DNA from: a virus
Taxonomy: Duplodnaviria; Caudoviricetes
Virus record (IMG/VR): IMGVR_UViG_3300021961_000097
Coordinates: 1-60,876 of that record
DNA length: 60,876 nucleotides
Strand: one strand, 5' to 3'
The position numbers were made by a program, and so were the translations under genes. Shown here piece after piece: positions 1-60,876 of this stretch. A model generated the notes under the pieces. That model saw only the letters and a list, made by a program, of their open reading frames with translations. It had not been told where the DNA came from and searched no databases. Numbering within the stretch: the first letter of the stretch is position 1; every line of letters begins with the position of its first letter.

Positions 1-158
1 GACCAGGTCGTCGTTGTCGCCATTGGGGAACGCCGCGCATTCCTCGATCACTTCATCCGCCCAGTCAGTGTCCGGTGCCCACACCATACCCGACTCGAGT
101 ATCGGCGCAACGGCATTGGCCCTCGATACCTTGTCCTGCCCCGCACGACGACCGCCGG
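1..158. repeat. Terminal overlap with 60719-60876 (circular/permuted assembly)
   Basis: 1-126 identical to 60719-60844; mismatches only at 127, 139, 142, 157. Confidence 0.97.
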
Positions 159-1365
159 GTGAGTACATGGTCACCGGCACACCTAGCCGGCGCAGTTCCT
201 GCTGAAGCGTGATCCCTGTCGCTTTGGCCTCGATCAGCACGTTATCGGGTTGCCAGTAGTCGTACTGCTCCTTCGCCAGCCGCTTCAGGTCAGGGAAGTC
301 CCAGCGGCCCTTGCGCATATCAACCAGCATCAACGACGTCGCGCTGTCGTCGTTAGGCTTAAACACACCCCACGTCGTGATCGCGCTGTAGTCCGCCGTC
401 TCCTTCTTGCTGTAGGCCGTATCGTAAGACTGGATAATGTACTCGAGCCGTGGCACATGGTCCTTGTCCCAGCGCCGCCACCACTCACGTTTCAGGATCG
501 CCCCCTCATCCGCCGTGGGCCTCTGCTGGTACATCGCGTTCCACTTCTGCACGGACAGCGACGCCTTCACCGCCTTCAACTCTTCGATCTTCCAGAACGA
601 CGGCCACAAGGCACGCTCGGTCGGCAGGTCCTCGTCGAATATCGCCGGGAACTCAATAACCTCCCACTGGTCCGCGTTGTGACTGGTCTGCGCTTTAAGT
701 AGCCTGGCAGTGAGGTCCTTGGTCCCCCAACGGGTCATCACGATCACTACAGAACCGCCCGGTTGCAAACGGGACCGGGGGCCAGAGGTGTACCACTCCC
801 ACGCATTCTCCAGCGCCAGCGCAGACAGGGCATCCTGCTCCGAGTGCGGGTCGTCGATGATCAGCAGGTCCGCGCCGCGTCCTGTCATCGCACCGCCCAC
901 ACCTACAGCAAAGTATTCCCCGCCTTCGCTCGTGTCCCACCGGCCTGCGGCCTTTGAGTCTGCCTTCAGATAGCAGTCAGGGAAGACCTCCTTGTAACGG
1001 TCAAGGTCCATAAGGTTTCGCACCTTCCTGCCAAACCGCACCGCCAGTTCGCCGGTGTGCGTGGCCTGAATCACCTTGCGTGTTGGATCACGGCCCATCA
1101 TGAATGCGGGTAGCAGATAAGATGCGAACTCGGATTTTGTATGACGCGGGGGCATGTTGACAATAAGTCTTTTCAACGTGCCGTCGGCTATGCGGTCAAA
1201 GGCCGCCGCCATCTTTTCGTGATGGCTGGAAAGGATCGCCTCGGGCCAGACGTACTTGGCAAAAGAAAGGAAACTATTCTGTGCGCCTTCCTGGGCTTCC
1301 AGCATTGCTAGGCGTAACTCGAGGCGCAGGCGCTCGGCTTCAATGTCTTCAATGGCAGTCTGCAT
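1..1365 (-). CDS. terL: Terminase large subunit, main part (continues across junction to 60605; ~492 aa total)
   Basis: Not in ORF track; translated by hand from ATG at 1365: MQTAIEDIEAERLRLELRL...RLIVNMPPRHTKSEFASYLLPA (Walker A-like)...GRGADLLIIDDPHSEQ (Walker B)...VVIVMTRWG; frame joins the NDDLVDSTTQAL nuclease motif at the other end. Confidence 0.95.
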   Translation of the reverse strand, partial: MQTAIEDIEAERLRLELRLAMLEAQEGAQNSFLSFAKYVWPEAILSSHHEKMAAAFDRIADGTLKRLIVNMPPRHTKSEFASYLLPAFMMGRDPTRKVIQATHTGELAVRFGRKVRNLMDLDRYKEVFPDCYLKADSKAAGRWDTSEGGEYFAVGVGGAMTGRGADLLIIDDPHSEQDALSALALENAWEWYTSGPRSRLQPGGSVVIVMTRWGTKDLTARLLKAQTSHNADQWEVIEFPAIFDEDLPTERALWPSFWKIEELKAVKASLSVQKWNAMYQQRPTADEGAILKREWWRRWDKDHVPRLEYIIQSYDTAYSKKETADYSAITTWGVFKPNDDSATSLMLVDMRKGRWDFPDLKRLAKEQYDYWQPDNVLIEAKATGITLQQELRRLGVPVTMYSPGGRRAGQDKVSRANAVAPILESGMVWAPDTDWADEVIEECAAFPNGDNDDLV

Positions 1366-1434
1366 TTAAAATAATTTTTGCAAAAATTTTTTAGGGTTTT
1401 GATTTTCCAGACAAAGGGGGTGGGTTTCAAGATA

Positions 1435-1450
1435 TGTTTCACATGGAACA
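1435..1450. promoter_or_regulatory. parS-like palindrome
   Basis: TGTTTCACATGGAACA; reverse complement TGTTCCATGTGAAACA is one mismatch from parS consensus TGTTNCACGTGAAACA; intergenic. Confidence 0.55.
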
Positions 1451-1589
1451 AGGGTCATTTTCGTTTCAGGCCGGATTATTTTTGCGAAATCTAGCTAAAG
1501 CTATCGCCCTCGCCGCCGGGGCGGCAAAAACCGGGGTGCGCTGTACGAAAAACGTACAAAATGAACCAAAATGGCCCTAGGGTACCTGC

Positions 1590-1621
1590 CTATTTCCGGT
1601 AATGCTAATTACCGGAAATAG
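1590..1621. repeat. Perfect 14-bp inverted repeat
   Basis: CTATTTCCGGTAAT-gcta-ATTACCGGAAATAG. Confidence 0.9.
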
Positions 1622-1633
1622 CGTTCTCAATAA

Positions 1634-1646
1634 AATCAAGCACTTA
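1634..1646 (+). promoter_or_regulatory. IHF-type binding site
   Basis: AATCAAGCACTTA matches WATCAANNNNTTR. Confidence 0.5.
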
Positions 1647-1923
1647 CGCTCACGCACCCTGCGCCATGGCCCAGGCGCCCAGGATCGGGGGGAAAGGGCC
1701 GTGCAACAAGGGGCAATCGGCCCGGTCCTGGGCCGGGCGAGGCCCTTTTTCTGGTTTCCTCGGGCGCTTGCGTTGCGAAGTAGGGTCTAGGTATGGCCCC
1801 TGTCTCGCGTCGCTCCTGCGGCCTCCTGTAGCCTCTCGCGGCGTGTGACAACATGTGGCTCAAATACAACACCTTTTGGCTAAAAAATCATGTTCTGTTT
1901 TGGCTAGATTTCAACACAATCGG

Positions 1924-2358
1924 CTAGATATTCGTATCATTGCCGCATAGCAGGCGATGTCGCATGACATCCCACAGGACTGCGTCCAGGCGCCAGCTAT
2001 CCAGGGGCTGGGCATCTATCCCCAGGCGGTACACTTCCTCCGCCTGGGCGCCGTGATAGAGCAGGAGCCTGCCGTCAGCCGGCCTCGTCGTCCCCGTCTT
2101 CTGATGGTGTACCAGGATGTATGTCGGCATCCCCAGGGCCGCATGCTTCAACTGGAATGCTATTTGGTGCGGACTCAGGCTCACCTTCCTCCCACTCTTC
2201 ACCACTTTCAGTTCCACCATCACCCAGCAGTCCTTCTCCAGGGCTATCAGGCAGTCCGGTATCCCCAGACCCACCTTGTTCTCCAGGCGCGTTATCGTCG
2301 CCCTCGGCAAGTTCTCCCTCACCCTCTGATAAAGTCTCGCCTCCGGTCCCCTCGCCAT
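1924..2358 (-). CDS. VRR-NUC / PD-(D/E)XK nuclease (putative junction resolvase)
   Basis: E at N-terminus, GIPD, VELK and LSPHQIAF motifs. Confidence 0.8.
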   Translation of the reverse strand: MARGPEARLYQRVRENLPRATITRLENKVGLGIPDCLIALEKDCWVMVELKVVKSGRKVSLSPHQIAFQLKHAALGMPTYILVHHQKTGTTRPADGRLLLYHGAQAEEVYRLGIDAQPLDSWRLDAVLWDVMRHRLLCGNDTNI

Positions 2359-3004
2359 TTAGAAATACCTCCAGTGGGTCAATATCATTGTCTTTTTGAA
2401 TGAGCGCATACTTCTCTCCCAGTTCGTCCGGCGTCATGTCGATGATCTGCTTTGGCGGAGGGCCGCCGTAAAGCTGTTGCAGTTCCTCTAGCTTGCGCCG
2501 CACCTCTTCCTTGCTCATCGAATCAATTGTGCCGTGCCTGATCTCTTTGCGATCCACGTAGATCGTGCCCAGGGCCTGCCCTCTCCGATACTCCGCCGTG
2601 ACCGCCGCCCCAAAATTTCCAGCATCAAGTGCGGCATCTCGTATCTCTTTCAGGTCGCGCATGTGCCGCTCGAATGTCGTGCCGTACACCTCTGCCAGTT
2701 CGCGTCGGTACTCCTGGATTGCCGCGACGACGTGCGGATTCTTCTTTGGGTCTGTCAGCCTTCGGCCTGTGTCGCTTGCGAGTTCAGGGGAATAGCCTGC
2801 ACGAATTGCGGCTTCCTTTAACGTACAGCGCCCGTCGCCAGACACCAGTTCCTGAATAAATTTCCACTCTTTCGGCGTAACGATCCTGCGTTGTTCTTTC
2901 AATGGCTTCACCTTGGTTGATAATCTCTCGTCTAGTTTGGGCCGCTTCAACGGCACTTTGTTCATGATCTCTCGCAGTCTTTCCTTGTCTTTATCTTTTT
3001 TCAT
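2075..3004 (-). CDS. terS: Terminase small subunit with acidic C-terminal tail
   Basis: TPKEWKFIQELV...TLKEAAIRAGYS...NPHVVAAIQE HTH signature; start at 3004 chosen from the ATGA overlap with the upstream gene. Confidence 0.8.
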   Translation of the reverse strand: MKKDKDKERLREIMNKVPLKRPKLDERLSTKVKPLKEQRRIVTPKEWKFIQELVSGDGRCTLKEAAIRAGYSPELASDTGRRLTDPKKNPHVVAAIQEYRRELAEVYGTTFERHMRDLKEIRDAALDAGNFGAAVTAEYRRGQALGTIYVDRKEIRHGTIDSMSKEEVRRKLEELQQLYGGPPPKQIIDMTPDELGEKYALIQKDNDIDPLEVFLNGEGTGGETLSEGEGELAEGDDNAPGEQGGSGDTGLPDSPGEGLLGDGGTESGEEWEEGEPESAPNSIPVEACGPGDADIHPGTPSEDGDDEAG

Positions 3005-3216
3005 TGCACCCTCTCGCAAGTCCACTCATTCCAACCGCTCTCCCTGACCTTGAAGACGCGAGGCGGATTACGTTTTGAAAAGAACAACGCCGCACTCCTG
3101 GCACGCTGGGCATCTGCGTTGCTGTTAATCAGGAAGTAGTCCCCGATGATCATCGCCTTGAACGGGTATTTTGCACGCCCACTCGCCAGGTATTTAACTA
3201 TGACTTTCCTTTTCAT
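3001..3216 (-). CDS. Small basic putative DNA-binding protein (KYPF..M..GD.F family)
   Basis: KYPFKAMIIGDYF motif shared with 6193-6399. Confidence 0.65.
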   Translation of the reverse strand: MKRKVIVKYLASGRAKYPFKAMIIGDYFLINSNADAQRARSAALFFSKRNPPRVFKVRESGWNEWTCERVQ

Positions 3217-3219
3217 CTA

Positions 3220-3720
3220 CTTTTCTCTATTTTTCTACCAGCACGGCAACACACGTCAATTTTTTGATACTTTCCCACTTTGTTCTACTTTGTTCAATAA
3301 TCCACAGTTTTCTATTTTTCTACTTACCACACGTTCAACACGTCAACACGTCTAAGATAAAGTTCTTGAAAAATAAAAAATATTTTTTCTAAAAATGACC
3401 CGCGCGCGCACCCCGTAGATTTCGATTTTGCCAACACGTCAACACGTCTGTAAAAACAGTAACGTGTTGGGTAACGTGTTGGCTGAAGCCTTATATTCCG
3501 TGGCTTTGTACACCAACACGTCAAATATAAAGTTTTTACAATTTTATTTTTTTATTTTTTTATTTTCTCAGGAACTTTATCTTAGACGTGTTGGCCCTTG
3601 GTCCCTGGCACCCGAATCACGCTACACCCCGCGTATTCATTGACATTCGCCCCATCAACACGCCAACACGTCAGCGTTTCATAGACGTGTTGCTTGCCGT
3701 GTTGCCGTGTTGCTTGGTGT
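3220..3720. repeat. Putative replication origin: many (C)AACACGT repeats in both orientations, A/T tracts, ~40-bp inverted repeat
   Basis: CAACACGTC / ACGTGTTG copies from ~3245 to ~3715; arms ~3344-3382 and ~3553-3593. Confidence 0.6.
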
Positions 3721-3874
3721 ACAACTCGCCAAACATCTCCCAATAATCGGCGTGGCATTGCCGGTTATGGTTGCAGTTGAAGCATATTCCCAGGGCGTCG
3801 TCGAACTCAGGGGTCTCGCACACTGACCCTTGATCCGTGCCCCAGGTATCTTCTGGGCAGTAACACTGACTCAT
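3671..3874 (-). CDS. Hypothetical Cys/His-rich protein
   Basis: ATGA coupling to the upstream gene; CxC...C...CxxCxHxxxCH. Confidence 0.55.
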   Translation of the reverse strand: MSQCYCPEDTWGTDQGSVCETPEFDDALGICFNCNHNRQCHADYWEMFGELYTKQHGNTASNTSMKR

Positions 3875-4059
3875 GAGTCACCTTCCTGCTCGAATTCTTT
3901 TTCGATGCGCTCGGCCATGATCCTGCCGACTCGGATGCATTCGTCGGCGGCTTCCTCCGGGTTGTTAAAGACGTGAGCAGGTTCCCGGCCCATCCATACA
4001 TGCAGGACGACACCGCTGTAAAGCGCGGTGAGCGTTTTTTTATCTTGGTTCGACATCAT
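3871..4059 (-). CDS. Hypothetical protein
   Basis: RBS ACAGGAGAAAGAA before ATG at 4059. Confidence 0.65.
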   Translation of the reverse strand: MMSNQDKKTLTALYSGVVLHVWMGREPAHVFNNPEEAADECIRVGRIMAERIEKEFEQEGDS

Positions 4060-4072
4060 TTCTTTCTCCTGT

Positions 4073-4738
4073 TTAGTGTGCTTTTTCCCATAAAACATAA
4101 TCTTCGTGGTAATAATCTAAAATTTGTTGCTGTCTGTCCTTCGTTAATAATTCATCATTTGGGGGTCTAGGAAATTTCCTGCAATGCGGAAACTCTCTAA
4201 CGACGCCGCCGCACCGTTGAACCAACTCATTAATTTTGATTTTAAAATTGTCGAAGGCCCAAACAGTGGCGTTGTCACTTAAAAAACTATTTTGTCTTCT
4301 TCCTATGGAATTTTTGAACGCACAAATGAAGTAATCTACTGCTTCTACATTTTCATAATATTTTGTTAAATCTGTTAGGTTTCCTGGGCAATCAAGGAAT
4401 CTATCCCAAAAGGCATTATGAATGCCTTTATTATCATTCCCCTCAATAGCGCGGTTTATCTGAATTTCTTTTGCTGAATTATCAGGATGAAATAAAAGGT
4501 AATTTACTCCAGACAAAAAACGATCAATCGGGTGGCGTATTACTCCTACGCATTCCATATCCTGATTTACTAATTTTTCATCTAACAACTCATGCCATCC
4601 CTTATGTCTTACAGTAGGGTGACAAATATCCGTGGTCTCATCAAGAATGCCTGATTCCTGCAAGATTAGTTGGCATGAAGTTGATGCGCATTTAGGCACG
4701 TCAATAAAAGCAAAATTGTGTTTGTATGAGATAATCAT
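4073..4738 (-). CDS. Sulfotransferase (Sulfotransfer_2-like)
   Basis: [11 protein letters not shown] (5'-PSB loop), [12 protein letters not shown] (3'-PB), C-terminal YYHEDY; AT-rich. Confidence 0.8.
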
Positions 4739-5142
4739 TTACGTCGGTAAAAAATGTGGTTGTTTACTTGTATCGTTGGCGTCATGGTCCGTTTCCAGGC
4801 CGGATTTACCCACGTCGCGTGGTAATGCGTCGCGCCATGCGTGGAGTCTGGAATCCAGCCCTGGACAATGGCCCACGAGAAAATAACGGCGGTGCCGTAG
4901 GCTTCTCGGTTGTGGAACTCCTCGGGCAGGCCGTCGCACCAGAACGAAAAATGGCACTGGTGCCTGAGTGGAACGTGGCGCCAGTAGCGTCCCTGCTTGA
5001 CGACATCACAAACGGTTCCTGGATAATCGTCATCTGCAACCCGGTTCATGATGACGTGCCCTACTGCATGCTGGCCCACGACAGGTTCGCCGCGTGCCTC
5101 GTGGTATATCGCCATTGCCATGCACAGGACTGCTTCGATCAT
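4735..5142 (-). CDS. Cell wall hydrolase, SleB / Hydrolase_2 family
   Basis: [46 protein letters not shown]. Confidence 0.92.
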
Positions 5143-5148
5143 GTCGCG

Positions 5149-5666
5149 TCACTTGTGTTCGTCTGCCTTAGTTTTCAAGTGGTCGTGCAGTGTCTTGATC
5201 CACCAGAAGAACAAATCCTCTGTCAGTTCGTGTTTCATGATGTTCACTCGATGCGCCACCAACTGGATGTTGTTCGGGTTGTAAGGATCGTGCGGGATGA
5301 TCCTGTCGATGCTGGCATTAAATTCCTTCTTGCCGCCACCGTCCCGATGGTATGTCAGCGCGACACCTGAGATTGCGCATCGCCCACCTTGTTTCTCCCA
5401 CAGTGCCATCAGGTCCTCGACGGTGATGTTGAATTCCGCTTTGATCGGATGACCCTTGTTTGTCTTCCGATTAGTGTGCGTATATTTTGATTGCTGGAAC
5501 AACCTGCGCAGGTATGGCCCTGGTCCTTGGGACGAGACCATGCGACGCTTGACCTGAATGCAAACGGAGCAAAGCATTTTACCTTCGGTAAAGTCAGAAA
5601 GAGGCTTGAGTTCGCGGCAGTCACGGCATCTCTTCCTCGTCGGTGTCGTCTTCTTCTGGTTCATCA
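5149..5666 (-). CDS. His-Me finger / HNH-like endonuclease with N-terminal Zn ribbon
   Basis: CRDC...CSVC; KQGGRCAISG, SIDRIIP..YNPNNIQLV..VNIMK; start uncertain. Confidence 0.7.
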
Positions 5667-5791
5667 TCGGTATCTTGACAGCAACAGTTCTTATCGTAAA
5701 GAACGTACATAGGATCACCAGTGCCGTAGGGATCGAACTCAGGCGTGTATGGTGTGAAGCACACCGGACAACTAACAGCCGTCTCTCTATC
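5621..5791 (-). CDS. Small acidic Cys-containing protein
   Basis: MDRETAVSCPVC...CCC...acidic tail; 3' part of ORF 5621-5932, fits gene tiling. Confidence 0.45.
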   Translation of the reverse strand, partial: DRETAVSCPVCFTPYTPEFDPYGTGDPMYVLYDKNCCCQDTDDEPEEDDTDEEEMP

Positions 5792-5969
5792 CATTCTGAT
5801 CTTCACCGTGTTTCCTCCCGGCGATCCAGACCCGCTCTCTACCGATTGCCTTTGTGAACGCATGGCACTTCGGGCAATACCAACCGATCCTGGTGTTGTC
5901 CTGAGGCCGGATAATTTCTTCCTGTTTTTCACCGCATGGGCATGGGATTGTTTTTATCGTCCCGTTCAC
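5787..5969 (-). CDS. Small Zn-ribbon protein
   Basis: GTGA overlap with upstream stop; CPC...WYCPKC. Confidence 0.55.
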   Translation of the reverse strand: MNGTIKTIPCPCGEKQEEIIRPQDNTRIGWYCPKCHAFTKAIGRERVWIAGRKHGEDQNG

Positions 5970-6208
5970 TTGGTCACCTTCTTCTCCGGCAGGATTAAAT
6001 CGACAGTGTCGAGCCTTGCACGCTTCACCACTTCCAGGATCGTATCGATACATGACTGGGTGTCGTCGTGGATGTCTCTCAGCGCCACCATGATCTTCAG
6101 CCTGTCGACGTAATACATGTCGTCGCAGTGCGACAGGACGATTTCTCGTTTCTCCTGGTTGTGTTTATCCATAGAAGAAAAGATTTGTTCGGCTAGTTCT
6201 TCCGCCAT
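5966..6208 (-). CDS. Hypothetical protein
   Basis: Tiles with neighbours; GGAGG upstream. Confidence 0.6.
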   Translation of the reverse strand: MAEELAEQIFSSMDKHNQEKREIVLSHCDDMYYVDRLKIMVALRDIHDDTQSCIDTILEVVKRARLDTVDLILPEKKVTK

Positions 6209-6399
6209 ATTCTAATGCCTCCATCCTCACGTCTTGCTATGTAAGTTCTGTTATACCTGTAGCCAACTGCGTTGGCCGCTTTGTACGCTTTGCCGCCTAG
6301 CTTCTCTTCAAAGAAAGCGGACTGCCCTGGTTCCATGTCCACGAAAGGATACTTTCGTTGGCGCGTGGTGCTTGGGACTGGAATATCTTTTTCAATCAT
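6193..6399 (-). CDS. Small putative DNA-binding protein (IEKDIP.P...KYPF..M...IRIWR)
   Basis: Motif recognised from a widespread phage family; GGAG RBS. Confidence 0.75.
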   Translation of the reverse strand: MIEKDIPVPSTTRQRKYPFVDMEPGQSAFFEEKLGGKAYKAANAVGYRYNRTYIARREDGGIRIWRKN

Positions 6400-6424
6400 G
6401 TTGGTTCTCCATTAAAAATTAAAG

Positions 6425-6540
6425 GTCCCCGCGACTCGGCGCCTTGTCTTGTAGGCTGGCGGGAGGCGCACGAGCCGCGAGTAGCCGTGACGTGGCTTAT
6501 GCGCCAGCCGGGGAGTGTGGGAGTAGACCCGGCTGGATTG
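6425..6540 (-). ncRNA. Candidate structured RNA / leader with three hairpins
   Basis: CCAGCCGGG/CCCGGCTGG stem with C-rich loop; short AGCC/GGCT stem; CGCGGCTCG-t-GCGCCT / AGGCGC-CGAGTCGCG stem with a G-U pair on the minus strand. Confidence 0.45.
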
Positions 6541-6544
6541 GTTT

Positions 6545-6643
6545 TTAAAAAATTGCCATTGCCATTGCGAAGATAAAAAGTATCACTGGGGCGACAAGCA
6601 CCCCGGCGATTCCTGCTAAAAGGTTTTTCATGTTGTCGTTCAT
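6545..6643 (-). CDS. 32-aa single-TM hydrophobic peptide (below ORF track cutoff)
   Basis: MNDNMKNLLAGIAGVLVAPVILFIFAMAMAIF; ATGA overlap with upstream stop. Confidence 0.6.
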   Translation of the reverse strand: MNDNMKNLLAGIAGVLVAPVILFIFAMAMAIF

Positions 6644-6975
6644 ATCTCGATCCACTCCCCGCTGTCATTGCGCACTACCGGCACAACCTGCTCGTCGTCG
6701 ACGGCGTTCCTGATTTTGCCGGTCCGCTCGTCTTTGTACTCCCAGCCGTCGTAGGTGCTTACCGATCCGGTGTGGATGTTCATGTACTGCTGGGGCGACT
6801 CCCAGATCACCTTGACGGGCGCGGTGTCCTCGAGCAGGGTGACCTTGATCTGGTCTTTCTTGTCGTCAATAAGCGTGAGGGCGTAGGTCATCGCCTCTAA
6901 TTCGTCCTCAAAAATATCGAGACCGAAGGCCGGGGTGTGTTCCGTGTAGTACGTTACCTGATATTCTGTTTTCAT
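6640..6975 (-). CDS. Hypothetical early protein
   Basis: Start MKTEYQ at ATGA overlap with the upstream gene. Confidence 0.7.
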   Translation of the reverse strand: MKTEYQVTYYTEHTPAFGLDIFEDELEAMTYALTLIDDKKDQIKVTLLEDTAPVKVIWESPQQYMNIHTGSVSTYDGWEYKDERTGKIRNAVDDEQVVPVVRNDSGEWIEI

Positions 6976-7328
6976 GATATGAACCCCAGGTCGAAACTGT
7001 AATGCGGCTCGGTGTACCACTTCGCGTCAGAGTTGCAGATAACCATCGAAGCGCCTATGCCCCACTCGTAGGGACCGTCCTCCCAGGACACCCTCCAGGT
7101 TTTGCCGTAGCCCCTGTACTCCGCTTCTTCAGGGTTCCAAAGCGAGACGTACTTCTCCGGGTCAGGATAATCCCCGCACTCCTTGGCATACTTAACCAGG
7201 GCCTTGTAGAAGGCCTTGGCGGCGCCCGGCGCGCTCTTGTATTTTTTAGGATTAAACTTCAGCTTAATCTTGCGCGGTGTAGTCTCGGGATAGTCCTCGA
7301 ACTCGCTGGTAAAAATTTCAATAGTCAT
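6972..7328 (-). CDS. Hypothetical early protein
   Basis: RBS ACAGGAGAAAGG before MTIEIF; WEDGPYEWG...WYTEPHYSFDLGF. Confidence 0.75.
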   Translation of the reverse strand: MTIEIFTSEFEDYPETTPRKIKLKFNPKKYKSAPGAAKAFYKALVKYAKECGDYPDPEKYVSLWNPEEAEYRGYGKTWRVSWEDGPYEWGIGASMVICNSDAKWYTEPHYSFDLGFIS

Positions 7329-7350
7329 AACCTTTCTCCTGTCTGTTTGA

Positions 7351-7920
7351 TTAGTGTCCGAAGCCCCAAGCGGTCTGGTGTTTTGGCTTGCCGTCCCACT
7401 TGCTGGCGTAAGCGAAGCTGTTGATCTTGAACCCGTACTGCCCAACCATCCTGGTGAACGGCAACCCAATTTCTAAGTCAGGAACAGCGATCACTTCTTC
7501 GTAAGTCATTTCCTGCATGGTTTTTTCTTGGCCGATTGAAGTCAGAGTAACTTTCTTGCCCTTGATTCCCAGAACCTTGTAGAAGTGAACATCGGTCTGG
7601 TCATACCCGCCGCTGGTGTAGTAAATGTCACCAGGCGCAACCTCTGTCGCGGCTTTCTCAATCGCCGCTTTCTTTTCGGCTTTCTTCTTTTCTTTGTAGG
7701 CTTCTTTGTCCTTGTAATACTCAACGTATTTGTCAAGGTAGGCCTTCATTGTTTCTGGAGTCTTGAAGTTATAGTAGAAATCAGGCTTGGCTCTTTTGCC
7801 GCTGAAGCCCTTGGCGACAGTGTCGCTGATTTTGTAGATCACCATCGTAGTACCAGGAACTTCGATCTTTTCCTTGTACTCTGTGGGAACGTAAAACTCC
7901 CTGGTCATTGTTACTCTCAT
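7351..7920 (-). CDS. Hypothetical early protein (GDI....GYDQT.V.FY.V family)
   Basis: Strong RBS, own promoter repeat; motif seen in many phage accessory genes. Confidence 0.8.
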   Translation of the reverse strand: MRVTMTREFYVPTEYKEKIEVPGTTMVIYKISDTVAKGFSGKRAKPDFYYNFKTPETMKAYLDKYVEYYKDKEAYKEKKKAEKKAAIEKAATEVAPGDIYYTSGGYDQTDVHFYKVLGIKGKKVTLTSIGQEKTMQEMTYEEVIAVPDLEIGLPFTRMVGQYGFKINSFAYASKWDGKPKHQTAWGFGH

Positions 7921-8010
7921 TTCTTTCTCCTTTCTGTTGAATTAACTTACATCAATATATTATCAAAACTGGAAATAAATACAACTACTTTTTACCATTT
8001 TTTTCTACTT
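7921..8010 (-). promoter_or_regulatory. Early promoter + RBS repeat copy
   Basis: A-rich tract, TTGTAT-16-TAATAT with TGn, then GTTAATTCAACAGAAAGGAGAAAGAA-ATG. Confidence 0.8.
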
Positions 8011-8274
8011 AATCAGTAATGCTTTTTTTATGTAATCGACACTGAATTTGTAGCCAGCCATTTCGGTCAGTATGTCCCTAACATGCTCCCTATCAACGCT
8101 GTCGTAATCGACGGGACAGTCAGGAAAAACAACAGGCAACAGTTTCATTGCCAGGATGATTGCACCCTTATCTAATCCGATCATGGGGTAGAGTGGTTCG
8201 TCAGTTTTTTCGCCGTAGAACTCAAAGCAGTAATCTACAAAGTCGATCTCTTCGGCAGTCAGTTCATTAAACAT
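8005..8274 (-). CDS. Hypothetical acidic early protein
   Basis: RBS ACAGGAGAAAGAA; FVDYCFEFYG...DSVDREHVRD. Confidence 0.75.
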   Translation of the reverse strand: MFNELTAEEIDFVDYCFEFYGEKTDEPLYPMIGLDKGAIILAMKLLPVVFPDCPVDYDSVDREHVRDILTEMAGYKFSVDYIKKALLIK

Positions 8275-8291
8275 TTCTTTCTCCTGTATGA

Positions 8292-8474
8292 TTAAGAGTT
8301 CAACCACTCTTCGTAAGTTTTTAATGGCTTGCCGGTAGTGAAATCATTACCTTTGCCATCATCGGCACAAGCGAGATAAATCTCGTACTCGTTAGAGTTG
8401 GAGCCGCGCACCTGGGTGCGAAACCCATCGCGCTCTACCGCAACTACTTTACCTTCGTGTCTTAACTGTGCCAT
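8292..8474 (-). CDS. Hypothetical early protein
   Basis: Directly follows promoter repeat; ends PLKTYEEWLNS. Confidence 0.75.
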   Translation of the reverse strand: MAQLRHEGKVVAVERDGFRTQVRGSNSNEYEIYLACADDGKGNDFTTGKPLKTYEEWLNS

Positions 8475-8562
8475 GTCTTTCTCCTTTCTGATTGAATTAA
8501 CCTACAAACGAATAATACCAGGTCCACCAAATAAAACAACTACTTTTTACTATTTTTTTCTA
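8475..8562 (-). promoter_or_regulatory. Early promoter + RBS repeat copy
   Basis: TTGTTT-16-TATTAT with TGn; 2 mismatches to copy at 9485. Confidence 0.85.
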
Positions 8563-8566
8563 TTTC

Positions 8567-8848
8567 TTAAAAGTAGTCCCGCTTGTCTTTAATCGCCCAC
8601 TTTTCGACAACAGGCTTGCCATATTCGTCTTCGTCGACGATCAGGTAGGCAACGGTCTTTTTAACCTTCGCATACCGCCAGCCAGACTCCAGGCCGGGGA
8701 TAATGTTGCACTTGTCGGCAACCCACACCCGGCTGGGGAACTCAGGGTTATCCGACAACATATCAAACTCGAACAGCTTGCCCCCGCTTTTTTCCCAAAA
8801 GCAACCGCCATCGATTATGGGATATTCTGAACTCGGTGCAAATGCCAT
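8567..8848 (-). CDS. Hypothetical early protein
   Basis: Flanked by two promoter repeats; RYAKVKKTVAYLIVDEDEYG.PVVEKW. Confidence 0.8.
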   Translation of the reverse strand: MAFAPSSEYPIIDGGCFWEKSGGKLFEFDMLSDNPEFPSRVWVADKCNIIPGLESGWRYAKVKKTVAYLIVDEDEYGKPVVEKWAIKDKRDYF

Positions 8849-8937
8849 GTCTTTCTCCTTTCTGATTAAATTAACCTACAAACGAATAATACCAGGTCTA
8901 CCAAATAAAACAACTATTTTTGGATATTTTTTTCTAC
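8849..8937 (-). promoter_or_regulatory. Early promoter + RBS repeat copy
   Basis: Near-identical to 8475-8562 and 9485-9572. Confidence 0.85.
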
Positions 8938-8943
8938 TATTTA

Positions 8944-9057
8944 TTAGTCGTAAATTTCGTCGTCGTAGTCGCAAACATCATCATAGTCGCAGTCACAACC
9001 GCCAACACCGCAAGAGCCACAAACCCTCTCGTCAGGTTCTTCGTAGTAGTCTTCCAT
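8944..9057 (-). CDS. 37-aa acidic Cys-rich peptide (below ORF track cutoff)
   Basis: MEDYYEEPDERVCGSCGVGGCDCDYDDVCDYDDEIYD; RBS ACAGGAGAAAGAAAG. Confidence 0.7.
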   Translation of the reverse strand: MEDYYEEPDERVCGSCGVGGCDCDYDDVCDYDDEIYD

Positions 9058-9078
9058 CTTTCTTTCTCCTGTATTAGT

Positions 9079-9094
9079 GGCGCGTCCCTGCGCC
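9079..9094 (-). promoter_or_regulatory. Hairpin with GGA loop (CsrA/RsmA-type site)
   Basis: GGCGC-AGGGAC-GCGCC contains CANGGANG. Confidence 0.45.
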
Positions 9095-9103
9095 CTGGTT
9101 TGA

Positions 9104-9484
9104 TTAGAAATTGTAGTCGTAGAATTTTACCGCGCCGTTGGCAATAAATGTCGCGCCTTTTGCTCCCCAAAGTTTATCAGACCCACAAAATTTGCTTTTG
9201 ATCAGTCTTACTTTGACAGTCTCATCCAGCAAACCTTCGTAAACCCAAGTCTGCTCCCCCTGGTTTGTGCAATGCGCGGCAAAACCGCCTGGCACAAATT
9301 CAGGTTTCCATTCTGGATTTTTAGCCACCATTACTTTTTTGAGAGTTAAAGTAGTGGGAGTTTTAGCCACCACTTTGTAAGGACTCTGGTCACTGTATGA
9401 TGTCTCGGTCAGGTACTCGCCTTCTGGCAATCCGATGATGTTGGTAGTAAATTCTTCGTAAGCCCTGATGGGTTGATTGTTCAT
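9104..9484 (-). CDS. Hypothetical early protein (PGGFAAHC...KFYDYNF family)
   Basis: Follows promoter repeat; recognisable phage accessory motif. Confidence 0.8.
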   Translation of the reverse strand: MNNQPIRAYEEFTTNIIGLPEGEYLTETSYSDQSPYKVVAKTPTTLTLKKVMVAKNPEWKPEFVPGGFAAHCTNQGEQTWVYEGLLDETVKVRLIKSKFCGSDKLWGAKGATFIANGAVKFYDYNF

Positions 9485-9602
9485 GTCTTTCTCCTTTCTG
9501 ATTAAATTAACCTACAAACGAATAATACCAGGTCCACCAAATAAAACAACTATTTTTTACTATTTTTTTCTACTTTTATTCTTATTACAAATCAATGGCT
9601 TA
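9485..9602 (-). promoter_or_regulatory. Early promoter + RBS repeat copy with upstream IHF-type site
   Basis: Repeat 9485-9572; AATCAATGGCTTA at 9590-9602. Confidence 0.85.
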
Positions 9603-9613
9603 CAGGCGCCTCC

Positions 9614-9862
9614 CTAGTGCATGACCTCCGGCTCCATGTGTTCCCAGGCGGTTTCGATCATGAAAAGCATGTGAAGTCCGTCCATGAAATCCTCGACATC
9701 AATGCCGGCGTGGACACTTGTCTTGATAAGGATAGTCGACAGCGCGGACATCACTTCCAGGGTGTTGCCGCGCCCACGATTGGCCGCGTCGTTGATGACG
9801 TCCTGCAAGCAGTCGCGCAGGTCAACCACATTCTTTTCAAAAACCCCGTAATCACCATCCAT
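9614..9862 (-). CDS. Hypothetical protein
   Basis: GGAGG RBS; tiles with neighbours. Confidence 0.65.
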   Translation of the reverse strand: MDGDYGVFEKNVVDLRDCLQDVINDAANRGRGNTLEVMSALSTILIKTSVHAGIDVEDFMDGLHMLFMIETAWEHMEPEVMH

Positions 9863-10088
9863 CCTGGTGTTCCTCCGAAAACTTTTTTTCCTCTTCCAGA
9901 AATGCTACTTCTTTTTCACCGCCGATGCCATGGTGCCCTTCCACGATACGAACGAAGTCTCGCACGAAAAGCGGCGTCGGCTTGATCCCTGTCGACAACG
10001 CTTTCATGTAGGCCCCCAGCATCTCTTCCGCAGTCATCGGCTTCTGCCTTAGTAGTTTCGCTTTTATCTTCTTCAGTAGGTTTTTCAT
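9852..10088 (-). CDS. Hypothetical protein
   Basis: FVRIVEGHHGIG motif typical of small phage proteins. Confidence 0.6.
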   Translation of the reverse strand: MKNLLKKIKAKLLRQKPMTAEEMLGAYMKALSTGIKPTPLFVRDFVRIVEGHHGIGGEKEVAFLEEEKKFSEEHQDGW

Positions 10089-10221
10089 CCCATGCTCTCC
10101 GCAAAAGTTCTTTAGCTTTAGCTTTCGCTTGTGTCACAGTAAAAGCAAAAGCAGTATATTCTTTTTTCTTTGATTTGATTGTAACTCGATACCACTGATC
10201 GCTGACTTTCTTAATCACCAT
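9916..10221 (-). CDS. Hypothetical protein (3' half overlaps next gene)
   Basis: ACAGGA before MVIKKV. Confidence 0.45.
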   Translation of the reverse strand: MVIKKVSDQWYRVTIKSKKKEYTAFAFTVTQAKAKAKELLRRAWDEKPTEEDKSETTKAEADDCGRDAGGLHESVVDRDQADAAFRARLRSYRGRAPWHRR

Positions 10222-10435
10222 TTCCTGTCTCCTGTATCTCGTCCTCAAGTGCAATGATCTCACTTTCGGTTAGTGAATGAATCAAACTTACTTTTCTTTT
10301 TCTCCCTGACGGACCCGTGACCGTGATGATTGCATCAGTGATATCTATCTGCTCGGGCAGGCCATCTTCTTCAGGCAGAACCTCATACTTAATTTCAATT
10401 GGGAAGGTCAAGAATGTCGTTGACGTGACGCTCAT
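10211..10435 (-). CDS. Hypothetical acidic protein
   Basis: GGAGG before MSVTST. Confidence 0.6.
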   Translation of the reverse strand: MSVTSTTFLTFPIEIKYEVLPEEDGLPEQIDITDAIITVTGPSGRKRKVSLIHSLTESEIIALEDEIQETGNGD

Positions 10436-10664
10436 CTTTGTATGCCTCCCTGAGTTGCGTTGCTTTGTCTGGATCAACCTGGGACAAGATGCGCAAGAAT
10501 TCTTTTACGATCAGAGTTCCGATGATCTTGGTCACTGGTGGATTGCCCTTGTAATACTTACTCAACTCTCTCAGCATCACATGATGCTCGGCGCGAACCG
10601 ACATTGACGCCCATTGCCTTTTCCTGCGCATAGGCACTATGTATTTCTTTCTTTTCTTTTCCAT
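10395..10664 (-). CDS. Small basic protein, possible ribbon-helix-helix regulator
   Basis: ACAGGAG RBS; WASMSVRAEHHVMLRELS strand-helix pattern. Confidence 0.6.
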   Translation of the reverse strand: MEKKRKKYIVPMRRKRQWASMSVRAEHHVMLRELSKYYKGNPPVTKIIGTLIVKEFLRILSQVDPDKATQLREAYKDERHVNDILDLPN

Positions 10665-10677
10665 ACATGTCTCCTGT

Positions 10678-12543
10678 CTACTTTGATTGACCCCAGGATG
10701 GACCTACTTCAACGTCCACACGGGAGGGTATTTCTAACTCTACTGCGTCGCGCATAATGATTGCGGCTTCTTCCGCCTCTTCTCTCGACTTGACGCTCAA
10801 GGCGATTTCATCATGCACCTGTAACAAAATGTTGAACCCTGCCTGCTCCAGGTCGAACATCGCTTTCTTGACCTGGTCACTTGCGCCGCCCTGGATTAAT
10901 TTATTCGTGCCCTTGTAGGTCATTGCTCTTCTGATCCTTGGGCCGTATTTCGCGAAGGCTTCCTCGTAGGGCAGTGCTTTGTTGAGTCCCCATTCCACAG
11001 GCTCCCACAATGGGAAGCGGCACTTGCGTCCCAGGAGCGTGCGTATTGCTCCACCTGATGCTGGGTTCTCGATACGCTTTTGCACGGCGCTTATCGTGGC
11101 GCGCAGGAACGGCACGCGCTCATGGAATCTCTGCATCAGTTCGCCGGCCTCCTCAACTGAGATATCTAACTGCGTGGCAAGTTTGTTCTTGCCCATGCCA
11201 TAGATCAGCCCCAGGCCAATGGTCTTCGCTTCCTTCCTGGTTATGTCTGCCAGGTCTGCGATCATTTGATGGAAGTCGGTATCGGCGTCCTCACGATATG
11301 CCTGGACCATTTTGTCCACGCCGTCCAGGTTGAGCATGCTGGCGTAATGCACCAGGAGCCTTGGTTCCTGGGACGAGAAATCGTTAGCCGCCCAGAGTTC
11401 GCCTTCTTCTGGCAGGAAAAGACTACGGACCATTGGACCGATGATGGGATGGCGCGCCGGTACTTGCTGGAGGTTCGGCTGGGCCATGGACAGTCGTCCT
11501 GTGACCGTGCCGCCGTCGGCGCCCCGCAGTTGATTGATGTGCGGATGGATACGTCCGTCGGCTTCTGCGAAATCCAAGTAGGGTTGCAGGAAGGTGTTGT
11601 GTGTCTTATTGACTTCACGCGCCGCGACAATCGCACGCGCTACTTTGTGATCGCATCCTTCCAAGAATGTCTTGGTAAAGCTGGGCTGGCCCTTATCTGT
11701 GCGCGGATACTCCACGCCCAGGGTATCGAATGCCTTGGCGATGCTTGCCGCCGCCCAGATATCTATCGGCATGCCGCATTCTTTTTTGATGTTCTTGAGC
11801 AGTTGCGCCTCTTTGACCTTGAGGTCCGCGATGACTTTTTCGGCCCCGGCAGAATCGAAACGAATCCCCCGGTAGGTGATCCCAACCAGCGTCGGCAGGA
11901 GTTTTGTCTCCAGGTCGAAGATCGACTCGACTTCCTCTTGGCGCAGGAGAATCTGCAAGTGGTGCCATAGCTTCAGAGTCAGTGCGGCATCTTGCTCCCC
12001 GTACTTACCGACGAACATGGCCGGCAGTTTGTAAAGTTCTTTTTTAGGATGGACGCCGAAGTCCGCCGCCGCCTGTTTCAGTGCTTCCTCTGACTTGACT
12101 TCCTTGAGTAGGTCGAAGCCCAGGGAGTTCAGGGCATAGCTGAAGCGGTTCTCGTCGATCAGGCCTGCGGCTATCATGGTGTCTACGATTTTACCATTTA
12201 CCACAAAGCCGGATGCCAGTAGCCAGCCCAGGTCATACGCGGCGTTGTGCATGACTTTGTCACATGGCAACTTTAGGACGTCAGCGATCCAACGCTCAAC
12301 CATGCCCCGGTCGATGTTACCGCCGCCTTCGTGCGCGACGGGATAGTAACCGGCCCATCCGTCCACGGCGACGGCATAGCCGACAATGTAGCCATCTTTC
12401 CTGGGCCACCCTGGGCCGAAGCGTTCCATGTTCGGGTCGCACGTCTCGAGGTCGATAGCGATTTCTTTCGCATCACTTAGGTCTGGGAAGTTCTGTGGAG
12501 GCACCCATTCACTGCTGGGTGGGAATAGGGAAATATTATTCAA
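10678..12543 (-). CDS. polA: DNA polymerase family A with 3'-5' exonuclease
   Basis: AIDLET, HNAAYDL, YGEQDA; TGRLS..PNLQQVP, DFSSQEPR (motif A), RKEAKTIGLGLIYG (motif B), QVHDEI (motif C). Confidence 0.97.
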   Translation of the reverse strand: MNNISLFPPSSEWVPPQNFPDLSDAKEIAIDLETCDPNMERFGPGWPRKDGYIVGYAVAVDGWAGYYPVAHEGGGNIDRGMVERWIADVLKLPCDKVMHNAAYDLGWLLASGFVVNGKIVDTMIAAGLIDENRFSYALNSLGFDLLKEVKSEEALKQAAADFGVHPKKELYKLPAMFVGKYGEQDAALTLKLWHHLQILLRQEEVESIFDLETKLLPTLVGITYRGIRFDSAGAEKVIADLKVKEAQLLKNIKKECGMPIDIWAAASIAKAFDTLGVEYPRTDKGQPSFTKTFLEGCDHKVARAIVAAREVNKTHNTFLQPYLDFAEADGRIHPHINQLRGADGGTVTGRLSMAQPNLQQVPARHPIIGPMVRSLFLPEEGELWAANDFSSQEPRLLVHYASMLNLDGVDKMVQAYREDADTDFHQMIADLADITRKEAKTIGLGLIYGMGKNKLATQLDISVEEAGELMQRFHERVPFLRATISAVQKRIENPASGGAIRTLLGRKCRFPLWEPVEWGLNKALPYEEAFAKYGPRIRRAMTYKGTNKLIQGGASDQVKKAMFDLEQAGFNILLQVHDEIALSVKSREEAEEAAIIMRDAVELEIPSRVDVEVGPSWGQSK

Positions 12544-14036
12544 AACCGAAATCCTCTTTGCTCGTTCTTTGGTAGCACAATGTGCAGTGCTTCGCGTGTC
12601 CTGGTTACACCCACATAAAGTAGGCGGTTGATGTCGTCGGCGTTTCGTGCGTAATCCTTGGCGAACCTGGGTGACAGGTCGGTCATCAGCAGGACGTTGT
12701 CTGCCTCGCCGCCTTTTGCGCCGTGGATCGTGGACAGTGATATCGCAGGCTTGGCCCCCAGCTTCGTACCGCGCCGCAGGACGGCGATCAGGTACTCGCG
12801 CTGGTCATCGCCTATCTTGGTCAGAACCTCGTGCCAGACGGCGTCTCCTGCCAGCAGGCCATGGTTTTCTCGCAGGTCTGCCATTGTGAAAGTGGTCTCG
12901 GGGTCTGCCGCTCTCAGGGACTTGAATCCCCGCCGGACCAGGTCGGCGCCCATGTACTTATATACGCTCTTCAGTACAGCGTAGTTGACTGAATCACCCC
13001 GGCGGAGGCGCTCCCAGCCCACCACAGCGGACAGGATAGAGTCGGCGACGCTACGGTGCCCGTGGCGCTCGAAGAGCAAGCCTTGGGACTTCAGCCAGCC
13101 GTGGACCTCATTGAGCATGTAATTCGTGCTTGCCATGATCAGCCACTCGCCCTTGGTCACGTTTACGGCCTGGTAATCGTTATAGTAGGAGATGGTGCCC
13201 TGGTCATCTTTCGGCGCCCAGGTCTTCTCCTGGCGCTTCTGGATGCGCCTGACAATGCTGTCGGCCAGGGAGTGGACCTTTGCCGGGACCCGGTACGACT
13301 GTTGCAGGATTTTGATCTCACCATCGCAGGACAGGAAAGACTCCACGTCCGCCCCGGCCCAGACATACACGGCCTGGTCGTCATCGCCGGCGATGTAGGA
13401 CCGCTTGGCCCTTGAAGCAAGTTCCATCACCAGCCGCCACTGGAGCCTGGACAGGTCCTGGGCCTCGTCTACTATCAGCACATCCAGGGCAGGCAGGCGT
13501 TGCGGTTCGTCCACCAGGCGCTCCAGTAGGTCCGTGAAATCCAGGAGCAGGTGCTTCTCCTTGTATTTTCTGTAGGCGCGCTCGACGTATTCAAAGTGAA
13601 ACCACTCGATGTCCATCTCACTTCGATTGTAATGTACGCGCAGGTCTTCACCGCGTATGCGTGCAAGATTGATTTGGTTCAATATTGGATTGTCTGCACG
13701 CACGACGTGTTCGTCGTCTTCGACAGATGTCGAGATATCCAAGCCGGCCTCTTTTGCGAACTCGCTGTAGTTCTTCTGAGTCATCATGTCCTTGGTGCTG
13801 ATGCCCAGGCAACGATAAGCCAGGGAGTGCAGGGTTCTGAACCACGGGAAATCCAGATCAGGATTTAACTCGGGGAACTTGATCATCGCCCTGTCCCGTG
13901 CTTCAGTGGCGGCCTTACGGGTAAACGCAAAGTAACCAACCATTGTCGGATGGACATCGGTGAGTTCCTGCTCGACGGTGTCGAGTAGGTAAGTTGTTTT
14001 ACCTGAACCCGGAGGGCCAAAAATCTTGGTAATCAT
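12540..14036 (-). CDS. SF1 (UvrD/Rep-like) helicase
   Basis: GPPGSGKT, VDEAQD, GDDDQA, QSYR, STIHGAKGGEAD, YVGVTR. Confidence 0.95.
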   Translation of the reverse strand: MITKIFGPPGSGKTTYLLDTVEQELTDVHPTMVGYFAFTRKAATEARDRAMIKFPELNPDLDFPWFRTLHSLAYRCLGISTKDMMTQKNYSEFAKEAGLDISTSVEDDEHVVRADNPILNQINLARIRGEDLRVHYNRSEMDIEWFHFEYVERAYRKYKEKHLLLDFTDLLERLVDEPQRLPALDVLIVDEAQDLSRLQWRLVMELASRAKRSYIAGDDDQAVYVWAGADVESFLSCDGEIKILQQSYRVPAKVHSLADSIVRRIQKRQEKTWAPKDDQGTISYYNDYQAVNVTKGEWLIMASTNYMLNEVHGWLKSQGLLFERHGHRSVADSILSAVVGWERLRRGDSVNYAVLKSVYKYMGADLVRRGFKSLRAADPETTFTMADLRENHGLLAGDAVWHEVLTKIGDDQREYLIAVLRRGTKLGAKPAISLSTIHGAKGGEADNVLLMTDLSPRFAKDYARNADDINRLLYVGVTRTREALHIVLPKNEQRGFRF

Positions 14037-15556
14037 CAGAACGGGATATCGCTGTTGTCGTCGTGGATATCGAAAGGCGCATCCTGCTGTTCAAACGGCG
14101 GCAGGCGCCAGATTCGTGTAGTGCGCCCCTTCAGGCTGATAGTGGTAGGTCCGCCGCCCAGGTCGCGTAATCTCTGTGCCATCTTGGGCGCGCTTAATCC
14201 TACGAATGAATTCCTCTTGAGGTGCGCTTCCAAGTCTTTAATCCTAAAATAAGTGTAGCCGTCTGCCTCATCTGTCCAGACCCTGCCTAAAAGTATCTCG
14301 TCGCGGTCCATGCCTTTCTGCATGTGCGTTGTGAATTCCTCAACTAAATCATTGAAACGCCCGGATAGTGTAGTGTCCTCACTGGCCTCAGTGATCTGTT
14401 GCATCTCAACCATCTCACTCAGCAGTTCATTTATCAGCGCCTCCCAGTCAGGTTTTTTCATCGACGGCGGCAGGATGTTTAAGCGTTCCATGCATGCTTT
14501 CTGAAAATTCATCTGGTTGAAGAGGTGATCCGTTTCTAGTTCGATGCGCTTGCCATTGATGTCCAGGAACCACAATGGCGGTTCGCTGGCATATTTGCTG
14601 AGAGCCGTGAGCCGTGGTGCGTCGGGACCGTCGCCACCTATACCATGCTTGCGCTGACGGCACAGACCGCTGTTGCAAAAGGACTTGATCGGCTCGTCTT
14701 TGCATTTGTAGCGATAGTCTTTTTTCTCAACCTGCTTTTGTATGAGTTGCATTTCCTTCAGCGCCAGGGGCGGATCGAAATACTTTTGGTTGTATTCCAT
14801 CATCTTGTCTTCCCAACCAATCTGATGCGCTTTACGCAGGAAGACGCCGATGTTGAACATCCCGTTATTGCGTGTCCCTTCGGGGAAGCCTTGGGCGCAT
14901 AGTGCCTGGAGGCATGGCGGACCATCCTTGCATGCAACATCCTTCTTCGGCGGCGCTGGAGTTTTTAATTCGTCCTGAACGGACTGATCGTAAATATCAA
15001 AGAATTCGTCGATAGTTGCGGCACTGCCGTCATCTTTAACAGCGTAGCGCAAAGTAGTTTTGCAATTAAAATATGGCAGGTTTAGGTAGTTGCCTACGTC
15101 CCCACGCTCTACCAGAATTTCACTTTGCTTTGGAAAAATCTCTCTGCCGGCCTGCCCCAATAGACTTGCACACGCATTCAAATACTTCTGCATGTCGGCG
15201 GCAGGGACAGGGTTTTTAGTAAAAGCGTACAGGTGGGCGCCCCCGGACTTACTTCTGAAAGTAACCAGCGGCAGGTTGTAACTTTTTATTTTGCTTATCA
15301 GCGCGACGTGATCAATTGGATACTGATCTACGTCTATTGCTCCCCAAGTGCAGGTGTTGTCTGCACGGATTGGGATTATGCCTAATGACGGTTCAATTCC
15401 GTCTAAATGTCTTTGCCACAACTCATCTGTTGGCGGCTTGTGTACTGTGAAACCTTTCCCGACTTGCTTTTGGTTTTCATTTTGTCTTTCAATTTTGTAT
15501 GTACCGTATGCGCTGTCGAGTCCCTCAAATATTTCCCTGAACCTCGTCAAATACAT
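14036..15556 (-). CDS. Archaeo-eukaryotic-type primase with PriCT-like region
   Basis: GAIDVD, RSKSGGAHLY, EIFPKQ, NLPY, PPCL...EGTRNN. Confidence 0.85.
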   Translation of the reverse strand: MYLTRFREIFEGLDSAYGTYKIERQNENQKQVGKGFTVHKPPTDELWQRHLDGIEPSLGIIPIRADNTCTWGAIDVDQYPIDHVALISKIKSYNLPLVTFRSKSGGAHLYAFTKNPVPAADMQKYLNACASLLGQAGREIFPKQSEILVERGDVGNYLNLPYFNCKTTLRYAVKDDGSAATIDEFFDIYDQSVQDELKTPAPPKKDVACKDGPPCLQALCAQGFPEGTRNNGMFNIGVFLRKAHQIGWEDKMMEYNQKYFDPPLALKEMQLIQKQVEKKDYRYKCKDEPIKSFCNSGLCRQRKHGIGGDGPDAPRLTALSKYASEPPLWFLDINGKRIELETDHLFNQMNFQKACMERLNILPPSMKKPDWEALINELLSEMVEMQQITEASEDTTLSGRFNDLVEEFTTHMQKGMDRDEILLGRVWTDEADGYTYFRIKDLEAHLKRNSFVGLSAPKMAQRLRDLGGGPTTISLKGRTTRIWRLPPFEQQDAPFDIHDDNSDIPF

Positions 15557-15570
15557 TTCTTCTTTCTCTC

Positions 15571-15598
15571 AAGAAAAAGGCGCGGATTGCTCCGCGCC
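15571..15598 (-). terminator. Intrinsic terminator
   Basis: GGCGCGGA-GCAA-TCCGCGCC-TTTTTCTT on minus strand. Confidence 0.85.
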
Positions 15599-15606
15599 AT
15601 AAAATA

Positions 15607-16380
15607 CTAAAAAATGTCGTGCGACTCTCCAGTTTTTTTAGAGGCGGTTTCTTCGCCTTCGTATTTAACATTCACGTCACCAGTGTTGACTGAGGCGGCA
15701 AATGCTTTCGCATCATTAAAAACGCCCTGGTCTTCAATCGTGCCGATGCGGGTAATCTCCCAACCGTGCCATGACCCTTTATCGTTAGACTCTTTTGTTG
15801 TGGCGAGACGGTAGACCTGCGAATAAATCGGCGGAGTGAATGCGCCATTTGAACCCTGCATCTTCACGCTGGTCATCATGCTGTTCCATTTACGCGACTT
15901 TTTGAGTTGCGTTGATTTCATGCTGATGATGGCCGGCTGGAAAAACCCATCGGCACCCTTGAACAAAACATAGTAGTTCGCAGTGTTTTCGATGTAATTA
16001 CCATTATCAAGGTAATCTTTATTGTCCCCAGGCTGTTTGTGAGTGCGAGACAGGATGTCGCTTGTCGCGGGATGAACGGCCACAAGACCTTGCCCACTGC
16101 CGCGAGGCGTCCACTCGATATACACGCGCTGGTATGCGCAGGGCACAACTTCAATACCCTGATCACCAGCAAAGGTTTCGCTAGACACACTGTTGAAAAT
16201 CATGCCGGTCTTGGCGCCGTCAATGGTTTCCAATTCAGGACTCATGTTGGTCATGATCTTTAAGAAGGGAAGTGCCAGGTCGTCTTGGCCCATTCCTTCT
16301 AAACCAGTGTTTGCTTCAGACTCGAAGTTAGAGACCAGCGAAAGTTCACTGGATTTTTTCTTTGCGACTTCATTACTCAT
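15607..16380 (-). CDS. Putative ssDNA-binding / annealing protein
   Basis: Replication-module position, DLALPFLKI...MKSTQLKKSRKWNS, acidic-aromatic C-terminus (HDIF), terminator downstream. Confidence 0.6.
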   Translation of the reverse strand: MSNEVAKKKSSELSLVSNFESEANTGLEGMGQDDLALPFLKIMTNMSPELETIDGAKTGMIFNSVSSETFAGDQGIEVVPCAYQRVYIEWTPRGSGQGLVAVHPATSDILSRTHKQPGDNKDYLDNGNYIENTANYYVLFKGADGFFQPAIISMKSTQLKKSRKWNSMMTSVKMQGSNGAFTPPIYSQVYRLATTKESNDKGSWHGWEITRIGTIEDQGVFNDAKAFAASVNTGDVNVKYEGEETASKKTGESHDIF

Positions 16381-16400
16381 ACTTAGTTCCTGTTTCTTGT

Positions 16401-16946
16401 TTAGGTTTTTATCTTAGCCCGTTGACCTACAAAGACACCGAACAAATCAAGTGGTAAATCATTGCCTCGCTCAATCTGCTCTTTTACAAATGCCTTCAAG
16501 GTCATAGGCTCCACCTTCTCAGCCTGCTCCAGGGGAAATCCCTGGCCGGCCAGAAGATTCTTGAGACGATCACAAAGTTCATCTTCGCCGCGCCCAAAAC
16601 GCACAGAGACGGTGTTCTTGATGATATCGTCGTATCCTTTTTCGCGGAGCCATTCAAAGGCTTCCGCACGCCGCGCCGCACTGATGCTGGCGCTATAAAA
16701 CTTTTCAACCTTGATACTTGAGCCATCGCTCATAACGAAAGATTCCATGCCGGTGCTGAGAATAGCCTCGGGCAGGACTTCTTCGGTCATTTTGCGGTAT
16801 TGTTTTTTCTTCTCGTCAACTACCGCTTCTAGGTCAGCTAGTTCTTTCTCCAATTCTTTTGCTTTGCGCGCCAGGTCAGAAATATTCTTTAAACTTTCAT
16901 CATCGGCCTGTAGCGCCTGCGCTTCTTTTTCAAAATCAATCGCCAT
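16401..16946 (-). CDS. Conserved replication-module protein (N-terminal coiled coil)
   Basis: AFEWLREKGYDDIIKN...VEPMTLKAFVKEQ motif; start uncertain. Confidence 0.75.
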   Translation of the reverse strand: MAIDFEKEAQALQADDESLKNISDLARKAKELEKELADLEAVVDEKKKQYRKMTEEVLPEAILSTGMESFVMSDGSSIKVEKFYSASISAARRAEAFEWLREKGYDDIIKNTVSVRFGRGEDELCDRLKNLLAGQGFPLEQAEKVEPMTLKAFVKEQIERGNDLPLDLFGVFVGQRAKIKT

Positions 16947-17271
16947 TTTCATCACCCCTGTTATGTATGTCCACCTGGATTGGTAAATATCGCCTTTCCT
17001 GTTTGTCCCACTTCAGGCACTTGTATCGCCCGGCGTTTTTATGGGATGCGACTGAGGCCATGATGGCAATCGCAGTAGGGTCGCCTATAAAAAGCAGGTA
17101 ATCGTTATCGTCAAAATGCTCAAGCGCACGTTTCATGCGCTGAACCGTAGGGGCACTAATAAAATTGACCTGAGACTGAGTCGGGGGCAGAACTACCTGT
17201 ATATCCCCATAATCAAGCGCGGGTGCAATATTGTGTTTAGGTGATTCGCTCACCACAAAAACTGTTGGCAT
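16936..17271 (-). CDS. Conserved hypothetical protein
   Basis: ACAGGAG RBS; DYLLFIGDP...LKWDKQERRY. Confidence 0.8.
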   Translation of the reverse strand: MPTVFVVSESPKHNIAPALDYGDIQVVLPPTQSQVNFISAPTVQRMKRALEHFDDNDYLLFIGDPTAIAIMASVASHKNAGRYKCLKWDKQERRYLPIQVDIHNRGDENGD

Positions 17272-17292
17272 TTGTTTCTCCTGTCTGCCTTT

Positions 17293-18015
17293 CTAAGTTA
17301 GGGATTCGATTCTATTCGTGTCAGATTTTTTTTTCAATGCTTCTTCGTGAAATTTTTCAACGCGACGCATCCAGGCTTCCTTGTGTTGTTTAAATTCCTG
17401 GCCTGTAGTGGTGAATTCCATTGTCGAGCCGTCCCTGACCGCCATCAGCACTACGCCGAAATTGATATCGGTGCCATAGACCATGTCGTGAGCCATCGCG
17501 TATGCCGCAAGTTGTTGAAAGTAGTCTTGAATCCACTCTTTCCGTTTGGGTTTGTTTGACTGCTTGAAGTCTATGATCGCAGGTTGGCCCCGGTAGACCC
17601 CGATTAGGTCCGTGGTCCCTGCGTATTTATCCGGGTAGTAAAGTGCTATTTCACTGCCCCAGACCTCCGAAATGTTCTGGAAATAGGCGTTCACAATCCT
17701 GTACCCCATCTCGTAGCCGCGAACCATTTGCCAGTTAGTCGGGCGTGGCAGGTCACGCATCAGGACCATGCGCTCAATAACCGAGTGCAGGTAGGTGCCA
17801 ACAGTGGCCGCGTCGTTCTTGATGCGGTCGGCCTCCTCCTGGCCCACACGGGCAACCCACTCGTCCAGCTTGGTCGTGTCCTTGGTCGCGCTGAGTATGG
17901 TCGTCACGCTGGGCAGTTTCTGGTCGCCGTAAACGTAGCGACGGCCTTCCGGCAAATCCTGGCGGAGCAATTTGTGGTATTTGAATAAATTTTTTACTGG
18001 GATCAAATCAACCAA
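17293..18015 (-). CDS. PD-(D/E)XK exonuclease
   Basis: LPSVTTIL, GTYLH, YAGTTDL, IIDFKQS, QLAAYA. Confidence 0.9.
   Translation of the reverse strand: MVDLIPVKNLFKYHKLLRQDLPEGRRYVYGDQKLPSVTTILSATKDTTKLDEWVARVGQEEADRIKNDAATVGTYLHSVIERMVLMRDLPRPTNWQMVRGYEMGYRIVNAYFQNISEVWGSEIALYYPDKYAGTTDLIGVYRGQPAIIDFKQSNKPKRKEWIQDYFQQLAAYAMAHDMVYGTDINFGVVLMAVRDGSTMEFTTTGQEFKQHKEAWMRRVEKFHEEALKKKSDTNRIESLT
17309..17337 (-). promoter_or_regulatory. Sigma70-type promoter
   Basis: TTGAAA-17-TAGAAT in 3' end of exonuclease gene. Confidence 0.6.
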
Positions 18016-19457
18016 TTTTTCAACTCCTCACCCATGACGGCATTCGACAGGTCAATTTTGTCGCGCAGGGCTTTAACAATTTTTTCATCGACGGTGCCAG
18101 GACTCATCAAGTCAACGTAGGTTACCTTGCGGGTCTGCCCGATACGATGGGCACGGTCCTCTGATTGCAGGCGGACCTCCAGGTCAAAGCTATTGCTGTA
18201 GTAAACCACGGTGTCTGCCGCCGTCAGCGTCAGGCCGTAGCCGCCCGTCCTGGGATTGCCTACGAAAAACCGCAATTCACTGTCAGGGTCCTGAAACTCC
18301 TTGACCACGCGGCGCCGCTCTTCGTCGTCGGTGTCCCCATAATAGGTGCCGACAGCAGTCATGCCGTATTCTTTTGACAGCGCGATTTTTATAGCCTCAA
18401 TGTCGTGCCTGTATGTGGCCCAGATGATGACCTTGTCGGAAGCCTCTTCAATCACAGAGAGCAGTTCTTGTAGCCTGTAATTCGGTATTTCTTTGACGGT
18501 ATCGTCGTCCATCTTTACGTGGCCGCACACAATCTGATGCAGGCGCATGATCTGAGTCAGCGCGTTGACCGTGGTTACCATGCCATCGTTGAACATAGCC
18601 AAGGCCATCGTCTTCATGTCGTTGTAGGCCACAATCTGTTCCTTGGTCAACTGCACTTCGCGCTTCATGAAGACCTTGTCGGGCAGGTCCAGACACTGGT
18701 CTTTGCGAATGCGGTAGCTAAATCGGTCAATTTTTGATTTTAGTTCGTCCAGTTTGCGGTACCCGACGACTTTCTTATACGAGTGCGACGGTGCGTGTTT
18801 TTCAATCAGCACGGCGTACCGGGACCGGAAAGAATAATAACTCGGGCTATCCAGGCAGTCCTCTGACAGAAAAGCGCACTGCTGGTAGATGTCCAGGGGT
18901 GAGCGGGTGATTGGCGAACCCGTCATTATCCGGCGATATGCGGCCTGTTTGCCCAGCTTGGCAATCGCCTTTGCCCGTTTCGCAGTGTGAGTTTTGATTG
19001 TTGTGCTTTCGTCAACTGCAACAAAGCCCCTCGTTGCGTTCAGGAAGCGGCTGACGTAGGTCACGCCCTTGGTCGTGGACAAGGCCTCGACGTTCATCAC
19101 CAGTATCTTTAGATCGTCGCTGACATCCCAGAGCGCATCCAGGGCGGCCTCTTCTGCTTTGCGCGGACTCGGCGTCCAGAGCGCAGTTCGATGCGTGATA
19201 TGGTCCGGCAGGTGCTTGGGCAGTTCAATGTCCACCCAGTTCCTGTAAACACCTTTTGGCGCAATGATGATCACCGCATTAATCTTGCCTGCGTCGTACA
19301 GCATGGCGAAATTATTAATCACCATATAAGTTTTTCCGGTGCCCATGTCGGCGAAGAGTGCCGCGTAGGGTCTTTTCCAGAATCCGGCGAGATAATCGCG
19401 CTGGTGCGCGTAGGGCGGGTTTTTGAACGGATAGCGTTCCAGCCACATTGCTTCCAT
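18003..19457 (-). CDS. SNF2-family SF2 helicase
   Basis: DMGTGKT, VDEST, TGSP, GGYGLTLT, QSEDRAHRIGQ. Confidence 0.95.
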   Translation of the reverse strand: MEAMWLERYPFKNPPYAHQRDYLAGFWKRPYAALFADMGTGKTYMVINNFAMLYDAGKINAVIIIAPKGVYRNWVDIELPKHLPDHITHRTALWTPSPRKAEEAALDALWDVSDDLKILVMNVEALSTTKGVTYVSRFLNATRGFVAVDESTTIKTHTAKRAKAIAKLGKQAAYRRIMTGSPITRSPLDIYQQCAFLSEDCLDSPSYYSFRSRYAVLIEKHAPSHSYKKVVGYRKLDELKSKIDRFSYRIRKDQCLDLPDKVFMKREVQLTKEQIVAYNDMKTMALAMFNDGMVTTVNALTQIMRLHQIVCGHVKMDDDTVKEIPNYRLQELLSVIEEASDKVIIWATYRHDIEAIKIALSKEYGMTAVGTYYGDTDDEERRRVVKEFQDPDSELRFFVGNPRTGGYGLTLTAADTVVYYSNSFDLEVRLQSEDRAHRIGQTRKVTYVDLMSPGTVDEKIVKALRDKIDLSNAVMGEELKNWLI

Positions 19458-19466
19458 CAGATTATC

Positions 19467-19649
19467 CTACCAGGGCCGGACGTATGGAACGTATTTTTTT
19501 CTTAACAACTTGCAAGCGGCCTCCAGGCGCAACTCATCTTTCGGCGTGTTACGGAAGCGGTGCATGCTCAAAGCCCAGTGCATGTTTTTCAGGAACACCC
19601 CAGCAGAATTGCCACGACCAACGATCTTTTTTGCTTCTTCAATTGTCAT
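19467..19649 (-). CDS. Small basic hypothetical protein
   Basis: AAAGGAG RBS, ATGA overlap with HD gene. Confidence 0.7.
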   Translation of the reverse strand: MTIEEAKKIVGRGNSAGVFLKNMHWALSMHRFRNTPKDELRLEAACKLLRKKYVPYVRPW

Positions 19650-20155
19650 TTCAGTTCTCCTTTCTTGCCTCTGATTATACCAGTCAGTATGGCCGTTAAG
19701 CCAGGGTGCGCTTTGGTCATCAGCATGTTCAGCGCCGCTTTTTCTATCCTGTAGGTCTTGTAGAACTCCGGGTCGTATTCCTCCAGCGTCGCCATGTTGT
19801 GGATCGCGTCAGCGATCTTGATGTTGTGGGCGCCAGAAGGGCCGTCGGCAAAGTGACTGGCGTTGACTGCGAATCTACTTTTCCTGTTTTCGATCTCAGG
19901 GCCGGCGACGTTGGTGACGTACTTGACCAGGTTTGCGACGACTGGGCCGAACTCCGCTTCGATCTCTTCCAGGGTGACCGGGGTGTCCTCGACGACGTCG
20001 TGCAGGACCGCCGCCACTATCACCTCCGGCCTTGGGTCAAAAACCCTGACCAGTTCAGCCACCGCGATGGGGTGAGTGATGTAGGGGGCGCCGGTGTATT
20101 TCCTGACCGCACCCTCGTGTGCTTTCGTGGCGAATTTTACTGCTTTTTCGTACAT
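19646..20155 (-). CDS. HD-domain small alarmone hydrolase (Mesh1/SpoT-hydrolase-like)
   Basis: AHEGAVRKYTGAPYITHPIAVA, AAVLHDVVEDT, EIEAEFG..VA.LV..VT, IKIADAIHN. Confidence 0.9.
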   Translation of the reverse strand: MYEKAVKFATKAHEGAVRKYTGAPYITHPIAVAELVRVFDPRPEVIVAAVLHDVVEDTPVTLEEIEAEFGPVVANLVKYVTNVAGPEIENRKSRFAVNASHFADGPSGAHNIKIADAIHNMATLEEYDPEFYKTYRIEKAALNMLMTKAHPGLTAILTGIIRGKKGELK

Positions 20156-20222
20156 CTCTTTCTCCTTTCTTCAACGTAATAATATCAAAACTACGGATAT
20201 TTTCAACTACTTTTTTCTACTT
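20156..20222 (-). promoter_or_regulatory. Early promoter + RBS repeat copy (short variant)
   Basis: AAGTAG-TTGAAA-16-TATTAT with TGn, then AGAAAGGAGAAAGAG-ATG. Confidence 0.8.
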
Positions 20223-20238
20223 TCTCCCCGGTTAATTG

Positions 20239-20254
20239 ACGCCATCCCTGGCGT
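20239..20254 (-). promoter_or_regulatory. Hairpin with GGA loop (CsrA/RsmA-type site)
   Basis: ACGCC-AGGGAT-GGCGT contains CAGGGATG. Confidence 0.45.
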
Positions 20255-20259
20255 TTTTG

Positions 20260-20604
20260 TTAGTCCGGCCTTGATGAGGACCAAGCCTGGATTCCCTTCG
20301 CCTTTAAGACATTAGCATACGCCTGTGCGGCTTGTTCTTTGATGTCCATGCTCTGACCCATGTAGCTGGAAGGGGACCACTTGTACAGCACCCCAGACTC
20401 CCAGGACTTCCTGAAACCAACCGCCTGTAAGGCCTTACCCAACTTGCTGTTCGATCTGGTTTTGACATTCACCCAGGCAAAACCGCAATACATCGGTTCT
20501 CCGTACTCCGCTAAAAATTTGGATACTACCTGGTCAGCAGAGGCGGTTGCCTCCGCATTGATTTTTTCCATCGCTTCCAAAGTCATAGTTTTTTCAACGC
20601 TCAT
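20260..20604 (-). CDS. Hypothetical early protein (CGFAWV...QSMDIKE family)
   Basis: Recognisable phage accessory motif; own promoter repeat. Confidence 0.8.
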   Translation of the reverse strand: MSVEKTMTLEAMEKINAEATASADQVVSKFLAEYGEPMYCGFAWVNVKTRSNSKLGKALQAVGFRKSWESGVLYKWSPSSYMGQSMDIKEQAAQAYANVLKAKGIQAWSSSRPD

Positions 20605-20696
20605 TTCTTTCTCCTTTCTGATTGAATTAACTTACACAGTCATATTACCAAAACAACAAACAAATGCAACTACTTTTATCTACTTTTATCTACTTT
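20605..20696 (-). promoter_or_regulatory. Early promoter + RBS repeat copy
   Basis: TTGCAT-16-TAATAT; three AAGTAG units at 10-bp spacing upstream. Confidence 0.85.
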
Positions 20697-20698
20697 AG

Positions 20699-21022
20699 TT
20701 AATAGCCGTAAGCCTCCGACCCGTAAGCGTTGCGTAAAAAGTTCCAGCCGTCTGCCTTTGTAGGGTCTTCTTTTGAAGATTTGACAAGTAATGCCTCTGC
20801 TTCCGCCTCTGCTTCTTCGCGTATATCTTTAAAGTAAGTAAAGGAACCAAAATCTTCGTCATCAACGTCTTCAGACTTGCAACCGGGAAACCAACCTTTA
20901 GAATAACATTTACCTTCAGGTGATTCTGCCACTACATAATAACCCTCGGCAGTATAATCGTATCCTTCCTCAGTTTTACCTACGACGTATAACTCTGACT
21001 CAACTCGATATGCATAACCCAT
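20699..21022 (-). CDS. Hypothetical acidic early protein
   Basis: RBS ACAGGAGAAAGAAAG; ends YGSEAYGY. Confidence 0.75.
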   Translation of the reverse strand: MGYAYRVESELYVVGKTEEGYDYTAEGYYVVAESPEGKCYSKGWFPGCKSEDVDDEDFGSFTYFKDIREEAEAEAEALLVKSSKEDPTKADGWNFLRNAYGSEAYGY

Positions 21023-21042
21023 CTTTCTTTCTCCTGTCTGAT

Positions 21043-21294
21043 TTAAAATGCTTCTGCTACTATATCGGCTCTATACTCATTGACGGCAAACACCATTCTA
21101 CTAACTTTTTTAATGGCGCCGTTTGCTGATCTTGGAACTCCTACCTTTTTACCTTTACAATCAAAACCATCTGCCAGCAAAAGTTTTTCAACACCCTCGT
21201 CGTCATAACACTCAACAATAATATCCCATCCCCCACGAGCGTAATTCGCTTCGGCATGGGCTTTAACTGCTTCAACCATTTCTTTCATTTTCAT
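21043..21294 (-). CDS. Hypothetical early protein
   Basis: VKAHAEANY..GWDIIVECY motif; follows promoter repeat. Confidence 0.8.
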   Translation of the reverse strand: MKMKEMVEAVKAHAEANYARGGWDIIVECYDDEGVEKLLLADGFDCKGKKVGVPRSANGAIKKVSRMVFAVNEYRADIVAEAF

Positions 21295-21401
21295 CTCTTT
21301 CTCCTTTCTGTTTATTTACCCTACATGCTCATAATAACAAATCTTATGAAAAATACAACTATTTTTTTCTACTTTTTTCTACTTTATTTATCAATAAGTT
21401 A
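21295..21401 (-). promoter_or_regulatory. Early promoter + RBS repeat copy with upstream IHF-type site
   Basis: TTGTAT-16-TATTAT; TATCAATAAGTTA at 21389-21401. Confidence 0.8.
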
Positions 21402-21424
21402 GCCCCGCCCTGGTGAGCGGGGCT
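21401..21424 (-). terminator. Hairpin after gene stop, possible terminator
   Basis: AGCCCCGC-N8-GCGGGGCT; weak U-tract. Confidence 0.5.
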
Positions 21425-21432
21425 GGTCCTGG

Positions 21433-21720
21433 CTACTTGAAAAGGTTTCTCAGCAACAACTTGCCGTCAATCGTAAAAGGCTTGCCGTCAGGCTCAAATA
21501 CTTCACAGTCCTCACGCTTGTCTGCCTCGAAGAGGCAGTCACTACACAGGACCCCCCACTTCACGTCTTCTGGGTCTTCGGCTTCACTGTCGGTGCCGTC
21601 GACTTGCCAGGTTTGAGTCGGAAGACTTCTGTGCATCTTGACGCCGTACTTCGCTTCTCCAAGTTGCTGACATCTCCAACAGTAGTCTTCAAATAGCTTT
21701 ACAATTTTAAAAGTCATCAT
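21433..21720 (-). CDS. Hypothetical protein with two CxxC pairs
   Basis: CWRC...CSDC; AGAAAGGAG RBS. Confidence 0.7.
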   Translation of the reverse strand: MMTFKIVKLFEDYCWRCQQLGEAKYGVKMHRSLPTQTWQVDGTDSEAEDPEDVKWGVLCSDCLFEADKREDCEVFEPDGKPFTIDGKLLLRNLFK

Positions 21721-21881
21721 TTTGATTTTCTCCTTTCTGCACGCACTCTCTTCTTGTACGTCTCGGTTGGTTCGTTGATTGTGTTGCTGGCGAAGTAACT
21801 CACCGCGCCATTCTTATCACGGTAACTGATCGTCACGGTTCTCTGAATGAAATCCGGTTCAGTAATTTTTACCTTTCTCAT
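21717..21881 (-). CDS. 54-aa basic protein (below ORF track cutoff)
   Basis: MRKVKITEPDFIQRTVTISYRDKNGAVSYFASNTINEPTETYKKRVRAERRKSK; AGAAAGGAG RBS; ATGA coupling. Confidence 0.65.
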   Translation of the reverse strand: MRKVKITEPDFIQRTVTISYRDKNGAVSYFASNTINEPTETYKKRVRAERRKSK

Positions 21882-21955
21882 TTCATTTCTCCTTTCTGTT
21901 AAAGAACGTAAGCATCATTTAACTTACATGCATATTATAGCAAATGGGTTTTTCA
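21882..21955 (-). promoter_or_regulatory. Early promoter (extended -10) + RBS
   Basis: TGcTATAAT (-10 at 21944-21949), TGTAAGTTAA as in other copies, AGAAAGGAG. Confidence 0.65.
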
Positions 21956-21959
21956 TTTT

Positions 21960-22118
21960 TTGACACTTCATGCAAAAACAGACGTTTCGCATCGCTACAG
22001 CCCAATGATTACGGGGGTGACTTGCTCAGAAAAAAAAACTTGACACTGGTTTTTACAGTGTTTGCGAACACAAAAACAGCGATTTGCATCGCTGTAGCCT
22101 AGTGATTATGCGGGGTGA
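21960..22118. repeat. Imperfect direct repeat in intergenic region
   Basis: TTGACACT...CAAAAACAG..GCATCGCT..AGCC...TGATTA...GGGGTGA twice. Confidence 0.75.
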
Positions 22119-22129
22119 AATTTTTTTTT

Positions 22130-24799
22130 TTACGCTATGTCGAAAGGAAAAAGCGACCTGTACATTTCACGGCTTGAAGGTCCGGATGGCCCTTGGGCCT
22201 CGGGACTAGGTGCAGGTGCAGGCGCTCCTGGTCCTTGGCTCCCGATTCCAGGAACACCGCGTGACGGCACTTGGATGGATGGCTCTGCACGAACCATCCT
22301 AGCGCGATTCATTTGTTCTGTTTGCAACTGTTCCACTTCTTCTGTCTGTTGGGGAAAAGCACCTTCTGCCACGGCAGTTGAACTTGCCTGATATATCGCT
22401 CGGACAAAAGCAGACCCTGTTGCATTAGCGTCTCCTTCAAGGCCTATGGTTTTTGCAAATTTCTTCCATGCTGAACTATTACTAAATCTATTAATTGACT
22501 GGTCAGAATATCCATCGCGAACCATATTCAAAAATGCAGGCGATGATAAAAGAGCATCAGCATCTTTGAGTGCTTGCGTCTGTGCCGATACTTTGGGTTT
22601 AGCGGCCTGCGAGACACCAGAACGAATAACCCTGGCTGTTGTGTACATTCCTGGCGGAAGAACCGTTGATAACACTAATTCACCCAGACCAGCTTTGGCA
22701 CCTTCTATAGCCATGTCACCGACGCGGGACATAAATGTTTCAGTAGCCAGCAACTCTGTCAGTTGCATCGAAGCGCCGTTATACCTTCGTGTATCTAGTG
22801 CCCTAGAAATTCCCGTAGTGACTTTATAGACATTATCTAATGTCCTCATTGTCTCTTCGGGAAGATATTTTTTTAACGCATCATGAGTAGGCTTGTTTGC
22901 GAGAACGCCCCTATACCATTCAGAGTATACTTTTGCAGTAAGGCCGCCGTTCTTTGTGTTGTTTGAAAGCATCATTTGAACGCCAGACAATACTGCATCT
23001 GCACGCATATCTTCTGGAATAGCTTCTATCAATTTTACAAATTTATATTGATCTCCAGTCGCCAGTTCTTTGGTAGCGGTCTTCAATGGTTTAACCATTG
23101 ATTCGCCCCCAAGAGTTTTTGCAACTTGAGAACCAAAGATAGATTTTTGATCGTCCATTAAACCAAACCTAAACTGGCTAGTTTGCCGGGCCAGGTCAAA
23201 ATCATCTAAGACTTGATATTCTGGGGTTATCTTAGTTTCGGGGTCAAAGGCTAACGGCCTTTCCCTTGTTTGGACAGGAAGAGTTTCTCTAAACGCCTTT
23301 CTTTCCTCTGCCAGTATCTCTCCGTAAAATTTACGAAGCGCGGTGTCAGATTCTGTGGCGTACCTTCCATTTCCTTTCATGCCCTCAGTTAAACTACGTC
23401 TGAAAGTATCAAAGAACTCCAGGCGAGGAGGGGTTATTTCAACTACTCTGCCATCTACTATTTTTTCTTTAGGGGTAAATTCCTTTAAGAAATCCTGCAT
23501 GTAGGAAGGTAAGCCAGTTATCCCACCAGGAGTTTTGTCTGCTTGATTTAATATCCGTCCCAATAAGGCTTTTGGTTCGTATGCTAGTGGAGGGAGTCCA
23601 TTTCTTTGACGCGCACCTTGGACATTATCTATGGTGTCTCTTACGTTATCCCATAGTCCATCTGCGGTTTTGTCTAATTCATCAATTTGAGTCCTAAATG
23701 TATAAGCCACATCTTCGCTTATGTCACCCGGCGCCCTAGCCCCAAGTTCGTGCAGTGTTTCAACGAGTTTGCCAGATAACTCCCCTAAAGACTTAACTTC
23801 TTGATTTCTCGCGGCGCTACCTGACCAAGATTTAATTAGACCGACCAGTTCTATGAACTGCATATCAGTGCTAACATGATCTGGTTGCAGATATTCAGCT
23901 ATTCCTAATTCTTCTGCGGCGGCAACAATTTCATAATCAACCTTCCCAAGTTCAGCCAGTTCTTCTTGCGCACTTACGTCGCCGTCTTTTGCCCTATTTA
24001 CCAATTCTTTTAGTTTATCATCAGTGAGCAACGGCTTTTCGACCACGTCTGTAGGGGGTCGATACCTGTGCAACATATTGGTATAGAGGTTTTTAAATGC
24101 ACCCAATACGTTCTTTGCGCCGACCTTTGCGGCCTGCCCTCCAACGGGGATTGAGGTCTCAATAGCAACGTCCAGGGTGTTAAATTCGCCGCCTATTGAT
24201 TTTTGGTAAAGTTGATAACCGAGTTGAGTAAGCCCGTAACTGCCCGCCGCAAGAAGAGCAAGCGGCCATCCTGCCAAGCCAGCGCCAGCGGCACCAGCGG
24301 CAACAAAACCAGCAGGCACAGCGCCCAACACCTGTCCCGCAAATCGGGTAGTGTCGCCCTCACCGTATCCTGGCTTTATTGCATACTGCACTCCGTCAAC
24401 ACCGGAGGTTAGCAAGTAATTCCCTTTCTCGTCTTGGCTAACTTCAACATCAGGAAACTGGGCCTTTATTATCTGTGCCATTTCGCTTGGTTCGGCACTA
24501 TATAGGGCAGGGGAGGTCTGAATTACATCAACCCCTAACTCGTTTAATTCTGGCATACGCCAATAATTTGGCAGTGTCCGAGTTGCTTCTGTTTCCCTGG
24601 CGTTTCCGGTGAAAGACTCCCCGATCATGCCCAAGATTCCCATTCCCTCATAAGGGTCTATTTTCTGGCCGCCAGCCGCTTCCTGTGCGAGAAGTCTGTC
24701 ATACTCCTCCACCATGAGATTAAAATCACCACTGCCCTTTTGGTCAGCGTTATCTATTATCCAGTTCTCTAATTGCTCGACAGAGTATTCTTCTTCCAT
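22130..24799 (-). CDS. DNA ejection / internal virion protein, P22 gp16-like
   Basis: Last of four large genes after nozzle; TG..R.T....L....PELN...QDEKGN......YAIKPG recalls P22-like DNA transfer proteins. Confidence 0.6.
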   Translation of the reverse strand: MEEEYSVEQLENWIIDNADQKGSGDFNLMVEEYDRLLAQEAAGGQKIDPYEGMGILGMIGESFTGNARETEATRTLPNYWRMPELNELGVDVIQTSPALYSAEPSEMAQIIKAQFPDVEVSQDEKGNYLLTSGVDGVQYAIKPGYGEGDTTRFAGQVLGAVPAGFVAAGAAGAGLAGWPLALLAAGSYGLTQLGYQLYQKSIGGEFNTLDVAIETSIPVGGQAAKVGAKNVLGAFKNLYTNMLHRYRPPTDVVEKPLLTDDKLKELVNRAKDGDVSAQEELAELGKVDYEIVAAAEELGIAEYLQPDHVSTDMQFIELVGLIKSWSGSAARNQEVKSLGELSGKLVETLHELGARAPGDISEDVAYTFRTQIDELDKTADGLWDNVRDTIDNVQGARQRNGLPPLAYEPKALLGRILNQADKTPGGITGLPSYMQDFLKEFTPKEKIVDGRVVEITPPRLEFFDTFRRSLTEGMKGNGRYATESDTALRKFYGEILAEERKAFRETLPVQTRERPLAFDPETKITPEYQVLDDFDLARQTSQFRFGLMDDQKSIFGSQVAKTLGGESMVKPLKTATKELATGDQYKFVKLIEAIPEDMRADAVLSGVQMMLSNNTKNGGLTAKVYSEWYRGVLANKPTHDALKKYLPEETMRTLDNVYKVTTGISRALDTRRYNGASMQLTELLATETFMSRVGDMAIEGAKAGLGELVLSTVLPPGMYTTARVIRSGVSQAAKPKVSAQTQALKDADALLSSPAFLNMVRDGYSDQSINRFSNSSAWKKFAKTIGLEGDANATGSAFVRAIYQASSTAVAEGAFPQQTEEVEQLQTEQMNRARMVRAEPSIQVPSRGVPGIGSQGPGAPAPAPSPEAQGPSGPSSREMYRSLFPFDIA

Positions 24800-24801
24800 C
24801 T

Positions 24802-26577
24802 TTATTCATTCCGACCCAAGATTTGTTTTACTCGTCGCCGACGATCACTACCAGGACCCTCATCCAATGATGATACTGGTTGCGGCATTTCAGGAATTTC
24901 CATCGGTGTTGTTGGATAGAAAGGAGTAATTTCAAACAAAGATTGCGCTCTTCCTGACTCTAATAACTCATTCCAATCTTCAATGTTCCGAACAGCCGCC
25001 TTTCTTCTAATTGCCGCCATACGCAACAAAGTATCTTTCGTTAATGTAATTCTACCGGCAACAACTTCTCTCAAGAATTCTCTTTCAGCAGGTGTATCCA
25101 AGCCCCTTGCACCAACCCCAAGATCAGATATAGCCCCAAACACATCTTTACCTAATGCTGAGTTCAACAATTCAACATCAGTAATGTTTTCTAAAAGTTC
25201 TGGATTATCAGAGAAAAGACTTCTGACCCGATTTATGTTTAACTTTAATTCAGCACCAAAGCCTGTTTCTAGATTTCCCTTCTGCAAAAGTTCTATTGTT
25301 TCGTCAAGATTACGAATGTCTGAACGTGCGTCCCTGGCGCTGTTATACATCGGCTCAACTGCTTCTTTTGCAATTTCCAAGCCGAACATTTCTTTCTTAT
25401 TGTCCGTCATATCAACCGCAGGAACAGGGGGTCTGCCCCCAGGAAGTTCCATTCTGCCTGCACTACTCATTTGCCAAGGAAGTGCCTGATCTGCCTCTGA
25501 GAGTCCCGCCTTTTCTTCTGCCGTGGCCGGCCTATAGGTTACTTGCGGCTTTTGCTTCAAAATATCGGAATAAATATCCAGTTTATTTTTCCTGAGTTCG
25601 GCGTTGTAATCGAGAGCCGTTGTCCGTTCTGCTTGAGCGGCCTGGAGTGCCGCAAGTCTTGCCTGCCTCTGTTGCGCATCAACTGTTGCGGCGGCTTTTG
25701 CGGCGGCGGCAGGAACATCACTGAACCCTGCCGCTAATCGGGCTATCGGGCTTCCGCTCAAACGCTCACCTGACGGTCCGACATTCCCGGCATAGCGAAG
25801 CGCGGCCTGGCCTAGACTAGCCAGAAATTGCGCCTTCGCGGCGTTCTTGTCCACGCCTAAAAGTTCGGCGTACATAGGCTCGAGTTCTTTTGTCCGGTCC
25901 ATGACGTTGCTGGGAACGTCCATCGGTTCCCTTGCTATTTCTGCCTGCAAAAGCGGCAGTATCTGGGCGATTACTTCAGGGGGATAAACGCCGCCAAGGG
26001 TATCAGACACGGCAGTGACGCCCTCTTCATCAGTGCCGTCTTGAAAATGCTGAACGATCCCGCCATGTCTCATGGGCATTGGCGCAGGTGCCGGACCCGC
26101 AGGGGGCATGGGCATTGGTCCTTGGTCCATGGGCAAAGAAGCGACACCCTCCGGCATAGCCGGGGGTGCCGAAAGCGCGTCCCTTGGAGAGACGTTAGGG
26201 GTTAATCCTTGCTGTGGGGCCATCATACTCGCAATGCCGGCCATTTCTTCCTGTGCCAGGATGGGCTGGAGCATAGCCAGGACTTCATCGGGCGTTTCAG
26301 CCGCCGCGTTGTAGCCCACCCTTTCGGCGAGTTCTTCGCGGCGCGCATCAATCGAGCGCATGTTGCCGCGCAGGTTGTTCATGAGGATTTCAGGTGATTT
26401 AGGCGTGCGCCCTGTAACACGGGCCATCTCGTCATCTTCACCGGACATGGTGCCCTCTTCTTCGCGCATGATTTCTTCCATGATCTCATCAATATCATCC
26501 ATGAAACCGCTCATGATGCCCACGTTCTCGACTTCGTCGTCGTCGACCATCTGCATTTTTTTGCTATTTTTTGCCAT
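24802..26577 (-). CDS. Internal virion / ejection protein
   Basis: Position; Ala/Gln-rich helical; start MAKNSKK follows upstream stop. Confidence 0.6.
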   Translation of the reverse strand: MAKNSKKMQMVDDDEVENVGIMSGFMDDIDEIMEEIMREEEGTMSGEDDEMARVTGRTPKSPEILMNNLRGNMRSIDARREELAERVGYNAAAETPDEVLAMLQPILAQEEMAGIASMMAPQQGLTPNVSPRDALSAPPAMPEGVASLPMDQGPMPMPPAGPAPAPMPMRHGGIVQHFQDGTDEEGVTAVSDTLGGVYPPEVIAQILPLLQAEIAREPMDVPSNVMDRTKELEPMYAELLGVDKNAAKAQFLASLGQAALRYAGNVGPSGERLSGSPIARLAAGFSDVPAAAAKAAATVDAQQRQARLAALQAAQAERTTALDYNAELRKNKLDIYSDILKQKPQVTYRPATAEEKAGLSEADQALPWQMSSAGRMELPGGRPPVPAVDMTDNKKEMFGLEIAKEAVEPMYNSARDARSDIRNLDETIELLQKGNLETGFGAELKLNINRVRSLFSDNPELLENITDVELLNSALGKDVFGAISDLGVGARGLDTPAEREFLREVVAGRITLTKDTLLRMAAIRRKAAVRNIEDWNELLESGRAQSLFEITPFYPTTPMEIPEMPQPVSSLDEGPGSDRRRRVKQILGRNE

Positions 26578-26578
26578 T

Positions 26579-27625
26579 TTATAAGATTCCTGCGGTTTTC
26601 GCGGAAGCGGCAGTTGATAAGGCACCTACACCCAGACCAATAGCCGACTGAAGTGGGCTGGCGGTTGGCGCGCTCTGCGCGGTCAGAGACATCTGCGTCG
26701 ACGGGGCGCCACGGTAGATATCTGACACAAAGCCTAGTTGCTGGTAGGGCGCCATCTGTTCCTGCAACTGCGTTGCACGGATGGCATCAAGCTGGCTTTG
26801 TGCAACCTGCCTTTCCAGGCCTCCGAGACCTGCCAGCAGACCAGTGTCTGCCGCGCCTAGTTGCTGAGTCTGAGCGCCGAGATTGGCGTATTGGGCGCCG
26901 AGAGCGCCTATCTGCGTACCGAACTGACCCAGCCCCTGCGCTCTTGCAAGGTCAGTGGACGCCTGTTGCGCGGTCAAAGCACCTATGCCCTGTCCTGCGG
27001 CGAGTTGACGCCCCTGTTGCGCCTCAAAGGACTGCTGTGCGGCCTGCTGTGCCTGGGCGAAGTTCTGCGCGTAGTCCTGCATAATCTTGTTCATCATTAG
27101 GTCTTGAATTCCACGCTCGAACTCGGCTCTCTGAACGCCTTCACGGGTGCCACCAAAGGCACCTGCACCGACCGCCTGCGCGGCCTGACCTTGACGTGCA
27201 ATATCGGCCTGTCTGCGCATCTCACCGAGTGCACGCTGAGTCACCTGCTCTTGATAGGGGTTCATGAACTGCTGGGCCATTGTCGGGTCATAGCCCATCG
27301 CGGCACTGCCGACGTAGTCCTGTGCGCGCTGGTACATCGGCGCTGTTTCAATTCCACCAATTAAGCCAGCACCAGCTTCAGATAGTCCCATGCCTCTTGT
27401 GAGACCCTGCGCACCGGCTTGAATGTAAGGTTCAAACGCGCCTATGCCCTGCTTGGCAAAGTCAATCGCTTGGATTTCAGTGGGTGAAAGGCCAGCGGCT
27501 TCCGTTGCAGGAAGCATCATGGGCTGTTGCGCCAGTTGTCGTGCGCTTTCCAGCAGGCCTAGCTTGTAAGCCTCAATGTCCGGTGCTTCGCGGACGATTT
27601 GTTCTTGGATAGTTGTGTCAACCAT
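26579..27625 (-). CDS. Internal virion / ejection protein (Gln/Ala/Gly-rich)
   Basis: FMNPYQEQV, GAGAFGGTR, Gly-rich hydrophobic C-terminus. Confidence 0.7.
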   Translation of the reverse strand: MVDTTIQEQIVREAPDIEAYKLGLLESARQLAQQPMMLPATEAAGLSPTEIQAIDFAKQGIGAFEPYIQAGAQGLTRGMGLSEAGAGLIGGIETAPMYQRAQDYVGSAAMGYDPTMAQQFMNPYQEQVTQRALGEMRRQADIARQGQAAQAVGAGAFGGTREGVQRAEFERGIQDLMMNKIMQDYAQNFAQAQQAAQQSFEAQQGRQLAAGQGIGALTAQQASTDLARAQGLGQFGTQIGALGAQYANLGAQTQQLGAADTGLLAGLGGLERQVAQSQLDAIRATQLQEQMAPYQQLGFVSDIYRGAPSTQMSLTAQSAPTASPLQSAIGLGVGALSTAASAKTAGIL

Positions 27626-29673
27626 TACGCCATCTGCCCCTCAAGTCTTTTCATCAACGCATACATACGTTTTGCGCCCTTCCTGCGTGATCCATCGCCC
27701 ATGCCCTTTACTGCCTTGGCAGTGAAGACAAACTCGCCGTCACTCAGCATTGCCGGGATATCGTCAGAGGTTCCAGTGCCGGGACCTGCAATGTGTCCGT
27801 TCTTGCGTGGAAATTCCTTCCTGGTCATTGGGCCACCGTGCGCCGCTCGACGCGGTTGTGCCAGAGGCATTGAACCGTAGCCTCCATATCCACTGGTTGT
27901 AGTGTACATCGGCCCTAGCTGAATGCCGTATTTCTCGGGATTCGCGGCGAGAAGTTCCGCACCTGTTGGCATATTGGCCAGCCCAAGCACGCCTTCAGGC
28001 TCTTCCTGCTCAAAGCCGCCGGTCAAGCCCATGATCCCGACCCCTGTGGCGGCAAGTGGGCCATATTGAGCCAATAAACCGGGAGTTTTGGCAAGAGCCG
28101 CTTTGTACGCTTCCTGGGCTAAAACTTTGTCACCAGTAGAGGCCAAGGTTTCTGCATAGGCCGTGTTTGCCGCCTCTTTTGCGGCCACTGAACCTCGCTC
28201 GGCGATTGCTTTGGGAGATATCTTGTCCCAGATGGCTTTTGGCGCAGACGTGACCCTATCAAGGATGCTTGGTGGGGGTTGCACGATATTAGCACTAGCT
28301 GGGGCACTAATGTTTGCGCCTGCCAATTCCCTCAAATCTGAAGGGTACAAGGTCATTGGTGAGCTTGTTCTTTGTGCAACGTCACGAACAGCCTGCGCTG
28401 TTGATGCTGGCGCACGGGCCTGGGCAACCGATTGTGCGGGTGCTGTTGGGCCTGTTTGCGGATAAGGGGCGCTAAAAGGATCGCCTCCAAAACCTTGCGC
28501 AGACCCGGTTCCGGCCATTTGCGCTGGTTGCCCCGCCGGTAGTGGCGCACTGGTTATCCCCTGCGCAGTGTTGACGTTGGCTGGAATACCGGGAGAGGCC
28601 GGAGTGCCTGCGCCTGCCAATTCAGAGACATCAGGTAAGGGGGTGCTGGTTATTCCCTGCGCAGTGTTGACGTTAGCTGGGATGCCGGGAGAAGCAGGCG
28701 CACCGGGGCCACCTAAGCCAACGAATTCTTTGAACTTATCAACTTGACCGCCAATCGTGGTGGCACCCTGGTAGCTACCCGCTTCAAAGCCTGCGGCGCC
28801 TTGAGTAACACCGCCTATGGCACCCGCTGTCAGGCCACCTATGGCACCCATTTTCAGGGCATCTTTCAAGTTTCCGCCTGCAAGAAGCGTGGAGCCTGCG
28901 CCACCGACAAAGCCCGAAACAGCCGCTACGCCGACAGACGACGTGACACCGAGCAAGCTGGCGGCGGCTGGACCCAAAAAGAAGCCCAGCGCGATGCTGG
29001 TGACAATCCGTCCTACGGTCGAACTGGCAAATTTTTTGACTGCCTTTCCGATCTTTTTGAAGACCTTTCCAACGCCCTTAAATAACTTTTTGAGGAAGAA
29101 CTCGGGAAGCCCTGTCTGGGGGTTGATCGTGCCGCTACCGCCCATCTGGCGAAGCATAGCGGCTTCTCGGGGACTGATATGGGCCAGCATGGTATCGCCG
29201 TAGCGTCCGGCACGCGCCATGCCAGCGGCAATGGGGTTGAGGGAGGCCAAACCGCCGTTGGCAAAGCCCATCGGAGGGGTCTGCATGCCGGAAGTGGCTC
29301 GAATCTCATCGATAGCCAGGTTCAGGGCACCGAAGAATTCCGGGTCGAAGGTCGGCGGCAGAAGGTCTTCTGGGATGTCCTGCGCCATGTACTTGGCGCG
29401 GATCATGGCGTAATCGGCGGGGTTCGCCAGGATTTCGTCCACCATTTGGTTCAGGACGTCCAGGACTTCGGGAGGCAGGTTCAGGCCCCGCAGTTCGGCT
29501 TTGAATTCAGCAACAGCGACAGGATCGGCTTCAGAGGCCGCACTCAACAATTCTTCGTTGAATTCGGTCGGAGAAACGTCTTGGCGAAGCTGTTCAAAAG
29601 CCGCTAGGTTCTCGGGGGTCATTTCATTTTGCGGGGAGGGCATCATCATCCCCGGCATCGCCATTTCAGCCAT
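27625..29673 (-). CDS. Internal virion protein with hydrophobic Gly-rich segment
   Basis: GRYGDTMLAHI...GTINPQTGLPEF; GPGTGTSDDIPAMLSDGEFV. Confidence 0.65.
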   Translation of the reverse strand: MAEMAMPGMMMPSPQNEMTPENLAAFEQLRQDVSPTEFNEELLSAASEADPVAVAEFKAELRGLNLPPEVLDVLNQMVDEILANPADYAMIRAKYMAQDIPEDLLPPTFDPEFFGALNLAIDEIRATSGMQTPPMGFANGGLASLNPIAAGMARAGRYGDTMLAHISPREAAMLRQMGGSGTINPQTGLPEFFLKKLFKGVGKVFKKIGKAVKKFASSTVGRIVTSIALGFFLGPAAASLLGVTSSVGVAAVSGFVGGAGSTLLAGGNLKDALKMGAIGGLTAGAIGGVTQGAAGFEAGSYQGATTIGGQVDKFKEFVGLGGPGAPASPGIPANVNTAQGITSTPLPDVSELAGAGTPASPGIPANVNTAQGITSAPLPAGQPAQMAGTGSAQGFGGDPFSAPYPQTGPTAPAQSVAQARAPASTAQAVRDVAQRTSSPMTLYPSDLRELAGANISAPASANIVQPPPSILDRVTSAPKAIWDKISPKAIAERGSVAAKEAANTAYAETLASTGDKVLAQEAYKAALAKTPGLLAQYGPLAATGVGIMGLTGGFEQEEPEGVLGLANMPTGAELLAANPEKYGIQLGPMYTTTSGYGGYGSMPLAQPRRAAHGGPMTRKEFPRKNGHIAGPGTGTSDDIPAMLSDGEFVFTAKAVKGMGDGSRRKGAKRMYALMKRLEGQMA
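28538..28704. repeat. Intragenic duplication, 96-nt period
   Basis: G(A/T)PASPGIPANVNTAQGITS(T/A)PLP twice. Confidence 0.9.
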
Positions 29674-29762
29674 TTTGCACCTATCAAAAGTGTGATTTTT
29701 TGCTGGACCACATGGGTCGGCGCGCCAGAGGACGCGAAATTACGAGCATTATGCGATTTTTG

Positions 29763-30095
29763 TTACGTTCTGTCCACTTCCAGGTAAGACAAGTAAAAAG
29801 TCACGGAACCCTCGGAAGACGTGACTTTCAGCACGTCCCCTTCCTCCATCACAAAGGGCACCCCGTTGAACACGTCCATGGACGTGCTTACCGCTAGACT
29901 TTTGTTTCGCAAGGCATAGTGCGCCGTGACATCCCCGCTGTCGTATTGGGTGACGGTCAGCAGGCTTGCGCTTGAGGACGCATTCGTCACGCGCAGGGAC
30001 CGGACGACCGCAGTGGTTGCGGTAGGCACGGTGTAAAGCGTGGTCTCTGTCGCCGCGCTTGGAATGCTGACCTGATGTAAATATCGATTTGCCAT
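29763..30095 (-). CDS. Small beta-rich tail/virion protein
   Basis: TTLYTVP...VRSLRVTN...VMEEGDVLKV...SYLE. Confidence 0.7.
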   Translation of the reverse strand: MANRYLHQVSIPSAATETTLYTVPTATTAVVRSLRVTNASSSASLLTVTQYDSGDVTAHYALRNKSLAVSTSMDVFNGVPFVMEEGDVLKVTSSEGSVTFYLSYLEVDRT

Positions 30096-30099
30096 TGCT

Positions 30100-31506
30100 T
30101 TAGCCTGTCAAATTAAAAAAGGACAGTGACGCCCAAGACGATCCCGTGGGAGTAGAGGAAAGTGTGCGCACCGCAATGGTGTAGATGTCGCTTGTGCCGC
30201 CGATTGTGGTTCCCAACTGCAAATCCCAATTATAGTCAGTGCGTTCGTCGGTGATGCCTCCAGCCTGAACAGTCGAAGACAAGTATGCCTGCGTAACGAT
30301 TGTGCCCCCGGTATAGGAGGTGGCAGACTCGTCAAACTCAACCGCAGAACTGTTTGGAATCGCTCCCCACGACGCCCCGGTTAGTGTTGGATTTTTCAAC
30401 AAGATGACCTCGTAGTCCTGTGACGTCACCGGAAAAACAATGGGTCTATCAACCAGCACTACACTTTCGGTATAGCCCGAAGCCAGCCGAATCGAGATCA
30501 ACGGCAAAAAGGTTGTGCTGATTGAGGCAAGGGCGGAACTTCTTCGTGCGACGGTTTTTAAAGCAGTTTCTTCGTAACCGCCCATCGAAAGCACAGAAGA
30601 GCAGACCTGCTTCATGCTGGTCGAGCCGGATGTCGCCCCGGTGTTGGTGATCTCGTACCTCACCGGCAAAATAGCGGTTTGCATGTAAACCGAAGTGTAC
30701 TCATTATCGTTGTGGAACGTATGGCAGATGACCAGTTGACCGTCCACAAAGAATCCACAACGAACATCGCCCGTCCCAAGCCACTCAAAGTCCATATAAA
30801 GAATTTGATTTTTTGTGAGGTCGAGCGTCCTGCCGCTTGGCCCGGTGCCGTCCATCTTGTCGCCATTCCAATTTGCTTGATCCACCGTTCTGGCATCGCT
30901 CGGCGTTCCAGGGGTCGGCGTTGAATTAGATCGCAAAACGAATGAAACCGTGCTGTCGTTTTGTTGCAGAAATACGCCATTCTCTTCGCTAAAATAGCCC
31001 ACCCTTTGGCGCAGATTAGTTTTTGCTGTGCCCATGACAAAGGTTGCCATTACAGCAAGCCCTTTCCCAGGCTGATAGGGCATAACCCTTTTTGTCTGCC
31101 TGACGACCTGATCACCGCTTGTGGTAGTTACATCCAGCGAAACAGATGATTCATTAGAAAGGTAAGTTGTAGTGCCACTTCCGGTGAGAGCAGTGTCAAA
31201 CTGGCTGTCGATTGCATACCGATTCTGACTGTCAAAAAGCGTATACGGCTGGACGGTAACAAGCCTGCCAAAGGCGTCGAGCGAATTGGATGGAAAAGTT
31301 ATTGATGTTGCCACTGACTCATCCTCGCCGCCACGGGACTCGAACCATGATACGGCAGATAGTGTGTTCTCACTTGAGACCGGCGTGTAGGTCGAGTTAA
31401 GCTGAAAAATAATCTGCTCAAGAGACCGCACCAGTTGGTTAAATTGCTCTGGACTATAGTCGCCTGCCGCCGCGTTAGGTAATCGGACATTCTGGATTTT
31501 GCTCAT
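30100..31506 (-). CDS. Virion protein: short N-terminal helix fused to large beta-rich domain
   Basis: After nozzle; DAFGRL, YQPGKG, WNGDKMDGTGPSG, DFEWLG.G.VRCGF. Confidence 0.65.
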   Translation of the reverse strand: MSKIQNVRLPNAAAGDYSPEQFNQLVRSLEQIIFQLNSTYTPVSSENTLSAVSWFESRGGEDESVATSITFPSNSLDAFGRLVTVQPYTLFDSQNRYAIDSQFDTALTGSGTTTYLSNESSVSLDVTTTSGDQVVRQTKRVMPYQPGKGLAVMATFVMGTAKTNLRQRVGYFSEENGVFLQQNDSTVSFVLRSNSTPTPGTPSDARTVDQANWNGDKMDGTGPSGRTLDLTKNQILYMDFEWLGTGDVRCGFFVDGQLVICHTFHNDNEYTSVYMQTAILPVRYEITNTGATSGSTSMKQVCSSVLSMGGYEETALKTVARRSSALASISTTFLPLISIRLASGYTESVVLVDRPIVFPVTSQDYEVILLKNPTLTGASWGAIPNSSAVEFDESATSYTGGTIVTQAYLSSTVQAGGITDERTDYNWDLQLGTTIGGTSDIYTIAVRTLSSTPTGSSWASLSFFNLTG

Positions 31507-33362
31507 CGGAGGCCATCAGGTTGAATGTCGACGCGCATTGTGCCATAGCGCCATGACGTGTCCACTTCATCGCTAGTGATTTTTAACTGAATCTGCCGAC
31601 CACGCGCCCTGGTATCCACCTTCTGAGTGCCAGGCGTAATGACGTATGGATCAAGCGAACTTGATGTGGCAGTAGCCTGGGGATAAGCACGCAGATAGAG
31701 GTTCACAGTCAGGTCGCCGTTCTGGTCCTTGAAGTCAGGTATAAAACGCTTCATATACATCATCTGATCGCCATCGCCGATGTCAAAATAACCAGAGGTG
31801 ATGAACGAAGTCATGGCGCTTCCGTTGGCGTTCTTCCCTTTCTCTTGCTCATAAACCATCGTCCTGCCTGCGGTCAGCCCATATATCGTGCTGATGGTGC
31901 TGGCGGTGCTATTGACTAGATATTCGGTAGCCATCGGATAGTCATAAGCGCCCACATCTTGCCACGCCGTGCGAGAAAGCGTCCCGGTTGACCAGACGTT
32001 CTCTAGATAGTTGTAGGTAACACAGCGGTTCACATAGTCACTACTGGCACTGCAATAAAACCATGTTATTTCATTGAACTGACTATTCAGGGAGGCGGCA
32101 ATCTTGTAGGACTGCACCAGATTAATGTCCTCAAAGACATAATCCTGGACAGTGGATGGCAGTTTCTTCACGGTGCCATCAAAGACATAAAACGCCTCTT
32201 TGCCCATCCAGAACGCCACCCCATTCACATCAATCGCGGCGTGTGGGCCGGTGCATCCGCAGTTAGCGCCAAGCTGGTTAAAGCCAAAAGTATACGGAGG
32301 TCCGATATACTGCATGCCGTGCAGGGAACTGTCGGTCAGGATAAGAATCTGACCACGCGATCTAATTGCACTGATGATTAAATTGCCATCGCTAAGTCGT
32401 TGTCCACCTGCGGTGTTGGTAGCAGTTTCTGCCCAGATGTTTACATTTTCTTGATTTGAAAAACGCACAAACATGGGGTCTTGCGTAGCGGCATCACCTA
32501 TTGTGGTTTCTGTTCCCAGCAGGACTAAGTGCCTGTCTGGGGTAGATACTATGGCATAGTTGCTTGTCGTGGGGGCACCTGCAATGATGGTTGCGCGAGT
32601 TGTTGTGCCAGCACTTAAATCCCAATAATAGGTGCCTCCGCCGGTATATTGACAGATTAAGTCTTCGCCAAACGTATCAAATTGCCAAATACGGGCAGAC
32701 AGGCTAATGCCAGTTCCGCTTGTTCTCGGAGTTCCCCACGTCCCGGCTCCCCAAGCACCAACGCCCCAGCCAAAGTCAAAATAACTAATATCAGAACCAA
32801 TATTGATCTGATACGCGCCAACTACTGAACCTCCGCCGTTGCCGGTGTCAGAAGCATCGGCATTAACTGGAGCGGTGATAGTGTAAGTGTTTGCATCAGT
32901 GATCGAGGTGATCTCGTATTCGCTATTCAGGATGGCCGCAGTAATCTGACCCCCCAGTGAAACAGCGCCAGAAAACGTGACAAAGTCACCCTCGATAGCA
33001 CCGTGAGCAGTGTCTGAAACCGTGATTGTCGGAGAGCCAGAAGAAGCGGAGAAAGTCACATCTCCTACGGCTGTTGTTACTCTGATTGGAGTGACGTCAG
33101 CAAAGCCACCGCCAGTTTCAACGTATAACTTGCGGCTAGTACCAACCGCCATGTAGGGGGTGCCATCTAGCGCCGTCCAGGTGAAGATATCAGAGGCGAA
33201 ACCAACCAAATATTGACCGTTGAATTCCTGCCAGCCGCCTATTTTTTCAGGCAAGCCATAGCGAAAACGGACGTTGTCGCCATCCGTCCAGCCGCCTTCA
33301 GCGCCGTACTCCGTGTTCTGTTTGTCGATGCCCGGTTTGAGGGCCAGTCGAAAAAAGGACAT
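31503..33362 (-). CDS. Tail nozzle / DNA stabilisation protein (P22 gp10-like role)
   Basis: Size, position, repeated beta-strand pattern; DNVRFRYGLPEKIGGW, WRYGTMRVDIQPDGLR. Confidence 0.7.
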   Translation of the reverse strand: MSFFRLALKPGIDKQNTEYGAEGGWTDGDNVRFRYGLPEKIGGWQEFNGQYLVGFASDIFTWTALDGTPYMAVGTSRKLYVETGGGFADVTPIRVTTAVGDVTFSASSGSPTITVSDTAHGAIEGDFVTFSGAVSLGGQITAAILNSEYEITSITDANTYTITAPVNADASDTGNGGGSVVGAYQINIGSDISYFDFGWGVGAWGAGTWGTPRTSGTGISLSARIWQFDTFGEDLICQYTGGGTYYWDLSAGTTTRATIIAGAPTTSNYAIVSTPDRHLVLLGTETTIGDAATQDPMFVRFSNQENVNIWAETATNTAGGQRLSDGNLIISAIRSRGQILILTDSSLHGMQYIGPPYTFGFNQLGANCGCTGPHAAIDVNGVAFWMGKEAFYVFDGTVKKLPSTVQDYVFEDINLVQSYKIAASLNSQFNEITWFYCSASSDYVNRCVTYNYLENVWSTGTLSRTAWQDVGAYDYPMATEYLVNSTASTISTIYGLTAGRTMVYEQEKGKNANGSAMTSFITSGYFDIGDGDQMMYMKRFIPDFKDQNGDLTVNLYLRAYPQATATSSSLDPYVITPGTQKVDTRARGRQIQLKITSDEVDTSWRYGTMRVDIQPDGLR

Positions 33363-33364
33363 AT

Positions 33365-33793
33365 CTACGCACCTTGATATTTGCCCGTAACCAGCATATC
33401 AGTCAATTCTACAGCACGTCGGCCAACTTGGGTACTCCAGCGGGAGTCCATAAACTCGGCTCGTGCGGTCTCCCAATCGCCGGTTTCCATGCCTGCCAGC
33501 GCCTTTTCAAACTTTAGCAGGCGAGTGAGGCCCAGATTAAAGCAGAGCGAGATCATCACGTCCTGACGCACCGGGTCCAGCTTGCTGTACCAGTCAAACG
33601 TCCTAGTCAACTCCTCAATGCAACGCTTCAGGTCATTAGCCAGGAGGTAGTCTACTTCATCATCGCTTAGACCCAGTGACCCCTCCGCAATACATCTCCC
33701 AACGCCAATGGTTTCGAGGCCCTCTGAATCAAGATAAACAAAATTGCGGACCCCTTCGTGCCTGCGCAACATCTCAATCAAGCGGTCAGCCAT
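33365..33793 (-). CDS. Endolysin, GH24 lysozyme
   Basis: RRHEG....YLDSEG..TIGVG (E-x8-D-x5-T), FNLG, SRWSTQVGRRA. Confidence 0.92.
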   Translation of the reverse strand: MADRLIEMLRRHEGVRNFVYLDSEGLETIGVGRCIAEGSLGLSDDEVDYLLANDLKRCIEELTRTFDWYSKLDPVRQDVMISLCFNLGLTRLLKFEKALAGMETGDWETARAEFMDSRWSTQVGRRAVELTDMLVTGKYQGA

Positions 33794-33936
33794 CAGCCCT
33801 GTCCCCTGTAACGCTTGTGGTTACGCTTCTGGTCTTTGCTCATGGTGCTTCTTTTGAATGCGCCACGACCGATGGACGTGCCTTTAATGCCCTTGCCTTC
33901 TTGGAGAAGATCAAAGTTATTAACTTGTTTAGCCAT
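33793..33936 (-). CDS. 47-aa basic peptide ending YRGQG (below ORF track cutoff)
   Basis: MAKQVNNFDLLQEGKGIKGTSIGRGAFKRSTMSKDQKRNHKRYRGQG; TGATG coupling to lysozyme. Confidence 0.7.
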   Translation of the reverse strand: MAKQVNNFDLLQEGKGIKGTSIGRGAFKRSTMSKDQKRNHKRYRGQG

Positions 33937-33938
33937 TG

Positions 33939-34643
33939 TCAGGCATAGTCTCCAGATAAATTTTGCTTTATTTCTTTAGCTAACATTTTTTTAATCCCAG
34001 CGTTCTTTATAGAATTGTAAAAAGGAATTAAAGATGTAAATGGCTTTTCTCTCTCTGTAATATACTTAAGTCCTGGGGCATGTCTAAAAAGAGTTATAAT
34101 TTTTTCAGTGAGCATAAAAGGAATAAACTTAATTTTTTCTTTTGTATGAAACTTTATATACCAAAGTAAATCGTCTTTTTGTATATTCCAATCAGTATCG
34201 TGCAAGAATTCAATAGACGCCTGCAATCCTCTTGGGTACTTTCCTATGTCTATTTGGCCTGTAATGTAATTCGCGTGTTGAATTGTTTTTTCTAAAAAAG
34301 GCGGATAAGAAGCAGTAACCAACAAACTTTTTTGCTCAGTGAATAAAAATATTGTGCCATATTGAATAGATCGCTTGTCCTGACTTGTTACCACAACTTC
34401 TCTATCATAATATTCTTGATTTAGAAGTTTAGAGCGTGTCTCTGTGCTACTAATATTTAAATGGTAGTCTCGTAAAGCTGGAATGCCGTACACATTATAA
34501 TAAAAGTTTTTTACTGAGGGGCATGCTCTAAAATCGTTTTTCCACTCTTCTCTATTTCTATCTTTCCAGTGTTTTTTTAATATACTTACCGGCTCTTTGC
34601 CCCAGACTGTAGCTTTATACGCATAGTATATTTTTATTGCCAT
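33939..34643 (-). CDS. AT-rich hypothetical protein, distant relative of 37522-38262
   Basis: RACP.....Y.IP...D; GQIDIGKYPR; IQKDDLLWYIKF. Confidence 0.7.
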   Translation of the reverse strand: MAIKIYYAYKATVWGKEPVSILKKHWKDRNREEWKNDFRACPSVKNFYYNVYGIPALRDYHLNISSTETRSKLLNQEYYDREVVVTSQDKRSIQYGTIFLFTEQKSLLVTASYPPFLEKTIQHANYITGQIDIGKYPRGLQASIEFLHDTDWNIQKDDLLWYIKFHTKEKIKFIPFMLTEKIITLFRHAPGLKYITEREKPFTSLIPFYNSIKNAGIKKMLAKEIKQNLSGDYA

Positions 34644-34684
34644 CTATTCCTCTTTCTTCGCTTTCTAACTTTCGGTGAAATTGC

Positions 34685-35158
34685 TTATTCGGTTTTATTA
34701 GATGCCCCGTAGTAAAAAGACACCAAGGCCCCCAAAATTCCGAAAATATTACCGAGGACCAATGACGTGATTGTGTCTGAATTGGCATCCGGCGGTTGCA
34801 AAGTAACTAAAAATATATAACCAAAAGAAAAAAATATGGCTAATGTTGCAAAGGCTTTTGGAAACCAGTCTTTTGCAAAATGCTTACGGGCGTCCTGCTT
34901 GTCCTGGGTTTCCAGCGCAAACAGGTCAACGTCCAGTTCCTTCATCTTGGCCTCAAACTTCAGTTCGGCCTTTTTGATCTCCGCAAGCTGTTCCGGGGTG
35001 ACTGTCTCAAACGCTGTCTCGATGGCCTGTGGGGTCGGTTCGCAACCCAGTACCCCGGCCAATACCTGACCCGCCATGCCGCCCAGAGGGCCACCCATAG
35101 CCGCACCGATGGTAGGCGCAATACCCCCGATCAGTCCTTTCAGCTTGTCGAATTTCAT
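34685..35158 (-). CDS. Putative holin / membrane protein
   Basis: IAPTIGAAMGGPLGG, two TM segments, SFYYGAS; near lysozyme. Confidence 0.65.
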   Translation of the reverse strand: MKFDKLKGLIGGIAPTIGAAMGGPLGGMAGQVLAGVLGCEPTPQAIETAFETVTPEQLAEIKKAELKFEAKMKELDVDLFALETQDKQDARKHFAKDWFPKAFATLAIFFSFGYIFLVTLQPPDANSDTITSLVLGNIFGILGALVSFYYGASNKTE

Positions 35159-35277
35159 GCGATAGCCAATATGATGATGCCAATGGCAATGCCGCTGACG
35201 ATCATGCCCAGTTGTTCATGGGTGCAATTCTGCACTAACTTCCAGCAAGGCGCACCTATCTTCTTGAAGATGATCAT
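35155..35277 (-). CDS. 40-aa membrane peptide (below ORF track cutoff)
   Basis: MIIFKKIGAPCWKLVQNCTHEQLGMIVSGIAIGIIILAIA; ATGA coupling. Confidence 0.6.
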   Translation of the reverse strand: MIIFKKIGAPCWKLVQNCTHEQLGMIVSGIAIGIIILAIA

Positions 35278-35286
35278 ATTTTTACC

Positions 35287-35535
35287 CTACCCGCCGAATT
35301 TTTCGACGACAAAAAGTAACAAAATAAAGGGGTAAATCCCCCAGACGAGTCTTTCCAGCTTATCAAACTTTTCACTACCGGCGGCTAGTCGCTCTTCAAT
35401 CGACTTGTACCGCAGGGCGCACTCAATTTCGTGGACATTTATTTTATTGATGGCTTCTGTAACGTCTTGTTGTACCGTTCTTTTTGGGGTTTTTACGGCT
35501 TTAGGGGCCGCTTTTTTCTTTGCAGTCGCCATCAT
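35287..35535 (-). CDS. Coiled coil + C-terminal TM protein
   Basis: HEIECALRYKSIEERL..GSEKFDKLE..VWGIY. Confidence 0.75.
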   Translation of the reverse strand: MMATAKKKAAPKAVKTPKRTVQQDVTEAINKINVHEIECALRYKSIEERLAAGSEKFDKLERLVWGIYPFILLLFVVEKFGG

Positions 35536-35540
35536 ACTAC

Positions 35541-36038
35541 CTATAAATAAAAGTTTTGGGCGGCATTTGCCGCACTCACAAAAGAAGCCATCAGCACAAG
35601 GGCACCCGTAGCAATCCCAATACCGATAAGAATTATAACAAAATCAATCATATCGCTTTTACGTTTAGCGGCGGCTCTGGCAAGTTCAAACCGCCGTTGT
35701 TTAATTATCCGCCGTTGCCGTTCAAATTCCCTAAGTGTATCGCCGTTTCCGCTGTAAATGAACAGTTCCCGCAAAGCCTTATATTTTGCGTCCATTTCGC
35801 GTTTTTGGAGGGCCAGTTCCATAGCCTCCTCTTCAACGCTTTTTCCGGCTATAAACTTAACGGTAGCCGACGTTTCTTGGTTCTTAATCCTGGCTTCGTG
35901 AAGGGTTTCCTGGCAGTCAAAAAACTTGGTCAGGCTACCCATCATTTCATGCAGTTCTTTCCCCTGCTGAACGCCAGCTTTTATGGCGTTGAAGGCTGAA
36001 TTTGCCGCGCCCAGAATAGCTACTGTTTCTGCGATCAT
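35541..36038 (-). CDS. Hypothetical protein with C-terminal TM
   Basis: AFNAIKAGVQQGKE...SVEEEAM...LRE; hydrophobic tail. Confidence 0.75.
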   Translation of the reverse strand: MIAETVAILGAANSAFNAIKAGVQQGKELHEMMGSLTKFFDCQETLHEARIKNQETSATVKFIAGKSVEEEAMELALQKREMDAKYKALRELFIYSGNGDTLREFERQRRIIKQRRFELARAAAKRKSDMIDFVIILIGIGIATGALVLMASFVSAANAAQNFYL

Positions 36039-36103
36039 GGCCCATAAAGCCTCACATTTGGCTATAAAATAAGCAGAAGAGTAATGGATTTTTGGCTTTT
36101 TTT

Positions 36104-37510
36104 CTAGTTGCTTTTGTATCCTTGTATATAGTGCATGAAATCTTTGTTGGTAAAGTAAAAAGGTAACGACGGATCAGGCACCCCAGAGTATAGTTTTTTT
36201 GATCCCACAGAGCCTTTAAAAATTACCTCCCAACTATTTAACGTCCATCCTCCAGCATGGGACAACCTATCCAGGCAAACTTCATACTGGGATTGGGGCA
36301 TTTGATTTATTGAAAAATTTTTTAATATTTTTCGTATTTTTTTTATTTGAGAACCTTCTGGGTGTTTTATCCCATAATCTTTCCAAAACGGTGTATCTTC
36401 TCTGGTTGTTAAATAATGGGCGTGGATAAAATTTTTTAATTCTTCTTGATCTTCCTTGACGTATTTATTTATCCAACTAACTATTCTTCCTGCTCTATAG
36501 TTCTCAATGTTTCCTTTTAGCATATCTATGAATAAACTTAAGTAAGATATGGTCTTCCAAATACTTGTGGCTTCTAGTGGTTCTACAAAATGATGTGCTA
36601 AACCACATCCAAAACAATTTTTAACTAATATTTTTTCATGCGCGCCTGGATCAAATTTAAACTCTCTGCTGTCTAGTGGCAGGTCTACACCAAAAGATTC
36701 CTGTATTTCGTAGATGATGTCTTCTTTAGTGGCATAGTTATCATCATATACATATCCCATACCGTACCTGTCTACCACTGGAATTTTCCACACCCATCCA
36801 CTCTTCATGGCTATGGCTTCTGTTCCTGAAATAAAACTCTCATTAGCATCTATTTGTTTAAAAAATGGAATTGCGGCGTTCACTCCTAACACGTCTGAAA
36901 ATGATTTCCATTTAACCTTATAATGTTTTCCTAGTATTTCTCTTCTAAACCCTGAACAATCAAAAATAAAATCTAGTTCAATAGTTTTTTTATCATCAAA
37001 ATGTAATCTTTTAACTTCGCCATTACTTCCGTTTTCTACCCCTACAACTTTTTTATCAATATGCTCAATTCCCCTACTTAAGGCAATTTTTTTTAGGAAA
37101 ACAGCAAAAAGTCTAGCATCAAAATGGACTGCGTAACTTGGTCTAAAAGAAAACTGATCTGGAGGAGGGGGGCCATACGGAACTTTTTTGTTTAAGCACA
37201 TTTGTTCAGCCTTGTGGCTCTGATCATAATTAAAAGCATGAAAGTAAGCAGTACCCTCACCTGCCCAGTTTTTAAACAAGATTCCATACTTTACAGTAGC
37301 CTTACACTCCTTAAATACATCTAAAATATTTATTCCAACACGATCAAAAAAATTTAATATATTAAATACTGTGCCCTCCCCTGCCCCTAAAATACCAATC
37401 TCTTCACTAGCTATGACTGTTATTTTTGTATTAGGGAAACTGGCGTTTACCATTAAAGCGGTTATCCATCCCGCTGTTCCTCCGCCTAGTACGACAATTT
37501 TTTTACTCAT
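36104..37510 (-). CDS. Flavin-dependent halogenase (tryptophan halogenase family)
   Basis: GGGTAGW, GAGEGT, ATVKYGI (catalytic Lys position), FIFDCSGF, GWVWKIP, FVEPLEAT. Confidence 0.9.
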   Translation of the reverse strand: MSKKIVVLGGGTAGWITALMVNASFPNTKITVIASEEIGILGAGEGTVFNILNFFDRVGINILDVFKECKATVKYGILFKNWAGEGTAYFHAFNYDQSHKAEQMCLNKKVPYGPPPPDQFSFRPSYAVHFDARLFAVFLKKIALSRGIEHIDKKVVGVENGSNGEVKRLHFDDKKTIELDFIFDCSGFRREILGKHYKVKWKSFSDVLGVNAAIPFFKQIDANESFISGTEAIAMKSGWVWKIPVVDRYGMGYVYDDNYATKEDIIYEIQESFGVDLPLDSREFKFDPGAHEKILVKNCFGCGLAHHFVEPLEATSIWKTISYLSLFIDMLKGNIENYRAGRIVSWINKYVKEDQEELKNFIHAHYLTTREDTPFWKDYGIKHPEGSQIKKIRKILKNFSINQMPQSQYEVCLDRLSHAGGWTLNSWEVIFKGSVGSKKLYSGVPDPSLPFYFTNKDFMHYIQGYKSN

Positions 37511-37521
37511 TATATTTAAAC

Positions 37522-38244
37522 TTATTTTTGTTTATGATATGAGCCTGTGAAACAATGATTGGCATGTCTAATACGATCTAGCATCATAGGATCATTTGGA
37601 GACACTGAACTTACATCTATTTTTAACTTGACGTCTTCTAATGGCACAAAATGACAAATAGGAGTTCCTGCCTTAATAAGAAACTCTTGTTCTTCTTCTT
37701 GTTTTTTTATAAACAAATTAACCATTACTTGGGTTACTTTATAAAAATTTAGTACACCTGGTAAAATTTCTAGTCCCTGTAGCGCAACAACTTCCCATGC
37801 TGGTTTTAATGCTAAGAATTCTAACGATCTATCTGTGCTAAACGTCCAGGGAGTGACTAACTTTATTTGAAGATATTCTTTATCTGAAACCATAGATGAA
37901 TACTGATTATATGGATGACATTTAATTGAACTTTGTGCATCTGCATATTGGTACTTCCAGTAATCTTCATTTCTTGGCCCAACTCTTAGATATAAATCAG
38001 ACCACATTGGAACCATAATACCTTTTTTATACAAGTCAATTCTGCCAGGGCAATGCCTTATATTTTTAATAGATTGTTTTTTGTCTGCAAGTTCTCTAGC
38101 TATATCAATTGAAGATGGAGCAGGTAATTTATTTACCCAATCAGGTATTTTTGGCTTTGACGGGGCATAAAATTTATGAATGCCGTTGTTGTATAGTGTA
38201 TAGGCTTTTACAACTACAGACTTATTTTTAAAAATATTAATCAT
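37522..38244 (-). CDS. Hypothetical protein, possible dUTPase-like beta-clip fold
   Basis: RHCPG...VPMWSD, KLVTPW, ILPGV, IKAGTPICHFVP; start uncertain. Confidence 0.65.
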   Translation of the reverse strand: MINIFKNKSVVVKAYTLYNNGIHKFYAPSKPKIPDWVNKLPAPSSIDIARELADKKQSIKNIRHCPGRIDLYKKGIMVPMWSDLYLRVGPRNEDYWKYQYADAQSSIKCHPYNQYSSMVSDKEYLQIKLVTPWTFSTDRSLEFLALKPAWEVVALQGLEILPGVLNFYKVTQVMVNLFIKKQEEEQEFLIKAGTPICHFVPLEDVKLKIDVSSVSPNDPMMLDRIRHANHCFTGSYHKQK

Positions 38245-38245
38245 G

Positions 38246-38830
38246 CTATTTAAATCCCCCAAAGCAAGCTATTGAGTATCTTCCTAGTCCTTTTCCTTGA
38301 TGCTTTTCTTCTAGGGATATTTCTTTTGCTTGATGTTTCATCCAGCTTTGAAAAATATACGTTGTGTTAAAACTACATTCTAAGCATTTATCAAAATCCT
38401 CAAAATATAAATCTCCACCTACAAATTTTTTTGGTTGTTGAAATAGAAAAGTTAAAAACGTAAGAGAAGCAAGATCAACGTGGCTTTTATATCCTTGTTT
38501 ATTTTCATAATAATTTAATAACGTACTGTCATAATTTAAATTGTTTAAATTACGAAAACATAACGGCATGGTTCTTACATCTATATTAAATAATTTCCTG
38601 TTGTATCTAAGAATGCAAGACGTATTTCTATCAACATATAAAGTATCTAAAAATATTCCCTTGCCTGTTTTGGCCTCACGGAAGCTGTTTGTCTCTGAGG
38701 CATCTAAAAATTTATTTGTAAGACATAAAAAATTTAATTCTAAATTAATATCTGATAACTCTTCTTTTGTGTAAGTATTATCTACTTTAATAACTTTGAA
38801 ATCTTTGTCTTCGATTAGACTAATGTCCAT
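38246..38830 (-). CDS. 2OG-Fe(II) oxygenase
   Basis: YKSHVD, GGDLYF, H...RYSI. Confidence 0.85.
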   Translation of the reverse strand: MDISLIEDKDFKVIKVDNTYTKEELSDINLELNFLCLTNKFLDASETNSFREAKTGKGIFLDTLYVDRNTSCILRYNRKLFNIDVRTMPLCFRNLNNLNYDSTLLNYYENKQGYKSHVDLASLTFLTFLFQQPKKFVGGDLYFEDFDKCLECSFNTTYIFQSWMKHQAKEISLEEKHQGKGLGRYSIACFGGFK

Positions 38831-38836
38831 AAACTT

Positions 38837-39079
38837 TTACTTTATAATATGATTGTTGTGTATGACGACTGTATCTGTACCAGCATAAAAGGTAAGAAAT
38901 CCAATACAAGCTATGTTCCAATCCGGCCCAGTTTGTTCTGACCATGACGGGACATTTATTGAAACGTGTCTAGCTAAATACTCTTTCTGATTGTTTTCAA
39001 ATACACGCCAAACATGATCTATGGTACCTCTATTGGGTTCCCCCCTGCTTTTGTTAAAGCGGATATGGTATTTATTCAT
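38837..39079 (-). CDS. Hypothetical protein
   Basis: IRFNKSRG...HVWRVFEN...WNIAC. Confidence 0.75.
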   Translation of the reverse strand: MNKYHIRFNKSRGEPNRGTIDHVWRVFENNQKEYLARHVSINVPSWSEQTGPDWNIACIGFLTFYAGTDTVVIHNNHIIK

Positions 39080-39082
39080 TAT

Positions 39083-39478
39083 TTATTTTTCATTTGGGGC
39101 AATAGGCCAAGTGACTTTACTGGGATACCCCGGCTGTTTTTTTACGTCACGCAATTCTTTGCGGTACTTAATCCATTCTTGCTTTTCTGCAATAGTCATA
39201 GGCACGTCGGATAACATGGCCCAATCACTTTTAAGTAGGTAATCTTTTATTCGTCTGTCCAGATGGTCTTTTTCGGTAAGAGGGGGCGGGGGGTCAGGCA
39301 CTTCAATGTCGGTTTCAATCCATGCCAAATTAGGAAGGTTTACCCAAGACAAGTCGGATAATCTATCTTTAACACCGTGCATACCAAAAATTGGCCCCCA
39401 TTGATCCGGCAATAGCACCGGATCGTTTAGTGGGGTATTGGTAGTTTTATCAATTAATTGCCAGAGTTTTCTGGGCAT
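39083..39478 (-). CDS. Tail fibre assembly chaperone-like protein
   Basis: LLKSDW..LSDVP.....EWIKYRKELRDV..QPGYP..VTWP..P. Confidence 0.8.
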   Translation of the reverse strand: MPRKLWQLIDKTTNTPLNDPVLLPDQWGPIFGMHGVKDRLSDLSWVNLPNLAWIETDIEVPDPPPPLTEKDHLDRRIKDYLLKSDWAMLSDVPMTIAEKQEWIKYRKELRDVKKQPGYPSKVTWPIAPNEK

Positions 39479-39723
39479 TGTGTATTTGGGAAAAGCGAAA
39501 ACATTTTTTGTACGAATTCAATATCATGTGGCATAACTATTACATAGTGGTAAGTACCGTCATCTGTTCTCATACCCACCTCATAACATCCATTAAATGT
39601 AGTGCCTATAACCAAACTTCGGCTTCTAGTAAGATTGGACTTTATAGCATTAAACCCAAATTTTTTTTCTAACTCTAAAAGTTCTGGGGGTCTTTCTTGC
39701 TTTAGTTTATCTTTTTCTTTCAT
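39454..39723 (-). CDS. Hypothetical protein
   Basis: Tiles between Gly-rich gene and chaperone. Confidence 0.6.
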   Translation of the reverse strand: MKEKDKLKQERPPELLELEKKFGFNAIKSNLTRSRSLVIGTTFNGCYEVGMRTDDGTYHYVIVMPHDIEFVQKMFSLFPNTQCPENSGN

Positions 39724-39724
39724 A

Positions 39725-40678
39725 TCAGAACGGACACCATGAAATAGTTACACTCCCACCGGGAGGCACTGTCACTGGATAACTGCCAGCCCCTCCTAAC
39801 GGTTGACAACAATAGCTAGTTGGCGTACCTGCGCTACCAGCACTGCCCGGATTTCCAGCAGTTCCGTTACCCCCCGCGCCACCGCCGCCGCCGCCGCCAG
39901 ACTGCCCTCCAGGTGCAGTGTAGGTACCATTTACTGGGTTGTAGCCCGTCCCACCGGAGCCGCCATTTCCACCTCTTCCACCTTGTCCAGGGTTAGTATA
40001 TGGTGTTTGTCCTCCGGTTCCACCGGCGGTGCGAGTTCCAGCATTTGCTGGGTTATTTCCAGTTGAAGGATTTCCACTGGCCCCAGCGCCGCCACCCGCA
40101 CCCGGAATCAAACCTCCTGATGGCTGGTCTTGCCAAGCACTTCTTCCGCCGCCACCGCCGCTACCGCCATTTCCTGCTGATCCACCGGAGCCTCCTACAC
40201 CTCCTGGCCCCCCTGGAAAACTTAATGGAGTAGGCAAGCAAGCAATAGTCGTGGCTGTTCCCGTGCTTCCCGTGCTTCCTGTATTCCCAGCACTTCCTGC
40301 TTGGCCCGTACCGCCACCGCCACCATAATTATTATAGGTGTAACTATATCCGTTCATGCCAGCGCCGCCACCGCCACCGTTTCCAGCCCCAGGACCCACA
40401 CCTGCTAGACCGCTTGCGCCGGAGCCACTATAACCCCACTGAAGGTAGCCATAAGTGGGACATCCCCACTGAGGAGTGCCGCCACCGCCGCCGCCACCGC
40501 CGCCACCGCCGCCACCGCTATTACCACTGCTACCCGTGTCTCCTGCTCCACCAACGCCTGTGGCGTTAATTTTTTGGAGGCCAGAAGGAGCGACAAAAGT
40601 GCCCGGTGAAGTAAAGACTTCACATCCGCCGGGAGTTTCGCCTCCCATAACACCAATTCGAGAAGTTCCTATAGGCAT
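39725..40678 (-). CDS. Glycine-rich fibre-like virion protein
   Basis: FTSPGTFVAP.G...GVGG N-terminus, poly-Gly runs, GSVTISW C-terminus; chaperone gene nearby. Confidence 0.75.
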   Translation of the reverse strand: MPIGTSRIGVMGGETPGGCEVFTSPGTFVAPSGLQKINATGVGGAGDTGSSGNSGGGGGGGGGGGGGTPQWGCPTYGYLQWGYSGSGASGLAGVGPGAGNGGGGGAGMNGYSYTYNNYGGGGGTGQAGSAGNTGSTGSTGTATTIACLPTPLSFPGGPGGVGGSGGSAGNGGSGGGGGRSAWQDQPSGGLIPGAGGGAGASGNPSTGNNPANAGTRTAGGTGGQTPYTNPGQGGRGGNGGSGGTGYNPVNGTYTAPGGQSGGGGGGGAGGNGTAGNPGSAGSAGTPTSYCCQPLGGAGSYPVTVPPGGSVTISWCPF

Positions 40679-40712
40679 TTTTGTGTCCCCTAGAGGTTAA
40701 ATATAGAACATA

Positions 40713-41333
40713 TCATATATAAAGCCAGCCCGTTAGTACATATTTGGCGACGTTCCCATAGACTGGATTTCCTCGATGAGGATGAGTATACGTTGCAGGC
40801 CAAAAAATTATGGTATTTTCTTTAGGGGTTACCCTGAATTCTTGTCTTATAAATTCAGTTTCTCCACAATTTTCAGCGGCAAGAGTATTTAAATATGCTA
40901 GGAACACTACATATCTGCTAGGTTCGTTTGGGCCTTTTTCTGAATGCCAAACATGATAACCGCCGCCCGGCATGGTTTTTTGTAGCTTGATTGCGGAAAG
41001 TCTTAAATTTAGGCTTTTAATGTCACCGTAAGCTACTTTATCCGAATATAAGCAAAAAGAATTTCTCAACCCATCTTCAATGTGAGGTTGCCAATGTTCT
41101 TGAGTGCCTTGGTTGTTATACAAATGAAATAGCCTAGAATCTAATTCGGAATAGTGCATACATACAGATAGGTCATCTTTAATATTTCGTGGACAATTGT
41201 CATTGACTTGTCTATCAACCATTGTATTTTCTGCTTGAAGAAAATCTATCGCTTTAACTAACTGCGGACATACATAAGGGGGGAAAACATTTTCTATAAT
41301 CCCTATGTCTCCTTTGTAATTTATTAATTTCAT
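40713..41333 (-). CDS. 2OG-Fe(II) oxygenase (prolyl-4-hydroxylase-like)
   Basis: QKTMPGGGYHVWHSE, YLN, GETEF, WPATYTHPHRG, KYVLTGW. Confidence 0.9.
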   Translation of the reverse strand: MKLINYKGDIGIIENVFPPYVCPQLVKAIDFLQAENTMVDRQVNDNCPRNIKDDLSVCMHYSELDSRLFHLYNNQGTQEHWQPHIEDGLRNSFCLYSDKVAYGDIKSLNLRLSAIKLQKTMPGGGYHVWHSEKGPNEPSRYVVFLAYLNTLAAENCGETEFIRQEFRVTPKENTIIFWPATYTHPHRGNPVYGNVAKYVLTGWLYI

Positions 41334-41938
41334 GAAAATGGCCTACTACCGTTGACCCAACAAACTAAAGATTGCCTTTCCCCAGATGTTACTGGAGTAA
41401 CTTTATGTACCAAGAACGAAGGGAAAAACACAGCCAGCCCTTTTTCTTTTGGTATTTTTTCTTCTTTTGAGCCTCGCATAAAAAGAAATTCTCCACCCTC
41501 ATATTCGTTTGGATCATTTAGCTGTAAGGCAACACTAAGTTTTCTAATTGGTCCTGATCCACAGTCCATGTGCCAATTGTAGTTTCCTTTTTCATTTCCT
41601 TTGTAGTTAGCTAATTGTATTGGCGCAATATGCGAAAGTTCATATTTAAAAAACTCTTCATTAATATTTTCTACATATTTTGCAATACGCTTAAATACCC
41701 ATTCACTTGTTTTTTCACTTTTTAAAAAATGTACTTTACTTATTCTTATTGTTTTTTCTAACCTGCCTTCTCCTTTCTTGCCGCCAACAATTGCATCTGA
41801 ATGTGCCTGCTTGGCAACATTAGCTAAATAATGTAATTCTTCTTGGTTAAAGATATCTCTTTCTATGTAAAAGCGTGTTGCGTCTTCTTGCTGTTTTACG
41901 GATAGCGCATAATGGCCTTCATCTTTCATTCGGAGCAT
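41330..41938 (-). CDS. 2OG-Fe(II) oxygenase (PKHD-type)
   Basis: YNWHMD, RKLS, YEGGEF, FPSFLVHKVTPVTSGERQSLVCW. Confidence 0.92.
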   Translation of the reverse strand: MLRMKDEGHYALSVKQQEDATRFYIERDIFNQEELHYLANVAKQAHSDAIVGGKKGEGRLEKTIRISKVHFLKSEKTSEWVFKRIAKYVENINEEFFKYELSHIAPIQLANYKGNEKGNYNWHMDCGSGPIRKLSVALQLNDPNEYEGGEFLFMRGSKEEKIPKEKGLAVFFPSFLVHKVTPVTSGERQSLVCWVNGSRPFS

Positions 41939-41941
41939 AAA

Positions 41942-42514
41942 TTATTTTTCATTTGCAGTTATTATAAAATGTAAAAATTTTACCTCTGACTGCGGTTGGC
42001 CTCCTGTAAACTGATGAGGCAACCAGGAATTAAAGATAAACAAAGAACCTGGAATTATATTATTAAAATGAATATGTAAAGTAGAATCATTAATCATTTC
42101 AGAAGGTAACGCTGGTATGTCTCCCATTTGTTTTCCTGGTCTTGGGTCACCAAAAATAGGATATGGACAATTTTCAGTGGTTTCTAAAATATAAAAACCG
42201 CTAAATATACTATTCCCATGAACATGGATGTGATGGTGCGCAGGAGCAGTAATTTTTTGCCCCCATATAGTAGTTGATTTAATTTCGTATTTGTCTACTT
42301 GATAGCCACCATCGCCCAAAATATCAACAGCAATTGATTCTAAATGTTTTTTAAAATTAAAAAAATTTGAATTGTATGCCAGATTCTCACTTTGCAGGAG
42401 AAGATTCTCTGGAACATGGTTTTTGTCCCAGAGTTCTTCAATTTTAAATGTATTTAGCCATTCCGGTTCTTCTTCTCGATGTATTGCAGAAGGAAAATAA
42501 TGAAATGTCTGCAT
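41942..42514 (-). CDS. Putative 2OG-Fe(II) oxygenase (HxH type)
   Basis: HIHVHGNSIFSGFY, DPRP, FNSWLPH. Confidence 0.85.
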   Translation of the reverse strand: MQTFHYFPSAIHREEEPEWLNTFKIEELWDKNHVPENLLLQSENLAYNSNFFNFKKHLESIAVDILGDGGYQVDKYEIKSTTIWGQKITAPAHHHIHVHGNSIFSGFYILETTENCPYPIFGDPRPGKQMGDIPALPSEMINDSTLHIHFNNIIPGSLFIFNSWLPHQFTGGQPQSEVKFLHFIITANEK

Positions 42515-42517
42515 ACG

Positions 42518-42763
42518 TTATGAGTTTATCCATGTATTCAGCGTAGCCGCCAGTGTGGTGACGTCCGCCGCTGTTATAGCAGGGCTATTTGCATCAGCAA
42601 GTCTTCTATTCTCAAAAATAATAGACTGAGCCATGCGCAAACAATCTGTTTTGCAACGCATCATTTCGGTGTCTTTTGTTGCTTGTATTTGTGCGTTTTG
42701 CATAGTTGTTGCGTTTGCTACTGATGCATCAACCATTGCCTGTTCTTGCTCTGTAAGTGCCAT
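42518..42763 (-). CDS. Hypothetical protein
   Basis: AGGAG RBS; helical. Confidence 0.75.
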   Translation of the reverse strand: MALTEQEQAMVDASVANATTMQNAQIQATKDTEMMRCKTDCLRMAQSIIFENRRLADANSPAITAADVTTLAATLNTWINS

Positions 42764-42787
42764 TTTCGTGATCTCCTAAAATATCAA

Positions 42788-43966
42788 TTATGACAAGTTC
42801 TTCATTGGGATTGACACATACCATGTCGTTCCATTGTCTGGGCTTAAAAAGAACCAGATATCAGTTGCGTTGGCATCCGTAGTTCTGGCTACCACTCCTT
42901 GCGGATACTCTACCGTGCCTCCTGCAAATGCAACCGTTCTGCTTGGTGTAGCATCATTTGTCAGGATTAGGGTAAACGCCGTTGATCTATTACTGTTTTG
43001 ATTGCTATTACTAATAGTGAACGTACAGTTATCTGTCAGCGTAGCTGTAAAAACAGAGCCAGTGCTTGTATCAATAGTTGATGCAGTGCCTGTATTTCCT
43101 AGAGCAACGACCTTATCAGAATAGACACCAGTCAAGAAGCTGGCGGTAACGTCCACCTCGCCCGATCCCTTGGGAGTTAAATTAATATCTACATTTGTAT
43201 CACTACCACTTGCTGATATAGTTGGCCCAGAGCCTGTTGCGGCATTAGCTACCGTAATCTCATTTACCGCTGATGCTGTAGCAGTAACTTTGATTAGTTC
43301 ATTGCTATTAGTGTCCCTGAGATCAGTGTCAACGATTGCACTTGTTAGCGTCTTATTAGTAAGCGTTTGGGTATCTGAAGTGCCTACAACAGTGCCGCTT
43401 GGAATAGCTTTCTGTGCGGCTGAACCGTCGATATTCCCTGATCCATCGGAAAGAACAAAACTGCTTGCCGCAATTCCAGAAAGAGTATTGCTGTCAGCAG
43501 ATATCGTTTTATTAGTAAGCGTCTGAGTTCCATCAGCTAGAACAAGGCCGGTATTTACAACCGCCGCGCCTGCTCCGGCTCCGTCCAAGTAAACCGCCCT
43601 GGTCTGCCCTGTTGGAATAGTAACATTCCCGCCGCTTCCTTGGCTGATATCAATGCTCTGAGACCCTGTTGTAGCATTTTCAATGATCATTACCCTGGAA
43701 ATAGTGTCAGGGCCTATTGTTAGGGTCCTGGTAGCCGTCAAAGTGGCGCTTGAGGTCACTTTAAAATACAAGGCACGGGCTGGATCAGTGGTGCCGTCTG
43801 CCACAGTAGTAGTGGCATTTGCGTCACTAGCAAAGCAGTCCTGGGTAGCGTATCCCAAGGAATCCGCAATCAACTGGAGGTTGGTATTTGTGCTTGTGCC
43901 CCAAGTGCCGGACTCGTCACCCGTGGCGATTTCTTTCAATCTAAGGTTATTTACATAAGTTGCCAT
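42788..43966 (-). CDS. Tail fibre protein
   Basis: GDESGTWGTSTNTNL N-terminus; two TQTLTNKT repeats; Ser/Thr-rich. Confidence 0.8.
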   Translation of the reverse strand: MATYVNNLRLKEIATGDESGTWGTSTNTNLQLIADSLGYATQDCFASDANATTTVADGTTDPARALYFKVTSSATLTATRTLTIGPDTISRVMIIENATTGSQSIDISQGSGGNVTIPTGQTRAVYLDGAGAGAAVVNTGLVLADGTQTLTNKTISADSNTLSGIAASSFVLSDGSGNIDGSAAQKAIPSGTVVGTSDTQTLTNKTLTSAIVDTDLRDTNSNELIKVTATASAVNEITVANAATGSGPTISASGSDTNVDINLTPKGSGEVDVTASFLTGVYSDKVVALGNTGTASTIDTSTGSVFTATLTDNCTFTISNSNQNSNRSTAFTLILTNDATPSRTVAFAGGTVEYPQGVVARTTDANATDIWFFLSPDNGTTWYVSIPMKNLS

Positions 43967-43978
43967 TGGTGTTTACCC

Positions 43979-44190
43979 CTATTCCAAAGTAGAGCCACTA
44001 GCTTCGGGCACGCTAGTAGCATAAATTCGCATATTTGTGCGTAAGTTTAAGGCTTCGCCGCAGTCGGAACAAGTATCAGCCGCTAATTCAGACTCATCCA
44101 AGTCAAAACCGCAGTTAGCGCAAACTACTTCAATTTCATGCTTTGGGTCTATTGCGGCACCCACCTGCGTTGCCTGTCTTAATGTTTTCA
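43979..44190 (-). CDS. Small Zn-ribbon protein
   Basis: CANC...CSDC; start uncertain (44190 or 44209). Confidence 0.7.
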
Positions 44191-45063
44191 TGCGGCTATC
44201 TCCACCCATGTTACAGTTTCATTGGGCACAATCATGCCCCATACCAATACATCGCCCACCGTTCCTGTTGCCTGCACCCCAATTGGGTAAACCCGTGCCT
44301 TACCTGTGGCGCTCTCATTACCTAAGACTCCAGTTGCTGAGACTCCGGTTACATTTACCCTCAACTGGAGGTAAGCGGTTGCAGTGCCTAGCGTTGTTGT
44401 CGCAGATAGCCCCGTTTCAGCAACATTGGCATCAGCAGTAATACTAACCGTTCCTACGGCTGAAGTACCCTGTACGCCTGTTGCGAACTCAGTATGACCT
44501 CCCTGAACCCCTGCATCGCCTAGTGCGGTAGTCCCTGCAACCCCTGTCACTGCCACTATAGCGGCGGCATCTACTGTAACGGTTCCAAGACTTGCTGTAG
44601 CCGCCTGACCTAGAACATCAATGTTGCCATCAGCGTTTGCAACGACGTTTCCGAGCGTTGTGGTGCCCTGTACGCCAGTAACAAAGGTCGTGCCGCCTAG
44701 CGATAGGCTTGCGGTTCCCAGGCTAGTTACAAGGGCATCTATCGTACTTGCTTCGCCCCAAACGCCTGTGCCCCAACCGCCTCGACCCCAGCCGTCAAAG
44801 TAGACTGTTACGTTCCAGACAGCGTAGTTGGCAATACCTGTTGCTGAAACCCCAGTTACATTGACGTTGGCATCGGCTGTCTGGGCTGAACTGCCCAGTG
44901 CTGTAGTGCCCTGTACTCCAGTAACACTGAAGTTATTAACGGTCTGGGTTGTTACCGTACCTACCTGTCCAGTAGCCACGGGAGTTGCTGGGCTATCACT
45001 CCACCCATCAGACCCCCATGTGCCGTAACCCCATCCGGTTACGGGGACGATAACCCCAGCCAT
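44188..45063 (-). CDS. Virion fibre-like protein with ~22-aa pseudo-repeats
   Basis: GWG..TWG motifs; repeated VTGV.[GA]T..LG. Confidence 0.75.
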   Translation of the reverse strand: MAGVIVPVTGWGYGTWGSDGWSDSPATPVATGQVGTVTTQTVNNFSVTGVQGTTALGSSAQTADANVNVTGVSATGIANYAVWNVTVYFDGWGRGGWGTGVWGEASTIDALVTSLGTASLSLGGTTFVTGVQGTTTLGNVVANADGNIDVLGQAATASLGTVTVDAAAIVAVTGVAGTTALGDAGVQGGHTEFATGVQGTSAVGTVSITADANVAETGLSATTTLGTATAYLQLRVNVTGVSATGVLGNESATGKARVYPIGVQATGTVGDVLVWGMIVPNETVTWVEIAA

Positions 45064-45066
45064 TTA

Positions 45067-45513
45067 CTAGGCAATCCTGATAATCGCGTTAGACGCATCC
45101 GCAGTCGGGAACACAATTGTGAAGTCACCGGCAGTAGATGTCTTATCAGAACCGAAGTCCAATACCGCAACTGACTTGTCAGACTGAGTGCTGTTGTAGA
45201 TCAACGCACCACGGGCCGTGATTGTGGCTGTAGACCATGTAGTATCTGCGAAATCAGTGTAGGCAGTCGTGCCAGAGCTTGTAGGAGCAACCGCTGTTAG
45301 GGTGTTGCCACCTGCGGTGTAGCCAGTGCCTGACGCCTCATTAGACGTGCTATACGCTGTAGTGGTAGCGTCCAAAGTGGCAGAACTGGTGAACAATGCA
45401 ATTTTCATTGTGTCAGCAGTGGTGCCTGCACGGGCCACAGTGGTTCCAAAGGCGTGAATGCCGTTAAGCAGTTCGACCTTAAAAGACGTACACATTGCTT
45501 GTGTGATTGCCAT
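45067..45513 (-). CDS. Virion structural protein
   Basis: MAITQAMCTSFKVELL...YTAGG...ARGALIYN...VLDFG. Confidence 0.8.
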   Translation of the reverse strand: MAITQAMCTSFKVELLNGIHAFGTTVARAGTTADTMKIALFTSSATLDATTTAYSTSNEASGTGYTAGGNTLTAVAPTSSGTTAYTDFADTTWSTATITARGALIYNSTQSDKSVAVLDFGSDKTSTAGDFTIVFPTADASNAIIRIA

Positions 45514-45518
45514 GATAA

Positions 45519-45824
45519 TTACCTCATTTTGCTAATAATTCGAGCCAAATCAGCATGGCCCTGTTTTGATAACTCGGCACAAATAGTCGTTCTATCTGAG
45601 CGAATTGCCTCTTGCATATAAAAGACCAGGACATATTTAATCCGATCTCTGTATGCGTATGCTTGCGCTTTAATTGCTGGGTCAGCAGTTTCACTGACGG
45701 ACAAAATCTTTTCTAGCGCCCGATCAGCTAATTCTTCCGGTGTCCAGCCACGTTCAGTAGTGGTGAAGACCCTTACATCAGTCCAATCTGGACCATTAAT
45801 TTTTCCTTCAACGCCATTCAACAT
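45519..45824 (-). CDS. Conserved hypothetical protein
   Basis: TTERGWTPEELA...QAYAY...AIRSDRTT. Confidence 0.75.
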   Translation of the reverse strand: MLNGVEGKINGPDWTDVRVFTTTERGWTPEELADRALEKILSVSETADPAIKAQAYAYRDRIKYVLVFYMQEAIRSDRTTICAELSKQGHADLARIISKMR

Positions 45825-45825
45825 A

Positions 45826-46485
45826 TCACGGTCCCGGTGTTACAGATTTAATTGGTATTCTAACCATGCCATCACGGTACTCATCACGGCGGCGGCGACC
45901 CTGTTGCTCAATGCCAAGACCTTGAATAGCCTGTTTGTAGCTGTTTTCAAAATATTGAATCAATTCCAGTGGTCCCTTTGTGTAACTATACGCTTGAATG
46001 AGACAAGCATACAGAAGAGCCTCTGGGGCGTTATTTGATACCCAGGTTGTTGTATTTGAAGAAGATAATTGTTGCGGCCTGTAAATGTATCCAAGCTGTA
46101 CTACAAGAGCAGAAGCCGGTGTAGGCGCTACATAAAACGTGTCTTCATCCCATACTGCATAATATTTAGGCGTTCCTGTCTCGGTGTAGTCGGGCCAATA
46201 TTCCTTCATAAAAGAATTGTCCCTAAAGTCGAGAAAAATTTGATCACCATTTCCATCTGTAATCATCATGTACCTATGAGTCAGGATGTCAGAGGGGGAA
46301 GGCAAAAACCTGGAGTTCGCAATCAGATTAGTAGTTGATTCCTTTTTAAACACGTCCAAGTCAATGTCCCTAAGAATCCTGTTCTCGGCCATTGTAATAA
46401 ACGTGTTAATCACGCTATCAGGGAAGACATTACTATCGACCTCTGTGTAGCCTCTGATATTTGTGACCAATTCAGAATAATTCAT
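45826..46485 (-). CDS. Head-tail adaptor / tail tubular protein
   Basis: FITMAENRI, GTPKYY, VAPTP, WVSNNAPEALLYACL. Confidence 0.75.
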   Translation of the reverse strand: MNYSELVTNIRGYTEVDSNVFPDSVINTFITMAENRILRDIDLDVFKKESTTNLIANSRFLPSPSDILTHRYMMITDGNGDQIFLDFRDNSFMKEYWPDYTETGTPKYYAVWDEDTFYVAPTPASALVVQLGYIYRPQQLSSSNTTTWVSNNAPEALLYACLIQAYSYTKGPLELIQYFENSYKQAIQGLGIEQQGRRRRDEYRDGMVRIPIKSVTPGP

Positions 46486-46820
46486 ACTATCGTCACCGTA
46501 ACATTACCTAACCCACTAACGCCCTCAACCGCCTTGCATTCAGGGGCGGGTTGCATGGAATTTGACACCGTCTCAAAAGGAGTGTCTCCTCCCGCATTAT
46601 TAACAAAAACGGAAAGCGGCTCCGTCCTATCCGGCCTGGGGTTAGCCAGGGCAATTGCATCCCCCTTGTAACGCAGGGGATCAAGTTGCGGTTCCTTTGG
46701 CTCATAGTCCTCTGGACATACCATGAACCCTTTCCAGTTCTTCCTTAAAGTTAGATAAGGATACCGTTGTCCGCAGTAATCACACAGTGCATATGAGAAC
46801 TTCCCGGTTGCCGTTGCCAT
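46482..46820 (-). CDS. Conserved virion-morphogenesis protein with Cys motif
   Basis: CDYCGQRY...WKGFMVCPEDYEPKEPQ. Confidence 0.75.
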   Translation of the reverse strand: MATATGKFSYALCDYCGQRYPYLTLRKNWKGFMVCPEDYEPKEPQLDPLRYKGDAIALANPRPDRTEPLSVFVNNAGGDTPFETVSNSMQPAPECKAVEGVSGLGNVTVTIV

Positions 46821-47485
46821 TACGCCCCCAACTCAGGAGTTGCATAAAAGCTGGCTGTATCCCTATCCTCGTCTGCCGCCCGTTTAAAATCTTCTTCGTA
46901 AATCTGTTTCAGTCCGCCAGTGCGTTCTGGGGCATATTTAAGAGAAATCATGTACGCCAGGCCAGATGCCAGGCAGGGCAAAAACCTGAAATTAACGTCA
47001 GAAGTATTGGTATAACTGCCTGCGTCCTCTATGCGCCTGATGCGGTAGTACACCAGCGTATAACTCTGGTCAGCCGCTGGGTACAGGTAAACCGTCGGCG
47101 TATTGCTCCTTTCGACATAAAACTGAGCAGGTCTAGCTTGGGTTGTCTTATCTGGCAGGTTTAAGTAATCAGAGCGGCTGATCCGGTCTATGCTTATGTC
47201 CTGTTGCTGACCATTGATTGTCTGCCGGATGACCGCAGAAAGGACATTTACGGTGTCCGTTCCCACGGTCACGCTGGCATTTCCGGCAACCAGTGCTTGC
47301 GTTGCCTGCTCAATTGTCCACAGGTTAAGCCCACGGTTCGCCCAGTCCAGGAATAGCAGATTTAAAGAACGACGCGCGGAAGACAAATGATACCCTTCGG
47401 TAGCGCGTATGCCGCACCGTTCAAATGCCTCCTCTATCAGATCGTCTATCGACAGATCAAATGTCGTTGTTCCTGAAGTCGCCAT
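46820..47485 (-). CDS. Head-tail adaptor-like protein
   Basis: IEEAFERCG, ARRSLNLL..WANRGLNLW, GLAYMIS. Confidence 0.75.
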   Translation of the reverse strand: MATSGTTTFDLSIDDLIEEAFERCGIRATEGYHLSSARRSLNLLFLDWANRGLNLWTIEQATQALVAGNASVTVGTDTVNVLSAVIRQTINGQQQDISIDRISRSDYLNLPDKTTQARPAQFYVERSNTPTVYLYPAADQSYTLVYYRIRRIEDAGSYTNTSDVNFRFLPCLASGLAYMISLKYAPERTGGLKQIYEEDFKRAADEDRDTASFYATPELGA

Positions 47486-47874
47486 TATTTACTCGCGTAT
47501 CCGCCTTTTTTGTATTTTTTCATCATGCCGCCGCCCATTTTTTTCTTAGGCTTGACAGCGCCGATGGTTTTTTTAATTTCATCAACCTTTTTCGCCAGCT
47601 TGGGTTCCAGGAGAGACTTGGAAGTGCCTTTTATAACACCCCTTAAATACTCTATCTCACCCTTACTTGGTTGCTTGGGCATGCCCTTTCTCTTTAAATC
47701 TGGATAGGATTTGTCACCTGGGTAGGCTTCTTTTACCCCCTTTTTCTTCACATCACCGCCATCAGCCATCATAACCTCAACCTTACTGGAAGACTTTGAA
47801 GTCATCTTGTTGCGGCTACCAGAACCTACGCATCCGCCGCCTTTGGTAGCGGCACCCATTCCACGTCCAGCCAT
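47485..47874 (-). CDS. Small Lys/Gly-rich protein with repeated xxxGG motifs
   Basis: MADGG, MGGG, YKKGG; GAGG RBS. Confidence 0.75.
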   Translation of the reverse strand: MAGRGMGAATKGGGCVGSGSRNKMTSKSSSKVEVMMADGGDVKKKGVKEAYPGDKSYPDLKRKGMPKQPSKGEIEYLRGVIKGTSKSLLEPKLAKKVDEIKKTIGAVKPKKKMGGGMMKKYKKGGYASK

Positions 47875-47875
47875 T

Positions 47876-48100
47876 TTATTTACCTCGTTTGGTAGTTTTG
47901 CGGCCTTTGTGGGCCGAATTTTTCATAATTGTCCCATCTGGCATGCGATGCGTGCCCGGCTTTTTAGCCGTTTTGGCGGCTTTCTTAAACGCATTTGATG
48001 AAGGAGCGCCTTTTTCACCGGGCTTCCTCATTGTTTCTCCTGATCCCGCCGCAATTCGCTTACGCTTGGCGTGGATATTGGCATATAGCCCTTTACTCAT
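47876..48100 (-). CDS. Small basic protein
   Basis: GLYANIHAKRKRI...HRMPDG; ATGA overlap. Confidence 0.75.
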   Translation of the reverse strand: MSKGLYANIHAKRKRIAAGSGETMRKPGEKGAPSSNAFKKAAKTAKKPGTHRMPDGTIMKNSAHKGRKTTKRGK

Positions 48101-48396
48101 CTGCATCTCCATCTTTTTCTAGCTTGGCGCAACCGACTATTGGGGTCTTTTGCGGCCTTTGGGAACTGCTTCATCTGCCCTTCAGACCTGGCGCAAAACG
48201 ATTTGCGACGCTTTGCACGACCCTCAGACGGTTTCTTTTCAGTAACCGCTGTCTGTAGCTTACTTCCGGGATTAGCACGACGGTAGGCTTTTACGCCTTT
48301 TTCCGTCATGCCTGCCCCTTTCTTCGTGGCCCTAAAGTTACCGGACTTGACCGAAGTCTTGATGCCCATTCCTTTAGATTTAGCAGTCGCCATCAA
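48097..48396 (-). CDS. Small basic protein (RRKSFCAR family)
   Basis: GMTEKGVKAYRRANPGSKL, RRKSFCAR, DPNSRL..ARKRW.C. Confidence 0.8.
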   Translation of the reverse strand: MMATAKSKGMGIKTSVKSGNFRATKKGAGMTEKGVKAYRRANPGSKLQTAVTEKKPSEGRAKRRKSFCARSEGQMKQFPKAAKDPNSRLRQARKRWRCR

Positions 48397-48695
48397 GCCG
48401 CCGCTCCGCCCTCAAAGAACAAAGTTACACTGGTCACGTTGACGTCATTAACGTCAATATAAATGCCAGTCTCAAACAACAGACCCATATCAGGAATAAT
48501 AAGGTCTTGCGCCCCAGCAACAGCCGGGGTTGTTATCGTCAGCTTGGCAGTGCCCGAAGTAGTGGTGCCATCCTTCAGAGTAAAAGAGGACGCTGTCGCC
48601 GTGTTAGTGAAGTAAACCCCGACTAACCTGCAACGTCCCACTACAGCAGAAGCATCTGCCGCCTTGGAGACAGCTTGAATATTGCTGAAACTCAT
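48393..48695 (-). CDS. Small beta-rich virion protein
   Basis: IPDMGLLFETGIY motif; downstream of capsid gene. Confidence 0.75.
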   Translation of the reverse strand: MSFSNIQAVSKAADASAVVGRCRLVGVYFTNTATASSFTLKDGTTTSGTAKLTITTPAVAGAQDLIIPDMGLLFETGIYIDVNDVNVTSVTLFFEGGAAA

Positions 48696-48708
48696 GGGAG
48701 ACCCCCTA

Positions 48709-48948
48709 TTAAGTTAATGCGGCGCCTACAGCAGTAACCCAAGCAGAGCCTGTGCTAATGACCAAGCAGTATTCATTATTGCCAGCGCCATTATCGCTAA
48801 TCAAGCGGACTTGGCCGGCATTAGCGGCAGAAGCGGTAGGCAATGCGGCTGTAAGAATTGCGGTGAATTTTGCAAAATCGGTGACGGTAACATCACCAGA
48901 AAATCCGTTATTTGAGACAACGGGACCCGAGAAGGTAGTAGTAGCCAT
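48709..48948 (-). CDS. Small virion (head fibre-like) protein
   Basis: MATTTFSGPVVS; ACAGGAG RBS. Confidence 0.75.
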   Translation of the reverse strand: MATTTFSGPVVSNNGFSGDVTVTDFAKFTAILTAALPTASAANAGQVRLISDNGAGNNEYCLVISTGSAWVTAVGAALT

Positions 48949-49018
48949 GAGTATCTCCTGTCGTGGCAAGTGTCAGGCGCGGGATTGCACCTGTCAGGGA
49001 TAAGCTAGATAGTATAGC
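48949..49018 (-). promoter_or_regulatory. Promoter-like -10 and structured leader covering the RBS
   Basis: TGcTATACT; CCTG-ac-AGGTGC-aatccc-GCGCCT-gacacttgccacga-CAGG-ag. Confidence 0.45.
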
Positions 49019-49048
49019 AAAAGAAAAGGGGCGACAAGCGCCCCTTTT
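49019..49048 (-). terminator. Intrinsic terminator after major capsid gene
   Basis: AAAAGGGGCG-CTTGT-CGCCCCTTTTCTTTT. Confidence 0.9.
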
Positions 49049-49066
49049 CCTGTACCACATGGTGCC

Positions 49067-49975
49067 TTACGGAGTACCCGGCGAACCGAATATACCGCGA
49101 GGGTCACTGAAGCCGAAGCTGTAGCGTTCACGGGCCTTGTACCGCACGTTGCCGGTCTCGAAGTCGCCTTCAAAGCCGGTCTTCATGGATACACGCTGGA
49201 ACATCTTCATGCCATTCGGCGCGTCAGTCATGATGAAGAATGCATCAGGGTCAGTCAGGTAGTGATTGACTGTGTAGCCCTGGGGCACCATTCCCATGTT
49301 GCGGACAGCGTTTATGTCGTTGTCAGCAGTACCAACGCGAAGTGTGGACTTGAGGATACGATCAGCAGTGAACTGGAGTTCCTTGGGGATTACCAGTTTG
49401 GTGCCCTGTACCGCAATCTTCAGGCCACGCTCGTCAGTGAACGAAGCGATGTCAATCAGAGCCTGCTCAAGAGAGGTCTCTGAAAGGTCAGCCGCAGTGG
49501 CAAGTTCGTTTGCCAGATCAGGACCGCTCAAGGTCGGGTGATCTGTGGCGCAAAGAGGCTTGCCGTCGCCACCTAATGAGGTTGTGAAGGCGTTGTTCAG
49601 AATAGCGGCGGCTTTAATCTGCTTAGTCGTCGCCATAGAACGTGCCAGTGCCTTGGTGTAACGCTTCGCAAGACTATCGTACAGGTTGTCTTCAATGGCT
49701 TCTTCAGTCAGAGAGAAGGCCAGTGCGATAGTTTCGTGAGTGTAACGCGCTGTGTAAACTTCCTGCGCCTGGTCGTATGCAACGCCAGAGCCTTCAGATT
49801 TCACAGGGGCTTCACCAAAGCCAGATAACATCACTTCTTCTTCGAATGCACGGTCAGATGACTCGGTTTCGTAGATTTCAGCATGCTCATTATCATAAGA
49901 ACTATACTCGAGGCCGAACAAGGCGTTCAGACCCGGCTCAAGTTCTTTCACCAGTTGTGCGCGTGAAATAGCCAT
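49067..49975 (-). CDS. Major capsid protein
   Basis: MAISRAQLVKELEPGLNALFGLEY...RYKARERYSFG.SDPRG; after scaffold, followed by terminator. Confidence 0.9.
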   Translation of the reverse strand: MAISRAQLVKELEPGLNALFGLEYSSYDNEHAEIYETESSDRAFEEEVMLSGFGEAPVKSEGSGVAYDQAQEVYTARYTHETIALAFSLTEEAIEDNLYDSLAKRYTKALARSMATTKQIKAAAILNNAFTTSLGGDGKPLCATDHPTLSGPDLANELATAADLSETSLEQALIDIASFTDERGLKIAVQGTKLVIPKELQFTADRILKSTLRVGTADNDINAVRNMGMVPQGYTVNHYLTDPDAFFIMTDAPNGMKMFQRVSMKTGFEGDFETGNVRYKARERYSFGFSDPRGIFGSPGTP

Positions 49976-49987
49976 GTCTTATACTCC

Positions 49988-50563
49988 TTACTGTCCGGCT
50001 ACGCCTGCACTGCCGTACAGGTGTTCATTGATTTTAACAACAACAACAGCATTCGCGCCAACAGCATTGTTGGGAACGTCCCAAAGACCTACGATCTTCA
50101 GGTTCAGTGCCGCAGTAGTTGCGATGGTGGAAGTATCCAGTTCGTTGGCGGAGAGGCCAGTAGTTGTGCTACCAGTTCCAACAACGATGTCGGCATTCTT
50201 ACCATAATCGGTAACAGCAGAAGTGCCATCATTCTGGATGATGAACAACTGATTCGGATCGTCCAGCACGTCAGCGACAATCTTGCCCTGAGTGATGTTG
50301 ACAGAACCCGGATAGTAGTTCTTCCAGGTGGGTTTGCCAGAAGACGGATCAATGTAGTTACAACCATTGAACACGCCGACCGCCGCTGTGTGACTAGCGG
50401 GGTCGAACTGGAGAATATAGCCATCTTTCAGAGTGACTAGGTCACCTTGATAGATAGCACCGGCCTGATTGTCAGCAATTTCGTAGCCGTACTGTTTCTG
50501 TGAACCAGAAGCGGAGAGATTGCCAAGCGGACGCAGGCCAAACGCTTTGTCTACATTTGCCAT
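49988..50563 (-). CDS. Capsid decoration / minor capsid protein
   Basis: MANVDKAFGLRP, IYQGDLV, GVFNGC.Y, VVKINEH; adjacent to MCP. Confidence 0.7.
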   Translation of the reverse strand: MANVDKAFGLRPLGNLSASGSQKQYGYEIADNQAGAIYQGDLVTLKDGYILQFDPASHTAAVGVFNGCNYIDPSSGKPTWKNYYPGSVNITQGKIVADVLDDPNQLFIIQNDGTSAVTDYGKNADIVVGTGSTTTGLSANELDTSTIATTAALNLKIVGLWDVPNNAVGANAVVVVKINEHLYGSAGVAGQ

Positions 50564-50587
50564 GATAAATGTCCTTTATCCAAAAGG

Positions 50588-51079
50588 TTAATCGGTTTCC
50601 CCACGGGGGCCACCGAGTGATACACGGCTGTTTCTCTCTGGCCTAGTAATTTTCATACTAGAGTGAGCGTTCGATTTCATCAAATCGTTATCAGCCGCAG
50701 ATATTTGATCTTGGGTCCGGCTAGAATAATATGCTCGACGTTCTTCGGCTGTTTCTTCGGGGATGCGTGCAAGCACCATCCCACCTGAACTAATGACTCC
50801 TGCTAACTGCCCGTCTTCGATATGACCAACGTGAAAGTCAGGATACTCATCGGCTCTCACCAATTCATATCCCTCTCGTAACTTAGCTGTCACGTTCATC
50901 TTATCATCAGCACCGGCTGTTTGCGTCCTAATCCAACGGTGCTTATAACCCGCAGGAGGAGGTGGAGCATCAAGCCTAGAAGGAGGTGCCCAAGGTTTAC
51001 GTTGCGCAGTCGCTTCGCGAGTTTCAGTGTCGCGGCTCGTGCGTTTTAAAGATGGTACTTTTTTAACGTCATCACTCAT
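50588..51079 (-). CDS. Conserved head-module protein
   Basis: WAPPSRLDAPPPP.GYKHRWIR, LREGYELV, LARIP. Confidence 0.8.
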   Translation of the reverse strand: MSDDVKKVPSLKRTSRDTETREATAQRKPWAPPSRLDAPPPPAGYKHRWIRTQTAGADDKMNVTAKLREGYELVRADEYPDFHVGHIEDGQLAGVISSGGMVLARIPEETAEERRAYYSSRTQDQISAADNDLMKSNAHSSMKITRPERNSRVSLGGPRGETD

Positions 51080-51083
51080 TGGA

Positions 51084-51989
51084 TCAATCCTTCACATGTC
51101 TGGCATAGTCTTCAAGCGAAACTCCAAGTTTTTTGGCTATCGCAACCTGACTTGGGGTCAGCTTTACAGTGCGGCGTGCGTTATTTACTCCCGATGAACG
51201 GGTTGCAGGTGCCACCGTTTGCACGGGACGGGACGACCTGTTGTTCTTTTGCGCAGGCTCATATTCCTGCGGAAACATTTGGCGCATGCGCCTATCTATT
51301 TCATCATAATACTCGTCCGACGTTGGGTCAAATCCCTCGTTACGGACCAGTTCGTTATGAATACCATAGACAGTATGCGTCATAACGGTATTTTTGCCAA
51401 ACCACGGATTGTTTTCGGCCCATTCCTCGGCCTTCACGTCCGGCTGGCGTGGCTGTCTTTGTAGCGGTTCCGGGTCTGGCTGACGCACTTGTTCCGGTTG
51501 ACTCCGCTGTATATTAATCTGTTCTCCCAGGCGTTGTTGCTCATAGACAATTGACGTAAGTCTTTGTTGCGCCTCGGTTTCTGTATCAATATCCCCCTCT
51601 TCCCTCGCCTTCCTAATGACCTGTTTCAGCGCCATTATCTGGGTCTCGGTCCGATTTTGGGCTTCGGTTAGCTTTTCTGAACTTGCCCTGCGGGTTTGTT
51701 CTTGCAGGGTATGGTTCTCATTCTGTACTTTTTTCGCATATTCCAATGCGGCTTCTTCACGGCGCTGGGCCTCACGAAGTCTTGCCGTCATCTTGTCGAT
51801 GCGCTTTTTTACTTTGACCGAATAATCGTCCAGTTCTTCCGACGTGCGCTCGTCGCCTTCTTGCTCCACAATTGGAGCCTCTTCCTGCGCCGAAAGTTTG
51901 GCGTCACTACCGTCTTCGTTCATCTCGACGGTCGCTTCTTCCTCGTCGTCTCCAAGGTTAAATTCTAACTCTTCGTTTTCTGTAGCCAT
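51084..51989 (-). CDS. Putative scaffolding protein
   Basis: Acidic coiled coil; WAENNPWFG; LTPSQVAIAKKLGVSLEDYA. Confidence 0.75.
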   Translation of the reverse strand: MATENEELEFNLGDDEEEATVEMNEDGSDAKLSAQEEAPIVEQEGDERTSEELDDYSVKVKKRIDKMTARLREAQRREEAALEYAKKVQNENHTLQEQTRRASSEKLTEAQNRTETQIMALKQVIRKAREEGDIDTETEAQQRLTSIVYEQQRLGEQINIQRSQPEQVRQPDPEPLQRQPRQPDVKAEEWAENNPWFGKNTVMTHTVYGIHNELVRNEGFDPTSDEYYDEIDRRMRQMFPQEYEPAQKNNRSSRPVQTVAPATRSSGVNNARRTVKLTPSQVAIAKKLGVSLEDYARHVKD

Positions 51990-51999
51990 CTTGCTCACC

Positions 52000-52461
52000 T
52001 CACATGTGCAGAATATTTTCTGGGTCGCTTACGACCCCAAGAATTTCATCATCATTCAGTAGCCTGATCTCACCGCCATCAATCTGGATGCGAGAACCGG
52101 CATACCTGCCAAAGATTATCCAATCCCCCTCCTTGCACCAGGGGCCGGTAGGGAACTTAGACTCGTCCGCGTATGCCAGGTCGCCCATCTTGAGTACATA
52201 ACCTACGTTAGTAGCCAGTTGTGTTCTCTTTTGGGTCTCATCGGACAGCATAATTCCGCCCTTAGTGGTCTTAGCGCCACGATACGGTAAAATGGCAATA
52301 CGCCATCCGGTAGGGGAGGGGATTAAGTCTAATACTGGTTCGGATAGTCCTTCTTGTGACACTTTACCCTCGTCGGTATAAGCGTCATCAAGAGACGGTT
52401 TCTTGTCTTTTTTATCTTGCTCCCACTTTTGCTCAAGCGGGGTCAATTTAGCTTCTGCCAT
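52000..52461 (-). CDS. GroES / Cpn10-like co-chaperonin
   Basis: PTGWRIAILP...TKGGIML, CKEGDWIIFGRYAG, RLLNDDEILG. Confidence 0.88.
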   Translation of the reverse strand: MAEAKLTPLEQKWEQDKKDKKPSLDDAYTDEGKVSQEGLSEPVLDLIPSPTGWRIAILPYRGAKTTKGGIMLSDETQKRTQLATNVGYVLKMGDLAYADESKFPTGPWCKEGDWIIFGRYAGSRIQIDGGEIRLLNDDEILGVVSDPENILHM

Positions 52462-52479
52462 GTCTAATGGTCCTCTGGT

Positions 52480-52662
52480 TTAAAATTCCTCTCGTCGATC
52501 AAGTTGCGTTTTAACAACTTCTTCAACAAGCCGTAGCCCTTCCAGACGACCCATGAGATATTTATAGCGTTCCATATCAGCAACGCCGCTGAGAATCATT
52601 GTCTCAGTGTCCTGTTCTAGCTTTCTAATTTCCTTCAGAACGCTTTCAGCAAATTCCAGCAT
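52480..52662 (-). CDS. Small conserved helical protein
   Basis: GVADMERYKYLMGRLEGL. Confidence 0.75.
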   Translation of the reverse strand: MLEFAESVLKEIRKLEQDTETMILSGVADMERYKYLMGRLEGLRLVEEVVKTQLDRREEF

Positions 52663-52679
52663 GGTATATCCATGTAATG

Positions 52680-52700
52680 CAGACGATTTAGCCTCGTCTG
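52680..52700. repeat. Intergenic hairpin
   Basis: CAGACGA-N7-TCGTCTG. Confidence 0.6.
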
Positions 52701-52707
52701 GTTGGCT

Positions 52708-52941
52708 TTAGTACAATTTGGTTCTACGCTTTGCGTCTTTTCTCAAAACAGAGCCGCCAACTGATTTTTTAGTTGGCGATTTTTTGGCGGTACTTAACGC
52801 AATCGCTATTGCCTGCTTTTGTGCTTTTTTGTCGCTTCCAGGCTTGCTGGCGCCAATCTTACCTGTTTTTTTGTAAGACGACATCACTTCGCCAATGTTT
52901 TTACTAATTGTTTTTTTCGATTTTCCCTTAATTAACGGCAT
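52708..52941 (-). CDS. Small basic protein (MPL.KG.S.KTIS.NI...KQAIAIALS family)
   Basis: Motif; directly after portal. Confidence 0.8.
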   Translation of the reverse strand: MPLIKGKSKKTISKNIGEVMSSYKKTGKIGASKPGSDKKAQKQAIAIALSTAKKSPTKKSVGGSVLRKDAKRRTKLY

Positions 52942-52946
52942 GTTAT

Positions 52947-55286
52947 TTACCCTTTGGGAGCGTATATTCGTTCTCTTGCCACGTCTGCACGCTGATCAGC
53001 GATCTTTTCTTGGGACTGGATGCGTGCTTCATCTGATTCCGCATTTTGCTGTATTCGCATCTGCTCGTTGGCAATCTGCTGTTGCTTGATCTGAGCATCG
53101 GCCTGGTCTTTAGCCGCACGTTGCTGAAGTTCTTGCTCCTTCAACTGAACAATCGGGTCGGCCTCTGGCGCCCCAGACAATTCCGTCTGCATTGCTTTTG
53201 CTTCCTGGAAGTATTGCGTTACCTTCAGGGCAATCAGCGCCTCTCTTTCAAGGTCTGAGATCATGTTGTCTGGGTCGGTGCCGTATTGCTGGAACAACTC
53301 GGCCTCGGCGTCTTCTTCCGCCTTCAACTTAATGTGCTGAAGGACATGCTTTTGAAGTTCAGTTGCCGCCATAGGGTTGGCCTGTATCATTGGAGACAGT
53401 CCCATAATCAAATGCGCGGCAATGTGCGCGTCATGTTGCTGGCCGGCAAAGGCTTTTAGTGCCATCCCGTCTACAACATTAATATTTTCAGTGGCTGGAT
53501 CGACCGGCATTTGATTGGTCTGCACCTTCAAAATACCGTCAATATCGCGCACGTTTAGGGCTTGATAAACCCGGTAATACGCCTCATACATGTTGTGCAT
53601 CTGAGGCGCGCTCTGAGCCAACTGAAGCTGGGTCTGCGCCAACGTAATCCGCTGGGCCGCAGAGAAGATATTGGGGTCTGCCATCGGCAGAATCGCCACC
53701 ATATCGTCAAAATCTTTCTTTTTGATTGATCTGGAAGCACCCGGTACGTCGTATGGATACTCGTCAGGCAAGAAAAGCCCGAATCCTTCCGCCAGCATCT
53801 CAAATTCTTGCGTCTGGGCGTAATACAGGCGCTTGTGAATGGCAGACATCACCATAGAACCACGTTCCAACAGCGCAATCGTTGTTCCTACCGCCGCCTG
53901 CTGGTTTCCGTCCCCAACCTGCATGTCTGCGATGCTGGCAAGACGTCTTCCGGCCTCTACAGTGAAGCCCAGGAGGGTAAACAGGGTCTGAGACGGCTCT
54001 TTGTAGGGCAGGGGAAGCAAAGAACCGCTAAGTTCGGCGCCCCCAGCGTCAATGTCGCGCCATTCGCCGGGTTGAATCGGGTTATCATCGTCCGCAATAC
54101 GCGCACCCTTGGCTTTGAAGCCGGCGGGGAGGTTAGATAGGGTTCCAGCGTCCAATAATTGGCGCAATGCCATTGTTGCAGTCTTGGAAAGGCCACCAAT
54201 CAGGTGAACAAAGCCCAAACCGTAGGCTCCGGGACCTTCTACCAGGACATAGTGGACAAAATACTCTCTTCTGCACTTGTATTCGTCATCTTCCAGCCAG
54301 TTACGGCGCACTCCGACGATCTGGCCGCTGTTTTCGTCCAGGGTAACAACGTAAGGTAGCTTAATTCCGGTCGGTTCGCCCCCGTCATCCACGTCCTCAA
54401 AGCCAGGAATGTCCAAATTAACCTGGAATTCCAGCAAAAATATTTCTTCTGGCTCCCCGGACGGCTCCAGACCAGTAATTCGGTCAATTGAATAGCGAAT
54501 TCTGTCGCCATTTGTCGGGTCATTCTCGGGATCAACAACCACATCAAGGTATTCACCGGCCACAACGCGCTTTCTGAACTCATTTTCGTCCATAGAAATG
54601 CGGTGAGTAATGCGCGGACACTCAGAAATGACACTCGAACCGTTGTAGGGGATGTATAAATCGTCCGGCAGGACAAGCCTGGAGACCATGCGGCCCAGTT
54701 GCTCGTCATAATAGACCTTTTTAAAGGTAGAACCGCCGTATCCGGTGTAAAAAAGTAGCTGATCAAACTCCGGTGTATACTCTTTCATCACCGTTGTGAT
54801 CTGGTAATTCATGAAATCCTGTACACGGGCGGCCTGCTGGACCTTGTCCAGGGTCTCTTTGCCCAGAGTCTGGGTCCTGACTGGCCCTCCGGCAGGCATC
54901 AGTTCCTTAAACGCCTGCGCCTGGAACTGGACAATGGCCTCGGTGAGCATAGGGTGAACTGCACCAGCGGCGCCACGGAACGGGCGGGTTCTTTCCTCAA
55001 TCTTGAGGCCAAGCAATTCCAGCCCTTTGGAATACATCTGCTCCCAGTCACCACGCGACGCCTTGTCGGCATCAAACAAGGCCATCAGGTCATTGGAAAT
55101 ATGGGACATGTCCTGCGGATCAAGGACTTCAGCCAGGTTGCTGTAAAAATCTACGTCGTTTTCTTCTGCAACTTCAACGGTCGCACCGCCGTCTTCCTCC
55201 AGGACAATCTCAATATCCGGCATTTCCTCGTCAATCATGAGGATTTCCGTGGCAGGTGCAAGATTAACGACTTTATCGACTGGCAT
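52947..55286 (-). CDS. Portal protein
   Basis: Size and position; HPMLTEAIVQFQA, FKKVYYD, YGLGFVHLIGG, LRQLLDAGTLSNLP; coiled-coil C-terminus. Confidence 0.9.
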   Translation of the reverse strand: MPVDKVVNLAPATEILMIDEEMPDIEIVLEEDGGATVEVAEENDVDFYSNLAEVLDPQDMSHISNDLMALFDADKASRGDWEQMYSKGLELLGLKIEERTRPFRGAAGAVHPMLTEAIVQFQAQAFKELMPAGGPVRTQTLGKETLDKVQQAARVQDFMNYQITTVMKEYTPEFDQLLFYTGYGGSTFKKVYYDEQLGRMVSRLVLPDDLYIPYNGSSVISECPRITHRISMDENEFRKRVVAGEYLDVVVDPENDPTNGDRIRYSIDRITGLEPSGEPEEIFLLEFQVNLDIPGFEDVDDGGEPTGIKLPYVVTLDENSGQIVGVRRNWLEDDEYKCRREYFVHYVLVEGPGAYGLGFVHLIGGLSKTATMALRQLLDAGTLSNLPAGFKAKGARIADDDNPIQPGEWRDIDAGGAELSGSLLPLPYKEPSQTLFTLLGFTVEAGRRLASIADMQVGDGNQQAAVGTTIALLERGSMVMSAIHKRLYYAQTQEFEMLAEGFGLFLPDEYPYDVPGASRSIKKKDFDDMVAILPMADPNIFSAAQRITLAQTQLQLAQSAPQMHNMYEAYYRVYQALNVRDIDGILKVQTNQMPVDPATENINVVDGMALKAFAGQQHDAHIAAHLIMGLSPMIQANPMAATELQKHVLQHIKLKAEEDAEAELFQQYGTDPDNMISDLEREALIALKVTQYFQEAKAMQTELSGAPEADPIVQLKEQELQQRAAKDQADAQIKQQQIANEQMRIQQNAESDEARIQSQEKIADQRADVARERIYAPKG

Positions 55287-55343
55287 TGGGGTGCCCTCTA
55301 ACTATTCTGAGGCCATTATACATGGCATTTTTCATATATCTAA

Positions 55344-55380
55344 TGCTATAATACCCACGATTCAGAAAGGAGACTAAATC
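55344..55380 (+). promoter_or_regulatory. Extended -10 promoter and early-type RBS for the plus-strand gene
   Basis: TGcTATAAT at 55344-55352; AGAAAGGAGA at 55364-55373. Confidence 0.8.
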
Positions 55381-55626
55381 ATGAGAATCATGGAATACAT
55401 ATCTTGGGACAAGCGCCCCGCTGTTCTCTGCGCTATCGAAGCACCTACGCACCCAGAAGGTGAGTACGTCGAAGCCTACTTCATATCCTCCACTTCGCCA
55501 ACCTGGCAAAAAGCCATCCCGGTTCAATTCGTAGATATCCTACGGGAAGGCCAGGTTCTGGAGCAGGCGGACTTTGAGGAAATGTTCGGCATCATAGGCG
55601 ATACGCTCCCGGAACTTCCGGTTTAA
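55381..55626 (+). CDS. 81-aa acidic protein, only plus-strand gene; candidate immunity/antitoxin
   Basis: Own promoter and RBS; fills the gap between giant gene and portal; stop codons overlap at 55623-55626. Confidence 0.8.
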   Translation: MRIMEYISWDKRPAVLCAIEAPTHPEGEYVEAYFISSTSPTWQKAIPVQFVDILREGQVLEQADFEEMFGIIGDTLPELPV

Positions 55627-58600
55627 ATATACCGCCTGTCATTCTGAACCCTCTCGACGTTGCCGCCACGCTTGAAGTATTTAGGGGGAGGGCCGGGATC
55701 AATCAAATGCTCTGGGCTTTCAATGGGTCGCGTCTTTGGTTTCTTGGCTAATACTAACGGACCTATTTGAATAACCTGTTCTGCGTCAGCCACTGGCATG
55801 CCATCTGACTTACGATAGAAATAGCTATGCCTAAACGGATTCATGCCGACTTCTACCCAGTCGTCTGCGTCAGGCGCAGTGCCGTCTAGGATACTTTTAG
55901 CCATCTGCTCTACTTCTGCCGGGTCCATGTTTTTCCATGCACCCTGCATTCGAGCAATAGTTCCCTTGGAACTTTTCCCGGTCGCCATGTTTAATGCCGC
56001 TTTAGCATTGGATGTAAAGGCCACATTATCTAGTATGGCTGTTGGTCCATACGCCAAGGCGTTGCCACTCTTAGTGGTGCCATCATGAAGTGTAACGACC
56101 CAAGTGTCATTTCTTTCATACGCAGGGATGTCTAGTCGAGAAGAGATCATTGTGCCGTCTGGAATATCTATGTTGATGCCCACTATGCCAGCAGACCTCA
56201 TTTCATTTTTGTCTAGCGCAAGGGCGATGGTTTCGGCTGTTGCCATTTTAGGGACTTTGCCTATAGGAGTAATAGGCATCTTGTCTTCAACTACTTTGTT
56301 ATATTCTTGAGTAGTTATCTCGCCGTTTTGGAGTTTTTTTGCCGCGTCTTGAACTTCAGGCAATGGCTTCTGCTTAACGCCTTTGTGGGTTTTTTGGTAG
56401 GAATCTACCTGTTCTTTGGTGATGCCTAGCTTTTGTCTGGCGTCACCAAGGTTACCGCCAAACTGCTCAAAAGTTATTTTGCCTTTTTTGCCTGTTCCGG
56501 CGTTGGCGACTGGGCCTGTTGTGGCATCTCCTCCATCGACAGTGGAGTCGGTATCTTTGATAATCCCCTTAACGCCTGATTGAAGCGTTCCATCGGGGTT
56601 AATGTCTTCAAATTGTCTTGCTGTTTCATCTAATTTTCTCCTGTCTACTCCAGGCAACGTATACCAGGGAGTGTCTGTTGCACTGGTTACTTTAAATCCT
56701 TTCGGTACTACTTTATTTTTTGGCTTTTTAATAAAAGCCTCAAACTCTTTTTGTCTTTGAGGACTCATTCTAACAATTGATCCATCAGATAATGGATACT
56801 CGTAATAGGTCCCCTCTTTCCCGCGCCTATACGTTGCACCAGAAGAGAATGTCCTTCTCTTGCCTTCGGTAACACCTGCACCTAGCGGATCGCCGCTCTT
56901 AACTGATTTTAGGGTGCTGTGGGATACAGGTTGATTACCGGACACTAGCCAGGTTTCCCAGTGCATGCGGCCCAGGCTGGCGTCTTGCGGACGGCCTATT
57001 ATGTCATAGGCTTCTTTAGTAGCATCTTGAAGTCCGTTCTCCAACATTTCTGTAACCAGGAGACCGCGAGGACCAATAAGGATTCCAGATAGTCCGCGTT
57101 TTTTTATTCCATCATAAATATTGGCGCCGCCAAAACGACCGTCGTCCCAAAGATTTCTTGATTGAATTCTATCCATAACAAGCAGATCATCCTTTCCAGC
57201 CACAAGCCCCAGGAATGAAATAACCTTGTTATCTATTCCTGGTTTATTTGTTACTTCGTAGAACGACCTGCGGAAATCTTTCCCTGTCTTAGTTGGGTCA
57301 GCAAGTAAATTATGCAGGGTTACCAGTCCGCTACTTCCGTTTTGGCCTTTTTCACTTAGCTGACGCAATAGATTACCGGCGGCGTTTGCGTTCATGGTAA
57401 CCTGCTTGCCTGGGGAACCTTCTGGCAAGCTATTAGCAACCATTTGTTCCCAGGCCGGCATATCGGCCTCGGTCAATGTGCCTTTCACCGCCTTATCAAT
57501 AAATGGCGTTGCTTCGTCCAACAAATCAATAAATGCGCCTTCCTGCTGGAAAGGACCGGCTCCCCTCGAGAGAACGCCCCACAGGAACAGCCTGCCTGTC
57601 ATATCCGGTGTGGCCTGTCCGCTGTTATATACATTTTTAATCTCTGAAACGTATCCAAAGCCCTCGTCTGCGCTGGCCTTCATGTCTGGGCTTAGTTGCT
57701 TTAGCTTTTCTGCCAACATTCTTGGGTCGTTGGCGTACTCAATCGCCCTGAATGGAGGCGCCGGCACATAATCCCCGCCAAACACATTCTTTTCAAAATC
57801 AACCCAACTCTGGGCAGATTTCATAGCATTAGGGTAGGCTTGGATAGCCTCGTTTATGTTTGCCATGACCGCCGCTCTATTGGCTGGCGTAAAAGTTTGA
57901 ATCACGGGGATAAGCGGTTTATTACCTCCGCCAAAAACCAAAAGTTCCCTGGGTAACGCGTGCCCGACCGCGCCCTTTGGCGCCGCTTTTATTTCTATCT
58001 CGCCCAGCATCCGAGCAGAACCGGAGACTGGCTCATATCCTATTTCTCTCAGTATTGCTGGATCGGCCTGGTCTGCCGCTTGGTTATAAAGTCTAAGCTG
58101 GTCTGCTTTGGCTTGCCTGTATCTAAGCACTTCGCTTGGGGGCATCCGTTGCTCTATGTTTTCCATTCCATAAAGTTTTTCAAAGTTTCTTTCCAATTCG
58201 TATAGTTCATGGCCTCCGCCAGGCATGTCCTTCGTCCTTGAAATTTCTGGCGTCATAATCTGTAATTCGCCCAAAACTTTTTCGCCATTCTGTCCGACGT
58301 ATTGAATAGCAACCTTGCGGTCAAAGTAGCCGTTGCCTGGAATCCTGTTCCAACCCTCGTCGATTATCGCCAGGTCTTTTGAAAGCATAGATACGATCTG
58401 ATCCGCCTGCTCATTCGTATTAACCAGCATAGTTCCGCGAATAGAGTCCGGTATCTCCCCTGGCAGTAGGCTCTTGCGGACTAACTTGTCACTAATGCTC
58501 TTCAGCTTCTTGACCGGGCCGGCCTTGTACTCAACCCCAACGTCCGTTGCAATGCTCATCAATAAATTCTGAAACTCTGGATCAACGGTATTGGCAAGCT

Positions 58601-60572
58601 GGACCAGTTGTTCTGCGCTACCAATATCAGCTTGGTGACGTTTAAAGTCCGTTTCAAGTTGAGGAATGTCTGCCTGCGATATGTCTCTGACTCGTGTTAT
58701 ATTGCCGGGCTTGAATGTAAACTTTGCCGCCTTACTAGCCTGTTTTCCGGGGACGCCGGGGATAATGCCTGACATAGATAATGCCGACATTTCCCTGTAC
58801 ATTTTAGCCGCCTCAAAATCACCAGCGGCTTCTGCCTCAATAGCCATTTGGGCCAGATTGGATGCGTCTTTAACTGCGCGATACTGCGATATACCAGGCG
58901 TCATATCTAACATAAAACCTACCGGGTCTTCCTTGGCCCCTTCGTACATTGCTTTCCCAACAGTGGTTACGTCTTGACTGAATGTCTTCAGCGGCTCATC
59001 GCCCTGTATGGTTTCTGTCGCGTAGTCAGCTACTGTGCCTGGAATCTCAGCAAGACCTCGTAACATGGCCTGGGCTTGATTGCGCTTATCGTCTTTAACA
59101 ATGGTTGCTGGGCTATCCCAAATGGGGCTTTGGCCCTGCTTCTCTGTCAGATAACGCGCTTGGCGCTCTCCGCCGCTGGTCAGCCAGGAAAGGAACTGGC
59201 TGGCAGGTGACTGGCGCTGAGACCAATCTACCGTGCCTTCCTCGGTCAGAGGATAGTCAGCGGTAACAGGCATCCCAGAGTCCAACCGATTAAGCATTTG
59301 GGCGCTTTCGGTTTCTGGGGTAGCCGGTTCTTCAGCTACCCCTTCAGTTTTTTTTACGGGGCCACCTTCGGCAAACATATATGCGCCGCCTAGCGTGATG
59401 TCCTTTGGCGTTACGGGACCGCCTGCAATGCGTGTATCCGCCTGTTCGTACCTCGGCATTCCGGTCACCGGGTCAATGGTGTAGTAGTTGTAAGTGCCGT
59501 AATTTTGCGCACCTGCTGGCTGATTTCCAGCAGGTGATGCTGGCGGGTTTACAGGGGACCCGCCTGCATTCGAGGGAGTAGAAGTGTTCCACTCGCTAAA
59601 TGCTGACTTAAACGCCTCCTTATTTAACGTGTTACCGGGTCCTTGGAAGTCATTAGCACGAAGCCGATTGCGCCAGTAATTGTACTCAGCGAAATTGTAG
59701 GGCCTGTTTGACTCTCTAAAGGCATTCATCAACGCCCTGTCTTGGTCTGCGCGGTTCTGCGCATATACCTGAGAATAAGATGGCCGATAACCTCCATAAG
59801 GAGAACCCGTGCCTACATCAAGCAACTGCCTTGGCCTGCTGGTCACCACCGGCGGGGTCCAACTCAGGCCAGAGCCTGTAGCAGGAGTCAGACGCGCCGC
59901 CGGGGTGTACCTATATCCTGTGGGTGAACCCGTCAGCGGGTCAAACTCTTCTGTGCCGGGAATACGTTTCCTGACCGGAGATTCACGGAATGCCGTATCA
60001 AGTCCCGGCGTTGCCGGATTGATCGGACCGGGTTGGTAGACTGTGGAATCAGTTAGCGGACCTTTAGGCGTCGTGGCTGTCTGCACATCAAACAAGATGC
60101 TCGGGTCAATCCCGGCGTTCATCATGTCTTGGAACGTCACGCCGTATTGTGTCGCCGCTCTCTGCAACCGACGGCGCTCTTCCGGGTCAATGCCGCCCTG
60201 CTGTAACTTGTTCACCAGCGCAGTTCCACGGGCAATCGCCGCCTCACGCTCCTGCGCCGTCAGGTCAGCCAATGAAGATTTTGCCGTGGTAGGCGCAGTG
60301 AACTGCTCAACGGGGATTGGCGCTTGGGCCGTGAACACCTGATCAATAGTCGATTGCTTTACGCCTGCATCCAACATGTCCTGAACAGAGACCCCTGATT
60401 CAAGCATCTGGTTATACAGTTGCGCTCCAGTGCGCTTTTCAGGATTCGCTAGGAATTTTTGTTCGGCGGCAAGGATTCTCTGCTTCTGCTTTTCGCTGAT
60501 GCTTCCGCCTTTAGCCATTTGAATAGGAAGGCTGGCTAACATTTCACGGGCTGACATTGCCATGGTGTTCAC
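55623..60572 (-). CDS. Large polyvalent virion-associated protein with RelA/SpoT-like nucleotidyltransferase and HhH-GPD-like domains
   Basis: Between TerL and portal; KKLKSISDK..IPDSIRG..NGYFD..GELQIMT..GHELYE; PGIDNKVISF..G.DDLLVMDR; RLDIPAY..GMNPFRHSYFY. Confidence 0.8.
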   Translation of the reverse strand: MNTMAMSAREMLASLPIQMAKGGSISEKQKQRILAAEQKFLANPEKRTGAQLYNQMLESGVSVQDMLDAGVKQSTIDQVFTAQAPIPVEQFTAPTTAKSSLADLTAQEREAAIARGTALVNKLQQGGIDPEERRRLQRAATQYGVTFQDMMNAGIDPSILFDVQTATTPKGPLTDSTVYQPGPINPATPGLDTAFRESPVRKRIPGTEEFDPLTGSPTGYRYTPAARLTPATGSGLSWTPPVVTSRPRQLLDVGTGSPYGGYRPSYSQVYAQNRADQDRALMNAFRESNRPYNFAEYNYWRNRLRANDFQGPGNTLNKEAFKSAFSEWNTSTPSNAGGSPVNPPASPAGNQPAGAQNYGTYNYYTIDPVTGMPRYEQADTRIAGGPVTPKDITLGGAYMFAEGGPVKKTEGVAEEPATPETESAQMLNRLDSGMPVTADYPLTEEGTVDWSQRQSPASQFLSWLTSGGERQARYLTEKQGQSPIWDSPATIVKDDKRNQAQAMLRGLAEIPGTVADYATETIQGDEPLKTFSQDVTTVGKAMYEGAKEDPVGFMLDMTPGISQYRAVKDASNLAQMAIEAEAAGDFEAAKMYREMSALSMSGIIPGVPGKQASKAAKFTFKPGNITRVRDISQADIPQLETDFKRHQADIGSAEQLVQLANTVDPEFQNLLMSIATDVGVEYKAGPVKKLKSISDKLVRKSLLPGEIPDSIRGTMLVNTNEQADQIVSMLSKDLAIIDEGWNRIPGNGYFDRKVAIQYVGQNGEKVLGELQIMTPEISRTKDMPGGGHELYELERNFEKLYGMENIEQRMPPSEVLRYRQAKADQLRLYNQAADQADPAILREIGYEPVSGSARMLGEIEIKAAPKGAVGHALPRELLVFGGGNKPLIPVIQTFTPANRAAVMANINEAIQAYPNAMKSAQSWVDFEKNVFGGDYVPAPPFRAIEYANDPRMLAEKLKQLSPDMKASADEGFGYVSEIKNVYNSGQATPDMTGRLFLWGVLSRGAGPFQQEGAFIDLLDEATPFIDKAVKGTLTEADMPAWEQMVANSLPEGSPGKQVTMNANAAGNLLRQLSEKGQNGSSGLVTLHNLLADPTKTGKDFRRSFYEVTNKPGIDNKVISFLGLVAGKDDLLVMDRIQSRNLWDDGRFGGANIYDGIKKRGLSGILIGPRGLLVTEMLENGLQDATKEAYDIIGRPQDASLGRMHWETWLVSGNQPVSHSTLKSVKSGDPLGAGVTEGKRRTFSSGATYRRGKEGTYYEYPLSDGSIVRMSPQRQKEFEAFIKKPKNKVVPKGFKVTSATDTPWYTLPGVDRRKLDETARQFEDINPDGTLQSGVKGIIKDTDSTVDGGDATTGPVANAGTGKKGKITFEQFGGNLGDARQKLGITKEQVDSYQKTHKGVKQKPLPEVQDAAKKLQNGEITTQEYNKVVEDKMPITPIGKVPKMATAETIALALDKNEMRSAGIVGINIDIPDGTMISSRLDIPAYERNDTWVVTLHDGTTKSGNALAYGPTAILDNVAFTSNAKAALNMATGKSSKGTIARMQGAWKNMDPAEVEQMAKSILDGTAPDADDWVEVGMNPFRHSYFYRKSDGMPVADAEQVIQIGPLVLAKKPKTRPIESPEHLIDPGPPPKYFKRGGNVERVQNDRRYI

Positions 60573-60604
60573 CCTACAGGATAGTAATTCCTCGCATTGT
60601 AAGG

Positions 60605-60876
60605 TTAATAATACTCGGGGACAACTCCAGCGTGATCAGTCGGTTCATCAATCTCGTCCGATCCAAGCGCGATGAAATTGCCTGCTCGGAATCTCATGAG
60701 TGCCTGCGTCGTGCTATCGACCAGGTCGTCGTTGTCGCCATTGGGGAACGCCGCGCATTCCTCGATCACTTCATCCGCCCAGTCAGTGTCCGGTGCCCAC
60801 ACCATACCCGACTCGAGTATCGGCGCAACGGCATTGGCCCTCGAGACCTTGTCCTGGCCAGCACGACGACCGCCAG
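60605..60876 (-). CDS. terL: Terminase large subunit, C-terminal end
   Basis: EECAAFPNGDNDDLVDSTTQAL; in frame with 1-1365. Confidence 0.95.
   Translation of the reverse strand, partial: GGRRAGQDKVSRANAVAPILESGMVWAPDTDWADEVIEECAAFPNGDNDDLVDSTTQALMRFRAGNFIALGSDEIDEPTDHAGVVPEYY
60719..60876. repeat. Terminal overlap with 1-158
   Basis: See 1-158. Confidence 0.97.

Follow-up and report, generated by a model that had tools for sequence, protein, structure and literature searches.

In this study, we show that a gene for an acidic protein of 81 aa, wedged in on the plus strand between the portal gene and the gene for a 1649-aa protein of a marine phage, is strictly linked to the RelA/SpoT-type alarmone synthetase (SAS) domain of that giant protein, and that the two form a unit. 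The DNA in question, hereafter the window, is a virus record of 60,876 bases in which nearly all long ORFs lie on the minus strand. Based on sequence comparisons, structure models and the analogy with described systems, we consider it probable that the 81-aa protein acts as an immunity protein, of the Tis1/IapK kind, against an SAS domain delivered by the virion, and that it is expressed from a host-type promoter of its own.

The 81-aa gene (P0001) was found at positions 55381..55626 of the plus strand, within the 336-nt gap between the 1649-aa gene and the portal gene. It starts with ATG, and its product, with 14 aspartate and glutamate against 5 lysine and arginine residues and a pI of 4.23, is indeed acidic, as stated in an initial annotation of this DNA. 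The same annotation had the stop codon overlapping that of the giant gene, and both stops have the TTAA at 55623-55626 in common. It also called this the only plus-strand gene of the genome, which is plausible: in a greedy tiling all other plus-strand ORFs fall within minus-strand ORFs, some of which have Pfam matches (terminase, cell-wall hydrolase, DNA polymerase) or the common ribosome-binding site.

The two expression signals that the initial annotation had placed upstream of the gene were both recovered. The motif scan identified an extended -10 motif, TGCTATAAT, at 55344..55352 (+); it has no -35, which is why a two-hexamer scan listed no plus-strand promoter before the gene. The very same 9-mer stands in front of the early block, at 21934-21942 (-). 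The motif TGNTATAAT is present in four copies in the window against 1.39 expected, and because 3 of 100 shuffles reached four, the extended -10 motif alone is not beyond chance. The Shine-Dalgarno sequence AGAAAGGAGA at 55364..55373 (+), 7 nt before the ATG, is an exact match to the word used in the early cassettes. Twelve exact copies of it are present in the window, ten on the minus strand at 7.9-21.9 kb, one at 41769 (-) and, as the only plus-strand copy, the one in front of the 81-aa gene; with one mismatch allowed, 25 matches were found against 5.4 expected, a number reached by none of 100 shuffles. By sequence likeness only, the promoter of the gene would be of the early type. The non-coding stretch of 410 nt at the head of the early block also contains, upstream of the promoter of that block, an imperfect direct repeat in two copies of about 50 nt (about 22117-22069 and 22020-21971, -), both with a run of T behind them.

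The block 55309-55386, which comprises the promoter and the ribosome-binding site, is nearly invariant in three lineages, while the flanking coding DNA has diverged in them. A strict extended -10 motif lies at most 70 nt upstream in 10 of 29 distinct homologues as compared with 1.2% of background windows, an enrichment whose p-value is overstated because the 29 homologues are related. Homologues with a leader have strong Shine-Dalgarno sites; another 14 have no leader, and in nine of these the ATG is preceded at 6-7 nt by a TAnnnT hexamer, a layout of the leaderless type. The invariant block also contains a sigma-70-like site facing the portal gene, TAGATA-16-TATAAT at 55315..55342 (-; 10/12 matches), back to back with the plus-strand promoter. 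The inserted cassette may in this way bring its own predicted promoter for the downstream late genes.

The giant gene (55623..60572, -) lies between the terminase gene and the portal gene (52947..55286, -); the latter is divergent from the 81-aa gene, matches PHROG 1216 at 1.2e-34 and shows 73% DNA identity to the portal gene of phage DSL-LC04. The frame of the terminase large subunit (1-1365 and 60800-60876, -; 491 open codons when joined) runs off base 1 and goes on for about 25 codons at the other end; since it crosses the record ends, the record is circularly permuted, though labelled linear. Genes resembling those for a tryptophan halogenase (one gene, Pfam 2.4e-87), 2OG-Fe(II) oxygenases (four genes) and a sulfotransferase (one gene) were found among the structural genes, an auxiliary cargo (36104-42514 and 4073-4738, both -) that is unusual for a phage of such size.

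No Pfam family was matched by the 1649-aa protein at E<=0.1, hence neither MuF nor ART-PolyVal, LPD38 or ddrB-ParB, and the whole protein had no significant match among PDB sequences. A module map drawn against relatives shows that the gene is a mosaic: residues 868-1333 are 65-69% identical in five relatives that are SAS-less (L021, L033, L042, L044 and L082), and residues 1363-1649 recur in many other relatives. It is thus a large multi-module protein beside packaging and head genes, with modules that are shuffled between relatives, and from its sequence we assign the giant SAS-carrying protein to the class of polyvalent proteins. In the window the SAS domain is internal, with 805 residues after it, and in several relatives it is C-terminal, with 2-32 residues to the stop; the SAS-carrying proteins that are paired with a homologue of the 81-aa protein have between 446 and 1668 aa. 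A K-x-F-x-x-G-G-x-V motif is present near the C terminus of the giant protein, and a like motif directly follows the SAS domain in relatives.

The SAS domain comprises residues about 620-870 (57963..58715, -; HMM core 58041-58715). With Pfam RelA_SpoT (PF04607) it scores 14.1 bits (E 0.058), which is below the gathering score of 27. A profile of eight sequences, searched against the PDB, matched the GTP pyrophosphokinase 2be3 at 8.9e-6, 3l9d at 2e-3, RelQ at 4e-3 and Tas1 at 0.11. The AlphaFold2 (AF2) model of the domain (pLDDT 89.2) gave 55 Foldseek matches at E<=0.001, with SAS1/RelQ at 4e-7 and Tas1 at 2e-6, and all named ones are RSH enzymes. In VIA-align, 8vx3_B, an exported Streptomyces SAS, and Tas1 tied for the top rank at Z 14.3, followed by RelQ and RelP (Z 13.2-13.6), CapRel (11.9) and FaRel2 (7.2). 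From the searches and the model we conclude that the fold of the domain is that of an SAS. Across 24 diverse sequences, eleven residues do not vary (K688, K696, D709, R712, D738, G748, R752, G763, E769, H788 and R795), and these presumably represent the synthetase (Syn) motifs. As the Z scores of Tas1 and of (p)ppGpp-making SAS enzymes are tied, they do not tell the possible products, (p)ppApp, (p)ppGpp or pyrophosphorylated tRNA, apart, and that the domain is toxic is assumed from its relatives. The SAS profile matched 1665 representative proteins of up to 5090 aa at E<=1e-3. Thirty of these relatives were scanned, of which 17 have Pfam matches and 13 have none; the families are ddrB-ParB (7), ART-PolyVal (5), RelA_SpoT (5), LPD38 (3), Phage_Mu_F (1) and others.

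The SAS, an HhH and the C-terminal domain of the giant protein had all been named as possible partners in the initial annotation, and it is the SAS domain that the homologues of the 81-aa gene track, in every locus with the gene that reaches far enough. At least 596 related contigs of viruses were found in the scan anchored on the portal gene, of which we took the best 80; we set aside 10 of these 80 loci, which have less than 500 nt upstream, leaving 70 that were assessable. In 59 of these 70 loci, 3-167 nt (mostly 9-11) separate the upstream giant gene from the portal gene and no 81-aa gene is present; the other 11 have a gap of 275-336 nt with an antisense homologue of the 81-aa gene. The SAS domain is encoded in 10 of these 11 loci, the remaining one, L009, being cut off, and in none of the 59 assessable loci that lack the 81-aa gene, 17 of which have a complete upstream gene. 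With the 81-aa gene as the anchor, a match to the domain HMM was found adjoining it in 40 of 43 contigs, the other three contigs ending 88, 135 and 1483 nt past the gene, and with the SAS domain as the anchor the 81-aa gene was found in 19 of 21 contigs, the other two being cut off. This is the position of a Tis1/IapK-type immunity gene, which is encoded beside an Apk/RSH-type toxin domain. In all 59 loci showing both, the 81-aa gene and the SAS gene lie on opposite strands, tail to tail.

Comparisons between close relatives agree with these counts. The locus L008, with a portal gene 97% identical and a C terminus 80% identical, lacks both partners, and the window and L009 have the 81-aa gene; likewise L075 is without both, and L072 and L074, at the same portal identity, are with both. 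The C-terminal domain is not the partner because L008, L011 and L012 have it without the 81-aa gene: the C-terminal 290 residues are 77-80% identical in these three loci, where the gap is 11 nt, and this candidate was rejected. As for the HhH domain, no distinct one was found in the giant protein, which gave a trace match to a 5'-3' exonuclease SAM-fold domain at E 0.16. The 81-aa protein and the SAS domain also diverge together, with a Mantel r of 0.86 over 35 distinct pairs that was reached by 0 of 2000 permutations. A tblastn search of 50,697 GenBank phage records matched neither the 81-aa protein nor the SAS domain, so that no cultured phage among these records carries the pair.

Since the 81-aa gene always travels with the SAS domain, its product is most likely the antidote of that domain. 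The initial annotation had proposed an immunity or antitoxin function against a toxic domain of the giant protein, with expression that does not depend on late transcription; this proposal fits all findings, with the SAS domain as the one that is tracked. In VIA-align, Tis1 (6ox6_B), the immunity protein of the (p)ppApp synthetase toxin Tas1, ranks first of 48,161 representative PDB chains, and first also among Foldseek's top 994 chains, with a weak Z of 3.9 (rmsd 3.7 A over 60 residues, 18% identity) and with many unrelated rows within one Z unit. Foldseek of the 81-aa model against the PDB gave nothing significant (Tis1 at E 1.3), and the family profile matched no PDB sequence, Tis1 included. 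Notably, both partners have their best matches in chains of one PDB entry, 6ox6, namely Tas1 (Z 14.3, tied top) and Tis1 (Z 3.9). Prediction of the complex between the SAS domain and the 81-aa protein scored 0.15, 0.34 and 0.00, which gives no answer, neither for nor against. A point against an immunity function is that in the known cases of this kind the immunity gene runs in the same direction as the toxin gene, which the 81-aa gene never does. The analogy with polymorphic toxins, drawn in the initial annotation, is an imperfect one: an adjacent partner gene is indeed present, but it is convergent rather than downstream on the same strand, and the toxic domain is internal.

In a mechanism of this kind, of which we infer the binding, the inhibition, the packaging and injection, the timing and the product of the enzyme, the 81-aa protein would bind the SAS domain as its cognate immunity factor, as Tis1 and IapK do. 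The giant gene would be read together with the late genes and the 81-aa gene from the opposite strand; with its own extended -10 promoter and a strong ribosome-binding site, the inhibitor could therefore precede and accompany the synthesis of the giant protein and would protect the producing cell from toxic alarmone or a loss of ATP through the synthetase. Should the giant protein be packaged and then injected, as has been proposed for polyvalent proteins, inhibitor made early might switch the enzyme off again, a step with which the early alarmone hydrolase described below may help in this genome, and it might also blunt copies injected by superinfecting kin. A more far-reaching proposal, which we put forward tentatively and regard as possible rather than probable, combines three claims: that the phage injects an alarmone synthetase within a giant capsid-borne protein and stalls or rewires the host at entry, that the enzyme is then turned off through a timer of two early products, a Tis1-like blocker and, here, the hydrolase, and that the gene of the blocker lies opposite the toxin gene, in about one-third of the variants wholly inside the toxin's frame. 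With toxin and antidote on the two strands of one DNA, the two would therefore be inseparable by recombination.

The same co-occurrence data would be expected if the 81-aa protein were a partner of the SAS domain other than an inhibitor, that is an activator, a specificity subunit, a chaperone for folding or packaging, or a sensor that releases the enzyme, since they do not tell inhibition and activation apart. A need for chaperones has been described for full-length type VI secretion system (T6SS) effectors of the Apk kind in passages of PMC10083569, which lends this alternative some weight. However, no chaperone-like family match was found for the 81-aa protein, its top structural match is, with the weak Z score given above, an immunity protein, and an acidic single-domain protein of 81 aa with an independent strong promoter fits the pattern of immunity proteins. 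We therefore hold a non-inhibitory partner to be unlikely.

Two genes that are physically linked in one recombining cassette would be expected to co-occur and co-diverge as well, and our counts come from few independent lineages, about a dozen groups by arrangement or sequence. The 81-aa gene could accordingly be a moron, with a role in anti-defence or exclusion for instance, that is unrelated to the SAS module and rides in its recombination cassette. Like a moron, it forms an insert of 336 nt with a promoter of its own, placed between two late genes where most relatives have a gap of 9-11 nt, and the pair is physically adjacent in many loci. Small acidic early proteins are often anti-defence factors. 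However, neither partner was found without the other in any assessable locus, and the linkage holds over at least four architectures, in which the pair persists whether the domain lies 2-32 or 284-808 residues from the stop. Searches of PADLOC, PHROGs and Pfam found no family for the 81-aa protein that would point to such cargo, and we give this explanation a rather small chance. An immunity function for the SAS domain is thus the reading that we prefer.

The 3' ends of the 81-aa gene and the SAS gene always overlap, by -1 to 307 nt, and in 10 of 29 distinct variants the SAS frame is open through the whole antisense of the 81-aa gene and stops 4 nt before the ATG of the portal gene. In these variants, going by the reading frames, the 81-aa gene is nested antisense in the tail of the SAS gene; in L094, for example, the SAS gene occupies 5910-7250 (-) and the 81-aa homologue 5980-6216 (+), and the others are L093, L095, L096, L105-L107, L110, L116 and L141. 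The third codon positions of the open antisense frame coincide with those of the plus-strand ORF. The constant overlap of the 3' ends, together with the lack of a convincing terminator between the convergent 81-aa and 1649-aa genes of the window (fold z-score -1.66) and the back-to-back promoter-like sites in the invariant block, would be consistent with RNA as the main product and the peptide in a secondary role; convergent plus-strand transcription would then act, by collision or antisense pairing, on expression of the portal gene or on the 3' end of the giant mRNA. However, strong purifying selection on the protein and its confident fold indicate that the peptide matters, so that regulation by RNA might be an added layer, and as a replacement for the peptide we judge it very improbable.

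The selection and fold data also establish that ORF 55381-55626 is a real, constrained gene. Its dN/dS is 0.09-0.16 in three close lineages, and differences at codon positions 1, 2 and 3 number 39, 21 and 119 in eight independent close pairs. A single-sequence search gave four clusters of homologues at 83-91% identity, and a profile search extended these to 25 protein clusters of 74-97 aa that form one family. An alignment of 29 sequences shows invariant W9, G27, W42, F65, F69, G70, G73 and L79 and a conserved C-terminal FEExFGxIGxxLPxLP, and start and stop are at identical alignment columns in all members. Two close homologues of 92 aa, P0002 and P0004, are without the stop, and in these the C-terminal PELPV motif is repeated after an 11-residue extension. 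AlphaFold2 predicts a fold of a beta-sheet plus helices with a pLDDT of 94.4 and a pTM of 0.82. Searches of Pfam, PHROGs, NCBIfam and PADLOC assigned the protein to no family; the ESM Atlas gave scores of 0.76 or less only, and in BFVD nothing was found at E<=0.001, the best match being an unnamed 73-aa protein at E 0.02. The view that the ORF is not a gene and that its conservation mirrors the opposite strand, for which the open continuation of the SAS frame on shared third positions in those 10 variants could be cited, has hardly any standing, as that frame has stops in the other 19 of 29 variants, the window among them, the plus-strand translation is conserved better (BLOSUM62 3.11 as compared with 2.37 per column), position 2 is less variable than position 1 in the plus frame (21 as compared with 39, p 0.027), and the constant start and stop columns and the pLDDT of 94 speak against it as well. 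Given the better conserved plus-strand translation and the closed minus frame in most variants, the plus-strand gene is the primary one.

A small alarmone hydrolase (HD_4) of 169 aa is encoded in the early region at 19646..20155 (-), preceded by a copy of the common ribosome-binding site at 20161-20170. It matches Pfam HD_4 at 1.3e-18; in the PDB it matches hydrolase domains of SpoT/Rel at 8e-19, while 7smg, a (p)ppApp hydrolase, is matched at 1.6e-8. It may be another antidote, one that acts as an enzyme. The idea of a third partner that is always present was rejected, since the hydrolase is absent from five related records, of which two are 96-100% complete and both SAS-less, and the sole SAS-bearing one is 82% complete; one distant relative of the hydrolase was found in viral contigs. 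For the Apk2 toxins of prophages, passages of PMC10083569 and PMC12226406 describe Tis1-like genes as always present and hydrolase genes as variably present, and the constant 81-aa gene and the sporadic hydrolase seen here match this pattern, as far as it is set out in those passages.

A close published counterpart is the Apk2-IapK-Aph1 system of MuF polymorphic toxins in temperate phages, which, according to the same passages (PMC10083569; PMC12226406), also comprises a synthetase domain of the RelA/SpoT type on a head-module protein, a constant immunity protein that is small and not an enzyme, and a small alarmone hydrolase that is variably present. In contrast to Apk2, the carrier in the window lacks a MuF domain, and this mosaic protein of 1649 aa is encoded upstream of the portal gene; Phage_Mu_F was detected in 1 of the 30 distant relatives. 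MuF toxins have an N-terminal MuF domain and a C-terminal toxin, followed by an immunity gene on the same strand, whereas the SAS domain in the window is internal and the putative immunity gene, rather than being the next gene of an operon, is convergent and has a predicted promoter of its own. The hydrolase gene lies 35 kb away in the early region, no sequence similarity of the 81-aa protein to Tis1 was found, and no integrase was seen among the 53 proteins scanned.

A similar comparison can be made with Tas1 (Apk1)-Tis1 of the Pseudomonas aeruginosa T6SS (PDB 6ox6), where a delivered synthetase is likewise accompanied by an immunity protein of about 76-81 aa. There, delivery is by the T6SS via a PAAR domain and the genes are co-directional, whereas here delivery would presumably be by the phage capsid, the genes are convergent and the match to Tis1 is the weak one described above. 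In the toxSAS pairs FaRel, PhRel and CapRel (PMC7229694, PMC11782079), too, the product of a small gene next door neutralizes a toxic SAS, and phages encode some such pairs. These, however, are bicistronic, stand-alone toxin-antitoxin operons that serve defence or addiction, while the SAS of the window is a module of a giant protein from the structural region, and its gene and the 81-aa gene do not form a type II operon of two genes on one strand with a stand-alone toxin. CapRel and FaRel2 are also structurally further from the SAS domain of the window, by the Z scores given above. The 81-aa gene resembles phage morons in being an extra gene with its own predicted promoter between two late genes, but no terminator was found, and unlike free-standing cargo it goes together with one domain of the gene next to it.

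With the polyvalent proteins the giant protein shares the mosaic structure and the place beside packaging genes, and its SAS relatives carry the ART-PolyVal, LPD38 and ddrB-ParB domains. Passages of the founding paper on the class (Iyer et al. 2017, PMC5512222) name RelA/SpoT among the phage-type modules and propose that the proteins are injected with the DNA. PMC5512222 contains 0 occurrences of 'immunity protein', and a dedicated antidote gene for a polyvalent module is not described in it; likewise, no described immunity gene for the RelA/SpoT module of polyvalent proteins was found in literature listings, abstracts and some passages. The pair differs from known Apk-Tis1-Aph cases in its non-MuF polyvalent carrier, its putative immunity family, its strictly convergent and sometimes nested layout and its independent promoter.

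Polyvalent virion proteins have been described as multi-domain weapons that are injected with the phage DNA, and the protection of the cell that serves as the factory is not addressed in those passages of PMC5512222. If our favoured reading is true, one module of a polyvalent protein would have a dedicated antidote gene, and this from a family without a name or a Pfam model. The strictly convergent and sometimes fully nested layout of the two genes is in itself an unusual genome architecture. The pair and the hydrolase could reveal alarmone synthesis as an entry weapon of phages with a built-in off switch, and the Apk-Tis1-Aph logic would then extend beyond the MuF toxins of prophages and T6SS effectors to uncultured marine and estuarine phages.

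Follow-up and report, generated by a model that had tools for sequence, protein, structure and literature searches.

A Tas1/Apk1-like RelA/SpoT-homologue synthetase domain within a giant polyvalent protein of a tailed phage

The window, a stretch of 60,876 nucleotides (positions 1 to 60,876 of the viral record IMGVR_UViG_3300021961_000097), encodes a giant protein of 1649 aa that contains a RelA/SpoT-homologue (RSH) synthetase (toxSYNTH) domain of the Tas1/Apk1-like branch. The domain was identified by profile, AF2, and Foldseek analyses and spans about 225 aa (aa 641 to 865; positions 57978 to 58652, minus strand), and we regard the assignment of its fold and family, taken alone, as highly probable. 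The original prediction had described a RelA/SpoT synthetase-like, toxSAS-type domain in the giant protein; the profile, fold, and motif evidence bears this out and narrows it to the Tas1/Apk1-like branch. The five motifs listed in that prediction were all found in the given order between positions 58100 and 58620, on the minus strand (aa 685 to 792 of the 1649-aa open reading frame [ORF]). That interval thus holds every motif, but the whole domain is wider. No strand was given in the prediction; on the plus strand, the frame across positions 58100 to 58620 is full of stops.

The domain belongs to a large protein family. Residues 620 to 860 matched 464 of 1.84 billion representative proteins at an E value of ≤1e-3 and 105 at ≤1e-10. 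A phmmer search of the Protein Data Bank (PDB) with the single sequence gave one chance-level match, and a profile was therefore needed to place the domain. A profile built from 40 family members (alignment A1) matched residues 246 to 435 of the Tas1 toxin domain (6ox6) with an E value of 1.6e-19 and 74.3 bits, followed by SaEAS (8vx3; E = 4.5e-9), whereas RelQ-type small alarmone synthetases (SAS) reached just 0.16 to 0.6. The RelA_SpoT model search that the original prediction had proposed as a check fell short: Pfam RelA_SpoT (PF04607) scored the domain at 14.1 bits (E = 0.059) and 15.3 bits against a gathering cutoff of 27, covering profile positions 3 to 94 or 3 to 95 of 113. Only 7 of the 40 family members matched the same model at an E value of ≤0.01, the best at 1.2e-6. 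The nucleotidyltransferase fold that the prediction implied was recovered in the AF2 model (pLDDT, 94.1; pTM, 0.89), for which Foldseek returned 57 PDB matches at an E value of ≤1e-3. The matches listed were all RSH synthetases, namely, SAS1 (5dec; E = 2.2e-7), 6ox6 (E = 9.7e-6), CapRel (9erv; E = 1.6e-4), SAS2/RelP, SaEAS, Rel, and RelSeq. The highest TM-scores among them belonged to 8vx3 (0.54/0.63; root mean square deviation [rmsd], 3.6). The match of the domain to RSH synthetases is far beyond chance.

The sequence motifs point to a catalytically intact enzyme. The syn1-like motif GPVKKLKSISDKL (aa 685 to 697; 58482 to 58520, minus strand) contains K688, S692, and K696 and is followed by R699. 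By analogy with FaRel2, in which the equivalents are K66, S70, K74, and R77 (PMC11782079), these positions would bind the triphosphate of the donor ATP. In alignment A1, K69 of syn1 was invariant and K77 nearly invariant. The syn2-like motif IPDSIRG (aa 707 to 713; 58434 to 58454, minus strand) includes D709, the predicted Mg2+-binding catalytic aspartate, and D90 and R93 of this motif were invariant in A1. R712 with the following G-T fits the R-x-T pattern of adenosine pyrophosphokinases, and Tas1 aligns here as KDLARNT; the reported signatures are RYT for Apk2 and AVR for RSH enzymes (PMC12226406). The syn3-like acceptor loop, NGYFD followed by RK (aa 747 to 751; 58320 to 58334, minus strand), is conserved in A1, where G129, Y130, and D132 were nearly invariant and R133 was invariant. 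It retains GY and carries DRK in place of the SxH of RSH enzymes and the GxN of Apk2 (PMC12226406). The syn4-like motif GELQIMT (aa 768 to 774; 58251 to 58271, minus strand), with the putative catalytic residues E769 and Q771, aligns with GEIQVN of Tas1. Its E150 was invariant in A1, and the FaRel2 counterparts are E145 and Q147 (PMC11782079), but its IM differs from both the RSH (IR) and the Apk2 (YH) signatures (PMC12226406). Finally, the syn5-like motif GHELYE (aa 787 to 792; 58197 to 58214, minus strand), with H788 and Y791, aligns with GHKYYE of Tas1; Y172 was invariant and H169 nearly invariant in A1.

Across the 40 sequences, the invariant residues were K688, D709, R712, D738, R752, E769, and Y791, and these map to the donor-ATP and Mg2+ residues of FaRel2 (PMC11782079). 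K688, S692, K696, R699, D709, E769, Q771, H788, and Y791 were also kept in three close relatives. The subthreshold Pfam score and the replacement of the first syn1 arginine by Pro686 could suggest a decayed or purely structural remnant without catalysis. However, the active enzyme Tas1 has the same P-x-K, neither the window nor its three close relatives have lost any of the family-invariant catalytic positions, and the dN/dS ratios of the domain (0.167 and 0.112 against two relatives) indicate purifying selection. We consider such a remnant very improbable, and the conserved residues and the model support a catalytically competent RSH synthetase of the Tas1/Apk1-like branch.

The domain is a lineage-specific cassette, and its insertion site is a linker in a conserved polyvalent protein. 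Its boundaries were set by the alignment jumps of tblastn and blastp in relatives: in those without the cassette, the alignments skip from aa ~605 to 641 to aa 848 to 868 over 40 to 60 aa. The domain hidden Markov model (HMM) matched only the window and its three closest contigs (L004/L005, L006, and L007) and gave no match in relatives at 63 to 66% identity. Relatives at about 65% identity that lack the synthetase cassette carry Zeta-toxin cassettes elsewhere in the giant protein. A back-translated motif pattern of the domain family gave at least 100 matches in viral contigs. Homologues of the domain were fused to ART-PolyVal (P0006), Phage_Mu_F (P0011), and GNAT (P0018).

The giant gene (55623 to 60572, minus strand) encodes 1649 aa counted from a GTG start; the database representative (P0002) has 1646 aa and starts at an ATG, residue 4 of the giant protein (P0001). 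The gene follows the stop codon of the large terminase gene (TerL; Terminase_6C, E = 6.9e-9) at a distance of 33 nt. TerL lies directly upstream (1 to 1365, minus strand) and crosses position 1, with the remainder at 60605 to 60874, through a 156-bp end repeat (1 to 156, equal to 60720 to 60875). The portal gene (52947 to 55286; phrog_1216 portal, E = 1.2e-34) is next downstream on the same minus strand. The order TerL, giant protein, portal was seen in the window and in nine relatives, those whose ORF maps were inspected.

The giant protein consists of N-terminal and middle regions followed by an HhH-GPD-like core and a C-terminal module. As a whole it matched no family in Pfam, PHROGs, NCBIfam, or PADLOC, and five pieces of it gave only subthreshold noise in Pfam, save for a weak Phage_L5_gp82 match in the C terminus. 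MuF (Phage_Mu_F/SPP1 gp7, PF04233) gave no Pfam match at an E value of ≤1 in the whole protein or in the five pieces, among which aa 141 to 379 were covered only within the whole protein. In a BLASTP comparison with the MuF fusion P0011, the synthetase domain alone aligned. An ESM Atlas search with aa 380 to 640 gave nothing above 0.80. The core module (aa 866 to 1333; 56574 to 57977, minus strand) is conserved at 64 to 66% identity in relatives and has 193 family members. Its AF2 model (pLDDT, 90.4) appears to contain an HhH-GPD DNA-glycosylase-like fold at aa ~945 to 1218 (56919 to 57740), for which VIA-align gave the Ogg structure 3n0u (Z = 15.9; rmsd, 3.2; 207 of 209 residues aligned), with rows 2 to 23 likewise HhH-GPD enzymes or DUF2419. 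Foldseek matched the core only at E values of about 1e-2, and the genome had no match to the HhH-GPD Pfam model, so this fold rests on the VIA-align result. The C-terminal module (aa 1384 to 1649; 55626 to 56423, minus strand) is weakly Phage_L5_gp82-like and is common to the portal-adjacent giant proteins of Roseobacter phages CRP-9 and CRP-207. Proteins related to the core module bear Zeta_toxin, ART-PolyVal, GNAT, and LPD38 domains in differing slots, and the effector-type domains in the window's protein are the synthetase domain and the HhH-GPD-like core. The giant protein is thus a polyvalent protein with several effector domains whose combinations vary among orthologues. The occurrence of RelA/SpoT-like domains in phage polyvalent proteins, as stated in the original prediction, agrees with Iyer et al. 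2017 (PMC5512222).

A convergent 81-aa gene (P0152; 55381 to 55626, plus strand) lying at the giant-gene stop codon is a candidate for the immunity gene of the synthetase domain. It sits inside an insertion of about 300 nt, is confined to the cassette-bearing lineage (91% amino acid identity), and is absent in all eight inspected cassette-free relatives, in which the gap between the giant and portal genes is 12 nt. Its dN/dS of 0.09 to 0.16 indicates purifying selection. A possible extended -10 promoter, TGcTATAAT (55344 to 55352, plus strand), and a Shine-Dalgarno sequence, AAAGGAG (55366 to 55372, plus strand), were read from the sequence and are conserved in L004; a consensus promoter scan made no call for P0152, because the -35 element is weak. 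A minus-strand 84-aa ORF (55273 to 55527) overlapping P0152 had no Pfam match and was not taken as a gene; P0152 was preferred because of its Shine-Dalgarno sequence and the purifying selection on the plus frame.

In complex prediction, P0152 and the domain scored 0.66, and the best of three controls scored 0.00. Of 80 solved complexes, 58 reach this mark, as do 2 of 110 mismatched pairs; these reference counts are approximate here because our own alignments were used. At least 75% of the contacts agreed between runs and the partner pLDDT was at least 82, and one of the three runs (run 2) scored just 0.23. The predicted contact is a helix-loop just after the H-x-x-Y motif, and the contacted loop ENIEQRMPPSEV is identical across four cassette-bearing sequences. 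P0152 could instead be an unrelated small accessory gene that entered the same lineage by chance, a minority reading that nevertheless carries real weight. Its co-occurrence with the cassette counts as one evolutionary event, confined to one lineage, and its convergent orientation is unusual among toxin-immunity pairs. It matched nothing in Pfam and nothing meaningful in a PDB profile search (Tis1 was not among the matches), and no homology to Tis1 or IapK was detectable. A word-based homologue search found only four close relatives and none outside the lineage, and the best ESM Atlas score was 0.76; run 2 of the complex prediction points the same way. Against chance entry stand its place in the insertion at the giant-gene stop codon, its absence from the eight cassette-free relatives, the strong purifying selection, the passed complex prediction with controls at 0.00, and the identical contacted loop. 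These observations lead us to infer that P0152 is a candidate immunity protein.

A second possible restraint is a small alarmone hydrolase (SAH) of 169 aa with an HD_4 domain (19646 to 20155, minus strand; PF13328, 62.6 bits against a cutoff of 27.2, E = 1.3e-18), encoded 35 kb from the synthetase domain behind a promoter-like site (20206 to 20179). In a phmmer search of the PDB it matched Rel hydrolase domains (7.7e-19), MESH1 (6.2e-17), and the (p)ppApp hydrolase 7smg (1.6e-8); its sequence is nearer (p)ppGpp-type hydrolases than Aph1. Among 80 viral records bearing the synthetase-domain family, 8 had an HD_4 gene and none was seen in the other 72; among the 20 domain-bearing viral records at least 90% complete, 4 had one. 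The HD_4 gene lies about 1.4 kb from the domain gene in L083 and about 0.7 kb in L126. None of 30 records from relatives without the cassette had an HD_4 gene, a weak control given that 29 of the 30 are fragments. The contig of G001, the long cassette-bearing relative, ends on either side of the window's hydrolase region, and a search of viral contigs for homologues of the hydrolase gave one distant locus. The hydrolase could destroy an alarmone product. Since small alarmone hydrolases are also able to undo tRNA pyrophosphorylation, the presence of one would not discriminate between an alarmone-making and a tRNA-targeting synthetase. The earlier description of this locus did not include the hydrolase, the adjoining candidate immunity gene, or the lineage-specific insertion.

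The synthetase would most likely move the beta-gamma pyrophosphate of ATP to the 3'-OH of an adenine nucleotide, making (p)ppApp. The acceptor might instead be a guanine nucleotide, with (p)ppGpp as the product. Because some Apk1 homologues are reported to make (p)ppGpp only or both products (PMC12691689), the product cannot be read from family membership, and swapping the signature motifs left the specificity of Apk2 unchanged (PMC12226406). A toxic effect, by draining of ATP and a halt of host metabolism, would be expected, and P0152 and the hydrolase would probably restrain the enzyme. Alternatively, the domain could be a translation-targeting toxSAS like FaRel2, PhRel2, or CapRel. These share its fold (CapRel 9erv is among the Foldseek matches), and the acceptor loop GYFDRK, with basic R752 and K753, is unlike both the guanosine and the adenosine signatures. 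Yet, by sequence profile, Tas1, a (p)ppApp synthetase, is much closer than any other solved structure, none of the eight PDB profile matches at an E value of ≤10 was a tRNA-targeting toxSAS, and syn2 has the Apk-type R-x-T. Moreover, tRNA-targeting toxSAS are neutralized at the donor site (PMC11782079), whereas the predicted P0152 contact is away from the syn1 and syn2 donor-site motifs. A translation-targeting enzyme is therefore quite unlikely in our judgment, and an alarmone synthetase, probably of the (p)ppApp type, is preferred.

Since its gene lies between those of the large terminase and the portal, the giant protein probably occurs in the head in few copies and exits the capsid along with the DNA; gene position and analogy with polyvalent proteins, which Iyer et al. 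predicted to be packaged and coinjected (PMC5512222), suggest this. The enzyme may instead be active without being injected, acting late in the producing cell or on neighbors after lysis, as has been suggested for MuF polymorphic toxins. The giant gene lies within an apparent late structural operon, an adjoining immunity-type gene would suit a toxin active in the producer, and the delivery route of MuF-fused Apk2 is itself described as unresolved (PMC10083569). This alternative is disfavored by the polyvalent domain syntax, by the portal-adjacent position of related giant proteins in CRP-9 and MW202701, and by the finding of neither a tyrosine integrase nor a serine recombinase in a record rated 100% complete, and we consider it unlikely though worth keeping in view. 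The same finding makes a lysogen that gains kin immunity unlikely. For the preferred chain as a whole, in which a (p)ppApp-type synthetase cassette is injected with a head protein and restrained by P0152 and the hydrolase, we see a slightly better than even chance. An extension of it, a self-limiting alarmone pulse, is speculative and rather improbable. In such a pulse, a flood of (p)ppApp or (p)ppGpp would freeze host metabolism and nucleotide-dependent defenses at entry, and P0152 and the hydrolase would be expressed next from host-type promoters. The synthetase would then be switched off and the alarmone recycled to ATP and ADP, so that replication could proceed; the immunity pair would serve as a timer within the infected cell rather than as kin protection for a lysogen.

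Phage-borne alarmone-synthetase toxins are known; the arrangement seen in the window is new. The trio of Apk2, IapK (Tis1-like), and Aph1 is known in prophages (PMC10083569 and PMC12226406), with Bacteroides caccae, Streptococcus pneumoniae, Mannheimia, and Pasteurella as hosts. As in that system, a phage head-module protein bears a Tas1-related pyrophosphokinase domain, and the same phage encodes a small binding inhibitor (here a candidate) and an HD-type hydrolase. In contrast, Apk2 is MuF fused with a C-terminal toxin domain, whereas here no MuF was found and the domain is internal, with 784 aa after it, in a 1649-aa polyvalent protein that has an HhH-GPD-like core. Further differences are that the putative inhibitor is encoded convergently and does not match Tis1 in sequence, that the hydrolase is 35 kb off and nearer the (p)ppGpp type, that no integrase was found, and that syn3 and syn4 do not show the Apk2 signatures. 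Tas1/Apk1 of Pseudomonas aeruginosa, a type VI secretion system (T6SS) effector paired with Tis1, is the closest solved relative by profile (6ox6) and shares the syn1 P-x-K, syn2 D-x-x-R, GE-x-Q, GH-x-x-YE, and the fold. Unlike the phage domain, it is delivered on the PAAR/T6SS spike; the two are 17% identical in structural alignment, and their acceptor loops are GYSGVN and GYFDRK, respectively.

The polyvalent proteins of Iyer, Burroughs, Anand, de Souza, and Aravind (2017) likewise combine an RSH module with a portal or terminase neighbor, and the examples in the available text are spirochaete and epsilonproteobacterial (pro)phages and MuF fusions. Beyond those examples, the present locus has a scaffold of HhH-GPD-like core and L5_gp82-like C terminus, accessory genes, and a place in marine phage contigs. 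FaRel with ATfaRel (SAH) and AT2faRel (Tis1-like) is similar as a (p)ppApp toxSYNTH under dual control by a binder and an SAH, but it is a chromosomal tricistronic toxin-antitoxin operon, whereas here the domain lies within a phage protein of the structural module. SaEAS, VpEAS, and AaEAS are exported Apk1 homologues, among which 8vx3 resembles the window's domain in profile and fold; they are exported by Sec, the type VII secretion system (T7SS), and other routes and make (p)ppGpp or both alarmones (PMC12691689). In the full-text literature, whose supplements may list such architectures or Apk1 homologues, we found no paper linking ppApp to virions and polyvalent proteins and none on a small alarmone synthetase ejected from a phage capsid.

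In the Apk2 papers, the virion carriage and injection of the toxin are given as unknown (PMC10083569). With 464 representative clusters and poor coverage by Pfam, the synthetase-domain family is probably underannotated in phage genomes. The locus offers a natural comparison between nearly identical phage scaffolds, some carrying the cassette and others lacking it. Together, the cassette and a predicted binder, in a genome in which no integrase was found, make the hypothesis of an injected effector directly testable.

The original prediction had placed a toxSAS-type RelA/SpoT synthetase-like domain at 58100 to 58620, citing five motif strings. All five were present in the claimed order in the minus-strand frame of the giant protein P0001, at aa 685 to 792 (58197 to 58520) and thus inside that interval, and the plus strand of the interval contained stops throughout. 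The database representative of P0001 starts at the ATG of residue 4 and has 1646 aa. Searches of the whole protein against Pfam, PHROGs, NCBIfam, and PADLOC returned no match. The RelA_SpoT HMM search suggested as a check was run on the excised domain and gave a score below the cut-off of 27 (14.1 bits, E of 0.059), and the NCBIfam YjbM GTP diphosphokinase model gave an E of 0.025. A HMMER search with aa 620 to 860 against 1.84 billion representatives identified 464 proteins at E ≤ 1e-3, of which 105 reached E ≤ 1e-10 and 14 reached E ≤ 1e-30; their lengths ranged from 98 to 5090 aa. The domain was aligned with 39 of the shorter matches, and the consensus read G-x-K-x3-R/S-I-x2-K...D-x-V-R-G...D-E-G-W...G-Y-F-D-R-K...G-E-V-Q...G-G-H-x-L-Y-E, with K688, D709, R712, D738, R752, E769, and Y791 invariant. 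Pfam RelA_SpoT matched 7 of the 40 members at E ≤ 0.01. In a PDB search, the profile of this alignment matched the Tas1/Apk1 (p)ppApp-synthetase toxin domain (6ox6, E of 1.6e-19) and the exported alarmone synthetase of Streptomyces albidoflavus (8vx3, E of 4.5e-9); RelQ-type enzymes were weak (E of 0.16 to 0.6).

The AlphaFold2 model built on the same alignment (pLDDT, 94.1; pTM, 0.89) had 57 Foldseek matches in PDB at E ≤ 1e-3. The listed rows were the RSH synthetases Bacillus subtilis SAS1, RelP/SAS2, 8vx3, Tas1, RelSeq, Rel, RelA, and CapRel, and among these 8vx3 had the highest TM-scores (0.54/0.63; rmsd, 3.6), consistent with the expected nucleotidyltransferase fold. The available text of PMC11782079 gives R64, K66, S70, K74, R77, D90, E145, and Q147 as the donor-ATP/Mg2+ residues of FaRel2, and the counterparts in our domain are K688, S692, K696, R699, D709, E769, and Q771. 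In place of R64, the first Arg of FaRel2, the domain has Pro686, as does Tas1, which reads A-P-I-K. The syn2 motif (D-S-I-R-G-T) shares the D-x-x-R-x-T pattern with Tas1 (D-L-A-R-N-T). Compared with the signatures in the accessible part of PMC12226406, syn2 fits Apk2 (RYT) and departs from the RSH pattern, whereas syn3 (GY-F-DRK) and syn4 (E-L-Q-IM) are unlike the guanosine and Apk2 signatures alike. The dN/dS values of the domain were 0.167 and 0.112 against the related viral contigs L004 and L007, respectively, indicating purifying selection, and the motif residues were all conserved in three close relatives. Altogether, the observation behind the original prediction was confirmed and the identity of the domain is supported; the domain is a catalytically competent-looking RSH synthetase of the Tas1/Apk1-like branch.

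The virus record of 60,876 bp is rated complete (100%), and its minus strand carries nearly all of the genes judged plausible. Positions 1 to 156 are repeated at 60720 to 60875 with 98% identity, although the source record is classed as linear without end repeats. The large terminase gene (1 to 1365, wrapping to 60605 to 60874, minus strand; Terminase_6C, E of 6.9e-9) spans the junction of this repeat. The 1649-aa giant gene (55623 to 60572, minus strand) lies between the terminase and the portal gene (52947 to 55286, minus strand; phrog_1216, E of 1.2e-34). On the same strand, a GroES-like co-chaperonin gene (52000 to 52461; phrog_3188, E of 2e-18) is located between the portal and head genes and is followed by the major head protein gene. 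The structural block also contains a 468-aa gene (36104 to 37510, minus strand) matching phrog_2928, annotated as tryptophan halogenase (E of 9.6e-100); no homologue of it was found in the close relative G001.

The architecture of the giant protein was drawn from tblastn and blastp comparisons with relatives, for which 34 related viral-contig loci were recovered. The N-terminal region (aa 7 to 300) and the middle region (aa 390 to 640) showed 30 to 40% and 30 to 38% identity, respectively, followed by the synthetase cassette (aa 641 to 865; 57978 to 58652), which is present only in the closest relatives. The core (aa 866 to 1333) showed 55 to 66% identity, and the C-terminal module (aa 1384 to 1649) showed 48 to 61%; between them is a variable slot (aa 1334 to 1383) of 50 aa in the window and 265 to 609 aa in relatives. 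At the N terminus (aa 1 to 140; 60153 to 60572, minus strand), a short repeat occurs twice, as GVSVQDMLDAGV and GVTFQDMMNAGI, before a Pro/Gly/Asn-rich low-complexity stretch that continues until about aa 400. Besides the window, the domain HMM found the synthetase in L004/L005, L006, and L007, whose proteins share 76 to 80% identity with the giant protein over its whole length, and it found no synthetase on the remaining related contigs. In cassette-free relatives, the alignment jumps across 40 to 60 aa, compared with 225 aa in the window. These results indicate that the domain is a cassette inserted into a linker.

Related proteins carry other effector-type combinations. Three relatives of the giant protein without the synthetase cassette (L016, 3538 to 9585; L017, 3989 to 8824; L020, 1842 to 7709) have Zeta_toxin (PF06414) in the second slot, between the core and the C-terminal module. 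In these three loci, the portal gene follows the giant gene after 12 nt, without an adjacent small gene. The core search identified at least 193 proteins; the best 120 of the 193 had lengths of 915 to 2882 aa, and some of these 120 carry Zeta_toxin, ART-PolyVal, GNAT, or LPD38 domains. Homologues of the synthetase domain itself are fused to ART-PolyVal (P0006) and GNAT (P0018), and the 1042-aa protein P0011 combines Phage_Mu_F with two tandem synthetase domains (aa 629 to 790 and 838 to 981). A motif-pattern scan of viral contigs gave at least 100 stretches, and the domain was present in all 80 loci listed from it, C-terminal or internal in proteins of 260 to 3782 aa. The giant-protein family thus shows the domain syntax of polyvalent proteins sensu Iyer et al. 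2017 (PMC5512222). As the original prediction had stated, that source, in the text available, notes RelA/SpoT domains in phage polyvalent proteins and MuF fusions, and predicts their packaging in the capsid.

The interval from the giant-gene stop to the portal ATG is about 300 nt in the window and L004 and is occupied by the convergent 81-aa open reading frame P0152 (55381 to 55626, plus strand); this gap is 12 nt in all eight cassette-free relatives inspected. By sequence inspection, P0152 has a ribosome-binding site (AAAGGAG) and an extended -10 element (TGcTATAAT), conserved in L004. It has four close database homologues and dN/dS values of 0.09 to 0.16; it showed no Pfam family and no useful match in the Atlas or PDB. 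P0152 is confined to the cassette-bearing lineage, and its co-occurrence with the cassette represents one evolutionary event. Complex prediction using the domain and P0152 alignments gave a median score of 0.66 (runs of 0.69, 0.23, and 0.66), with 0.00 for the best of three controls, contact agreement between runs of at least 75%, and a partner pLDDT of at least 82. Of 80 solved complexes, 58 reached this mark, as did 2 of 110 mismatched pairs; these counts are approximate, as own alignments were used. The predicted contacts on the domain are at aa 794 to 819, covering the end of the H-x-x-Y helix and then the ENIEQRMPPSEV loop and a helix, and this loop is identical in four cassette-bearing sequences. 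P0152 is therefore regarded, on the predicted complex, as a candidate immunity protein for the synthetase domain.

A small alarmone hydrolase of 169 aa is encoded at 19646 to 20155 (minus strand; Pfam HD_4, 62.6 bits), directly beyond the last structural gene and with its own promoter-like site. It matched Rel hydrolase domains (7.7e-19) and MESH1 (6.2e-17) in PDB, with weaker resemblance to the (p)ppApp hydrolase 7smg (1.6e-8). Just downstream, a 484-aa protein (18003 to 19457, minus strand) has the look of a SNF2/DEAD-type helicase when its translation is inspected by eye. An HD_4 gene was found in 8 of 80 viral records with the synthetase family (4 of 20 among those at least 90% complete), at about 1.4 kb from the domain gene in L083 and about 0.7 kb in L126. 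None was found in 30 records of cassette-free relatives, 29 of which are fragments, and in the one long cassette-bearing relative the sequence ends on either side of the hydrolase region.

In the proposed mechanism, the head-module polyvalent protein, which we infer to be packaged in the virion and injected, would carry the cassette as a pyrophosphokinase with ATP as donor, forming (p)ppApp or possibly (p)ppGpp. Apk1 homologues can make either product, as stated in the part of Ahmad et al. 2025 (PMC12691689) consulted. P0152 would restrain the synthetase through binding, and the hydrolase would restrain its effect by degrading the product. This set parallels the prophage Apk2-IapK-Aph1 trio, as described in the available portions of PMC10083569 and PMC12226406. 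The record, rated 100% complete, yielded no integrase or resolvase, which argues against kin immunity of lysogens and for a role within the infected cell. Polyvalent proteins with RSH domains, (p)ppApp synthetases carried by phages, and dual immunity are already known. What is new is the scaffold, which lacks a MuF domain, holds the cassette internally, and has an HhH-GPD-like core; the natural comparison that cassette-bearing and cassette-free scaffolds offer; P0152 as an orphan, convergently oriented putative binder; and the setting in a marine phage that is apparently non-temperate. A full-text literature search on related combinations, with supplements outside its scope, found no paper.

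Conservation within the giant protein is highest at aa ~945 to 1218 (56919 to 57740, minus strand), a region predicted to adopt an HhH-GPD DNA glycosylase-like fold. VIA-align superposed it on Thermotoga Ogg (3n0u; Z of 15.9; rmsd, 3.2; 207 of 209 residues aligned), and rows 2 to 23 were HhH-GPD enzymes or the queuine-salvage enzyme DUF2419. The segment PGIDNKVISF...LVMDR, with K and D invariant across 28 sequences, resembles a helix-hairpin-helix with the catalytic Asp after it, by comparison with EndoIII. The Pfam HhH-GPD sequence model had no match in the genome. This glycosylase-like core of a virion-module protein, common to at least 193 proteins, may merit separate study.
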